Origin: Mobula hypostoma
Lineage: Eukaryota
Direction: 5' to 3'
DNA: 64,000 nucleotides
Assembly: GCF_963921235.1 (NCBI RefSeq)
Contig: NC_086097.1
Span: forward strand, 86,306,001 to 86,370,000
Both the position numbers and the translations under genes were made by a program. The stretch's first letter is position 1. Each line of letters begins with the position of its first letter. Of this stretch, positions 1 to 64,000 are shown in pieces. The notes under the pieces were generated by a model, which saw only the letters and a program-made list of their open reading frames with translations, was not told the origin of the DNA and searched no databases.

Positions 1-516
1 CAGAAAAAAAAATGATGAGAACTTTGATTGGCAAGGACACATTAGTGTACAATTCAATATTCAAGAACCATCGGTTGGCTGGTGCCACACCAGTTGTTTC
101 CACGTAACCTCTAACAGCTGCCAATGTGACCTTCTGTAGTTCCGCTCAGGGTAGCTCCAGGGTATTCCAGCAGGTTATCAATCTGTCCTTCAATAGATAT
201 CTTCTTGGATTTGTCAGGGATAACAGTATTTGTTTTCCCTCCATTTCCTTTCTGCTCACACCCTTACCATAGCCAGCTAGCCAGTATTAGTACCAGTCAT
301 AGTGTATTCTGAAATTAAGCTGGCAGGGCACAGAATTGTTCGAGATCACCATCTGCAAATGTTGACAGCACCCATATACCAAATAGTGATTGAGAAATTA
401 TTGCATTGGATCACTTGGATAGACAGAGTGACTTGGAGCACAGACGCCAAGGGTATTCATATGGAATATAGGTCCAGATTTCTTCTGCATAATTTAATAT
501 TTACTGCCCTACAACT

Positions 517-960
517 TAGAAACATAGAAAACCTATAGCACAATACAGACCTTTCGGCCCACAATGCTGAACATGTACTTACTTGAGAAATTACCTAGGG
601 TTACCCATAGCCCTCTATTTTTCTAAGCTCCATGTAGCTATCCAGGGGTCACTTAAAAGAACCTATTGTATCGACCTCCACCATAGTCGCCGGCAGCCCA
701 TTCCACATACTTACCACTCTCTGTGTAAAAAAACTTACCCCTGACATCTCCTCTGTACCTACTTCCAAGCACGTTAAAATCGTGCCCTCTCATGTTAGCC
801 ACTTCAACCCTGGGAAAAAGCCTCTGACTATCCACACAATCAATGCCTCTCATCATCTTATATACCTCCATCGGGTCACCTCTCATCCTCCATTACTCCA
901 AGGAAAAAAGGCCAAGTTCACTCAAACTATTCTCATAAGGCATGCTCGCCAACTCAGGCA
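517..960 (-). mobile_element. CR1-clade LINE 3' end (ORF2 C-terminus, 3'UTR and tail)
   Basis: ORF 653..886 reads MRGDPMEVYKMMRGID..RLFP..RGH, the CR1 ORF2 C-terminus. AGAAACATAGAAA tail at ~518-531. Continues after an insertion at 1365. Confidence 0.9.
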
Positions 961-1364
961 TGCTCTAGGGTTTCACTGCTGTGTAACATGCTGTAAGGTT
1001 TCACTGATAATGTAATGGTTTCTCTGTAGCAGCAATGTTTGGGTTATGACTAGTGATAACGGGGACGAGGTCAATGGTGGACGATTGACTTATCAGTGAG
1101 CTCCAACATTGCGCAACAGACTGTTTAATAAGATTGGGCCCTTATTTTTTTCCTGTTTTTGTTTCTTTACTAACTATATAGTCAAAGTAAGAATTATAAA
1201 ACTTAATCGTTTCATCGCATATTGTGTACTGTTTTTCATTTCGGGGTACTGATTTGTAACGGGGACACATCATGTAGCATCCACCCAAACGAGATTTCTT
1301 AATTTTGGCCAGGCCAGGGGCTATCACCCCCTATATTAAGCCACTAGCCAAAGCAAGAGTTACA
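961..1364 (+). mobile_element. Solo LTR inserted in the CR1
   Basis: TGTAAC (982) ... GTTACA (1364) inverted termini, with a short duplication of the start at 961-981. It interrupts collinear CR1 sequence. Strand is tentative. Confidence 0.65.
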
Positions 1365-1812
1365 CTTGTAAATCTCCTCTGCACCCTTTCTATAGTTTCC
1401 ACATCCTTCCTATAGTGAGGTGACCAGAACTAAGCACAATACTCGTAGTGAGGTCTGACCAGGGTCCTATATAACAGTACCATTACCTCTCGGCTCTTGA
1501 ACTCAATCCCATGGTTGATGAAGGCCAATATACCATATGCCTTCTTAACCACACCGTCCACTTGTGCAGCAGCTTTGAGTGTCCTATGGACTTGGACCCC
1601 AAGATCCTTCTGATCCTCCACACTGTCAAGAGTCTTACCATTAATACTATATTCTGCCATCATATTTGACCTACCAAACTGAACCACCTCACACTTATCT
1701 GGGTTGAACTCCATCTGCCACTTCTCAGCCCAGTTTTGCATCCTATCAATGTCCCACTGTAACCTCTGACAGCCCTCCACACTATCCACAACACCTCCAA
1801 ACTTTGTGTCAT
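1365..1812 (-). mobile_element. CR1 RT fragment, 5'-truncated, same copy as 517-960
   Basis: ORF 1430..1789: WQMEFNPDKCEV, DLGVQV, LYRTLVRPHYEYC. Confidence 0.92.
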
Positions 1813-2996
1813 CTTCTGCACTTTTGTTTTTTTTTACCTTGTGAATGCCCTGGGATGTTTTTGCTTTTAAATGTGCTTCAAATAACAGAGTTGCTGTTCT
1901 AGTAAGATATGGACTTGTAACGGTTTTGTTTTAAAACCTGCGATACACCTATGGGGGTGCTAATAAGTAAGATAGTGGCCAAAGTTGACTAAACTATAAG
2001 GATTGTGGAGCTAGGGTGGTGTTCCAGGTTATGGATATTGTTTACGAGTAATCAGATCAGATGGAGCTCTCTAGAAGAAAATATATCTGCTACACTTTCC
2101 ATACATCTGCCATACATCTCAAAAGAAGATTAACTGTGAACTGTGGCTTTCTTTCTGAGTGGCCAGGCAATGAAAGCACAGGTCGGAGATGAGGGTGGTG
2201 TGCCTCATCATACTGTATGTCCTGACAATGGAGGCATAGCCCTTAGGGTGCACATGTCCATGGTTTCTGATTCAGCCACTGGTGATGTCATCCTTGTAAC
2301 TAAAAATACATATGGCATATAAAATTCCTACATAGAGTAGAAGCATGCATTATAAAAGATGTTGTTTGGCAAAGGTGTTGATGCTATTCTTTGGAAGAGC
2401 TACCGAATTAGACCCTTTCTTTTTTCCCACTGGCCTGCATATTTCCCCTCTTGAAGTTAATTTTGAAGGTATTCAACCTTTCAGGTCATGCTTCACTGCT
2501 GTTACCTCTCTATGGTTCACTTGCCGACGATCGTAAATCGGTGTTCTCTGATAATCGACTACATTGTTTGTTGGAAGTGGTTTCTATCGCAGAAGGGGCG
2601 AGGTATGACTTTTGTCAGGATAACCTAGGTGATACACTTGCTGCCTACATTTATCACACTCTGATGATGAAAATGACTTGGTTTACATAAGCTTATGCAA
2701 AGTACTGTCTGTGTGGTTAGTTGCACCCTACAACATGAGGAAGCTGGCCATCTGTGCAGAACCTGCTTATCTCTGGCAAGTAGAAATGAGATGAATATAT
2801 TACTTGATGTCAGGAGAATCCTGATGACCGTACACTAATTCCCTGCAAACTGTGACCTATAGCACATTGACCCAACTTAAAAAGAGCTGCAGGTTTAAAC
2901 GTTAAGAGCTAACATTACCTTGACAACCCCGGGCAAAGTAGTCTGCACCCTAAAACTGCAGGGTTTAGCAGATATTAGTGACTCATTGGAGTAAAT

Positions 2997-3552
2997 TTGT
3001 TTATTTATTGTCACCTGTACAGAGATACAGTGAAAAACTTGATTTGCATGCAGTCCACACAGATCATTTCATTACAACAATTCATTGAAAGAGTATAAGG
3101 GAAAGTAATAACCTGAATGCAGAATAAAATGCTACAGTGACAAAAAAAAGTGTAGCGCAGGTAGACAATAATGTGCAAGGCCATGACAGGGTAGATTATG
3201 AGGTCAAGGGTCCATCTTATCATATCAGGGGACAGATCAATAGTCTTATAATATAGCACCTTGACTTTGGTGCTGTGTGCTTTCAGACTTTTGTATTTTC
3301 TACCTGTTGTGAGAGAGAAGAAGAGAGAATATCTGACTTTGATTATATTGTCTGCTTTACCAAGGAAGTGAGAAGTATAGACAGAGTCCAAAGAGGAGAG
3401 CTTAGTTTCCATGATGTATTTTGTTCACAACTTCCTGCTCCTTCTTGTGGTCACAAGCACAGCAATTGCAATATCAAACTGTGATGCATCTGGCTAGGCC
3501 AAAAATAACTGTTGGGGCAATATTTTACCAATGCACCATAGAAAGCATCCAA
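2997..3552 (-). mobile_element. Rex1/Babar-like LINE 3' fragment
   Basis: ORF 3011..3412 (LSSLDSVYTSHFLGKADNIIK..SLTTGRKYKSLKAHST) matches the C-terminus of the other Rex1-like copies in the window. AATAAA tail. Confidence 0.75.
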
Positions 3553-5657
3553 TACCGAGGTATGACGTCGGGCACATTGGTTGTCTGAAGTCAGAGAATT
3601 TACTCCTAAATCCCCCTCAAATATAATATTTTCATGATTCCCTTTTCCCCAATGCCTCATACTTCCTTATCCCCCATATTACTTCTCCCTCTTTCACCAG
3701 ATTCCCCTTCTCTTCAGTCTTCCAGCCTTACTCATATTTCCAGAGTTTGTTCTAACTGACGGCATTTGGAAGCAGTTTTCTTTACAATGTTGTAGCTGTA
3801 TCAGGCTAGAGAACAGACTCATCGGTCACCCCAGGGGAACCTTATCCATTATTTGATCGGAATTGTGTTTAGGTGCACTGTGCATTTGATATAACTCTCC
3901 TCCTCTCACTGCACTTAGATTGATCACCAGTTGCTTGGCGGGCTGAGTAAAAAGACTTTTACTGAATCTTGCTATTGATCCAGCCATGTCTCTAATTCAA
4001 GAGAGGAACCTTTACAATTCATTTGTTAACTCTTCATGCAAAATACTTCCCTGAACTGTTAAATAGCATCACCAGGATTGATGTTGGATCTTGACCCAAA
4101 ATGGTGACCATTCCTAACTCCACAGATGCTGCCTGACTCCCTGCGTTCCTCCAGTGATTTGTTTCCACCCCCTCCCCGACCAAGGTTGATAGACCCATTG
4201 GAGAACTTCCTGTAAAGCTCTGAAAATATGGCTGTCCATGCCTTCGCCAGTCCCTAGAAGAAGTAATCCACCAATCTCCTGCAAATATGATGCCTTTTTT
4301 TTTGCTGATGAGCTTCTTCATTCATTGACATCATGTGGAAAAGACTGAGATATTAATGGCGTTGTGAAGTCCTGGGACCTATCTAAACTTTGGAAACTAA
4401 TTTTTATCATTATCTTCCTGATCCACATCTTGGGAGACACAAATGTACTATCCTTTTTCCTTATACGAGGACCTAAGCATTTTCCATTAGAAACACACAA
4501 AAAAGCGTTGGTCTTATTTTGTAACTTCAGGTAGTGTGCAAATAAGTTCTCAGACCAATTGCCTCTTGATTCTATTCCCGGAGCAGGACATGTCCAAGCC
4601 ACTAATCCAGGATACTGCCCAGAAGTAACATAGTAGAGATCTCACTATCTTACAACCATGTTCTGCAATCAGTTACACCTACATTTGTGAATATGGTGGC
4701 AAATGGGCAGGAATGCAATTAATTGAATTGAATTGAATTGACTTTATTACTTACATCCATCACATACTGTACATGAGGAATAAAAATCTTTATGTTATGT
4801 CTCCATCTAAATGTGCAATGTGCAATTTATAGCAATTTGTAATGAATAGTGTGTAGAACAGGACTGGCAATATAACATAGAAATACAATTGTATCAGTGT
4901 GAATTAATCAGTCTGATGGCTTGGTGGAAGAAGCTGTCCTGGATTGGCTTTTATGCTGCGGTACTATTTCCTGAATGGTAGCAGCTGGAACAGTATGTGG
5001 TTGGGGTAACTCAGGTCCCCAGTGATCCCTTGGGCCCTTTTTACACACCTGTCTTTGTAAATGTCCTGAATAGTGGGAAGTTCACATCTACAGATGCGCT
5101 GGGCTGTCCGCACCACTCTCTGCAGAGTATGACGATCAAGGGAAATACAATTTCCATACCAGGCAGTGATGCAGCCAGTCAGGATGCTCTCAATTCTGGC
5201 CCTGTAGAAAGTTCTTAGGATTTGAGAGCCCATACCAACCTTTTCAACCGTTTGAGATGAAAAAGTCACTGTTGTGCTTTTTAAACCACACAGCCGGCAT
5301 GTACAGACCACGTGAGATCCTTGTTGATGTGTATGCCGAGGAACTTAAAGCTGTTCGCCCTCTCAACCCCAGATCTATTGATGTCAATAAGGGTTAGCCC
5401 ATCTCCATTCCTTCTGTAGTCCACAACCAGCTCCATTGTTTTTTTGTGACATTGAGAGAGAGGTTGTTTTCTTGACACCACTGTATCACAGACATCCCAC
5501 CCTGCAAAAACTCATTTCAGGGAGGTAGCACCATCAATTTGCGGGAGACTTCCGGGAGAGGTGGGATGTCTGCAATAGAGTAGCTCCTTAGCAGCTAACC
5601 AGCTAGTTTAAATAACATTAGCTATGCTAATGAACAAATGACACCTGTTAAACTCAC

Positions 5658-5826
5658 CTCAACATGTCTTTTACAGTCTTAACCCACCATGGACAATAGA
5701 AAAGTCACTGTTGCAAACAGTGCAGCGAGCAACACTGTCATTATTTTGACCCCTATTAGGCAGGGGTACACTTTAGTGTAGTCTGGGGTGACGTACGTTT
5801 TATATCTTTTTGGAACACTCTGCCAT
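5658..5826 (-). pseudogene. Relic first coding exon of a transposase (BED-like zinc finger), frameshifted
   Basis: GCCATGG start at 5826. Across frameshifts it reads YKTYVTPDYTKVYPCLIGVK/NDSVARCTVCNSDFSIVHGGL/DCKRHVE, followed by a GTGAGT donor (5657-5652). Confidence 0.7.
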
Positions 5827-5837
5827 GGCGCGCTATC

Positions 5838-5993
5838 GTGCTCTCTCTCGCTCTTGCGCTCTCGCTTGCTTGCTCTCACGCTCTCTCGCTCTCTCGCTCG
5901 CGCGCTCTCGCTTGCTTTCTCTCTCGCGCGCGCACGCTCTGTCTCGTGGTCGCTTTCGCGCTCTCTCTTGCTTTCTCTCGCTCGCTCGCTCTC
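5838..5993. repeat. (CT/CTCG)n low-complexity microsatellite
   Basis: Directly visible. It generates several spurious S/L/A/R-rich ORFs. Confidence 0.9.
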
Positions 5994-6812
5994 AAAAAAA
6001 TTGATTTCCATGATATTGTATATAATTTGCGGGCATCAGGGAGCCACTGTTCATATGCGGGAGACTCCCGGAACTTCCGGGAGAGGTAGGATGTCTGGTA
6101 TCAGGATGATGACTTTAGGCTGCCTCGTTAGTATTTGAGATTAGGCTAATCAATGTAGTACCATCAGCAAATTTAATTAGCAGATTGGAGCTGTGGGTGG
6201 CGACACAGTCATGGGTATACAGACACAGCTCTGAGGGGCACCTGTGTTGAGGGTCAGAGGGGCGGAGGTGAGGGAGTTGTAGCTGCATTTCCTGAGCTCC
6301 TGCTGATTACCAACAATGTAAGCAATGCCCCAAGAATTTTTAGTTACAATGGACTAGCAGGATTCTGGCATTTATGATAATAACTTGGCAGGACCAAGAA
6401 TAACCCTTTCGTCAGTAGGGTTCATCTTCCTATATCAAAGAGTTCATTGAGATTCAGATGTAAATTTAACTTGGGCTTGAATGTGCAAGATGTTGGTTGT
6501 TAAGTACCCCGTACTTCAACTTAGTCTCCATTTACTCCCATACCTTAGAGATTATACTTAGTACAGTGGAATTCAATCTCCACCCAGTGTTGATATTGAT
6601 TGATATCCATAAGTCAGTTGGCTACTTCAGCTCTCCTCTAGAGACAAAAAGCACAGGCTATAGATAGGGCTTTCATTCCATGGTAAGGGACACTATATTT
6701 TGAGTGAAGAGGCCCCCACTCTCCACACAGGTACTCTTCACAATGCTGTGTGTAAATGTAACGTGGAAGACACAGGAAACTGCAGATGTTGGAAACTAGA
6801 GGTAAAAAGCTG

Positions 6813-7005
6813 CATTTTTCTCGGTGGTTGATCGGGACAGGACTGCTCAAGCGCGTGCAAGTCAGTTCGTGAGTCAGCGGGAGTATTTAAAAGAGTGCAG
6901 TTTGTGGAAGTCGGCCATTTTTCTCGGCGTTTGATCGGGACAGGACTGCGCAAGCGCGTGCAAGTCAGTCCGTGAGTCAGCGGGAGTATTTAAAAGACAG
7001 CAGTT
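6813..7005 (+). promoter_or_regulatory. CR1 5'UTR: two 103-bp tandem units, putative internal promoter
   Basis: Units start at 6813 and 6916. Each has TGAGTCA (6870, 6973) followed by TATTTAAAA (6884, 6987). CpG-rich. Confidence 0.6.
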
Positions 7006-7593
7006 TGACGGATTGGGCAACGGAGTAGAGGGAGACAGAGTAGGAAGGCTTTGGCTCGAGAGGCTTCGGCAAGCAGAGGCTGAGGACGAACTTCACTCCA
7101 AGTGAGGTGAGGCTGGGTAAGTTCCTTTAAAAGGAGAACGGTCTGCAGCGGTATTTTATTTGAAACAAGGAAGGCGATGAGGCTGTAGCGTATTGGGTAG
7201 GTCATGACAGCTGAGATCGGCCCCGTGGTTTGTTCCTCCTGCAGCATGTGGGAAATCAGGGATACTTCCAGTGTCCCTGACGACTATGTGTGCAGGAAAT
7301 GTGTCCAGCTGCAGCTTCTGGCAAACCACATTGAGCGGGTAGAGCTGCGATTGGATTCATACTGGAGCATCCGCGATGCTGAGAAAGTCGTGAATAGCAC
7401 GGTCAGTGAGTTGGCCACACCGCAGGTAAAGGCTACACAGGCAGAAAGGGAATGAGTGGCCACTAAACAGCGTAGCAGTAGGCAGGTAGTGCAGGAGTCC
7501 CCTGAGGTCATCTCCCTCCTAAACAGATATACTGTTTTGGATACTGTTCGGGGAGATGTCTCATCAGGGGAAGGTAGCAGCAGCCGAGTTCAT

Positions 7594-8919
7594 TCAAATT
7601 CACTTGGTCTACCTCGGACACTTCTCTCCCCATTCTCGATCTCTCGGTCTCCATCTCTGGAGACAGACTGTCCACTGACATCTTCTACAAGCCCATTGAC
7701 TCTCATAACTACCTCAACTATACCTCTTCCCACCCCGCCACAGGCAAAAATGCCATTCCCTATTCCCAGTTCCTCCGTCTCCGCCGCATCTGCTCCGAGG
7801 ATGAGGTTTTCCGTTCCAGGACATCTCAAATGTCCTCTTTCTTTAAGGATCGTGGTTTCCCTTCTGCCATCATCAATGATGCCCTCACCCACATCTCCTC
7901 CATTTCCCACACTTCGGCTCTCACCCCATCCTCCCGCCACCACAACAGGGACAGAGTTCCCCTTCTCCTCTCCTACCACCCCACCAGCCTCCGGATCCAA
8001 CACATTATCCTCTGCAACTTCCGCCACCTTCAACAGGACCCCACCACTAAGCACATCTTTCCCTCTCCACCCCTCCCCGCCTTCTGCAGGGATCCGTCCC
8101 TCCGCGACTCCCTGATCCACACGTCCCTCCCCACGGATCTCCCACCTGGCACTTATCCCCGTAAGCGCAAGTGCTACACCTGCCCCTACACCTCCTCTCT
8201 TGCCACCATTCAGGGCCCCAAACAGTACTTCCAGGTGAGGCAACACTTCACTTGTGAGTCTGTTGGGGTCATCTATTGCATCCGGTGCCCCCGGTGCAGC
8301 CTCCTCTACATCAGTGAGACCTGACGCAGATTGGGGGACCGCTTCTTCGAGCACCTCCACTCCGTCCGCCACAACAGACAGGATCTCCCGGTAGCCACCC
8401 ACTTCAACTCTGCTTCCCACTCCCATTCAGATATGTCCATACATGGCCTCCTCTACTGCCATGATGAGGCTAAACTCAGGTTGGAGGAGCAACACCTCAT
8501 ATACCATCTAGGTAGTCTCCAGCCCCTTGGTATGAACATAGAATTCTCCAACTTCCGGTAATTCCCTCCCCCTCCCTTCCCCTATCCCTATGTCACTCTG
8601 CCCCCTCCCCCAGCAGCCTTCCACCTCCCTCTTGGTTCTGCCTCCTTCTACTACCCATTGTGTTTTCCCCTATACTTTCTTCACCTTTCCTGCCTATCCC
8701 CTCCCTGCCTCCCCTCCCCCACCCCTTTATCTTCCCCCTTACTGGTTTTTCAACTGGAATCTACCAGCCTTCTCCTTCCCATCCTCCCCCCACCTTCTTT
8801 ATAGGGCCTCTGCCCCTTCCCCCTAAAGTCCTGACGAAGGGTTCCGGCCCGAAACGTCGACTCATCATTTCCATGGATGCTGCCCGACCTGCTGAGTTCC
8901 TCCAGCGTGTTGTGAGTGT
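7594..8919 (+). mobile_element. Penelope-like retroelement, 5'-truncated, nested in CR1 ORF1
   Basis: GIY-YIG-type region FTCESVGVIYCIRCPRCSLLYISET..LGDRFFEHL..HFN. 12-bp TSD AGCCGAGTTCAT (7582-7593 / 8920-8931). Confidence 0.92.
8827..8862 (+). ncRNA. Minimal type I hammerhead ribozyme motif
   Basis: AGTC-CTGACGA-A-GGGT(TCCG)GCCC-GAAA-CGTC-GACT: core boxes, 4-bp stems I and II, palindromic ACGT in place of stem III. Confidence 0.75.
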
Positions 8920-9562
8920 AGCCGAGTTCATGGCACCATGGGTGGCTCTGCGGCACAGGAGGGAAGGAAAAGGAGTGGGAGAGCTATAGTGATAGGGGAT
9001 TTGATTGTAAGGGGAATAAATAGGTGTTTCTGCGGTCGCAAACGAGACTCCAGGAGGATATGTTGCCTCCCTGGTGCAAGGGTCAAGGATGTCTCTGAGC
9101 AGCTGCAGGACATTCTGCAGTGGGAGGGTGAACTGCCAGTGGTCATGGTGCACATAGGTACCAACCATATAGGTCAAAAATGGGATGAGGTCCTACAAGG
9201 TGAATTTAGGGAGTTAGGAGATAAACTAAAAAGTAGGACCACAAAGGTAATAATCTCTGGATTACTACCAGTGCCACGTGCTAGTCAGAGTAGAAATAGG
9301 AGGATATTTCAGATGAATACATGGCTTGAAAAATAGTGCGGGGGGAGGGATTCAAATTTCTGGGGCATTGGAACCAGTTCTGGAGGAGGTGGAACTGGTA
9401 CAAACAGGATGGTCTGCACCTGGGCTGGACTGGAACCAATGTCCTAGGGGGAGCATTTGCTACTGTTGTTCAGGAGGATTTAAACTAATGTGGCAGGGGG
9501 ATGGGAACAAGTGCTGAGAGAGAGAGGGGTGTAAAATAAGGGTAGAAGCAAAAAGTAGTAAG

Positions 9563-12429
9563 GTGAAAAGTAAATGTGGCAGTCTGGCAAATCCAGGGCA
9601 AAAATCAAAAAGGGCCACTTTTCAACATAATTGTATAAGGGCTAAGAGCGTTGTAAAAGCAAGCCTGAAGGCTTTGTGTGTCAATGCAAGGAGCATTCGT
9701 AACAAGGTGGATGAATTGAATGTGCAGATAGTTAGTAATGAATATGATATAGTTGGGATCACAGAGGCATGGCTCCAGGGTAACCAAGGATGGGAGCTCA
9801 ACATTCAGGGATATTCAATATTCAGGAGGGATAGACATGAAAGAAAAGGAGGTGGGGTGGCATTGCTGGTTAGAGAGGAGATTAACGCAATAGAAAGGAA
9901 GGACATTAGCTGGGAGGACGAGGAATCAATATGGGTAGAGCTGCATAACACTAAGGGGCAGAAAATGCTGGTGAGAGTTGTGTACAGGCCACCTAACAGT
10001 AGTAGTGAGGTTGGGGATGGCTTTAAACAGGAAATTAGAAATACGTGCAATAAAGGAACAGCAGTTATAATGGGTGACTTCAATCTACATATAGATTGGG
10101 TGAACCAAATTCGTAAGGGTGCTGAGGAAGAGGATTTCTTGGAATGTATGGGAGATAGTTTTCTGAACCAACAAGAGAGCAGGCCATTCTGGACTGGGTA
10201 TTGAGAAATGAGGAAGGGTTAGTTAGCAATCTTGTCGTGCGAGGCCCCTTGGGTAAGAGTGACCACAATACTGTGGAATTCTTCATTAAGATGAAGAGTG
10301 ATATAGTCAACTCAGAAACAAAGGTTCTGAAAAAGATGGGTAACTTTGTAGGTATGAGACGTGAATTAGCTAAGATAGACTGCAAATGATACTTAAAGGG
10401 TTGACAGTGGATATGCAATGGCAAGCATTTAAAGATCGCATGGATGAACTGCAACAATTATTCATCCCAGTTTAGCAAAAGAATAAACCAGGGAAGGTAG
10501 TGAACCTGTGACTGACAAGGGAAATTAGGGATAGTATCAATTCCAAAGAAGAAACATACAAATTAGCCAGAAAAAACAGCTCACCTGTGGACTGGGAGAA
10601 AATCAGAGTCCAGCAGAGGAGGACAAAGGGCTTAATTAGGAAAGAGAAAAAAGATTATGAGAGAAAGCTGGCAGGGAACATAAAAACTGACTGTAAAAGC
10701 TTTTATAGATATGTGAAAAGAAAAAGATTGGTTAAGACAAATGTAGGCCCCTTACAGTCAGAAACAGGTGAATTGATCATGGGGAACAAGGACATGGCAG
10801 ACCAATTGAATAATTACTTTAGTTCTGTCTTCACTAAGGAGGACATAAATAATCTTCTGGAAATAGTAGGGGACCGTGGGTGTAGTGAGATGGAGGAACT
10901 GAGGGAAGTACATGCTAGTAGGGAAGTGGCGTTAGGTAAATTGAAGGGATTGAAGGCAGATAAATCCCCAGGGCCAGATGGTCTGCATCCCAGGGTGCTT
11001 AAGGAAGCAGGCCAAGAAATAGTGGACGCATTAGTGATAATTTTTCAAAACTCATTAGATTCTGGATTAGTTCCTGGGGATTGGAGGGTGGCTAATGTAA
11101 CCCCGCTTTTTAAAAAAAAGGGAGGGAGAGAGAAACCGGGGAATTATAGACCGGTTAGCCTGACGTCGGTGGTGGGGAAAATGCTGGAGTCAGTTATCAA
11201 AGATGTGAAATCATCGGACAAAGTCTACATGGATTTGTGAAAGGAAAATCATGTCTGACGAATCTCATTGAATTTTTTGAGGATGTAACTAGTAGAGTGG
11301 ATAAGGGAGAACCAGTGGATGTAGTATATTTAGATTTTCAAAAGGCTTTTGACAAGGACCCACACAGGAGATTAGTGTGCAAACTTAAAGCACACGGTAT
11401 TGGGGTATGGTATTGATGTGGATAGAGAATTGGTTGGCAGACAGGAAGCAAAGAATGGGAATAAACGGGACCTTTTCAGAATGGCAGGCAGTGACTGGTG
11501 GGGTACCGCAAGGCTCAGTGCTGGGACCCCAGTTGTTTACAATATATATTAATGACTTAGACAAGGGAATTAAATGCAGCATCTCCAAGTTTGTGGATGA
11601 CATGAAGCTGGGCGGCAGTGTTAGCTGTGAGGAGGATGCTAAGAGGATGCAGGGTGACTTGGATAGGTTAGGTGAGTGGGCAAATTCATGGCAGATGCAA
11701 TTTAATGTGGATAAATGTGAGGTTATCCACTTTGGTGGCAAGAACAGGAAAACAGATTATTATCTGAATGGTGGCCGATTAGGAAAAGGGGAGGTGGAAC
11801 GAGACCTGGGTGTCATTTTACACCAGTCATTGAAAGTGGGCATGCAGGTACAGCAGGCGGTGAAAAAGGCGAATGGTATGCTGGCATTTATAGCAAGAGG
11901 ATTCGAGTACAGGAGCAGGGAGTTACTACTGCAGTTGTACAAGGCCTTGGTGAGACCACATCTGGAGTATTGTGTGCAGTTTTGGTCCCCTAATCTGAGG
12001 AAAGACATCTTTGCCATAGAGGGAGTACAAAGAAGGTTCACCAGATTGATTCCTGGGATGGCGGGACTTTCATATGATGAAAGACTGGATCGACTAGGCT
12101 TATACTCTCTGGAATTTAGAAGATTGAGGGGGGATCTGATTGAAACGTTTAAAATTCTAAAGGGATTGGACAGGCTAGATGCAGGAAGATTGTTCCCGAT
12201 GTTGGGGATGTCCAGAACGAGGGGTCACAGTTTGAGGATAAAGGGGAAGCCTTTTAGGACCGAGATGAGGAAAAACTACTTCACACAGAGAGTGGTGAAT
12301 CTATGGAATTCTCTGCCACAGGAAACAGTTGAGGCCAGTTTATTGGCTATATTTAAGAGGGAGTTAGATAGGGCCCTTGTGGCTAAAGGGATCAGGGAGT
12401 ATAAAGAGAAGGCAGGTATAGGGTTCTGA
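9563..12429 (+). pseudogene. CR1 ORF2 (APE endonuclease and reverse transcriptase), frameshifted
   Basis: NARSIRNK, GITEAWL, MGDFN, KSPGPDG, NYRPVSLT, GVPQGSVLGP and KFVDD, spread over several frames. Confidence 0.95.
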
Positions 12430-13631
12430 GTTGGATGATCAGTCATGATTGCACTGAATGGTGGTGCAGCCTCAAAGGGCCGAATGGCCTGCTTCTGCAC
12501 CTATTTTCTATTTTTTCTATGTTTTCTAAGAACTGAGTGGGACAAGCAACATCTGTGGAAGGAAATGGCCGGCTGACATTTTGGGTCAAGACCTTTTATT
12601 TGGAGAGAGTAAGGAAGTTTTCCCTAGTAGTCGATGCTGGAACAAAACATACTATTATTTCATTCCTGCTTATGGAACTTTGTTGTGTCTTGTTGCTGTG
12701 CCCAACAATTATGTGAATATTTGCCCGAAGAATAGACGGAGCATGACTTGTTGCTGTGTTCAACAAGTCATGCTCCCTCTATTCTTCGGGCAATTATTCA
12801 CATAATTCTCATTCACCCTAGTTACTGATCCAGGCGCTTGACCCTTCGCTGCCTTTTCAATTTCAACTCCCCTCCCCCCGTGCTTAAAATGCAACAGAGG
12901 AGCCATGCTTTTTACCCTATCCCCTCTTTGTCCTTTCTCATCCCTACTAACCAAAATCGTGACTATGTGTCAGTGAATAGGCATGGTGGATTATCTACAA
13001 CCTTTCAAGCATCCTCTTCCATAGCCTGCCCTCATTGTCCAGCTGAACAGAACCAGTTCCACTGTTTCCAATCTCCCTATCGTACTATAACTAAACAATA
13101 TCTATTGTTCTAACAGCTTTGTCTCACCAATCCCTCTAAAAAAACACAACTTCTGGTCACTTCTCTCTTTCATCTAGTGGTCTGCCTTCTTTCTTGTGAA
13201 GCCTTTAAGGAAATGTAACTGCACCAAAAGATTCACATAAATAGAAGTGTCTTCAATGAGCTATCCCCCCCTGAATGTGGGAGGTCCCATTTTCTTTGCA
13301 AAATATGTGCAATTCAGGAAGATTTGAATTAACTCAAATCAAACCATTTACAAATAGCGTGATTTTCAGCTTTTAGTTGCAGAATTACACCATCATTTAG
13401 TTGCTAAGCACATGCACGTTTCAGTCACAGAGAGAGTTGTACTCACAAGGTGAGAAATAAGAGAATTACAGATTCACTGTCAAGTATAACCAAGCTAGCC
13501 ATTTATATTGTCTTGTATGCTTTTAAACAAATTCACAGAAGTCATTAGCCATCTTTCACACACCATAGCAGATAGCCATCTAAAATAATTTTTTAATTAG
13601 CGTCTTATGTTGTGAGAAATTTGTGGTGTAA

Positions 13632-14835
13632 GATGCATACATCAGGATGCTCTTTATCGATTCCAGCTCAGCGTTCAATACCAATATTCCCTCAAAAATA
13701 ACCAATAAGCTCCAAGACATTGGCCTCGATATCTCCTTGTGCAATTGGATCCTCGATGTTCTTACTCGCAGACCCCAGCCAGTTCAGTTTGACAACAACA
13801 TCTCTTCCACGATCTCCATCAGCACAGGTGCACCACAAGTTTGTGTGCTTATACCCCTGCTCTATTCATTTTACACTTATGACTGTGTGGCTAATTACAG
13901 CTCCCATGCCATATTCAAGTTTGCTAATCACACCACAGTTGTAGGTTGCACCAAAAGGGGGCTGAGTGGCGCCATAACAGCAACCTGTTACTCAATGTCA
14001 GCAAGACCATGCAGCTGGTTATAGACTTCAGAAGGAAACCAGAGGTGCATGAGCCAATCCTAATCAAGGAATCAGAGATAGAGAGGGTCAGCAACTTTAA
14101 ATTCCTCAATGTTATCGTTTTGGAAGATCTGTCCTGAGCCCAGCATGTATGTGCAATTACAAAGAAAGCATGGCAGCACCTTTACTTCCTTAAATATTTG
14201 TGAAGAGTCAGCATGACATCTAAAACTTTGACAAACTTCTATAGATGTGTGGTGGAGAGTATATTGACTGGTTGTATCACAGCCTGGTATGGAAACACCA
14301 ATGCCTTTGAATGGAAAATCCTACAAAATGCAGTGTATATGACCCCGTCCATTACAGATAAAGCCCTCCCCACCATTGAGCCAATCTACATGAAGAGTTG
14401 TTGTAGGAAAGCAGCATCCATCATCAGGGACCTCCACCACCCAGGTCATGCTCCCTTCTCACTGCTGCCATCAGGAAGATGGTACAGGAGCCTTAGGGCT
14501 CACACCAGTAAGTTCAGGAACGGTTATTACCCCTCAACCATCAGGCTCTTGAATAAAGGGAGATAACTTCACTCAACTTCAATTGCCCCATCATTGAAAT
14601 GTTCTCACTACCTACAGACACACGTTCAAGAACTCTTCATCTCATGTTCTTAATATTTATTATTTCTTTCTTTTTTGTATTTGCACAATTTGCTGTCTTT
14701 TGCACATTGGTTGAAATATTCTGCTCTGATTATTATTCTATTATTGATTTATTGCGTATGCCCACAAGAAAATGAATCTCAGGACTGTACATGGTGACAT
14801 ATATGTACATTGATAATAAATTTACTTTGAACTTT
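13632..14835 (+). mobile_element. Rex1/Babar-like LINE, 5'-truncated
   Basis: [52 protein letters not shown]. Tail AATAAATTTACTTTGAACTTT. Confidence 0.88.
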
Positions 14836-15544
14836 ATGCTCACAGTGAACATCAGGAATTAAGTCTCTATGATCAGTGGATATTTTTTTTGAAAACACCT
14901 TCCAAATTTTTTTTTTTGCTGTTGTCTGTTGCCAAAGATAAGTTCTGAAATTTCAACTATTTTGAAATGTAACTTTTAACAGTCTTTTATTTAAAATTTA
15001 AAAAACGGAGAACACTGAAAATACTCAGTAGGTAAGTCTGTTATCTGTGAGAAGAGAAAAAGGGTGATTGTTTCTAGCCAAAAGCCCTATGTCAGAACCA
15101 GGAAGCTCTTTAAGTTGAGCTGTTTGCAACCTTTTCTTTTGAAACCTATGGCCTCTGTCTCTGAGGGCAATTTCATATTCAAGTACAATTCGTCCTTCAA
15201 ACTACCATATCCATTCTTTGTTTCTGTGGTTGTAGTTGTTAGTCAACTTACTCAAGTTTTATAAGGTATTGGTTGAGTATTTATGATTAACTTCTACTTC
15301 ATATCCTGAAAGCAGCTCACTGGCCCAGAGCCTGGAATAACAGAGAAAGGACACTGGCAGAAAGGACAAGGAAGTGATTTGTCATTATGCATCTCTGCAC
15401 TTTTAATCACTCTGATGCATGTATGTTCTGCATTGATAAATTTGAGAGATTTGATGTATATGTATTTACAGCCAGCACTGGTGACAGTCCTACCCTTGTC
15501 AGAATACTGCAGGCTCTAGCAGCACTTCAGATCTTGAGTGAAAA

Positions 15545-15740
15545 TTTTAATGTTTAAAACCGGCATAGCACTTAGTAAAAGACAGAGATAAATAGATTTC
15601 TGGATATAAGGAAATCAAGGGAATATGGGGAAATAGAGTTGGTAATGGTGCTGAGGTCAAAAATCAGTCATGATTTTAATGCATGGAACAGCAGGCCTGA
15701 AGGACCATAGGGCTACTCCTCCTTCTATTTCTTAAGTTCT
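15545..15740 (+). mobile_element. Old CR1 3' remnant
   Basis: Diverged match to the CR1 3'UTR at 12350-12528. Confidence 0.55.
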
Positions 15741-17349
15741 TGTGATGCTCTTACATTGTCCTTTCACTGAGCCACTAAAACAAAGTCAACTGTGCCATAA
15801 TGCTACAAAGCAATATGACAGGAAAACAGGCCCGCTGGCCAAGATGTCCAAAGATTAGCAAAGAAAACATCCTCTCAGTGCCTTGATTAAACTTTCATTA
15901 ACTTTCAATCCACAGTGTATCACCAAAATCATTATTAATTTTATGCCATTTGCCTTGCTTAAATGGATGCACTTGGAAGGAATTTGTGATAGGCACTGAA
16001 ATGCCCTGAGCAATGATAAATTGCCAAGAAAGGCTGATTTCTTTTTGTTGCTTATCTAATAGGAGATTTTTCTATTTCCTATTTTCTTTCTCTGTGCAAG
16101 ATAGAAATAGTTCTAATTTCATACATTTTCTCCTCTGAGCTGATATTGACTCAGAAATGAAGTCCCCAAATTTATTTTGTGCAGAATCCTTACAGCCAGC
16201 AGTTAGAAGAGATTTCATATCATCATATAGATTAGAATCTGATGTCCAAAGCAAAATGACAAAAATAACGCTTTCCATTACTTGGTCCATGAATTGCAAA
16301 AGCAATATTTTTTATATTATATAACAGCATGAAAATAATTTCCATTTGACATGCTATAGCATAATTTTCAAAGAGCATCCATCAGTCTTTTTAGATTGCT
16401 ATAGCCAAAGAATCCTTTGCACCTGACATTACAAGTATCTGTTGTCAGAAGATGAGCATATTGTAGTATTTGTGTTTGTAACAAAGTCATCGTTGGAACT
16501 AAATTCAATCTGTAAAAGAATACATTTGACTAATTTTGTTATGTCATATGTTATGACCTTTAATCTCTGGTCTCCCATAGCTATTAATTATTAAGAACAG
16601 CTGCAAGGCGTTGGACCACAAGACCCGACAGAAGATAATAAAAAAACACTAAGTGGATCAATAGGGTCTTCTTCCCCTCTATTTGTGACATTTACCAGGT
16701 GTACTGTATACAAAGGGCCTAAAGCATTGCTCAGGATTCCTACCATCTACCTCACAATCTCTTTCACTCACTACCATCAGGAAAGAGAAACAGGAATATC
16801 AGGACTAAGACTGCCAGATTGGGTGACCGTTTCTTTCCTCAGGCTTTAAGAATAATGTGTATTGTGGAAGTACATCTGCAACCCTGGAGTCCTTATGAAT
16901 TTATAACTTTTGTAAAATGTAATGTGACAAAATGGAACCTTTGTGATCCCAGAGTGCTCTGCTGATTTGTTGATGGGAAGCTTGTAAAAAGGGGTGTGAC
17001 TTATAGTAGGATGTGTTTTATGGCAGGGAGTGTTTTGACAACAGACAGAAAGAGGATACAGCTTTCAGGGGAGCAGGGAGTGGGGAGAAGGCCTCAAAGA
17101 GAAATGTGGCTCCTTTAAGATGGATGCAGCTAAGAAAGGAATGCGATTAAGGGATGCAACGACCTCAAAGGCATGAAGTTGATGAGTTACTGGACAGTGT
17201 AAATGTATAAAAATGATCTATTTTCAGCTGCCACCACTGAGGGCTTGCCACCAGGACCGTGAGAAGTTCACTGATTACTGTTCTATTTAATGTTTACGTA
17301 TGCAGCATACTACATCCACTTTTAATTACTGAATCACTATTGCAAAGTG

Positions 17350-18020
17350 TTCCCCCTCACAAACTTTTGTCACCTGCTCTTTCTTATTCCCAATAAGAGA
17401 TCTAGTATCACACTCTCTCTAGTTGGGACTTCTATATACTGATCAAGGAAACTTTCCTGAACCCATTTGACAAACTGTTTCTCATCCAACCCTTTTACAG
17501 TATGGGAGACCCAGTCAATTTGCTGAAAGTTAATATCTCCTATCACAACCTTATGCTTCTTGCAGCAATCTCTCTACAAATTTGCTCTTCTAAATCCTGT
17601 GGACTATTGGGTCATCTATAATATAATCCCATTAGATCCCTGAGGCACACCACTGGTCACAGACCTCCATGCAGAATATGAACCATCTACAAGCACTGTT
17701 TGCCTTCTGTGGGCAAGCCAATTCTGGATCCACAAAGCAAGGTCTCCTTGGATCCCATGCCTCATTACTTTCTGAAGGAGCCTTGCATGAAGTACCTTAT
17801 CAAATGCCAGACTGAAATCCATATATACTACATCCTCTACTCTACCTTCATCAATGTGTTTTCTTACATCCTCAAACTCACTTAAACTCACTTCTGTAGG
17901 CAGCTCTACCCACAGCCACACAACATGCTGAGTGAAAAAGCTTCCCCTCGGTTTCCCCTTAGATATTTCACCTTTCGCACTGAATCCATGTATTCTTGTT
18001 CTATTCTCACTCAACCTGAG
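17350..18020 (-). mobile_element. Mosaic of CR1 endonuclease, RT and 3' fragments
   Basis: VVYMDFSLAFDKV, VTSGVPQGS and FFTQHVV motifs in non-collinear order. Confidence 0.75.
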
Positions 18021-18119
18021 AGGAAATTATTCACCCTTGCTGACTCTTCACAAATATTTAAGGAAGTAAAGGTGCTGCCATGCTTTCTTTGTAATTGCAG
18101 ATGTATGCTGGGCTCAGGG

Positions 18120-18562
18120 CAGCTACCCAGATGGAATATAAGGTGCTGCTCCTTCAATCTGAGTGTGGCTTCACCACGACAGTAGAGGAGGCCATGGATT
18201 AACATGTCAGAATGTGAATGGAAAGTGGAATTAAAATGGGTGGCCACTGAGAGATCTTGCTTTTTCTGGTGGACGGAGCGTAGGTACTCAGCGAAGTGGT
18301 CTCTCAATCTACGTCGGGTCTCACCAATATACAGGAGCCACACTGGGAGTACCGGATGCAATAGAAGACCCAAACAGACTCACAGTTGAAGTGTGGCCTC
18401 AACTAGAAGGACTGTTTGGGGCCCTGAATGGTAGTGAGAGAAGTGGTGTAGGGGGCACGTGTAGTGCTTGTTCCACTTGCAAAGTTAAGTGCCCGGAGGG
18501 AGATCTGTAGGGAGGGATGAATGGACAAGGGAGTCGCAGAGGGACCAATCCCTGTGAAAAGC
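18120..18562 (-). mobile_element. Penelope-like GIY-YIG fragment
   Basis: LLYIGETRRRLRDHFAEYL..ATHFNS. Homologous to 8090-8525. Confidence 0.88.
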
Positions 18563-21500
18563 CAATGAGAGATCCTGGCATCGGAGTCAAGATTGCTGCT
18601 TTTACTGCGGGGAAGCAGGTCACCTGCGGGCTGAATGTCGGAAGTTGCAGACTCCTGGGGAACTGCTCAGAGTCGGGAGGACTTTTATGGAGGCAGCCAT
18701 TACACCCAATCCCAGGGATTCTGGTTTCTTGCTGAAGGCAGAGTTCACCTGGGGTAAGAACTTGAGGCCGGTGAAGACTTTTGTTGACTCGGGGACAGTG
18801 GGTATTTTCTGGATTTAGGAACCATCCATCAGTTTGACATACCGCTGCAAGAGTTGAGCCAGTCCTTGCTCGCAACTGTTTTGGATGGCCGCTCACTAGG
18901 ATCTAGGCAGGTCCAGCAACAGACTGTGGTTTTGCAGATGCGGATAGGGGATCATGTGGAAGACATTAGTTTCTACATTATTGACTCTCCACTCATATCC
19001 CTGATCCTTAGGTACCGCAGGCTGTCTCAGCATAACCCGTCCGTGGACTGGAGAGAGGGGAGAATCATTGCTTGGTTCAGTAAGAGGCTTTGTTTCTGGT
19101 GTGGTGTTCTGCCACCCTGTCTCTCTGGTGACCAACAACCAGTAAGGGGGCAGGCTTCAGTGCCAGGGAAGCTGAGGCCTTTTGGAAACCTAGCCCAGTC
19201 CTCAAGAGCAGACAGGCCGGATCTGGCCAACGGGACAGTGGAAGTCCTGACACAGTCTAGCCAGAATCCCACAGGAACTAGAGAGTGTATTTCTAGGTCA
19301 GGAGAAGACCAAAGAGATGCCCAAGCAGTCTGGGAGACTTGTCATTAAGCTGAAGGGAACCAGCCATCAGGTCTCATGGAAGGGGAAGACTCCTTTACTC
19401 TTTGCTCCTTTACTATTCCTGGGGACACAAGAACTCTCTGCACCACTTCACCACCATTGCCTGTGGATACAGACAGGGAGTCAGACTCTGATTTGGCCAC
19501 TGCTTCCGCAGATGACCTTTGTGAGCACAGAGAGATGACTCTGAAGCCCGTCTAATCACCCCTGCACCAAAGAAGCTTCAGGAGTCATCCTCAAAGGAGG
19601 AGGCAGCAAAATGATCAAAATCCCCCCTGTTTACAAGGACCTAGAGAAGGTTATTAGTATCGGAAAGTCCTTGATGTTTCCACTGCACTGGCCCTGTGAC
19701 TGTGCCATAGACCTGCTGCCCGGTCCTCTGTGGGGTCATTTGCACACGCTCTCAGGCTCAGAAAGAAGTACCATAGAGGAGTATATACTCCATGGAGGAG
19801 TATATACTCTTGCCCCGGGCCTCATTTGGCCCTCCACCTTACCCACTGGCTAAAGTTTCTTCTTCGTACAAAAGAAAGATGGAAGCCTGTGGCCATGCAT
19901 TGATTACAGGGGATTAAACTACTCACCAAGTTAGAGCTCTGGAGTGCCTACATTCTGGTCTGTATCAGGGAGGTTGATGAGTGGAAGGTGGCATTCAATA
20001 CACCGATAGGGCACTATGAGTACCAGGTTACCCTGTTTGGCCTGGTGAACATCACAGCCGTTTTCCAGGCCTTTATAAATGATGTGCCCTGGGATACTCT
20101 CCATAAATATGCCTTCATTACTTGAATGATATCCTAATATACTTCTCTTCCATGGAGGAGCACTTCGTTCACATCAGAAATATTTTAAAGAGGCTACTAG
20201 ATCATGGATTTTACATCAAGTTGGATAAGTTCGAGTTTCATGTGATGACTGTTTCAATTTTGGGTTTCATCATCTCTAATGGTAATCTTGAGATGGACCT
20301 TAGCAAAACCCTAGGCAGTCAGAGACTGGCCACCACCATCCAATATCAAGCAGGTCCAATGAATCCTGGGGTTTCCTAACTTCTTCCAGAAGTTCATCAG
20401 GAACTTCAACTCAGTGGCAGCTCCGCTGATGGCCCTAACTAAGAAATTCACGGGCCCTCTTTTTTAGACTACGAAGCGGAGGCTGCTTTTGCAGAGTTTA
20501 AACAGTGATTGCATCTTGGTTGCAACCATCCTGCTTGCACCTACCCCAGACCTTCCGTTCAATGTTGAGGAGGATGCCTCAGACATTGGAGAAGGTGCCA
20601 ACTTGTCTCAACAATCACCTTCAGACAGTAAACTCCACCCGTGTGTGTTCTTCTCCAGACGGCTATCCCCGGCAGAGAGGAACTATGACATCGGAAATCG
20701 GAGCTTCTTGCTGTTAAGTTAGCTTTGGAGTGATGGCATCACTGGTTCGAGAGGGCCAAGAAACCTTTCATTGTTTGGACTGACCGCAAGAATCTGGCCT
20801 ATATTCAGAAGGCCAAGAGGAATGAATTGCAGGCAGGCCAGGCAGTCTTTGTTTTTTAACCAGTTTAATTTCATCCCGACCTATCGATCGGGGTCTAAAA
20901 CCCAGAAGCCGGATGCCCTCTCCTCCCAGTTTGATGAACTGGAACAGGAGGAACAGCCTGCCACCACTTTGCCCCAAGCCAGGGTGGTGGCTCCGATTCA
21001 CTGGGGCATCGACACTCCTGTGCAAGGAGAATCCTGAGAATGGTCGTCTGGGTTGGCTGTTCGTTCCAAGTTCCATCCAGTTCCAAGCACTGCAATGTGG
21101 ACACTCGTCAAGAACGACCTCACACAGAGGGATTGCCAGGACCCTCTGGTTTATCAAGAGGAGATATTGGTAGCCTGGAATTATGAGAGAAGTTCAGCAG
21201 TACATACAGGCATGCGAGGTGTGTGCCCAGAAGAAGGAGCCCCATACCCAACCTCCAGGGCTCCTCCACCCCCTATCCATTCTGAAAAGACTTTGGGCAC
21301 ACATCTTCATGGACTTCTTTGTCATGGGTCTCCTGTCATCCAACGGGAAATCGGTCATCATAGAGGTTGTCGATCGGTTTCCGAAAGCTTACAAGTTCTT
21401 TGCCTTGGAGAAGCTACTTTCCGCGGCAGAGACAGCCAAGATTGTCCTGAATTAGGTGTTCAGAATCCATGGATTCTTGGTGGATATTGTCTTGGATCAC

Positions 21501-22733
21501 GGTCCACAATTCTCATCACATTTCTGGAAGGCATTCTGTAAACTGATAGGGGCAATAGTAAGCCTTTCCTTTGGGTTTCACCAACAGTCCAGCAGCCAGA
21601 CAGAGCGGACCAACCAGGATTTAGTATGTACCCTGAGGTGCCTGGCCTCGGAAAGACCTGATGAGTGGTGTGACCATTTGATGTGGGCAGAGATTGCCCA
21701 CAAAACCTTACAGCACTTGGAGCACAGGATGTCACCATTCGAGTGCCAGTTTGGTTATCCTCCATCTCTCTTTCTGGAACAAAAAGCCGGTGTTGGGGTC
21801 CCTGCAGCAGAAGATCTTGTCCAGTGCTGCAAGGAGAAATGGATGAGGGCAAGAGGGATTTTGCTTTCCTCTGCCGGGAGAGCAGAGACCAAAGCAAACT
21901 GAAGGAGAAGTCTGGGACCTGCTTTACAGCCTGGGCAACAGGCCTGACTGTCCACTCAGGATTTGCCTCTCTGATTGGAATCAAGAAATTTGGCACCCAA
22001 GTTCATTGGTCCCTATAAGATTCTGAGAAAAGTAATGCTGGTGGTTTCCACCTTACAGCTCCTCAAGATTAGAAAGATCAGCCATACCTTCCACCTCTCT
22101 AAAGTAAAACCTGTCCACACCAGCCCCTTAATCCCACTACCATCAGTCCTGCTGCCAGGTTTTAACAAGGCGGAACAGGTCTTCATGGTGAAAAGACTTT
22201 TGGACTTGTGTATTGTTCAAGGTGTTCGGCAATACCTAATGGAATGGGAGGGATTCGGACGAGAAAAGAGCTGCTGGGTGCCAGAAATAGACATCCTGGA
22301 TCACACTCTCATGCATGATTACCATCACCACCTCTCCTTCTCCGAGCAACCAGGGACATCAGGAGTCAGCCGTACGGGAGGGGGTCCTGTTACGAGATGC
22401 TCCCAACCTTGCCAACTTCCAAAGTTTAAACACTCTAACTTTCCAGAGTATGGATAGCTAGTGCAGCCCCTTTAAGGGCTTAGGACATTCCCGTTAATTA
22501 ATAACCATGTTTTGGGCGCCAAGAATCAGTACTTAAGGAACACCTGAACTTAGGTTCAGTGCTCAATCATAAGTCTATCAGTGATTTCATCTAGCATTTG
22601 TTTTGTGCTCAGTTTCACGATCCCATTTGAGACAGTGTATCGATCCCAGTTATGATTAGCAAATTTGCGAATTTCTAGATGTGATACTCCATGATTTGGG
22701 TCCAAGCCAGCCTTGTCAAGGACTCTCATCACA
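18563..22733 (+). mobile_element. Degenerate Ty3/Gypsy chromovirus (sushi-like); 5' LTR and most of gag missing
   Basis: CFYCGEAGHLRAEC knuckle (~18597-18638), FVDSG protease, PCIDYRGLN and [14 protein letters not shown] and ERNYDIGNR RNase H, HHCC and core integrase, chromodomain QYLMEWEGFG, then PPT and TGTTAC. Confidence 0.93.
22388..22733 (+). repeat. 3' LTR of the Gypsy element (right end approximate)
   Basis: Starts TGTTAC directly after the GGGAGGGGG purine tract and probably ends at ..CATCACA. Confidence 0.65.
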
Positions 22734-22919
22734 CAGGGATTTAAAAAGATAGTTTGTGATTGATAAAAAGCTAGGATTTATCCTTTTGTTCACAGACAAT
22801 TCTGAAAGTGTGTCCAGTTTTGACAAACAAGAACAGAGTTCAATACGGCTTCATGTTGCCCAGTCAAGCCTAGTGCTGAATAACTAAATCATCTAAAGGC
22901 TAAGTCTGTATCCCTTGCA

Positions 22920-23400
22920 ACTTTAAAGTAACAGAGATAAGAGGTAGTGGACAATACAGGGGAATTGACAAGGAAGAGCTGAGTAATGACATTAATGGGC
23001 ACCAGAGTGACAGTGATGAAGAAAAGAAAGAGATTGAACAGATCTGCAGAATGATTTCAGTGAATTTATCAAAGTGGTTAACATCTCCAAAGTACAATTG
23101 GAAATAAATTGAAATAGAGAATTTTCTAGGGAAGTCATTAGTTTAGGAGATACAAAGGGAGTGATAACAGAGCAAATTGAAGAAAAATGACCTCATATGT
23201 TTGGAGTAATGGGAATAGTGAGACATAAGAAGGCCCATTCAAGGGTATGGTATTTAATAAGGATAGAGGAATAACTGTGATGATATCTTGATCAAAAATT
23301 CATGGTAGTTCTTGAGTGGGTGATGGAGAACAAGAAATTTTATTAAGAACTGCAAAGAATAGCAGGTGATGTTTCAATTGGCAGAATGATCCAAAGGAGC
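22920..23400 (+). mobile_element. Highly decayed CR1 endonuclease-region remnant
   Basis: Faint nucleotide similarity to the CR1 APE region. No ORF. Confidence 0.35.
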
Positions 23401-23661
23401 AGACCAATAAGTGGATTTGGTAATAAAAATGCACCACCATTGCGCAGTCACACAGAGAAAAATCATGAAAAATATACTTGAATAGAGGTTCCTTTTATGT
23501 GGAAGTATGCTTTTATGCTTCATCATTTAGCCAGGTTTCTGTCAAATTCATGACATCAGTGTAACCAATCATAATAAGCCCCAATAAGGAATCACAATAA
23601 TAACTGCATCAATGAAGTTCCAAAGAAAATGAGTTGAAAATGTTTTCAAAATTTTCTGCAC

Positions 23662-24172
23662 TCCTTCCATCACAGGTAAAGCCTTCCCCACCATTGAGCA
23701 CATCTACATGAAGCAATGTCACAGGAAAGCAGTTTCCATCATCAGGGACCCCCACCAGCCAGGACATGTACTTTTCTCACTGCTGCCAGATACAGGAGCC
23801 TCAGGACCCACACCACCAGGTTCAGGAACAGTTATTAACCCTCAACCATCAGCTTCTTAAACCAAAGGGGATAATATCACTCAACTTCACTTGTCCTGTC
23901 ACTGAAATGTTCCCACAACCTATCAACTACATTCAAGGACTCTTCATCTCACGTTCTCATTATTTATTGTTTATTTATTATTATTATTATTTCTTTTTTT
24001 TTGTATTTGCACATTTGTTGTCTTTTGCACACTGGGTGAACACCCAAGTTGGCACAATCCTTCACTGATTCTATTATCAGTTTAAAACGTGCCCACAAGA
24101 AAATGAATGTCAGGGTTGGATATGGTGACATATATGTACTTTGACAATAAATTTACCTTGAACTTTGAACCT
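23662..24172 (+). mobile_element. Rex1/Babar-like 3' end
   Basis: Collinear with 14345-14835 and has the same tail. Confidence 0.85.
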
Positions 24173-24594
24173 TGGCAGAAATTGTGATTAGCACATTTGC
24201 GAATTTCTAGATGTGATACTGATTTTTGCTTTGGTGTCAGGTCTCTCCTCAGTTCTTATTTTGCACACACCTGTGAAATCAAAGACCTGTCACGTATCTG
24301 GCACGGCCACTTGCCAACAGCCAGCTGCTTGCTTCAACTATTCCCACATGTTTAGCACATTCCAAGTGAGCTATGAAAAAAATCGCACTCACGGCTTTCA
24401 GCTAGCAGCCTTGTAGATTATCAGCCTTCTGAAGAGGGAAAGCAGGATTTCAGTGGGATAAAAACCCCTTCTATCTCATAGTTCCAATACAAGTAGCACC
24501 CAGTTCCATATTGAACTGTGGGGTTGGCGCAGTATTGTGATAGACAGCACGAGGAAGAAATTCATCTTTGTTTGTAAGGTAAAGATGTACAAAT

Positions 24595-24890
24595 GGGGTA
24601 GCACAGTGGCAGAGCCGATAGGACTGCCACTTCACAGCTTCAGTGAAGGTTGTGGAATTTTTTCCATGTGTTTTTGTGTATTCCCCCAGGTGCTCCAGTT
24701 CCTCCCACCTCACATTCCCAAAGATATGAAGGTTAATAGGCTGCTGTAAATTGTTTCTGGTGTGTAGATCAAGTCTTGGGGGAGTTGATGGGAATGTGGG
24801 GAGAATAAAACGAGATTAGTTTAATGGCATGCGTGAGAGTCAGTACAGACTTTGTGGGCTGAAGTGCTCGTCTGCACACTGTCTGACTAC
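24595..24890 (+). mobile_element. V-SINE/HE1-like tRNA-derived SINE (diverged)
   Basis: GGTAGCACAGTGG head. Core GGTGCTCCAGTTCCTCCCAC..TCCCAAAGA..TGTAAATTG. Confidence 0.7.
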
Positions 24891-26199
24891 GGAATAGGAG
24901 CTCCTCTTTGTATGTTGCTTCTGAAATTCGGCACTTGACTTCAATGAAGTACTATACACAGCTACCAATAACTACATGCATGAGCACAAGGGGTTATGAG
25001 CATATTTCTAACCCACATGTTCTTACAGATGTAGTACTGGCACTCCCAGGAATAAAAGCTACTCAGTTTTATTTTGTATCTAATACTTGAGGGAATGATG
25101 AGGAACACTTAGGTAAGTGAAAACAAAGAAATCCTTTTTTTAACTTTACTAAGGTATGACTGTAGTCATAAATATAATACAAAGCTTTGCACTATTATAA
25201 CCTGCAATGGATGGCTTTACATCACATATGATTAAATGAGTTTTAGAATCCAATCTGTCTCAAAGCACCCACTTCCAATTTTGATAGAGGTGAGATGGGA
25301 GGAGGGCAAACAGCTTGGTCCATACCACAAGTGCCTCATTTAAATATTTAAACAGGTTACGTGCTTCATATTTGATCTCCTTCAGGTTTCACAATGGTCA
25401 GGCAAATTTCACTAGCCTCCGAGGAAAGGTTATCAAAAGAGAAAAGATCTGTAGTATGAAAGTGGTAAATAGTCTTTCAGCTCACTCCACTAGGCCCCAG
25501 GTTAACCTGTTTCTTTCCTCCCGATAGACCCCATTATTGGACCCTCCATCCCCACTAAAACTACACACCAGTTCTCTACATCCACCTTGTCCTCAACACT
25601 ACCAGGCACACCCTATCCACTTACCTCTCCTTGCTACCTCTACCTCAACAATGCAACCTTAATGCTGATGGCTGTAGCCGCTTCCATAAGGCTTGAAGCT
25701 TTCATCCATTTAATAATGCTTTCGCACTTTGCATTGGCCAGTTATTCATGCTCTAACTCTGTGGCCTAGAAGCAGTGAACAAAAATCTGAGACCCCTATA
25801 TAGTGCTATAGTATTAGTCATTAGCTCCAGGAGAAAAGGGAATGTGGATAAAACTAGAGAATTATAATAGTTATCTACAATAATTGTTAACATAGCTAAA
25901 AGATTACAAATAATTAAATTGGTTTTATTCCAATGCAGAGTCTTGAACCAAAATGTTGATGATTTCTTTACCCCAACAGATTTTGTTTTTTGCCCTAGAT
26001 GCCGGTGTCCACGCCTCTTATATCACTGTCATAGCTTTTCCTGAATTGCATTTAGTGAATTATATACAGCTCAGGAATAGACCTTAGAAATTAATTAAAT
26101 GTTTAATATAGCAGCAATAAATTATTACACTATACACATAAACTTAGCGCATTTTGAAGGATTTTATGTTGGTGGATTTCACTGGCCCTCCCCACATTA

Positions 26200-26785
26200 A
26201 TGGTGTCAAAATGTTTGCTGTAATGTGTCTAGTGTGGTAATGCTTGTGGCTCTCACTTGCAGCTTCCACCACTGGCTAGCACTCCTGCGAAAAGGAGAGC
26301 TGAATGTGTAAGTCACTCACTGCCAGTACACAGTCTCTCCAAAAGCAAGCCTCATGTAGTGCCTCCTCGCTGGCGACTCACAGAAACTGAACTCCTTTTG
26401 GACTCAGGTTGAACTACAGAGGATGGACAGGAGGTCTGGCTCCTGCACCCATAGTGAACCAAATCCCCAGCTATGGGTAAGTAGCCCCACTGCCTTGTGG
26501 GCAGCCTTGAAAGAGACAAAGGTTATGGGAGTGAACCCAGACAGAAAATCCAGAATGGAGCCCCTAAGGCAGCTGGATGTCATTGAACATCCTTCTGGCA
26601 GCTCCTGCAGCCAAGTTGGTGCCAAATGTATTTCTTCATAAGCTTTCCTTTGGACTACACTGGTGAGGCCGAGAGGGGGATCTTGAAACCTAGACATCTC
26701 AGGATCACCATACCTTCCGCCCAGGCTTGTGATGATGATCTTCATCACCCAATCTCCTTCGAGACAGACAGATGACAACCACCCT
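26200..26785 (+). mobile_element. Non-autonomous element resembling an RTE 5'UTR derivative
   Basis: CCCCAGCTATGGGTAAGTAG..GCCTTGTGGGCAGCC motif recalled from RTE 5'UTRs. No coding remnant. Confidence 0.4.
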
Positions 26786-27894
26786 ACATTATGGATGCCT
26801 AGTTTGTGTGCAGACCTTGCAAACGAAGGGGCATTTTGAAGATCAGTGGCTTCTCTTTGCTGCAGATCAGCAGGCCTCTTCCACTGCCTGGTAACTTGGT
26901 TGACAGCTGCACTTCAGACTTGAGAGTTGTGTGGGTTGCAAGCAGTTTGTAGGAACGAACCCCAACCTAACCTGAGGAAGGCCTATAATAGAAGGCAAGA
27001 CTAATTTCATAGGAAGGATGTTCCTTAAAAGTCAAGAATTTATTCCACTGATTTTAGTAGAATTGTCTATTGTCAACAACTGTTATCTCTCACTTAAACT
27101 GTTTATGTAAATTTGATGGCTCAAATTATGTATCTAAGAGACAATAACAAATAAATGCTATGATTTTATAAGCATACCAACAAAACAGAAGATCCCAGAT
27201 TAAGTATCTGACTTCAAATAACTTAGCTACATCAAGAAATTGATGTACTTAAACCTTTTCTCCATATATCTGGCTTTGGTAGACAGCCATGCTGATGTCA
27301 GCTGCTTGCTGGGAGCTGACCAGACAAGTATTGCCATCAAGTGGTCCGACAAGGATTTGCACAAAGACAGGATCTGGATTAGGACCCAGATCCCAATTAG
27401 GACGTGTTAGACAGTTAGGTTTTGGTCAACATGCAGGCTTGTTTCACTGTGGTAGAGATCCTAGACAATCAATGAAAATCAGACAGGGTTATATGAGTGA
27501 ACAGCTACTTAATAAATTTCTTGTTAGTAGAGTCTACACTTCAGATTATTGTGTTAGGTGCAAGCATGGCATACTTGACAGTGTTAAGATACAAGAGTAA
27601 AGTGACTGGTTCTAGGAATTCCCAAACAGCTCACAGAAGAATTAACCCCTCTTTCCTGAAGCATTTGCTGCTGCACATTATGTTTTTGTGAGCTGGGCAG
27701 CTCCTGGAAGCAAGCTGGGTGAAACATATGTGTTCTATATTCAAAAACGTTATCAGAACTGGACCAGTTTAGTCAGTTCCTGAGATAAGGTTAGGATTAC
27801 TAATTCTCTGGGATTACTGATTCTCTAGGATTCTTTGTGATATTAAAGTACAACTCCATGGAAACAGTTTTGAGCAACCCAGGGAAAAAAATAT

Positions 27895-28470
27895 CAGTGT
27901 CATACAGCATAGAGGCTCATTCTTCAACCTAACTGGTCCATACTAAACAAGTTAAATCACAATCAGTTTAATATCACTAACATCTATCGAGAAATTCGTT
28001 GTTTGGCAGCAGCAGTACTCATAAAATACAGCAAATTACAAAAATAAATATATTTTAGAAAATAAAATTAATTAAGCAGTGCAATAAGAGAGCAAAAATA
28101 GTAGGGCAATGTTTATGGTTTGTTTCATTGTCCATTCAGAAACCTGATGGCAGAGGGGAAGGGAGATTCCTAAAACATTGAGTATACCTCTCAGGTTGTC
28201 TTCCTGAGATGGTCCTATTTGCTTAAGGTTGGCCCATATCCCTCTAAACTTTTCCTATCTATCTAAATATGGGATAAACTTCCTTTTAAATGTTGCAATT
28301 GTTCCCATCTCTACTACTTCCTCTGGTATTTTGTTCCATATACCCACCTCTTTTTTGTGTGGAAAAATGTTCTTATGTCCCCAGTTAAAATTTCCCCTCT
28401 CACCTTTAACCTATGCCCTCTAGCTTTAGGCTCTTCTATCCTGGAAAAAAGGACTGACTCTACCTTTGCA
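27895..28470 (-). mobile_element. Old CR1 3' end with a nested Rex1-like tail (~27955-28200)
   Basis: The two parts resemble 540-830 and the Rex1-like 3' ends respectively. Confidence 0.5.
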
Positions 28471-29006
28471 CTCATGGCTTTTACATTTTATCACCGGAGA
28501 TTAAACATGTCAAATTATCATTTTCTTTGAAAACACTGGATTTATTTAAACATTATTTTTTTAAATGATTGAGGAGGGGAGAAGGGTGTTAGATAGTGTG
28601 GAGTGATTACTGGTAGAGTGGAAGGAAAAGGAAAAACTTTATAGGACTATTTTCCACCAGGATTATCTAGGACTCAAGATGGAACAATCAGAGTTGTTGA
28701 CAAGAAGAGAAGCAGGTGGTCCCAAGATTAATAATATTTTATCTAAATCTGATTTATTAGAACAAGGAATGGAATAGAAACAGAAAATCCAGCCAGAGGT
28801 ACTGAAGCAGACTGCTCTAGATCAGTCAGACTCCGAAGCAACAATAATCTATCTTGATGCAAATATTCAATTTTGTTTTCTAAACACATCCTCATCTCCA
28901 AATTCCATCAGGAACCAACAAGTTAAAAGACTCCCTTCTGTGCCAGTGTGATATTCAGATTAGGTTTGCCAATGTTGGTAGGATATATTCTTGGACTTCT
29001 TATCAT

Positions 29007-31886
29007 GTGACCTTATGCAAAAGATCCATGATAATGCCATTCGCTGAAGCTATTCGGCGAGACCCCAAAATATCTGCTCCAGACATAAGACTAAAGTCAC
29101 ATAAAGTTACATTGTATGCGGATGATGTTCTAATTTTCTTATCAGACCCTGTTATATCAGTGCACCACCTTATACAATGCATCAATTCATTTAGCGCTTT
29201 TTCGGGTGATAAAATAAACTTTACTAAATCAGAGGCTATGCCTCTGGGGAATCTGCAGCCAGAACCTGACACTCAGGGTGTTTTCCCCTTTAAATGGTCG
29301 CAGACAGGTTTTGTTTACTTAGGCATATTTATCACACCTATATTTAATCAATTGTTCAAAGCTAACTTTACACAGTTATTTGACAAAATCAAACAGTGCA
29401 GAGAGACAGAGGGGTGTAAAGTGAGCGTAGAAGCAAAAAGTACAAAGGAGAAAAGTAAAAGTGGCAGGCCGACAAATCCAGGGCAAGCATTAAAAAGGGC
29501 TAAGAGAGTTATAAAAGAGCGCCTGAAGGCTTTATGTGTCAATGCAAGGAGCATTCGTAATAAGGTGGATGAATTGAAAGTGCAGATTGTTATTAATGAT
29601 TATGATATAGTTGGGATCACAGAGACATGGCTCCAGGGTGACCAGGGATGGGAGCTCAACGTTCAGGGATATTCAATATTCAGGAGGGATAGACATGAAG
29701 GAAGGGGAGGTGGGGTGGCGTTGCTGGTTAAAAAAGAGATTAACGCAATAGAAAGGAAGGACATAAGCCGGGAAGATGTGGAATCGATATGGGTAGAGCT
29801 GCATAACACTAAGGGGCAGAAGACGCTGGTGGGAGTTATGTACAGGCCACCTAACAGTAGTAGTGAGGTCGGAGATGGTATTAAACAGGAAATTAGAAAT
29901 GTGTGCAATAAAGGAACAGCAGTTATAATGGGTGACTTCAATCTACATGTTGACTGGGTGAACCAATTTGGTAAAGGTGCTGAGGAAGAGGATTTCTTGG
30001 AATGTATGCGGGATGGTTTTTTGAACCAACATGTCGAGGAACCAACTAGAGAGCAGGTTATTCTGGACTGGGTTTTGAGCAATGAGGAAGGGTTAATTAG
30101 CGATCTTGTCGTGAGAGGCCCCTTGGGTAAGAGTGACCATAATATGGTGGAATTCTTCATTAACATGGAGAGTGACATAGTTAATTCAGAAACAAAGGTT
30201 CTGAACTTAAAGAGGGGTAACTTTGAAGGTATGAGACGTGAATTAGCTAAGATAGACTGGCAAATGACACTTAAAGGATTGACGGTGGATATGCAATGGC
30301 TAGCATTTAAAGGTTGCATGGATGAACTACAACAATTGTTCATCCCAGTTTGGCAAAAGAATAAATCAAGGAAGATAGTGCACCCGTGGCTGACAAGAGA
30401 AATTAGGGATAGTATCAATTCCAAAGAAGTAGCATACAAATTAGCCAGAGAAAGTGGCTCACCTGAGGACTGGGAGAAATTCAGAGTTCAGCAGAGGAGG
30501 ACAAAGGGCTTAATTAGAAAGGGGAAAAAAGGTTATGAGAGAAAACTGGCGGGGAACATAAAAACGGACTGTAAAAGCTTTTATAGATATGTAAAAAGGA
30601 AAAGACTGGTAAAGACAAATGTAGGTCCCCTGCAGACAGAAACAGGTGAATTGATTATGGGGAGCAAGGACATGGCAGACCAATTGAATAATTACTTTGG
30701 TTCTGTCTTCACTAAGGAGGACATAAATAATCTTCCAGAAATAGTAAGGGACAGAGGGTCCAGTGAGATGGAGGAACTGAGTGAAATACATGTTAGTAGG
30801 GAAGTGGTGTTAGGTAAATTGAAGGGATTGAAGGCAGATAAATCCCCAGGGCCAGATGGTCTGCATCCCAGAGTGCTTAAGGAAGTAGCCCAAGAAATAG
30901 TGGATGCATTAGTGATAATTTTTCAAAACTCGTTAGATTCTGGACTAGTTCCTGAGGATTGGAGGGTGGCTAATGTAACCCCACTTTTTAAAAAAGGAGG
31001 GAGAGAGAAACTGGGGAATTATAGACCGGTTAGCCTAACGTCGGTGGTGGGGAAACTGCTGGAGTCAGTTATCAAGGATGTGATAACAGCACATTTGGAA
31101 AGCGGTGAAATGATCGAACAAAGTCAGCATGGAATTGTGAAAGGAAAATCATGTCTGACGAATCCCATAGAATTTTTTGAGGATGTAACTAGTAGAGTGG
31201 ATAGGGGAGAACCAGTGGATGTGGTATATTTGGATTTTCAAAAGGCTTTTGACAAGGTCCCACACAGGAGATTAGTGTGCAAACTTAAAGCACACGGTAT
31301 TGGGGGTAAGGTATTGGTGTGGGTGGAGAATTGGTTAGCAGACAGGAAGCAGAGAGTGGGAATAAACGGGACCTTTTCAGAATGGCAGGCGGTGACTAGT
31401 GGGGTACCGCAAGGCTCAGTGCTGGGACCCCAGTTGTTTACAATATATATTAATGACTTGGATGAGGGAATTAAATGCAGCATCTCCAAGTTTGCGGATG
31501 ACACGAAGCTGGGTGGCAGTGTTAGCAGTGACGAGGATGCTAAGAGGATGCAGGGTGAATTGGATAGGTTGGGTGAGTGGGCAAACTCATGGCAGATGCA
31601 ATTTAATGTGGATAAATGTGAAGTTATCCACTTTGGTGGCAAAAATAGGAAAACAGATTATTATCTGAATGGTGGCCGATTAGGAAAAGGGGAGGTGCAA
31701 CGGGACCTGGGTGTCATTATACACCAGTCATTGAAAGTGGGCATGCAGGTACAGCAGGCGGTGAAAAAGGCGAACGGTATGCTGGCATTTATAGCGAGAG
31801 GATTCGAGTACAGGAGCAGGGAGGTACTACTGCAGTTGTACAAGGCCTTGGTGAGACCACACCTGGAGTATTGTGTGCAGTTTTAG
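29007..31886 (+). CDS. 959-aa chimeric ORF: L1 RT fragment fused in frame to CR1 ORF2 (expression unknown)
   Basis: Contains LYADD (L1) and KFADD (CR1). Junction at ..KIKQ|CRETEG. Confidence 0.35.
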   Translation: MTLCKRSMIMPFAEAIRRDPKISAPDIRLKSHKVTLYADDVLIFLSDPVISVHHLIQCINSFSAFSGDKINFTKSEAMPLGNLQPEPDTQGVFPFKWSQTGFVYLGIFITPIFNQLFKANFTQLFDKIKQCRETEGCKVSVEAKSTKEKSKSGRPTNPGQALKRAKRVIKERLKALCVNARSIRNKVDELKVQIVINDYDIVGITETWLQGDQGWELNVQGYSIFRRDRHEGRGGGVALLVKKEINAIERKDISREDVESIWVELHNTKGQKTLVGVMYRPPNSSSEVGDGIKQEIRNVCNKGTAVIMGDFNLHVDWVNQFGKGAEEEDFLECMRDGFLNQHVEEPTREQVILDWVLSNEEGLISDLVVRGPLGKSDHNMVEFFINMESDIVNSETKVLNLKRGNFEGMRRELAKIDWQMTLKGLTVDMQWLAFKGCMDELQQLFIPVWQKNKSRKIVHPWLTREIRDSINSKEVAYKLARESGSPEDWEKFRVQQRRTKGLIRKGKKGYERKLAGNIKTDCKSFYRYVKRKRLVKTNVGPLQTETGELIMGSKDMADQLNNYFGSVFTKEDINNLPEIVRDRGSSEMEELSEIHVSREVVLGKLKGLKADKSPGPDGLHPRVLKEVAQEIVDALVIIFQNSLDSGLVPEDWRVANVTPLFKKGGREKLGNYRPVSLTSVVGKLLESVIKDVITAHLESGEMIEQSQHGIVKGKSCLTNPIEFFEDVTSRVDRGEPVDVVYLDFQKAFDKVPHRRLVCKLKAHGIGGKVLVWVENWLADRKQRVGINGTFSEWQAVTSGVPQGSVLGPQLFTIYINDLDEGIKCSISKFADDTKLGGSVSSDEDAKRMQGELDRLGEWANSWQMQFNVDKCEVIHFGGKNRKTDYYLNGGRLGKGEVQRDLGVIIHQSLKVGMQVQQAVKKANGMLAFIARGFEYRSREVLLQLYKALVRPHLEYCVQF

Positions 31887-33950
31887 TCCCCTAATCTGAG
31901 GAAAGACATCTTTGCCATAGAGGGAGTACAAAGGAGGTTCACCAGATTGATTCCTGGGATGGCAGGTCTTTCATATGAAGAAAGACTGGATGAACTGGGC
32001 TTGTACTCGTTGGAATTTAGAAGATTGAGGGGGGATCTGATTGAAACGTATAAGATCCTAAAGGGATTGGACAGGCTAGATGCGGGAAGATTGTTCCCGA
32101 TGTTGGGGAGGTCCAGAACGAGGGGTCACAGTTTGAGGATAGAGGGGAAGCCTTTTAGGACCGAGATTAGGAAAAACTTCTTCACACAGAGGGTGGTGAA
32201 TCTGTGGAATTCTCTGCCACAGCAAACTGTTGAGGCCAGTTCATTGGCTATGTTTAAGAGGGAGTTAGATATGGCCCTTGTGGCTACAGGGGTCAGGGGG
32301 TATGGAGGGAAGGCTGGGTTCTGAGTTGGATGATCAGCCATGATCATAATAAATGGTGGTGCAGGCTCGAAGGGCCGAATGGCCTACTCCTGCACCTATT
32401 TTCTATGTTTCTATGTTTCTATCTTGAGTGATGGAGCACTCTTCCTATTTCTTGGCTTGGCCGAATATCCTTGCTCAAAATGAACAGTCTGCCTCGTCTG
32501 CTCTAGCCAATATGAATGATTCCAGTCATGGCTGGTGTGTCTCTTTCATCTGGAACAAAAAAAGACCCTGTATTAAAATGGCTAAGTTACAGATTCCCAG
32601 TAGTCTAGGGGGTCTGGATTGTCCAGACATCAAAAAATATCAATTAAGTTCCTTTTTATCTTATGTGGTTGACTGGGTTTGCAGGGACCCCTCCTCAATT
32701 TGGCTGGACATTGAAGCTTCACAAGCAAAATGCCCTCTTATTAATTTGCTTTTCCTCAATAAGATGAAACTAGTTAAGGAATATTGTTGCAATCCAATAA
32801 CAATTAATACAGTCAGGGCTTGGAGGGCGGTGCAACAAATTAAGGGCAACGCAGCGAAAATATCACCCTTCACTCCAATAACCGGCAGTCCAGATTTTCA
32901 GCCTGGCATAATGGATTCTGGACTTAAACTTTGGATTTCTAAGGGTATTTTCCATCTAGGAGATTTGTTTGATGAAGGAACGATGATGTCTTTTAGCCAA
33001 ATAGCACAGAAATTTAACATACCCAACAAGGATCTTTTTCGCTTCTTTCAGATAAGAGATTATTTTCAGAAAAAAACATCATTATTAACTGATTTCTATA
33101 GTTCTGACATAGAAAAGAGGGTGTTTCGTTCTAAAGGTGAAGTCTCCATTAGTACTTTTTACAGCATCCTGAGGGAATGTTCTTGTGGAGAGACTGAGCA
33201 GCTGGGAAGGGTCTGGGAGGAAAAGCTGGGAGTAGAAATTACAGCTGAAACATGGGAAGACATCTGTGATAATGCAAAGAAAATTTCAGTTTGTAACAGA
33301 ACTAAAGCATTGCAACTCAAAATTCTGCATAGAGACCACCTGACTCCAGATCGCCTCTCGAAATTTAAGACGGGAGTTTCTCCAATGTGTTCTAAATGTA
33401 AAGTAAATACTGGAACTTTCACCAACTGTTTTTGGACTTGTCCCAAACTTCAGGCATACTGGAGTGATATTTTGGGTGAAATGGAAAAGAATCTGAAGAT
33501 GGAGTTTGAACTGGACCCAGTGTCTTTTCTCTTAGGCTTACCCAGCAGTCGTATTAATAATGCACATCAGAAAAAACTTTTTAACATCCTGACTTTTTGT
33601 GCGAGGAAGAACATCTTACATTGTTGGATATCCAATAAGGCCCATGGACTTTTTGGTTGGTGTAAGTTAATCACAGAATACATTCCTTTGGACTTTTTGA
33701 CATGTATAGTACACTCAAAAACAAATAGTCTTCATAAAACATGGCAACCTTTTCTGCAGTACGTAGGTGTAAACCTGTCTGCTATACTAATAAGGGCTTT
33801 TATATAGGATGTTGGGGCGATGTCTATATTTTGATGGAAGTGTTCTGATAGCTGATATCTGTGAGGGGAAGAAATGTAAATGTATCTGTAAATTGAAAGT
33901 TTTGTTATGCTGAGCAAAAAATAAATAAATAGATATTAAAAAACAAATCA
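29030..33950 (+). mobile_element. L1-clade LINE, 5'-truncated, split by a young CR1
   Basis: HKVTLYADDVLIFL..FSGDKINFTKS..KIKQ, resuming at 32422 as LE*WSTLPISWLGRISLLKMN, FIWNKKRP, CSKCK..CFWTCP. AATAAA and A-rich end. Confidence 0.9.
29397..32421 (+). mobile_element. Young CR1 copy with near-intact ORF2 (single TGG>TAG stop at 31884-31886)
   Basis: Continuous APE-RT frame up to the stop, continuing in frame to 32324. (TTCTATGT)n tail. Confidence 0.95.
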
Positions 33951-34389
33951 ATGTTTTCATAGAAAATGAAAGTTTGATCATGATTATCTCGAGTGATATT
34001 TCACCCTATTTTCAAAGAATATTGCTTAAAATACATAGAACTTAAACCACTTTAGGCCACATTTTATAATGCTGTTTACATTGTAAATACATATTGATAT
34101 TTATGTACTTATGCACATTTCATTCCATATCTGTACTTTAACTTTTGTTCATTTTTTATAAAATTATTTATTATTATAATTGTTGAATGTTGTTGTTCAT
34201 GGTTGGATGTTGCACCAACACACCACACAGATAATTATTGATGCATTTAAATTATATAGCAAATAAAATTGACCCTAGATACTTGATCCTTGAATAATCC
34301 TTAGGAATTAGGACTTCTGGTAAGAAAGCAGCACACTCGGATGCACTGGCTTCTATGGATCAAACTAAGATGTTATTGTCTTTATGAGA

Positions 34390-35075
34390 CATTTTTTATA
34401 ATTGCAAGACCCTGACGGAAATTAAGAACTCCAAGTAGTGCAGGTCTACCCATCAGCAACTTGCTCATTGGCGGAGAAACTGAAGGAGCTGGACTAAGTG
34501 TGGATCATCAGAGAGTCGTCGGAGGAGTCGTTGCGTAAAGGAGGTGTGCAGTCTAACAGCGATGGAATCGGTGCTCTCCATCGAAGGCAGTGTGGTATGG
34601 CGTCGAAGCTGGAGTCGGTCCTGTCCCCTGGTGCTTGCTTGGCAGAAGGCAAGATGTATTATGTTCGAAGCAACGCGTACAATGCTGGAGGAATTCAGGA
34701 AGCCAGGCAGGAATATGGAAAAGAGTAAACAGTTGACGTTTCGGGCTGCGACCCTTCCCATTTCCATAGAGCTGCCTGGCCTGCTGAGCCTGTCCAGCAC
34801 TTTATGTGTGTTACTTTGCATCCGAATCTGCAGATTTTCTCATGTATCGTGTTGGAGCAGACTTCTGGATCAGCTGTGAGCTCACTTTTGTGATCTTCAG
34901 TCCTGAATGCTATTTGCGTTCTTTTATTGTTTGCATGATTAGCTTCCTTTCTTGCACATTGGATGTTTAACGGTTTTGTTTTTTAATGGGTTCTTTTGGG
35001 TTTCTTTGTTTTGTGGTTGCGAATCTTAAGTTTGTATACAGTAGCATACTTTGATAATAAATGTACTCTAACTTT
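34390..35075 (+). mobile_element. Non-coding retroposed repeat with a Rex1-like tail, containing a Penelope-derived palindromic insert (~34669-34845)
   Basis: Tail TTTGATAATAAATGTACT. The insert arms TGCTGGA..GCCAGGCAG / CTGCCTGGC..TCCAGCA resemble 44172-44380. Confidence 0.55.
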
Positions 35076-35849
35076 GCAGACTGCTGCGACATTCAGGACT
35101 CAGGCTCTTTGACTATAAATATTTTTTGTGTGACTGTACTTTACTGATATCTTGTATGTGCCTTGCACTTTATGTGACTTTTGGTACTGTGTATTTCACC
35201 CTGGCCCTGCAGTAACATTGTCACGTTTGACTGTATTCATGAGTATTCATGGACGGTTGAATGACAATTAAACTTGAACTTGAATTTGAATCCTGAAGAA
35301 ATAGCAATTCTAATGCACAAACCCTGCTGAGTTTGTCAAATTAGCACTGAACTTTGATGAACCTCATACTCTAGACTCCACTCCTTGTTTCAGCATTGAC
35401 ATTAGTCGTCTTTCACAGGAAAACATACAGGAAGTTCCCAGGCTGTTCATTTTCCCTTATAGTGTTAATTAGTGTGATTAATAGCTCAAGGTTGTTAATT
35501 TAAAATGGTAGAACAATAAAGAGGCTATACTTTTAAGTCAACTTCTTTCTAGTTTGCCACTGATTGAAATGGCATAGCTAGGAAGAACTGTGTAGGAGAT
35601 GGTCTAAATATTTCAAATAAACACCCTTGCAACTATATATGTTACATACTTGGGTAATTGTGGCCAACTCCCAGTGGGGACCAAAAATAATCTCAAGTGA
35701 CCTATTTTCATTAGCAATGGTTTTATATCAGCAACTGCAATCTATCCTGTTTGTCTTTCTTGGGCTGTGGAACAGTTGAGCACATCATTACTCCTATAAT
35801 GCCTTTCCAACTAACTGAATACAACATCTCCTGCCTACAGGCAAAGGCT

Positions 35850-36730
35850 AACTATCGGTGGCTCTCTGCTCCCCTCTACACCAATGTCCCCCAGAGATCT
35901 ATTTTTGATTCTTGCCTGCTTCCTGTCCCTTAGCAACAGCATACAAAATTATGGCAGCTCACTCAGATATGCTCTTTCCTGCAATATTCCCTCTCGTATC
36001 CTCACCATCTTTAAGTCTCCACCTCTGGTTATTTGCCCAACATCCAACACTGTAACATCAAGTATCTTCTCGAACTAAACATATGGCAAAACAAATGCTT
36101 TCTTTGCAGTCCGTCACCAGTGCTGCCTTCTGGTCATCAGTTCCACCTATCTCCCAGGCAACTGTCTGAAATCAAATCATTCTGATTACAATTTTCTAAC
36201 ATATTTGACCAGTAATGAATTTCAGACCCAATTTCCACTAAAGCCATCTATTTCAATCCGCATAACATCAACTGCCTCTCCCTCCAGTTATCCCTGCCTT
36301 ATAGCTCAGCCATTTCTTTCTTAATCCAGGACTTAACTATGCACCTGGTTGCCTTTTTCATTCCTTGATAAACATGATTCCTCAGAAATTTTCCTGACCA
36401 TACCTTAACTCACGGCAAGTTCAGTTCACCAGTCACCTTTCTGTTTGCTGATTTATATAAGCTCTCAGTAAACACTGAATATTTTTTTTCTTTCTGCAAG
36501 TTCCTTTTGTTTGCTGTGGCTGTAGGGATGTTCTCATGATCTAGCTCCGAGGAAGTTTCATTGCAACTTTTCTTTGGAATGTTGGACACCAAACTTTTTA
36601 ATTAACTCTTGTTCACTAACCCCCCGAAGGTGAGTCCACATCCCGAATCACTGAGAATTGTTGGATTTAATTGTTCCACCACTGACAGCTGTGTCTTCAA
36701 TTTCTAGGACAATTCCCTCTCTTAGCTTCC
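35850..36730 (+). mobile_element. Ancient L2-like LINE remnant
   Basis: NVPQRSIF (GVPQGS-like) motif and pyrimidine-rich composition. Heavily decayed. Confidence 0.5.
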
Positions 36731-36734
36731 ATAA

Positions 36735-37545
36735 GACCATAATACTTAGGAATAGAATTATGCCATTCGATCCGCTGAATCTGCTCTGCCATTCTATCAT
36801 GGCTGATCCATTTCCCTCTCAACCCCATTCTCCTGCCTTCTCCCTGTAACCTTTGATGCCCTGACTAATCAAGAACTGAACAACCTCTGCATTAAATACA
36901 CCCAATGACTTGGCCTCCACAGCCATCTGTGGCAATGAATTTTACAGATTTACCACCCTCTGGCTAAATAAATAACTCCTCATCTCTGTTCTAAGGTGAT
37001 GCCTTGTATTCTGAAGCTGTGCCCTCTGGTCCTAGATTCCCCCCACTATAGGAAAAATCCACTCCACATCCACTATATCTAGGCCTTTCAATAGTTGAAA
37101 AGAGCTCCCTTTCATACTTCTAAACTCCAGCATGTACATATCCAGAACCATCAAATGTTCCTCATATGTTAAATCTTTCATTACCAGGATCATTCTCGTC
37201 AACCTGCTCTGGGCCCTCTCCAATCAAGCACATCCTTTCTTAAATAAGGGGCTCTAAACTGCTCACAATACTCCAAGCATGGCCCGACCAATGCCCAGAA
37301 AATCCTCAACATTAAATCCTTTCTATTTTATTTGAGAAACCTCGAAATGACTGCTCTCATCGGATTTGGCTTCCTTACTATGGACTCAGCCTGCAAGACA
37401 ACCTTCAAAGAATTCTGGATAAGGACTCCCAAGTTCCTTTGCAACTCTTATTTCTGAATTTGCTCCCATTTAGAAAGTAGTCTATGCCCTTATTCCTTCT
37501 ACCAAAGTGCATCACCATATATTTCCCTAGACTGCAGTCTATACA
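36735..37545 (-). mobile_element. Older CR1 3' fragment
   Basis: ERAQSRLTRMI..LTYEE..LEFRSM motif and CR1 3'UTR. Confidence 0.85.
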
Positions 37546-37587
37546 TTTCTTTCCTCATTTAATAACCTCCTTAAAATACTGTGTATG

Positions 37588-39565
37588 TAGAAACATAGAA
37601 ACATAGAAAATAGGTGCAGGAGTAGGCCATTCGGCCCTTCGAGCCTGCACCGCCATTTATTATGATCATGGCTGATCATCCAACTCAGAACCCCGCCCCA
37701 GCCTTCCCTCCATACCCCCTGACCCCCGTAGCCACAAGGGCCATATCTAACTCCCTCTTAAATATAGCCAATGAACTGGCCTCAACTGTTTCCTGTGGCA
37801 GAGAATTCCACAGATTCACCACTCTCTGTGTGAAGAAGTTTTTCCTAATCTCGGTCCTAAAAGGCTTCCCCTCTATCCTCAAACTGTGGCCCCTCGTTCT
37901 GGACTTCCCCAACATCGGGAACAATCTTCCTGCATCTAGGCTGTCCAATCCCTTTAGGATCTTATACGTTTCAATCAGATCCCCCCTTAATCTTCTAAAT
38001 TCCAACGAGTACAAGCCCAGTTCATCCAGTCTTTCTTCATATGAAAGTCCTGCCATCCCAGGAATCAATCTGGTGAACCTTCTTTGTACTCCCTCTATGG
38101 CAAGGATGTCTTTCCTCAGATTAGGGGACCAAAGCTGCACACAATACTCCAGGTGTGGTCTCAGCAAGGCCTTGTACAACTGCAGTAGTACCTCCGTGCT
38201 CCTGTACTCGAATCCTCTCGCTATAATTGCCAGCATACCATTCGCCTTTTTCACCGCCTGCTGTACCTGCATGCCCACTTTCAATGACTGGTGTATAATG
38301 ACACCCAGGTCTCGTTGCACCTCCCCTTTTCCTAATCGGCCACCATTCAGATAATAATCTGTTTTCCTATTTTTGCCACCAAAGTGGATAACTTCACATT
38401 TATCCACATTAAATTGCATCTGCCATGAATTTGCCCACTCACCCAACCTATCCAAGTCACCCTGCATCCTCTTAGCATCCTCCTCACAGCTAACACTGCC
38501 ACCCAGCTTCGTATCATCCGCAAATTTGGAGATGCTGCATTTAATTCCCTCATCCAAGTCATTAATATATATTGTAAACAACTGGGGTCCCAGCACTGAG
38601 CCTTGCGGTACCCCACTAGTCACCACCTGCCATTCTGAAAAGGTCCCGTTTATTCCCACTCTTTGCTTCCTGTCTGCTAACCAATTCTCCACCCACACCA
38701 ATACCTTAACCCCAATACCGTGTGCTTTAAGTTTGCACACTAATCTCCTGTGTGGGACCTTGTCAAACCGCCTTTTGAAAATCCAAATATACCACATCCA
38801 CTGGTTCTCCCCTATCCACTCTACTAGTTACATCCTCAAAAAATTCTATGAGATTCATCAGACATGATTTTCCTTTCACAAATCCATGCTGACTTTGTCC
38901 AATCATTTCACCGCTTTCCAAATGTGCTGTTATCACATCCTTGATAACTGACTCCAGCAGTTTCCCCACCACCGACGTTAGGCTAACCGGTCTATAATTC
39001 CCCGGTTTCTCTCTCCCTCCTTTTTTAAAAAGTGGAGTTACATTAGCCACCCTCCAATCCTCAGGAACTAGTCCAGGATCTAACGAGTTTTGAAAAATTA
39101 TCACTAATGCATCCACTATTTCTTGGGCTACTTCCTTAAGCACTCTAGGATGCAGACCATCTGGCCCTGGGGATTTATCTGCCTTCAATCCCTTCAATTT
39201 ACCTAACACCACTTCCCTACTGACATGTATTTCGCTCAGTTCCTCCATCTCACTGGACCCTCTGTCCCCTACTATTTCTGGAAGATTATTTATGTCCTCC
39301 TTAGTGAAGACAGAACCAAAGTAATTATTCAATTGGTCTGCCATGTCCTTGCTCCCCATAATCAATTCACCTGTTTCTGTCTGCAAGGGACCTACATTTG
39401 TCTTTACCAGTCTTTTCCTTTTTACATATCTATAAAAGCATGTACAGTCCGTTTTTATGTTCCCTGCCAGTTTTCTCTCATAATCTTTTTTCCCCTTCCT
39501 AATTAAACTCTTTGTCCTCCTCTGCTGAACTGTGAATTTCTCCCAGTCCTCAGGTGAGCCACTTT
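37588..39565 (-). mobile_element. Young CR1 copy, 5'-truncated
   Basis: ORFs 38763..39386 and 37685..38797 are nearly identical to the 29397-32421 copy, with one frameshift near 38770. (AGAAACAT)n tail. Confidence 0.95.
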
Positions 39566-39996
39566 TATCTTTTAGTCATCTTCCTGAATGCATCCTTGTG
39601 GAGATTTGTAACATTTTTTATGTGTTAATGCCATTGTGAAGGGCTTTGAGATGATTTTGCAATGTTAAAGGTACCATCTGCAAGGAAATTAATATCATTT
39701 GAAAAGCTTAGGATTGTGCTAAGCAAATACATTTCTATTGGGAAGGCACACTGGGAATCACAATGCATAAACTTAATTGTAATTATTTGAGACACCATTG
39801 ATAGGCAAACTGATCTTTCATAGTCTGTCCTTCATGGAGATTTGCATCTTTCTGGAATAGTTCTCGTGGAATTTAGTAGGATTTATAAAATGATGAATAG
39901 CATCCCATTTTCTTCTTCTGGGGTCATCTGAGAATCATCTTTATGTTCCTGAGGGAGGGAGAGCATTTATATTTATCTCTGATTCACGTATACCTC

Positions 39997-40215
39997 TAGT
40001 TGGCCGGTGGTGTAGTGTCATCAACACCGGCCTTCGAGGCAAATGGTCTCAAGGTCTGTTGCTTTGAGGCGAGTTCAAATCCTGCCAGCTCCTTGTATGC
40101 CTTCCATTCGTGCTAGGTTGAGCATCGAGCTGGCAACTCAGCCTCATATCAAATGCTATGGAAATGGGAAAAATGCCACCTAATGCGCCACGAGGCGCAA
40201 AAAGAAACAACACAC
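39997..40215 (+). mobile_element. tRNA-derived SINE
   Basis: A-box-like GGTGTAGTG and B-box GAGTTCAAATCC (40071-40082). A/CA-rich tail. Confidence 0.65.
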
Positions 40216-40217
40216 AC

Positions 40218-40882
40218 ACCAACACCTCTATTTTCTGAGGAAGCTGAAGAAAGAATAGTCGATTAACATCTATATTCATGTCCTTCTACAGATGTGCAGT
40301 AGAGAGCATCCTAACATGCTTCATCACTTCATGGTATGGAAAATGCAATGCAATGGGCAGGGAGGCGCTACGACAGGTAGTCAAAACTACGCGACACATC
40401 ACTGGCATCAGCTTACCCACCATCAAGGACATATATACAGAAAGATGTTGGAAAAGGTCCAATAACATCATGAAGGATCCCACCCATCCTGCTCATAGAC
40501 TGTCTGTTCCATTCCCATCAGGGAGGAGGTTAAGTAACATCCACACCTGACCACTGGACTCAGTAAAAGCTGATTTCCCTAAGCTGTAAGGCTGATTAAC
40601 TCCTCCACCCACTAACCCACTCCTCCACAGCCTCCACCATTACTACTTCTTCATTTCCTGTCAGATTCACCTTATGTACAGACATTCCTGTGCCTAGCAT
40701 CACTTTATGGGCATATAATCAATCTATGTATATAGGCTCTCTTATGTATTTATATTTATTGTGTTTTTTTACTATTGTGTTTGTTTTCTTATTTCTTTTT
40801 GTGCTGCATGAATCCCGAGTAAGAATTGTTTTGTCTCCTTTACTCTAGTGTGCTGGAAATCACATCAAACTATCTTGAATCT
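40218..40882 (+). mobile_element. Rex1/Babar-like 3' fragment
   Basis: FYRCAVESILTCFITSWYG..DPTHPAH..PSGRRL. Confidence 0.85.
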
Positions 40883-41239
40883 CTAGCAAGTTATGTTTGG
40901 ACATTTACAAGGATGGTTGGCGTTCAAAATTCCAAGAAAAAGCGATCATAAGGTTTCCTGTGAGGTGAATGAATAGTCAACAAATTAAGAGAGAAAAAAA
41001 TCTCACACAGTTAGAAGAACAGAAGTGTGCAAATGAATTTGAAATTTGTTTCTGGAGCAGTAGCAGGATTTAACAGAACTGCTTTGCTTTTTTATATATT
41101 TAGACGGCTGAACAGCAAATAGGTTGTGAATTGGGTGATGTACCTAAAATAGGAATGGCCAAATATGGAGATAATGACTGACATTGGTCAGTCTATCCTC
41201 ATTGAGTAACTGATCACCAGAAGGTAAGTAGGAAAGAAA

Positions 41240-42140
41240 GTGTGAAAGAGATGAAAGGAGAAACCCAAGGGAAGTAAACAAATGGGAAAAATACAGAAAA
41301 TAGAGTGTAATATGGGACAAGGTGAAATTGTTTGTCTTGGTAGTAAAGACTGATATTATCTAAATGGTGACAAACTGCAGATCTCAGAAATGCAGAAGGA
41401 TGTCGACGTCCTAGTGCATGATTTGCAAAAGGTTTTAATGTGGATACAACAAATGATTAGGAAACTAATAGAATATTGTTGTCTATTGCTAGTGGTTTTG
41501 AATATAAAATAGATTGCCTCAGTTATACTGGTGATGCCGCATCTAGAGTACACTGTTGGTCCCGTTATTTAAGGAAGAATGTCAGTTGAAACAATTCAAA
41601 GAAGGTTTACTGGACTAATACTGATGAACATCAAAAACTACAGATGCTGGAATTCTGAAACAAAAGAACAAAATAAGAGAAATTATCAGCAAGACAGGTA
41701 ATCTCATTGGTAAAAGAAACCACATTAACTCTTATAGTCAAGGCCCTTCAGCAGAAATATTGGCATGCTCATAGAATCATCAAACAGTGAACTGCAGGAA
41801 GTAAAATGAGAGCATTTTGCAGCCATAATGTAATGACCAAGGCGTAATTTCTAAATCAGTGCTGGCACTCAGTGTTGGACGAGACTTGAACTAGAGGCCA
41901 TAGCTCAAGGGAGAAAGGTGAAATGCTTAAAGGGAACCTGAGAGGGAGTTTCTTCACTCAGAGAGTGGTGAGAATGTGGAACGATCTATTGTGGAAGTGG
42001 TGAATGCGGGTTTAATTCCAGTATTTGGATAAGTACATGGATAGGAGGGTTGTAGAGGGATATGGTCCAGATGCGGCTTGGTCGGACTAGCGCATGTAAA
42101 GGTTCAGCATAGACTAAATGTGATATAGTGCTCTATGATT
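41240..42140 (+). mobile_element. Decayed CR1 fragments with a Penelope-derived short repeat (~41630-41757)
   Basis: YYLNGDKL and FFTQRVV-like nucleotide matches to CR1 ORF2. Confidence 0.6.
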
Positions 42141-42877
42141 CACATACAGAACATAGAATTCACCATTCTCACATGAAGAAATTTTCTGTACATTGAGCTA
42201 AGACATTTTACAATTCTTTTTGTTTTATTCAAATCCTTGAAACATTAACATATGCCTTATGTCAATATCATTACATAAAGCAACTGCTTTGTGATGAATG
42301 AAATGGGACTTTTCTTGCTTGTATCATGTCATGAAGTGAAAATTTTTAAAATGCTTTGTTGCAGAAATGCAGCCCAGTAATTTCCCTATGCATGGAAATT
42401 AAGCAAAAATTTAAAGAGGTGCATGTATTTCTTAAAGGGGCACAGTAAATGTGGAGTCTTGTCACATTCTACAAAGATTTGTGTCTACTAATTCTGATAT
42501 AGCTATAGGGACTTATTGGATTCCTATAGAATCCATTGCAGGAATTTGATAGAACCTTTTGCAGAATAACAAGGACCTAATTACACAGTGTTCCAACAAA
42601 ATCCAGGGTTTGCAATTTGGCTTTGAGGCTGTTTGGCCAAGGCAGGAGTTAATATGTCAGGTATATAGTATGGCCCCGTTTTACAGAGGGGTTGTGTTTC
42701 TAGGAATTTATCTACATTAGGATTCTTTTGTAAAGTGACTCTGTGACAAAAAATATTGACTAAACATGTTGTTTCTGTTACTTCAGTTTTTTTCCCCCTC
42801 ACATAAATTCCATAAAATTCCATAAAAGCAATTTTCTTTTCTGTATCTCAGAATTGTTGGTAGCGATTTGTGAAATT

Positions 42878-43704
42878 AGTGCGCATGCGCCGGTCGTGCA
42901 TGCAGCCTGGTACAGCCACTCCGAACTATTCCTTTACTTTCTTCTTCTTACTTTTTAATTTACGTTATTTTTGTTTTTTTTCTCTCACGGTAACACGTCG
43001 AAGCTGCACCCTCTCTAACATGCTGGTAGAGAGAGTTTTATTTGGGTTTTCTTTAGCACTGGAAATAGTTACATCCCGACACGCGGGACAGAAGCAAGGT
43101 CGCATTGTGTATTCCACGGACCAGCAAACCCCGGACGGTTTAGAGAACAGAGCAGTGGACACCCCTGCTGAAATCCGGAGGAAAGCACACAGAGGGGGAA
43201 CACAAAGCCGAGGAAAGAGGACCGGGTCGAGACAACAGAGACTTTTGCAGAAGAGGAGTTCGGTGAATAATACCGTTCCAGCTGACCGGAAGTGCACCGA
43301 GAGCGGTAAGCGTAAAGGAGTTTCGTGCTTACTGATCTGGTTAACAAAGGATGGCGCAATCCGGAGTATATTATGCTTGAGGAATGTGTTTGCAGACTGG
43401 ATACTGAACTTGTTACCGTTGGACTTCGGCCACATTCCACCGTGATACAACACTTGGCGGCACGGGAGGCGTTCCTGCCTGTGGCCATCGAACGTGCAGC
43501 TCCTTCCGTGGGGGGTCGGACACCCTGAGCCAATAGACTGGTCCTGGACTTATTTTCCATCTGGCATAGTTTGCAGTTTGTTGTTTGATTGTTGGGTTTT
43601 TTGTATTGCTATATTTACGCTCTATTCTTGGTTGGTGCGGCTGTAACGAAACCAAATTTCCCTCAGGATTAATAAAGTATATCTATCTATCTATATATCT
43701 ATCT
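42878..43704 (+). mobile_element. Internally deleted (bipartite) Rex1/Babar-like LINE derivative
   Basis: 5' end and APE fragments (ADRKCTESGKRKG, VNKGWRNP..ELVTVGLRP) joined to the C-terminal AFLPVAI and an AATAAAG(TATC)n tail. Possible AAATT TSD. Confidence 0.7.
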
Positions 43705-44171
43705 AAATTCCATGAGGGCAAATTTCCATTACCCAGACTGTTGGGATATAGTGTTTACTACCTATTTGTCCAAATCTAAAAGTAGCCAGTATGTTTTCTG
43801 GATAAGCCATTAGAGGTGAATGTGAGTAGAAATCAGGAACAGAAAATGCTGGCTGTACTAGCAGCTCATGAAGCATCAGTGGGAAGAGAAATTAAATCAA
43901 CAACTTAAATGAAGGACCCTGCATCAGATCAGTGAAGAGGATGAGACAGACATGCTAAATAGCTGAGGGGAACAAAATGGAGAAAGTGGCAATGAATGCG
44001 ATTGGGTGAAGACCGAAGTTGTTGAAGTAATAACTACTTTAACTACTGACAATTGAAGACGAAAAATGAAATTAAAGCATATTGAAACAGAGGCATACTG
44101 TATATCTGCATTTATTGAAAAAATAAATAATCTGATGACTACCTGAAATTGTTAAATTCAATATTGCTACT

Positions 44172-44380
44172 AGCAACACACATAGAAGTTGCTGGTGAAC
44201 GCAGCAGGCCAGGCAGCATCTCTAGGAAGAGGTACAGTCGACGTTTCGGGCTGAGACCGTTCATCAGGACATGAAACGTCGACTGTACCTCTTCCTAGAG
44301 ATGCTGCCTGGCCTGCTGCGTTTACCAGCAACTTTTATGTGTGTTACTTGAAATTCCAGCATCTGCAGATTTCCTCGTGC
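44172..44380. mobile_element. Penelope-derived foldback mini-element
   Basis: ~75-bp near-perfect inverted arms. 14-bp TSD TCAATATTGCTACT (44158-44171 / 44381-44394). Confidence 0.9.
44237..44270 (-). ncRNA. Minimal hammerhead ribozyme motif (stem II partly mutated)
   Basis: Minus strand reads GTC-CTGATGA-ACGGTCTCAGCCC-GAAA-CGTC-GAC. Confidence 0.6.
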
Positions 44381-44904
44381 TCAATATTGCTACTGTTATT
44401 TTTGTTGCTCTTTATAATTATTTCAGCCTGTTCCTTTTTCTTTATATTCTCCCTTTGCCAGTTTTTAATTGTTATCTTTAAAATACTGTCAAAATCTTCA
44501 AGAACTCTGCTCCTTGCAATATAATCTGTGCTTTGTTATTGCAAAGAGAACGATTCATGTAATGCTAGTATCCTCATTCCTGTGTATCATGGTGAGCAGA
44601 ATGGACAACCTGCTTATTCAGTAATAACTGCTCGTCCTCCGGTGTAAGCATCACTGAAAGGCTGACATTTTAAGAGCTGTCCCGAGCTGCACTGAGATTG
44701 ATACACCAAGTGGCTTGTTGGTCACTACTGATGTAGAAGCAGGTAAGCTTCTCCTTTACTAAAGACGTTACTTGTATCTAGTTGGCAAATAAATTTTCCT
44801 AAGTTCTTTTTAGATGACAGAACTTACTTTACTAATCAAATTTGCACACTACTAACTCGCATCCTTTGCATTATTCAGTGCCAGGCAGAGGAAAAGATGA
44901 GCAT

Positions 44905-45210
44905 TGTGGGTGATACAGTGAGCATGGCTGCTGCCTCACGAGTCCAGCAACCCGGATTCAATCCTAATCTTCTGTGCTGTTTGTGTGGTATCCACGGGCT
45001 CTTTTTCATTTCTTCCAAATGTCTTTTTTTCCCTCCCACATCCCAAAGGTGTGTACCTGGGTGGGTAAATTAGTCATTGTAAATTGCCTCTAGTGTGTTG
45101 CTGAGATAGAGTACGGGTAGAGTTGATGGAAGTGTGGAGAGAATAAAATAGGGTAAATGGGTGCTTGTTGGTCCATGTGACTAAATGAGGTCACATGGAC
45201 AATGACTATG
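44905..45210 (+). mobile_element. V-SINE/HE1-like SINE
   Basis: GCTGCTGCCTCAC..GGATTCAATCC B-box. CCTCCCACATCCCAAAG..TGTAAATTGCC core, similar to 24595-24890. Confidence 0.75.
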
Positions 45211-45220
45211 ATAGGTTGGG

Positions 45221-45624
45221 TGTCACAAGCACGGATTCGGCAGTGCAGCAGATATGGCAATTGTGCTCGTGAATATGCACGTGTCAGCTAAGTATTATTT
45301 CATTGTGATGGTACTTAACTCCATTCTTTTTGTCGTAGTTCTCGTCAAGACTTGAGCAAAGCACAGCAACGTTTTGCTGCTGGTTTGCATTTGGCCTTGC
45401 CTGAGAAAATTGGACTGTTGAGTCAAGGGAGTCTGAAGACTAGTGGTATTTGTTTTGTATTTAGTTATTCCTTTCAGCCACAGTGTTTACTTTGTTTTCC
45501 ATTTGAGAGTTTTAGCTTATTGTTTTCTTTTCCCTCTAACTCTGTTCACGTTAAAAGCTGTGAAATACTGACCCGGTTTAATGTCTCTCACTCCACATTT
45601 GGGCCATATCAGAATGCAGTGACT
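45221..45624 (+). mobile_element. Solo LTR
   Basis: TGTCAC...GTGAC(T) termini. Imperfect 5-bp TSD TTGGG/TCGGG. Confidence 0.7.
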
Positions 45625-46991
45625 TCGGGACAAGGGACCCTCCAATAATCATTCAAAAATGTGAAGCATGCAGCTTTGAATACACATTCAGGAATGATCC
45701 ACCTGAATGATGCTCATCTAAAAACCAGAAGATCACACTCCCCTGAGGTGAATAACTCTGTTTTGATCCATATTACCAGGCCAACGTCATCATGTGTTTT
45801 GAACGGAGCACTTGTGTCCAGTGATATGACATTGAAGGGCTTGAAAGGAGCTTCGACACTTCAAATTTGCATATATTTTCTTACTCTATATTGTTAACCT
45901 GTTGACCTGTTTATCTTAAATTGATTAGTAACGTGCCAAGGAGAGAAATAAAGACTTTTAGGTGAATATGTTCAGCTTTCATATACAGTATCCCTCAGGT
46001 CTATTCAGTATTGGATTTGCTAAATTGTATATGACAGAACCTGGGTATTGTAAAATGAAATTGTTTCTGTCAGCTCAAGACTTCCCTATTGATGGCCTCA
46101 GTAGCAGATGACCAAGTTGCATATTATCCACTATTAGCTTTGCTTCACATTCATAATCAATTTCAAGACTTCAGGAAGAAGCAGTGTTTCATGCACGCCA
46201 AATTGATGTAGAATTAAGAAAATCAATGTCGAAGTGAATTATGTAATTCTCAGTGAAGTTGCTGCTGCTTGTATGAAGACTGGAACATTACCTGTTGGGT
46301 TGGGCGAATGGCCCGTCAAATCATATAATGCAGCTTCTCACAGTGGAACAGGGAGTTATGGAAAATTTCAGAGCAGCTGCAGAGTGTTATGCCCTAAAGG
46401 CAGCAGTACCCTGCCAGGTGAAACTGTTACTGCAGAAGCATTCAGCCAGGCCATCAGCATTACTTTATCAAGATTCACAATGACATCCTCACATGGCTAA
46501 CGATAACTGATTCAGCCACCGCTGACCCTTGCTTTCATCTGTGTGGATGATTGAAGAACAGTTGTATCTTAGGAGTCTGTTTGTGGGCCTGTGTCATTAT
46601 AGAAGGCGTATATGATTGCAGTTTGTTTTGTTAGTGTCATAACTAAATGGAAATTCTCCAAATCATGATGAATAGCTTTGTCATCAGCTTGCAAAATAAG
46701 CACTCGAATGAATTTGCAATGGTGAGCATCCACTGAAGGAAGGGCTCATTATATTTGGGCATGCACAGAGGCACGAAGTAGCACCAGTTTTTGTTCTTGA
46801 CAAATGATTGAATATATGAACCATGGATATGAATACTAGAAAATTAACGATGCCTGCGCTGCAGAATGTCAGAAGTGTACAGATAGTTGGTGATGCGGAT
46901 GGTTCAAAGTCAAGCTTTACAATCTCTTAGCACACAGCACTGAGATCCAATGGCAGAGTAAATAAAAGTACTGCAGATGCCAGAAATCCCG

Positions 46992-47990
46992 AAGTTCAAA
47001 AGTTCGAAGTAAAATTATTAACAAAGTACATATATGTCACCATCTACAACCCCGAGATACATTTTCTTGAGGGCATACACAATAAATCCAAGAAACACAA
47101 TAAAATCAATGAAAGACCACACCCAACAGGACAAACAATGTATAAAAGACAACAAACAGTGCAAGTGCAAATACAAAAGGAAAAATATAATAAATAAATA
47201 AGCAATAAATATCAAGAACATGGGGATGAAGAGTCCTTGAAAGTGAGTGTATACATTGTGGGAACAGTTCAGTGACAGGGTGAGTGAAATTGAGTGAAGT
47301 TATCTCCTCTGGTTCAAGAGCCTGATGATTGAAGAGTAATAACCGATTACAAACTTGGTGGTGAGTCCTGGGGCTCCTGTGCCTTCTTCCAGATGGCAGC
47401 AGTGAAAAGAGAGCATGGCCTGGTGGGGTTTAATGATGGCAATGCTTTCCTGCGACAATATAGATGTGCTCAAAGGTGGGGAGGGTTTTAATCATGAGGG
47501 ACTGGACCGTATCCACTACTTTGTGTAGGACTTTTTGTTTGAGGGTATTGGTGTATTGCAATGAGCGAATGAAGTGAACCCAAGTGCAGGACACAGGCAT
47601 GGAGATTGAGTTAGGATGCTTACGCAGACGTGAATGTTGAACAGCAAACAGCAGGGATCTGGACACGGAGCCTTGACACAGAGAGATGGAGTTTCAAAGG
47701 TAAACCTTGAAACTGGAGCAAAACTTAGAACACACGGTCCTAAGCGGCCGGGAAACGTTAATTACCACACAGGCAAAACCAACGATCTGGCGACTGGTGC
47801 TTGTAACGCCGGGGTTCTTATGCTGCAGGTCTTGATAGAAACCAGGTATGCCATCATCAAAGAGAATTAGAAGCAAATGAGAAATTGACAGTCGGAACTG
47901 TGGCACAATCAAAGGAAATTAGGAGAAATATATGGAAGTAATGATCGGGACCATGACATGATGTTTCCATATCAGGCTGTGATGCAACAT
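46992..47990 (-). mobile_element. Rex1/Babar-like 3' fragment split by a solo LTR
   Basis: Reverse-complement match to 14270-14835. Resumes at 47959. Confidence 0.8.
47554..47958 (-). mobile_element. Solo LTR, same family as 49618-50879
   Basis: Ends GATCGGGACCATGACA. Imperfect TSD TGGTG/TGATG. Confidence 0.7.
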
Positions 47991-49617
47991 CTGAAAAAGA
48001 AACATAAAATCTAAAACAGAAATAAATATTGCAGGAAATGTGTGCCCAGTGAGGACTCAATAAAGGGAACTTTCAAACCAATGAGCTATCATCAGAAGTT
48101 GGATCCCATAACTTTAATGACTAAACCCTTATGTTGTTGGTTTGTCTGCCATTTACTGTATTTTCTGATGACTTTTAATGATTGAACTTGTTTATGAGGT
48201 AACAGTTGAAGGGAAATTGGAAGGCATTAGAATGGAGATGGGATGGCAGAGCAATGTACCCTGACACAGTTAGTGGTCTGTCAGTGAAAAACTGTCCACT
48301 AGCCTGACAGGCTGCTTACAGTTGACACTTGGGCAGTCACTTTCTGAAGCCGATGACATTGATCACAGGTGGAAGCATGATCCTTTGATAAAACTGTTCC
48401 ATATTCTTCTGTGGACCCCATTCCTCTGCCTTTGTGTGTATTTCTGACAAATGGATGCTAAGTTGATTTTATGCTCAATTCAAGGTCCAGCAGTTAGAGA
48501 ATTAAGAGGATGCACAATAACTTTAAAGCACTTGTCTATTTATTCATTACGTGAGAGAACCTAATATCTAACTTAGCGCCCTCAGACCCGAGTCTACTGG
48601 AGAGCGTCTTTGTGTTAATGCCAGTTTGTCTTTTGTCGATTGCACTGATTGTGACAGAGTCCGGTGGTGAAACCTCCCCTATAACTGGTGGAGTGGTTGT
48701 GTTTGCCCCATTATAATTCTAGGAGAAAGTGATACCTCACCCCTTGCACAATCTAGTCCTTCTTCACACAAGAATGCCACCACAACCGTGCCCTGACAGA
48801 GTTCAGTGAGATCAGCGAGTTCCATGATATTGTAAATCTAGCAGAGCAACTGTCAGCCATTAATCACAAATCTTGTTTGGAGATGTTTCAATAAACTCAG
48901 CTACCCTTTATTCAGTTTAACATGGCAGGTGTTCCAAAAAGTTCACACATTGTTTGACTTAATATTTCCACCGCTCAATCTATCTGAGCAGCGCAGCACT
49001 ACAACTACAAGCGTAATAAAGCATTACATTCGGCCCACAGGCAAGCGTGTTACAGCAAGCAGGTTACAATTCAGCCCCTGGTTGATCCCTTAATAGTTCC
49101 ATCAGTGTTCAGAGCTGACAGATCCGTGACAGCTTTGTTTCATGCCCAATGCTTGTTATCATTCAGAGGAGCTGGAATCAGTGCTTCAGTGCTGGAGAGA
49201 GTTGGAACTCAGTGGCAAAACCACCATTTTGATCATCCGATTAGCGTATTCAGACAGCATTCAGATGTATCACTGATCACTGATGTTGTGGCGAGGAGCA
49301 ACAACAATGTCGTAGCCATTTCTGCAATGTAAGAAAGTACACAATCACCTCCTTTTAGTTAGTCGCTGGGTGTTAAGGCAAACAGGTTTTTCATTCCTCA
49401 GTATCACCGCCCAGCACGTAGGACTAGGTCCACAGACTACTACCTCATGCCTGCCACTGTATATAGAGGAACAGCACCGCCTGACTAGGCCTATATATCG
49501 TGGCAGGGTTTACTGACCATCCTCTGTTCTGCAGATAGGTTACTACCTGGTCCAACACCTCGGCCTCTACCCCCTTCCCCATTGAGCCCCTGCAATAATA
49601 TGTCCATATAATGGGTT

Positions 49618-50879
49618 TGTCACAAGTGCAGAGCACGGGTGGACCCCAATGCAGAACACAAACACGTTTTGTAGCATTAACAAAAATAGAGTTTATTAAT
49701 AGTTACTAGGAAAGCAGGGAAGCAAGGATTGTACAGAAAGACATCGAGGAGTGAATGAAATGGAAGCGGAAATATGCGTGGCTGGAGTTGAGCACAGACC
49801 CTGGACTTAGACTGGCACTCAGGGCCTGTGCTTGGCCTGGGACTCGGGAGCCGAACTTGGACTTGGCCTGGGCTTGGCCGAGGAACTTGGGACCTGGACT
49901 TGGACTGGGACTTAGAACTCGGGACCCGGACTTGGACTTGGAACTCGGAACATCTGAGCCTGGACTTGGAACTCGGAACATCGAAACACAGAGCTGGGAC
50001 TCTTCCTTGGATACAGGACACAGAGTTTGGACTCTTCTTGGACGCAGGACACAGAGCCGAGACTCTTCCTTGGACACAGAACACAGAACACGAAGGGACT
50101 GTTCTTCACTCAGGGTAGTGGCAAACGGCCGACCTACCCAGTGGAGGCGAAGACACACAGAGACAATTCCCAACTCAAGGTAGTGGCAAACAGCCGGACC
50201 TACCCAGTGGAGGCGAGGACACAAGGAAACAGTTCCCAACTAAAGGTAGCTGTAAAAGGCCATACTTACCCAGCGGAGGCAAGGATACAAGGAGACAGTT
50301 CCCAATGCAAGATAGCAGCAAACAGCCAGACCTACCAGGCGGAGATGAGGACACAAAGAGACAAAACCACACAGTGATAGACAGTCTTTTATCTTGGCAC
50401 AAAGTGGCTCCAGGTAATGGCGAGCTCTCAACTTGGCCCCGGAACTACAGACAGCGGCTCTAAACTCACTCCGGCAAGTTAACTTGACGGAACCGCTCCG
50501 GCGAGGGATCATAGCGGGCTCGCTCAGGCGCGGTAACTTGACAGGCTGGGTCCAGCAATGAGAGGCGACTTACTAGCACTCGCTTCGGGGAGAAGACTTG
50601 ACTTGCTCCGGCGATGTGACTTAGCTCGCTCCAGCAAGGCGGCTTGCTCGCACTTGCTTCGGTGACGTGAGGGGACGTCAGGTGACGGTCTAGAGCCAAG
50701 CAGCTGTATGCCCGACACTATATGTTGACCGTTCAGCTGAGAGTCAAGTGCCTTTAGTTATAGAGCCCAAGAAACATGGGGAAACAATGAAGTAAAGGAA
50801 AACAAGGAGTCAACGGTCCCGATCGTGACACAAGGGAAATTTAAAGGGAACCAGGGAATAACTGATCAGGACCATGACA
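49618..50879 (-). mobile_element. 1262-bp solo LTR with internal tandem arrays
   Basis: TGTCA...TGACA termini. Perfect 5-bp TSD GGGTT (49613-49617 / 50880-50884). Confidence 0.88.
50115..50362. repeat. ~66-bp minisatellite, about 4 units
   Basis: Units start at 50115, 50180, 50246 and 50312. Confidence 0.85.
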
Positions 50880-52826
50880 GGGTTACTGAGTTAGTTGGGT
50901 CAAGTGAGGTCCTCTGCAAATCCTGAGCCATTATCCCATGACACAAGGTTGGTCTATGCACAGATCCCTGGGGAAGGCAGAAAGATGTATATTGTCTCAC
51001 TGCCCAGGGAGACAATATACTAGTCTTGGGAGATAGGATGTAAAGGGGAAAAAAAACATTTGCCAGATCAACAGGAGCATTCTGCTTCTTCCCTCCAATG
51101 TCCTCTGCTATGGTTACCACATGGAGGGGGGCAGCAGTGGTTGGGGTGGAGCATACTTGTTCAGGTGTGTGAAATCAATGGTCATCCATTTCGGGACATT
51201 TCCCCTTCCCCAGTATACGGCAATTGGAACATGACGCCTCAGGTCTCCAGGCTGGGAAAGGGCTGCCCAGCATATCCACCAGGAGCTCTGGTCTCACCCC
51301 GATGGAGTGGTGATGGGAGTTACCCCTTGATGCACACCCTCCCTGGTCCAAAGTTCTAAAGCAGTTAGGGAGGGGTATAGTGATGGGGCTTTCTCTCTCA
51401 CTGGAAGCCAAGTCCTCTCCTGCCCCCTGTGAGGATCTCCAGGGGCCATAGCACTGGGATGGTTATACTGTCCATCTGTTCCTTGGCTACGTCAGCCTTC
51501 AAGAGGGCAAAAAGCATTTCTTTGTGTGATAGAAGCAGCCCCCACCCCCTTTAGTCTTCTCAATCTTATGCACCTGGCTATGGCCACAGCTCTCGGTAAC
51601 ATGGTCCAACTCATCTACGAGTTGTATGGCTGCAACCACTTTCTCTCCACAAAGGGTCCCACCCATTGTTGTATTATTCCTTCAGATGGGCGTTACTGTT
51701 TTTACCAGATACCCTACCATGGTTGAGATGAACTTTTGATCCTCTGGCGGGTTTCCCCATCCACATAAATCCCAGTGATCAGGGCCCACTGATGGAGAGC
51801 TTTAGTCCTCTTCTCCACCGTGTTCCACTCTTCTCTAGATTTTACGTTCCAATCCAACAGAGAGGGGAGTTTACCCTCTACCAAATAGAATGATCCATTC
51901 TATTTATTTCCCATAGGGGCATTGTTTACCTCCTAGTTTGATGATAATCCTCCCAGGCCACCATTTCCCAGTTGAATAAGATCACTGCACATCCCCCTGC
52001 ACCACATATCCTTAACAATCATGCCACTAATGGTTTCCCCGATTTCACCGATCCCCCAGCTCCACCAGTTTGTTGGGGAGTAGTCTTTAGAGATTTCAGC
52101 ATCAGTCTCTCACCACTTTAGACTGGACTGGTGATATGTAGGTGTTGGGCTTTAGCTATGGAGCGGTCCCATGTCAGTGCGATTGTCTGCTAGTATTGGG
52201 GTGGATATCTAGTGAGTGGGGGAGGAGTCAGGACCCCAGTCCAAATTTCCTGAGGGGTGTCATCATCAAACCATATTTCTCCATCCTATATATCCAGGTC
52301 ATTTCCCCTCAATATAAGGAGCAGACCTTAACGGGGCCTGGCTGCCAGTTGACCCTTCACATGGCCTCTTCTTGCCACACCTTTGCCAGATGATATGCTA
52401 TTTCAATATATATCTTCCACTTCTTTAGCCCAAGTATGTGCCAACCCAGTGTCCTTTACCATAGTCAAACACCATAGATTTAGGGCCTCAATGTCTAGTT
52501 TTAAGCTCTCAATTTCTTCCCCCTCTAAGAGATTGTCACACATTGTTGTTTAAAAAGGGCCACCAGCAACAAAAAAGCCCCTCTCTGACTCCCTTTCTTA
52601 CCTGGGAAGCCTGTTTCCTTGTGAATGCAAACTAAGTGGAGACCCAATTTTAATTCCACGTGATTTCATCTCCAATCCACTGGCATCCCTGAGGCTGCCA
52701 ACAGATTGGCTAATCTGCCGATACACGAGGAATTATCTGTCCATCCTGGTATCCAATACCCTTCAGAACCAGAATCACTCTTCTTATTAGTCCTAAACAA
52801 ACTAAACATACCTCAACTCACACCAG

Positions 52827-52844
52827 ATCCTGCTGACTACGCCA
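52827..52844 (-). promoter_or_regulatory. Primer-binding site complementary to the tRNA-Ser 3' end
   Basis: Minus strand TGGCGTAGTCAGCAGGAT, 2 nt after the LTR end GTAACA. 17/18 match to the recalled vertebrate tRNA-Ser 3' end ATCCTGCCGACTACGCCA. Confidence 0.85.
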
Positions 52845-54939
52845 AATGTTACACTCAATTTGAGATCCAGTGGAGAGAGAACTAGAGGGTGCACAACTCA
52901 AGGAAACTTAATACAAATACTTAGCACCCACAGATCCTGAGTCTAATGCAGAGCATCTTCATTCCCTCTTCTGTCGACAGAATTGCTTGTGATAAGGTCT
53001 GGTGGTGATGCCCCCTTGTAAGCATGGTGGTTGTGCCTGTCTCAGTTATACTTCTTCCAGGAGGAAGTGATACCTCACACTTGCAGAGACAACTTTTCCT
53101 TCACCACAGGGGAATTCACAGTTATCTACCAGAGAATGCATTTGCTAATGATTTATCTCACTAATGCTTTAAGATTGCTTTGAATACTCTTTGCATCTTC
53201 TTCCCAGTTCACAATCCCACTGCACAAGATTATGTTCTGGTCCCTCATTCCAATCATTGACACATATCCTGAATAACTGAGGTCCAAGCATTGATTCTTC
53301 TGTGTCCCAATTAATTATTGCTTGCTACACCCCAGAAGGACTCATTTATTCCTCCTCTGCCGTGGATCAAAATCGGAGGCAGAGCTGAACAAAAGGATTT
53401 AAGGATCAGGTTTGTAAATCATTGAACCATAATTAAGAGGGTTACACATTACCGAAAGACCTGATCAAGATTCTTTCCTTAATAAGAGGTTCATTAAGGT
53501 TCTACTTCAGTTATACAGAAGCATGCCCAGGTTCTATCTGTAATATTGTACTCAGTATCACACATCTCCTCATAGCAAGAAAATACAAACTTGGGAAGAA
53601 AGTGAAAACCATTTTCCAGGATGATACCCACAGTAAAAGAGGGTTCCTTGTTTGTGGTTTGATCAGTTGATGATTAAATTTGGTATAAATAAGCACCTAG
53701 AAATTGGATCATGTCGTGATGTTTAGGTGCTAATCAATGAAAATGGTTGTTGCCTGAAGGAGAATTCATGAGCAAGCAATTCAGGTGAACTTTTGCCTGC
53801 TGCAAAATTGGATTGGGCACTTCCATGCACAATCGACATCAGCACAGCTGACCTTTTCCCCCACATCTGGAACACACCGAACAATGTCATTACTCACAAT
53901 GGTCATTTTCACCTGCACACAAACACTGGAGCTGAAAGCTTGTCAAACAGTTGCAGCAGAATTAAGAGCAGATTTAGTTTGTTGTATTTTTTATTATTTG
54001 GAAAGGCTCTGGCCATAGGGTGACTTGGCACCTTTAGATTTCACTGTGATCTGCTTAAGCGAAATCCAAGGTCCAGAGTGTGTTTATGTCTGTTGCGAAT
54101 ATTTTCCCAGCATTTACTGCTATGATATCCATTCTATGGCTACTATCCATGGCAGGTACTCTCATCATGGCCACAGTTGGCTAGACGGGCAAGTTAAGAA
54201 CATTATGGCAGGAAGCAAAACCTGCTGATCAGTGAAGAATCTATTCCCAGAGAATCCTTAGGAACACCAAATCCTACTTTGATTTTTCTGTTGAACAATG
54301 CAGTTTGTTCAGATTTTCCAGGACTGTCATCACTGAGTATGTCTTCAGGAAGGCCTTTAGTCAGACACTTGAACTGGATCCATGGAAGGAGAGCACATCT
54401 CAGGGCAGTATAGATAGATAGATAGATACTTTATTGATCCCAAAGGAAATTACAGTGTCTGAGTAGCATTACATGGTACTCTGTATATCGTACTTTGATG
54501 GTATACTTACTTTGAACTTTGAACTTTTGAAGAGAACTGGGGTTAATGATAAAGCCCTCAACCAAAAATGTTATCGCTTTCTTCACATGCTGCTGGACAT
54601 GGAAAATAAATAGCCATTAGGGAGGCTGAAGTCATTTGCTCTTTTGAGGTCCATGCACCATTGCTCATGATGTAGACCAATTAGGTATTGTGAAAGTTTG
54701 AATCTACGGGTGTGGCTAAGGACGGTAAATGATAGGTGGTACTTGGATGTGAGTTGCATACTATTGGTCAGACTGTGCTGGCCTGCAGTTCTTTGTGTAT
54801 TAGTGGCAGGCATGAAGAATGCCAGCAATAAAATATCACAGAGCTTGTGGGACTCACTTTTCCATTATGTTGGGTTTTCCATTGAAATTGTAGCACATAG
54901 TGCACAAAATTTTGAAACCATTCTTTCCGCTTTCTAGGT

Positions 54940-55003
54940 CAGGGGTTCCCAACCTGGGGTCCATGGACCTTTTGGTTAATGGTAGAGGTCCACAGCACCC
55001 CTG
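54940..55003. mobile_element. 64-bp hAT-Charlie-like MITE
   Basis: CAGGGGT...ACCCCTG termini. Degenerate 8-bp TSD TTCTAGGT/TGCGAGGT. Confidence 0.7.
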
Positions 55004-55227
55004 TGCGAGGTAATTGTTCTTTATTTCACAAACTATTTCAGGTTATGCATTTTAGTTGGTATACTGAGTGTGCTAATTAACAATAGTTTATCCTATGATG
55101 AACTTTTTCCTTATAAAACATGCAAGACAGGTTTTTTCTGATAACCATGAAAATGTTTTAGAGTAACATTACACTCACTGGCAAATGAATAAACAGTATA
55201 GTGGTCTGAAGTTTATGCTACAGGAAT

Positions 55228-55933
55228 CTTCTTTTTCAAGTGCCTTGAGCATTACACGCTTGGGCGATCACAGCTTTCCACATCGAATGATCCCATGCAG
55301 TGTCAATATCTCGCACACTTAGATCTGTTAGTTCTTTCACAGTGTCCATATATTTTCTTCTTTGCCTTCCTCTTCCGCATTTACCAGGCATAGGACCTTG
55401 TAATGTAAGGCATTCTATTTCTCCCTTTCTAATGACAAGGGCCAAGAATTTAAGTTCCTTCTTATTTAATGTTCTCATTAAAGGTCTTTTTGTATGGGCA
55501 CGTTGGAGTACTGTCTCATTAGTTATCCTATCTCTATATCATATTTTCAGCATTCTTCTAAGAAACCACAGTTCTGTTGCTTCTAAGTTTCTTTGGAGTT
55601 CTGGTGTTATAGTCCATGTTTCGGAAGCATACAGCAAGATTGACCGGATGTAACATTTTAGTAGCCTAAGTCTTGTTGTCATAGAAATGTGTCTGTTGGT
55701 AAAAATAGGTTTCATTTTTTGCAAGTTGGTTTTGGTAATGGCAATTCTTCTTTTTATTTCTACTTTACTTCTAGCATCTTGTGATATAAAGCTACCAAGG
55801 TAATCAAAGCAGGTCTTTTGTCTGGTCTAACCGTCAACTGTAAAAAAAAACAAATGTATGGTAATATCAAAATAGCAGGATACTCCCAACTGCCAATTGT
55901 ACATCAGTAACCAAGAGATTGAACAAAAGACCA
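55228..55933 (-). mobile_element. RTE-clade LINE 3' part with an inverted 5' segment
   Basis: LLYASETWT, WFLRRML and GKCGRGRQR motifs. 11-bp TSD GCTACAGGAAT. 55823-55936 lies on the plus strand. Confidence 0.9.
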
Positions 55934-56587
55934 GCTACAGGAATAGGGGTTCAAAAGACCGAGTTCATAATATCAGCATGAGAATTCGAATTATGGTTAA
56001 AAAGATATCAGAAAATTAAAGAATAGTATCAGTAAAAGTGATGTTGATTGGTATATGGAAAAAGAATCAAACAGCCTGCATTCAACTTGAGTCTGGTAGC
56101 CGGTATTCTTGGAGTTTTGAGCACATGACATTTTTATCAAACTACGTCCGCCTGGTTGACAACAGAATGTACTGAGAGTTGATCAAATGACTTCTACATT
56201 CCTTACTAGTTGAACACCTAAGGTGGAGTACATTTGCTTGTGGTTTGGTGCCAATGGCTGCTACATGTGAGAGGTTCCAAGAACCAGAAGTTGGTCACAA
56301 TAACACAAAGTGAGGCCAGGAGAGGAAAGCAATGAACGGGAAGCTGGGAAAGCAAAAGGGCAGGGTAGGAAAGAGAAGAAACTGATGGCAGAGGAGAGTG
56401 GAGATCAAAATTGGGGAAGAGAATGTACTTAAATTGAAGAGGGTGTACAGGGGGTGAAATCAGGGATACCATGTTGGATGCCTAAAGGGAGGAAGTAATT
56501 CAAAAGGGATAATGATAATTATAATTGACAGAAATTACCCTGCATTATCTGTCGTCATGACCAAAGGCAATATGATAGTCCACCAAA

Positions 56588-57516
56588 ATGACACGAAGCT
56601 GGGCGGCAGTGTTAGCAGTGAGGAGGATGCTAAGAGGATGCAGGGTGACTTGGATAGGTTGGGTGAGTGGGCAAACTCATGGCAGATGTAATTTAATGTG
56701 GATAAATGTGAAGTTATCCACTTTGGTGGCAAAAATAGGAAAACAGATTATTATCTGAATGGTGGCCGATTAGGAAAAGGGGAGGTGCAACGAGACCTGG
56801 GTGTCATTATACACCAGTCATTGAAAGTGGGCATGCAGGTACAGCAGGCGGTGAAAAAGGTGAATGGTATGCTGGCATTTATAGCGAGAGGATTCGAGTA
56901 CAGGAGCAGGGAGGTACTACTGCAGTTGTACAAGGCCTTGGTGAGACCACACCTGGAGTATTGTGTGCAGTTTTGGTCCCCTAATCTGAGGAAAGACATC
57001 TTTGCCATAGAGGGAGTACAAAGAAGGTTCACCAGATTGATTCCTGGGATGGCAGGACTTTCATATGAAGAAAGACTGGATGAACTGGGCTTGTACTCGT
57101 TGGAATTTAGAAGATTGAGGGGGGATCTGATTGAAACGTATAAGATCCTAAAGGGATTGGACAGGCTAGATGCAGGAAGATTGTTCCCGATGTTGGGGAA
57201 GTCCAGAACGAGGGGTCACAGTTTGAGGATAGAGGGGAAGCCTTTTAGGACCGAGATTAGGAAAAACTTCTTCACACAGAGAGTGGTGAATCTGTGGAAT
57301 TCTCTGCCACAGCAAACTGTTGAGGCCAGTTCATTGGCTATGTTTAAGAGGGAGTTAGATATGGCCCTTGTGGCTACAGGGGTCAGGGGGTATGGAGGGA
57401 AGGCTGGGGCGGGGTTCTGAGTTAGATGATCAGCCATGATCATAATAAATGGCGGTGCAGGCTCGAAGGGCCGAATGGCCTACTCCTGCACCTATTTTCT
57501 ATGTTTCTATGTTTCT
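56588..57516 (+). mobile_element. Young CR1 copy, 5'-truncated
   Basis: Nearly identical to 31498-32421. Possible AAAAT TSD. Confidence 0.95.
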
Positions 57517-58739
57517 AAAATACTAAATGTAACTGACAGTAGGGTTGAAATGTCACAATACCTTCAACCTGTGTAGTTACCTGAAAGTATATTAATAATC
57601 AATTACTTATATTGTTGAAAGTACTGTATATTCAAGTTCCAAGTTCGTTCCTTTTAAATATACTCCAGCTCTCTTCATTTCTCTCTAGGTACTTGCTTTA
57701 TTAATAATAAACAATGTAGACAAAGGCTGAAATGGTGCAAAAACCTTTTACATTCATGGCCATTACATTCAGTAGTGTAAACTTTTAAAGAAAGCATGAA
57801 CAAATCACAAATCACAGTATTTGTGATCCCTCAAATTACTATGGAGATAACAGCAATGTCTCTAACATGCTCATTGTGAAGAACACCATGTGATGTGTTA
57901 GCACTTTGCGATACCCCACCAAGGTCAAGGCTGAAGTGACATTTTTTTACAAGAGTGTGGGCTACCACACCTGTACAACTAGTGGAGATGGTCATGATGG
58001 TATTATCCATATGAACAGGGGCGGGGAGGGCAGGGGGATGCACAAGTTATAGTCACACATCCAGTTTGGGTATTCTGCTGCAGGGAATAACTTCTCAGTC
58101 AAGGAGGTGCTGATGTAAAGCAGCATAACACTCCATTTCAGCTGATCAATGTGTATCCCTTTCCTGTGCTGAGCAAATGTCTAGCTGTTCTCCAGCAGCC
58201 TCCAAGTGCCTACCACTGCTGCCGATGTCCCTACCAGTTGTTCTGGTCTCTGACCTCAACTGCATCATTGATTCAACTGGACACCTCAGCAGTTCCAACA
58301 GGAGACAGGACAATGGCTCCCGAACCCTGTTGGAAACATCTGAAGATGCAAAATTGTGCAATGCCTTCGGCACCCCTGCCAGCAGAGCACAGCTGCAACA
58401 TACCTGGACCAGAATGGGCAGCTTAGTACCAAATGGATTTCCTCTTCATATCGAAGACAGTCACAGTCAGATCCACAGATGTCATGCCAGCAATCTTCTC
58501 CAACCACTGCCTACTTCAAGCCTCCTGCAGGAAGACCAGAAGGTAGACAAGGGGATGTGGAAGATGAACGTCAAGTTGCTGATCCCAGAGAGCATCAAGG
58601 AACAAAAAAACGGAATTGCTCAGGTTGGAGAGCTGTGATGCCTTTCTTTGACTCTCCAAAGCAACCAAGGAGAATAGCCGGAGGTTCTTCATCTTCAAAG
58701 GTGCTCAGAAAGCAAAGTAGGGTCAGAAGGAATTGTGCC

Positions 58740-59814
58740 TTTGAGATAATATTAAAAAATGTCTCTCCAAAAAGTTTCCAGAGTAGGACAAGACCAAAAC
58801 ATATGAGTTAAAGAGGCTATCTGCTCCGGACATCTATCACAAAAAGGATTAATATGAGAATAAAAACGAGCTAATTTACCTTTGGACATATGTGCTCTAT
58901 GAACAACTTTAAATTGAATTAGGGAATGGTTAGCACAGATAGAGGAAGTATTGACTAATTGTAAAATCTGCCCCCAGTCATCCACGGAAATAATAGAACC
59001 CAATTCTTGTTCCCAATCTGACCTAATCTTATCAAATAGAGCTTTCCTAAGTTTCATAATAATATTATAAATAATAGCCGTTGCACCTTTCTGACATGGA
59101 TTAAGGTTAATTATAATATCTAAAATATATGTAGGAGGGAGCATTGGAAAGGAAGAAAGTACTGAAGATAGATATCTCTCCTCATCCTATTACTGCTACC
59201 TTTGGATTACCTAAAATTTCCAGTAATCTTTCCCCTTCAGCCCGTAGAATGATTGCATTTCTTACTTTAATGGCGAAAAGATGTATCTTACAACATTGGA
59301 AAGAGCCTAATGCTCCAACTACCTTTTTTTGGTTTTCCCAGACGATATTATGCCTAAATTCGGAGAAAATTAGAAGTAATCTTTATGATTCCTCACTTAA
59401 ATTTGAACAGACCTGGAGATCTTTTATTCAATATTTTCATTTAATGTAATTTTTTTTCTCTTTTGTTCCATATTTATATTCCCTTCTTGCCTTTTTTTTA
59501 AACGGTTTTTAATGGAGGTCGGGTTTGAGGACGTGATTTTAAGTTCTTTAACTCTACCTGTTTCCAAGTTAGCCCATCGCTTTGCTTTGCTTTTAGTTTA
59601 GTTGCACGGTGGGTTTTTTTGGGGTTTTGTCTTTTCTCTATTGATATATATATATAAAAATTAGTATATTATTATTTTACCATATTATTTTATGTTTAAA
59701 TTGCACTGTTTGTATCAATTTTTTCTTCTGTATTAATATCTCCTGTAATTTCTAAGTGTATTAGTGCCTTTATGGTTTACCCTTTGTATACTTATTCAAT
59801 AAAAAGATTTAAAA
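58740..59814 (+). mobile_element. L1-clade 3' end with an inverted 5' segment
   Basis: 15-bp TSD AGAAGGAATTGTGCC (58725-58739 / 59815-59829). CDRC..HMFWSC on minus, KVLKID..EQTWRSF on plus. AATAAA tail. Confidence 0.92.
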
Positions 59815-60319
59815 AGAAGGAATTGTGCCAACTTCAGGTAGACTTGCAGCAACTCCTCCTTCTGCAGTTGAGTTGGTGGATGTGAAAGACGAACTCCAAG
59901 AGGTAAAGAGCTGACAAGCTCTGCTGTTTGCCTTGAAAGCCTCCCAGATAATCTTCCCATCCAGGGTTTCTTTGTGGAGCAGCATGTGGTGTGTTTATAC
60001 TCCTTTTTTCAAATGTTTTACAGGGGTTCTCTCTAATCGCCAGGCTCAGTAACATCCTCACAGGCAGACATACTGAGGATTTGCAGATCCTTTTATGACA
60101 GTCTATGTAATAGCAAGTCCACAGGAAGCACAGCATTTTCTGTCCTCTATCATGGAGGTGCTAGATGACAGTAAGCTGAAGAGTCTGTATCAGCCATTCT
60201 CTCTGGAGGAGCTGACTGTCTCCATTCATTTCCTTGGCATGAATAAAACACCCAAAAGTGATGGCTTTACAGTAGAGTTGTACTCAGATCTGTGGGCCTG
60301 GACCTGCTGAAGGTGTACT

Positions 60320-60748
60320 ATTACAAGAATCACACCTTGTAATAATGATCATTGAGGCACAGCGAATCTCTATTTACCGACAAGTAACTTTTATTATCTT
60401 CACAACTAAAAAACACATGGGTTCACGAACAAACTACCTGTGTGCACCCTGCTAGAATCCCTGACCCTCCATGAACAGTCAATGAAGAGAAAAGGTATTA
60501 CTTGGGAAAGGAATGTACACTACCCAGGTGTTCCTCATGGTCCCGATCTCTACATATCTGTGGGGTCCTCCTTATCTGCAATGGCTGGTCTTTGGTTGCT
60601 GGAGAGTTATCACCCCTGCGTATTTGGAGCTCGCGTACCTCATCAATTGAACTGTTGGATCTCCTTCCCATTGGCTCAAGGTCACCTGAACTACCTGGGC
60701 CACCTTCTTACTGGTCATTGTACAGGGCTACAACCAACTGTACGATGC
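60320..60748 (-). mobile_element. LTR-like insertion in the Tx1-like element
   Basis: Interrupts the Tx1 frame between LLKVY and MFLAVSM. TGTAAT at 60338 and a minus-strand AATAAA. Termini and TSD unclear. Confidence 0.45.
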
Positions 60749-61171
60749 TATGTTCCTAGCTGTCAGCATGTCAGACTCCTTGAGGAATAGCTTCATGATC
60801 CTCAGTAACAAGCAGGAGGAGAGGGAGGACATCAGAAATTGCAGACACATTGCACTGTTGAACATGGACTATAAGATACTGTCCAAAGTGTTTGTGAACT
60901 GGGTCAAGTCTGCTCTGGGACAGGTGATCCACTTGGACAGTACCCTGGCAGGAAAATCCTGTAACCTGATCCACCCTTCACCTGGCTGGAAAATCCCTGA
61001 CGCCTTGTACAACTCAAGGCTACTATTGTCTTCATACAATGGACAGAGGGATGTTTGCCTGCCTGATCAGCTTAGACCAGGTGAAGGCCTTCGACAAGTT
61101 ATTACACATGGAGTTGATGGATGTCCTTATTAAAATAGGTATCGAGGAGGGAATTGGAAATTGGACCCAAC

Positions 61172-64000
61172 AGAGAGTAAGGTGGAAAATTTCTTAAATG
61201 CATTTATTTTAATGCTAGGAGCATTATAAGAAAGGTGGATGAGCTTAAAGCATGGATTGATACCTGGAAGTATGATGTGGTAGCTATTAGTGAAACATGG
61301 TTACAGGAGGGGTGTGATTGGCAACTAAATATTCCTGGATTTAATTGCTTCAGGTGTGATAGAATCGGAGGGACAAGAGGGGGAGGAGTTGCATTGCTTG
61401 TGAGAGAAAATATTACAGCGGTGCTCTGGCAGGATAGATTAGAGGGCTCGTCTAGGGAGGCTATTTGGGTGGAATTGAGGAATGGGAAAGGTGTAGTAAC
61501 ACTTATGGGGGTGTATTATAGACCAACAAATGAGGAGTGAGAATTGGAGGAGCAAATTTGTATGGAGATAGCAGATATTTGTAGTAAGCACAAGGTTGTG
61601 ATTGTGGGAGATTTTAATTTTCCACACATAGACTGAGAAGCCCATTCTGTAAAAGGGCTGGATGGTTTGGAGTTTGTAAAATGTGTGCAGGATAGTTTTT
61701 TGCAGCAATGCATAGAGGTACCAACTAGAGAAGGGGCAGTGTTGGATCTCCTGTTAGGGAATGAGATAGGTCAGGTGACGGAGGTTTGTGTTGGGGAGCA
61801 CTTTGGGTCCAGTAATCACAATGCTATTAGTTTCAATATAATTATGGAGAAGGATAGGTCTGGACCAAGGGTTGAGATTTTTGATTGGAGAAAAGCTAAC
61901 TTTGAGGAGATGTGAAAGAATTTAGAAGGAGTGGATTGGGACAATTTCTTTCATGGGAAGAATGTAATAGAGAAATGGAGGTCATTTAAAGGTGAAATTT
62001 TGAGGGTGCAGAAACTTTATGTTCCTGTTAGGTTGAAAGGAAAGGTTAAAAGTTTGAGAGAGCCATGGTTTTCAAGGGATATTGGAATCTTGTTTGGAAA
62101 AAGAGAGAGGTCTACAATAAATATAGGCAGCTTGGAGTAAATGAGGTGCTCAAGGAATATAAAGAACGTATAAAGAATCTTAAGAAAGAAATTAGAAAAG
62201 CTAAAAGAAGATATGAGGTTGCTTTGGCAAGTAAGGTGAAAATAAATCCCAAGGGTTTCTGCTGTTATATTAATAGCAAAAGGGTAGTGAGGGATAAAAT
62301 TGGTCCCTTGGAGAATCAGAGTAGACAGCTACATGTGGAGCCAAAAGAGATGGGGGAGATTCTGAACAATTTCTTTTCTTCAGTATTCACTAAGGAGAAG
62401 AATATTGAATTGCGTAAGATAAGGGAAACAGGTAGAGATGTTATGGAAACTGTGATGATTAAAGAAGAGGAAGCACTGGAGCTTTTAAGGAATATAAAAA
62501 TGGATAAGTCTCCGGGTCCTGACAGGATATTCCCTAGGACCTTGAGGGAAGTTAGTGTGGAAATAGCAGGGGCTCTGACAGAAATATTTCAAATGTCATT
62601 AGAAATGGAGATGGTGCAGAAGGATTGGTGTATTGGTCATGTTGATCCTTTATTTTAAAAGGGTTCTAAGAGTAAACCTAGCAATTATCGGCCTGTGAGT
62701 TTGACATCAGTGGTGGGTAAATTGATGGAAAGTATTTTTGAGAAGGTGTATATAATTATCTGGATAGACAGGGTCTGATTAGGAACAGTCAACATGGATT
62801 TGTGCGTGGAAGGTCATGTTTGACAAAACTTATTGAATTTTTTGAAGAGATTTCTAGGAAAGTTGACGAGGGTAAAGTGGTGGATGTTGTCTATATGGAC
62901 TTCAGTAAGGCCTTTGACAAGGTTCCACACGGAAGGTTAGTTAGGAAGGTTCAATCGTTAGCTATTAATATTGAAGTAGTAAAATGGATTCAGCAGTGGC
63001 TAGATGGGAGACGCCAGAGAGTATTGGTGGATAACTGTTTGTCAGATTGGAGGATGGTGACTAGTGGCGTGCCTCAGGGACCAGTACTGGGTCCAATGTT
63101 GTTTGTCATATACATTAATGATCTGGATGATGGGGTGGTAAATTGGATGAGTAAGTATGCAGATGATATTAAGATAGGTGGCGTTGTGTATAATTAAGTA
63201 GGTTTTCAAAGCTTGCAGAGAGATTTAGGCCAGTTAGAAGAGTGGGCTGAAAGATGGCAGGTGGAGTTTAATGCTGATAAATGTGAGGTGCTACATTTTG
63301 GTAGGACTAATCAAAATAGGACATACACGGTAAATAGTAGGCCATTGAAGAATGCAGTAGAACAGAGGTTCTAGGAATAATGGTGCATAGTTCCCTGAAG
63401 GTGGAATCTCATGTGGATAGGGTGGTGAAGAAAACCTTTGGTATGCTGGCCTTTATAAATCAGAGCATTGAGTGTAGGAGTTGGGATGTAATGTTAAAAT
63501 TGTACAAGGCATTGGTGAGGCCAAAATTAGAGTATTGTGTACAGTTTTGGTCACCAAATTATAGGAAAGATGTCAACAAAATAGAGAGAGTACAGAGAAG
63601 ATTTACTAAATGTAACCTGGGTTTCATCACCTAAGTTACAGAGAAAGGTTGAACAAGTTGGGTCTTTATTCTTTGGAATGTAGAAGGCTAAGGGGGGATT
63701 TGATAGAGGTATTTAAAATTATGAGGGGGATAGATAGAGTTGACACAGATAGGCTTTTTCCATTGAGAGTGGGGGAGATTCAAACAAGAGGACATGAGTT
63801 GAGAGTTAAAGGGTAAAATTTTAGGGGTAACATGAGGGGGAACTTCTTTACTCAGAGAGTGGTAGCTGCGTGGAACGAGCTTCCAGCAGCAGTGGTTGAG
63901 GCAGGTTTGATGTTGTCATTTAAAGTTAAATTGGACAGCTATATGGACAGGAAAGGAATTGAGGGTTATGGACTGGGTGCAGGTCGGTGGGACTAGGTGA
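61172..64000 (+). mobile_element. CR1 ORF2 of a second subfamily, decayed, running off the window end
   Basis: AISETWL, GGGVALL, KSPGPD, VYMDFSKAFDKV, GVPQG and KYADD motifs, with multiple stops. Confidence 0.95.

What the first reader, a model, noticed from the sequence alone, without database searches (positions are those of the whole stretch)
48467..53130. Class III (ERV-L/ERV-S-like) endogenous retrovirus with a tRNA-Ser primer site in a probable cartilaginous fish
Seen on the minus strand, in order: LTR ending GTAACA (52847); PBS TGGCGTAGTCAGCAGGAT; gag-like remnants (WNTVEKRTKALHQWALITGIY; SHKEMLFALLKADVAKEQMD); a pre-protease-like DLRRHVPIAVYWG joined directly to RT (WMTIDFTHLNK, VDLANVFF, LPQGSVHRPTLCH, HYMD, LQNRGWSVNP); an integrase-tail-like stub; PPT-like CAGGGGCTGAA; second LTR (49068-48467). 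Established: DLANAFF, LPQGYxxSPxLCH and RGWEINP are ERV-L-type RT signatures, and HERV-S is Ser-primed. Inference: a non-foamy class III lineage, which is best known from amniotes. The ORF track mostly hides it because of frameshifts and a nested LTR.
Basis: partly seen in the sequence, partly recalled or inferred. Interest (0 to 1): 0.8.

Follow-up and report, generated by a model that had tools for sequence, protein, structure and literature searches.

The report
Gutted ERV-S-like provirus in rays
This is an old, dead retrovirus fossil of the ERV-L/ERV-S group in a ray-like genome, a group already reported from sharks; it lacks most of its enzyme genes, shares that loss with four copies elsewhere in the genome, and so likely spread by borrowing enzymes from an intact relative.

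Summary
The RT remnant groups with mouse MuERV-L-cluster and frog XtERV-S Pol (97/99); trees joining it to gamma/epsilon-like or Gypsy RTs are rejected (AU p=0.0003). No SnRV, foamy or HERV-S row was available. The PBS complements host tRNA-Ser(AGA) (17/18). The host is a batoid. Novelty is small: a whale-shark ERV is listed beside HERV-L/HERV-S in Xu 2018, and XtERV-S has the same anatomy. DLANAFF is not ERV-L-specific. Corrections: the 5' LTR is a ~270-bp remnant, only ~77% identical to the 3' LTR; the nested LTR is 50879-49618 plus a 5-bp duplication, absent from an ortholog. Four other loci with unrelated flanks share the main deletion in register and form a clade with it (98/92): a small non-autonomous subfamily, likely mobilised in trans. 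The insertion is orthologous in three other organisms and about 4-5 times older than its split from the two more distant ones.

The parts
52847..53115 (-). 5' LTR remnant (3' part only), ends ...GTAACA
   Evidence: aligns to 3' LTR 48790-48467, K2P 0.28 over 258 sites
52827..52844 (-). primer-binding site for tRNA-Ser(AGA)
   Evidence: 1 mismatch to the two Ser(AGA) genes compared (L076, L078), 0 to variant gene L075
51327..52803 (-). gag remnant, ERV-L/Fv1-like, broken by stops and frameshifts
   Evidence: tblastn with Hemitrygon Gag-Pol P0075, E 1.5e-26, and P0251, E 1.2e-18
51195..51254 (-). pre-protease stub and deletion junction 1 (protease and RT N-terminus missing, about 430-490 nt)
   Evidence: anchor gap 10 nt against 425-2812 nt in 11 of 12 loci holding both anchors; same junction in L032
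50880..51185 (-). RT fingers/palm, first part (frameshifted)
   Evidence: 54-64 bits to the best ERV-L-group Pols, 32 to a gamma Pol, under 28 to Gypsy and epsilon-like; trees
49618..50879 (-). nested solo LTR of an unrelated high-copy family, 5-bp duplication AACCC at 50884-50880 and 49617-49613
   Evidence: 77-83% whole-length copies elsewhere, 4922 candidates of which 40 scored; skipped exactly (1267 nt) in the ortholog of organism E
49450..49617 (-). RT palm, second part, with YxDD lacking one acidic codon; ends at deletion junction 2 (thumb, connection, RNase H, integrase core missing)
49351..49446 (-). integrase C-terminal tail stub
   Evidence: matches residues 1545-1576 of Hemitrygon P0247 (E 0.004); DNA match to fuller copies
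49090..49319 (-). start of env (hydrophobic leader and SU N-terminus); rest of env deleted
   Evidence: homologous to the env start of L030 (CWVC), L062, L099; no TM match in 46000-56000 while 15 of 61 sequences have one
49070..49080 (-). polypurine-tract-like site
   Evidence: same position and similar sequence before TGTAA in fuller copies L033 and L062
48467..49068 (-). 3' LTR (602 bp, begins TGTAAC)
   Evidence: 14 of 60 held loci carry a match to this LTR, most ending ...AACA or similar; junction with flank bridged in organisms B, D, E

Best explanation
A decayed provirus whose RT groups with ERV-L/XtERV-S and whose primer site matches tRNA-Ser; it lacks protease, RT thumb, RNase H, integrase core and most of env, shares its main deletion with four other loci, and was likely copied and integrated by enzymes supplied in trans by an intact relative. 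Shown: anatomy, RT placement, shared junctions, unrelated flanks, orthology, later nested insertion. Inferred sequence of events: (1) a Ser-primed class III retrovirus with a gamma-type envelope entered the germ line of a batoid ancestor; (2) a genome lost the RT-thumb-to-integrase stretch and most of env, probably by template switching during reverse transcription, keeping LTRs, PBS, leader, gag start and PPT, the cis signals for packaging, priming and integration; (3) this RNA was co-packaged and integrated at new sites by helper Gag-Pol at least five times, with further lesions (YxDD codon loss, protease loss) arising and spreading; (4) the copy then decayed neutrally, lost its U3 side next to CR1 remnants and received a solo LTR in the lineage of organisms A and B. 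It most likely does nothing today.
For: Class: tblastn ranking; ML trees of natural open frames, ERV-L group 97/99 and 99/98, window piece inside its own genomic family 99/93; AU rejects class I or Gypsy grouping, p=0.00035 each. Anchors: P0059 lies in a Mus musculus cluster with dUTPase after integrase; P0077 (X. tropicalis) has DTG, DYRGLN and YIDD at the spacing of PMC8278194 Table 2 and is 17 aa shorter than its 1162-aa Pol. Non-autonomy: of 15 loci holding both anchors, 4 have the window's junction 2 (gap 3-10 nt), 9 have 1331-3721 nt between, 2 gave negative, spurious gaps; a genome search with the junction stretch gave 12 matches, 5 (window included) spanning it; junctions align in register; the five form a clade on RT-palm DNA that excludes the junction (98/92) and, four of them, on IN-tail/env DNA (88/80); 3' flanks of window, L016, L084, L032 score 25-33, the random level. 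Window, L016 and L084 share the 3-nt loss in YxDD, absent from 4 of 4 fuller copies aligned. None of the five has an env TM match; 15 of 61 sequences do. Age: orthologs differ by about 2% (organism B) and about 6% (D, E), LTR pair K2P 0.28.
Against: The helper was not identified: no full-length copy with this LTR type was found among 60 loci, and the fuller relatives carry other LTRs. Lesions are not strictly nested: L032 shares the protease loss with the window but not clearly the YxDD loss, while L016 and L084 share the YxDD loss but keep the RT N-terminus; this needs recombination between defective genomes or recurrence. The four other copies have lost their 5' LTR and PBS, and the 3' flank of L085 was not compared because its LTR is missing. 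The 5' and 3' LTRs are no closer to each other (0.28) than the 3' LTR is to other LTR copies (0.26-0.37), and no duplication can be read, so a single integration is not proven. The window RT row is short (40% of columns) and has a long branch; SnRV, foamy and HERV-S are not in the trees; class I is represented by two rows only.
Confidence: 0.8

Rival explanations
1. Same class III provirus, but the five deleted copies arose by DNA-level duplication of one deleted locus (segmental duplication or conversion), with no trans-mobilisation.
For: All copies are old (66-75% identical), so old duplicated flanks could have been overwritten; four lack 5' ends.
Against: Homology stops at the LTR end and 760-nt 3' flanks are unrelated in the four copies compared; copies lie on four contigs (C1, C5, C45 twice, C96).
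Confidence: 0.07
2. The deletions recurred independently after integration at short repeats, so each copy was an autonomous virus when it integrated.
For: Junction 1 lies in a short repeated GAAGGG-type sequence; loss of one of two tandem Asp codons can recur; lesions are not strictly nested.
Against: Junction 2 is in register in five loci and absent from 9 fuller copies; the five are monophyletic on sequence outside the junction.
Confidence: 0.06
3. The element belongs to the SnRV-like or foamy-like part of class III, not the ERV-L/ERV-S part.
For: Neither lineage could be put in the tree; elephant-shark class III ERVs were described as SnRV-like (PMC4422223); one bird study files SnRV-like ERVs under an ERV-L-related group (PMC12287698).
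Against: A genomic relative's RT frame (L046) scores 499 bits with its best ERV-L-group protein against 89-92 bits with foamy RTs and 110 with MLV RT (different databases); Hemitrygon RT is 57-61% identical to the MuERV-L and XtERV-S anchors against 33-36% to class I; the Gag resembles Rh_ty_ERV3 (listed with HERVL/HERVS), not Rh_ty_ERV2, which is listed with SnRV and has a zinc knuckle (compared by eye).
Confidence: 0.05
4. A Gypsy retrotransposon or an epsilon/gamma-like ERV.
For: DLANAFF-type motifs also occur in epsilon-like fish ERVs; relatives carry a gamma-type TM.
Against: Under 28 bits to all Gypsy and the epsilon-like RT, 32 to gamma; AU p=0.00035; class III pol with class I TM is the known XtERV-S arrangement.
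Confidence: 0.02

Closest known systems
XtERV-S of Xenopus tropicalis (Yedavalli et al. 2021, PMC8278194; abstract and parts 1-3 of 7 of the main text read)
   Same: ERV-L-related gag-pol, PBS for tRNA-Ser(AGA/TGA), LTRs TGT...ACA, CXXC near the SU N-terminus and gamma-type TM with ISD and CX6CC (here in fuller relatives), and a set of internally deleted copies that keep PBS, leader, 5' gag and PPT.
   Different: XtERV-S is recent and intact; this copy is old and dead. The deleted copies here keep an RT-palm stub. The paper reports a dUTPase-like fold after integrase by modelling; none is detected here by sequence, nor in P0077 by Pfam.
Rh_ty_ERV3 of the whale shark, clade Huo (Xu et al. 2018, PMC6001957; parts 1-2 of 5 of the text, S2 Fig text, and passages of S2 Data seen)
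   Same: Cartilaginous-fish ERV listed beside HERVL, Murine_ERVL and HERVS; its Gag shows motifs in the same order as the window's remnants (by eye).
   Different: Shark, not ray; no PBS, env or deleted subfamily was seen in the passages read; branch order was read from PDF text, not from the drawn tree.
MuERV-L / HERV-L
   Same: Same RT clade; Gag related to proteins that NCBI names Fv1-like.
   Different: ERV-L has a dUTPase after integrase and is env-less (PMC8278194); its Leu primer is recalled. This family has a Ser PBS, no dUTPase match and env in fuller copies.
HERV-S / ERV-S
   Same: Ser primer and class III RT; env present and no dUTPase (these HERV-S traits are recalled, not from a call).
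   Different: No HERV-S sequence was available, so sister relationship is untested; the PBS letter alone does not show kinship.
Non-autonomous ERV morphs: ETn/MusD, IAP I-delta-1, RecKoRV, bovine ERVK[2-1-LTR] D-type (PMC10924933, passages read); mammalian MaLR (recalled)
   Same: Cis signals and gene ends kept, central enzymes lost, several insertions share the lesion; spread attributed to trans-complementation.
   Different: Only five copies found; simple deletions, no swapped-in foreign segment; class III backbone in a cartilaginous fish.

Membership tests
Class III, ERV-L/ERV-S clade | RT groups with MuERV-L/XtERV-S, apart from class I and Gypsy | tested here: met
Class III, ERV-L/ERV-S clade | RT groups apart from SnRV and foamy viruses | tested here: inconclusive
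   no SnRV or foamy row could be obtained for the tree; foamy only by phmmer score of a relative; Spuma protease search rang nowhere, controls included
Class III, ERV-L/ERV-S clade | ERV-L/Fv1-type Gag | tested here: met
   E 1e-18 to P0251, named Friend virus susceptibility protein 1-like
Class III, ERV-L/ERV-S clade | LTR termini TGT...ACA | tested here: met
   3' LTR starts TGT (49068), 5' LTR ends ACA (52847); the 3' LTR end has decayed to AAA
Class III, ERV-L/ERV-S clade | 5-bp target-site duplication | tested here: inconclusive
   left end lost in the window; not resolved in 8 two-LTR loci and 8 solo-type LTRs examined
Class III, ERV-L/ERV-S clade | YIDD catalytic motif | tested here: inconclusive
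   window lacks one acidic codon; fuller relatives have YIDD (L034) or YMDD (L058)
ERV-L proper (MuERV-L/HERV-L) | dUTPase after integrase | tested here: not met
   no match in 61 sequences with the P0059 dUTPase region; Pfam finds none in Hemitrygon P0075
ERV-L proper (MuERV-L/HERV-L) | env-less, Leu primer (Leu recalled) | tested here: not met
   Ser PBS; TM in 15 of 61 sequences
ERV-S / XtERV-S-like | tRNA-Ser(AGA/TGA) PBS | tested here: met
   17/18 to common gene; 8 of 60 loci within 4 mismatches on the element strand (one, in L034, far from the element), 0 of 60 on the other strand
ERV-S / XtERV-S-like | gamma-type env (SU CXXC, TM ISD and CX6CC) | tested here: met
   met in relatives: L030 TLV_coat E 4.6e-05, CWVC and CX6CC; the window keeps only the env start
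ERV-S / XtERV-S-like | sister grouping with HERV-S or XtERV-S inside the clade | tested here: inconclusive
   base of the ERV-L group is unresolved; the family groups with Hemitrygon P0008 (98/91), not specifically with XtERV-S; HERV-S not available
Non-autonomous ERV morph | cis signals kept, enzymes lost | tested here: met
Non-autonomous ERV morph | same lesion at several independent insertions | tested here: met
   5 loci, clade 98/92, unrelated 3' flanks in the 4 compared
Non-autonomous ERV morph | helper element identified, mobilisation shown | not testable with these tools
   no full-length copy with this LTR among 60 loci; the family is dead
Ty3/Gypsy or class I (gamma/epsilon) | RT grouping | tested here: not met
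   AU p=0.00035 for both

The most novel reading that the evidence does not exclude
A batoid-specific lineage of Ser-primed, enveloped ERV-L/S-type retroviruses spawned an ancient non-autonomous subfamily that went on spreading and recombining after losing integrase, RNase H, envelope and even its RT catalytic motif: an independent, cartilaginous-fish parallel to the deleted XtERV-S copies and to mammalian MaLR-type parasites of ERV-L, datable through orthologous insertions across rays.
Probability: 0.6. Interest if true: 0.4.

Novelty: new member of a known kind. Interest (0 to 1): 0.27.

Why it matters
It adds a ray family, with primer site and envelope type, to a lineage known in sharks mostly from RT screens, and supports the view that Ser-primed class III gag-pol with a gamma-type envelope is widespread outside amniotes. 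The shared deletions show that parasitism of ERV-L-type viruses by gutted derivatives also happened in cartilaginous fish. The orthologous insertion, with a later lineage-specific nested LTR, is a usable marker for dating and for neutral-rate estimates in rays. None of this would surprise a paleovirologist much.

Tried and rejected
Pfam on 9 element frames found nothing at E<=1 but one DUF at 0.16: the pieces are too decayed. PDB search with the RT piece gave only foamy RT at E 0.24-0.44, not informative alone. A viral-contig scan for SnRV/foamy references could not run on alignment A1. The Spuma protease search rang nowhere, controls included, so it shows nothing. One paper id tried for Hayward et al. 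2015 was not held; that study is cited only through PMC4977317 (passages). ERV-SA.a-Ppe (class III Pol, class I env; bioRxiv 2021.11.23.469661, passages) may be a batoid element, but the host name was not in the text and its supplements are closed; this may bear on novelty. Target-site duplications could not be resolved. No full-length copy with the window's LTR was found. Absolute dating: the shark rate assumed by Han 2015 (2.2e-10) would give about 640 My, older than jawed vertebrates, so it cannot apply; the mammalian rate quoted there gives about 64 My. No RNA holder listed. Repbase/Dfam cannot be searched here. Literature searches found no paper on this ray family or its deleted subfamily; the library lacks most subscription journals. 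Scan look-ups by sequence and by words returned nothing.
Full report
Setting. The window is G000:C1:86306001-86370000 of a 3.48-Gb assembly. Its long frames look transposon-derived (six were scanned). A CR1-type LINE frame (37685-38827) is 75-92% identical to named ray proteins (Mobula, Leucoraja, Hypanus; Pristis 61-63%), 71-74% to a bamboo shark and Callorhinchus, and about 41-56% to birds and turtles. The host is a cartilaginous fish, most likely a batoid (inference from a vertically inherited LINE).

Observation. The 3' LTR runs 49068-48467. The 5' LTR survives only from about 53115 to 52847; the two align at 76.7% over 258 ungapped sites, K2P 0.28. No further LTR sequence lies upstream, where CR1 remnants are found. 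The nested element is 50879-49618 with AACCC on both sides. It belongs to a high-copy family (4922 candidates, 40 scored; best copies 77-83%). A contig of organism E joins 49612 to 50880, skipping exactly 1267 nt with 5 letters fitting either side, so the RT palm is continuous in nature and the insert is younger than the split from E; organism B has the insert.

Primer. The PBS complements the 3' end of host tRNA-Ser(AGA): 8 of 8 loci fetched with the tRNA-end pattern are Ser(AGA) genes (9 matches), the two compared differ from the PBS at one base, and a variant gene matches exactly. The mismatch sits at a CpG and fits decay (inference); relative L049 has the exact complement.

Class. On the unedited stretch, the best ERV-L-group Pols score 54-64 bits, an opossum gamma Pol 32 bits, the epsilon-like and all Gypsy proteins under 28. 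The gag remnant matches Hemitrygon Gag-Pol (E 1.5e-26), whose cluster has 5 of 13 members named Fv1-like. Anchors were identified indirectly: P0059 by its mouse cluster and dUTPase, P0077 by host and by motif positions matching XtERV-S in PMC8278194. In a 79-row RT tree (17 ids named for dropping as near-duplicate or partial, 8 Gypsy rows kept, 28 proteins left out for short RT cover) the window's main RT frame falls in a 10-row clade of this genome's family (99/93) inside the ERV-L group (97/99). A 28-row tree repeats this (99/98) and places the family with Hemitrygon P0008 (98/91); AU tests reject grouping with class I or Gypsy (p=0.00035). Limits: short row, long branch, two class I rows, no SnRV, foamy or HERV-S. 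Foamy RTs score 89-92 bits with a genomic relative that scores up to 499 with ERV-L-group proteins. Fuller relatives carry a gamma-type env (CWVC, ISD, CX6CC; TLV_coat) and no dUTPase match. The family therefore works like XtERV-S/ERV-S and is not ERV-L proper.

What the element is structurally. Against XtERV-S Pol only residues 2-26 and about 191-346 are matched, plus an integrase-tail stub matched by Hemitrygon P0247. Three deletions explain this. Junction 2 (about 49450) fuses the end of the RT palm to the integrase tail. Of 15 loci with both anchors, L016, L032, L084 and L085 have the same junction, 9 keep 1.3-3.7 kb between, 2 were spurious; the genome search found the same five spanning matches among 12; they align in register. 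These five form a clade on RT-palm DNA (98/92, 27 of 61 sequences covered the stretch) and their 3' flanks are unrelated in the four that have an LTR end. None of the five has an env TM, against 15 of 61 sequences overall; L032 and L084 keep a little more env 3' sequence than the window and L016. Junction 1 (protease and RT N-terminus) is shared only with L032, 1 of 12 loci. The 3-nt loss in YxDD is shared by the window, L016 and L084, is absent from L085 and 4 fuller copies, and is unclear in L032. A genome without integrase and RNase H cannot integrate itself (established retrovirus biology), so several insertions sharing that loss imply complementation in trans, as documented for ETn/MusD, IAP I-delta-1, RecKoRV and bovine D-type ERVK (PMC10924933). 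The non-nested pattern of the smaller lesions points to recombination between co-packaged defective RNAs or to recurrence; I cannot tell which. The helper was not found. Among the copies held, the window is the only member of this subfamily with PBS, gag and parts of both LTRs.

Age. Contigs of organisms B, D and E bridge the 3' LTR-flank junction. Summing listed pieces, B differs at 85 of about 4470 sites (1.9%), D at 197 of about 3360 (5.9%), E at 87 of about 1360 (6.4%). The LTR pair distance of 0.28 is 4-5 times the A-D/E distance, so the insertion is that much older than the split if rates were even and both LTRs come from one integration; the latter is not proven, since other LTR copies are as distant (0.26-0.37, 14 loci). 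Absolute age is at least tens of millions of years; see Tried and rejected for rates.

Prior knowledge. Xu et al. 2018 state that clade Huo, which includes class III ERVs, infects all major vertebrate lineages, and their S2 Fig lists whale-shark Rh_ty_ERV3 with HERVL, Murine_ERVL and HERVS (order read from PDF text). Its Gag shows the same motifs as the window's remnants by eye. PMC11089739 finds clade III the majority of ERV RTs in cartilaginous fish. XtERV-S has the same anatomy and its own deleted copies. I found no paper on this ray family or its deleted subfamily; Dfam and Repbase were not searchable.

Verdict. A real, correctly classed, dead class III ERV of a known kind; the added value is the small non-autonomous subfamily and a datable orthologous insertion. 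Interest 0.27.

Noticed in passing
L052, L056, L057, L059 (G000 small contigs C163, C123, C135, C140): Copies of a related class III family carry tandem 27-codon repeats inside the RT palm, and near-identical matches recur on several small contigs: possibly an amplified satellite-like or duplicated unit.
   Followed up: no
L046-L057, L059, L063, L065: The genome holds at least one further, less decayed ERV-L-group family, several copies with a Ser-type PBS and two with a gamma-type TM match, forming its own RT clade.
   Followed up: partly
P0250, P0251, P0254-P0256 (Hemitrygon akajei): NCBI names several stingray ORFs 'Friend virus susceptibility protein 1-like'; they cluster with ERV Gag-Pol and may be plain proviral gag, but a domesticated Fv1-like gene in rays was not excluded.
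   Followed up: no
L027:2161-2996 (element strand); also L026, L028, L046, L054: The same or a related nested LTR family also sits inside or beside other class III copies. Its parent element was not classified: the long frame in L110 is an RT of unclear type.
   Followed up: partly
L067-L074: The exact 15-nt PBS core occurs at 8 other non-tRNA loci examined; only L069 has ERV-L-type gag beside it, others follow different LTR-like ends, so other Ser-primed LTR families probably exist.
   Followed up: partly
window 44172-44348: Inverted repeat with 76-nt arms, 96% complementary, 25-nt spacer; MITE-like or fold-back.
   Followed up: no
window 47910-47958: Start of another LTR-like repeat related to the nested LTR (71% over 49 nt); high-copy in sequencing runs.
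   Followed up: no
window 21456-22457: Remnant of a chromodomain-bearing Gypsy element (SH3_Tf2-1 and Chromo).
   Followed up: no
window 28884-33807: A CR1-type LINE with a 1000-aa open frame appears inserted into another LINE-like frame.
   Followed up: no
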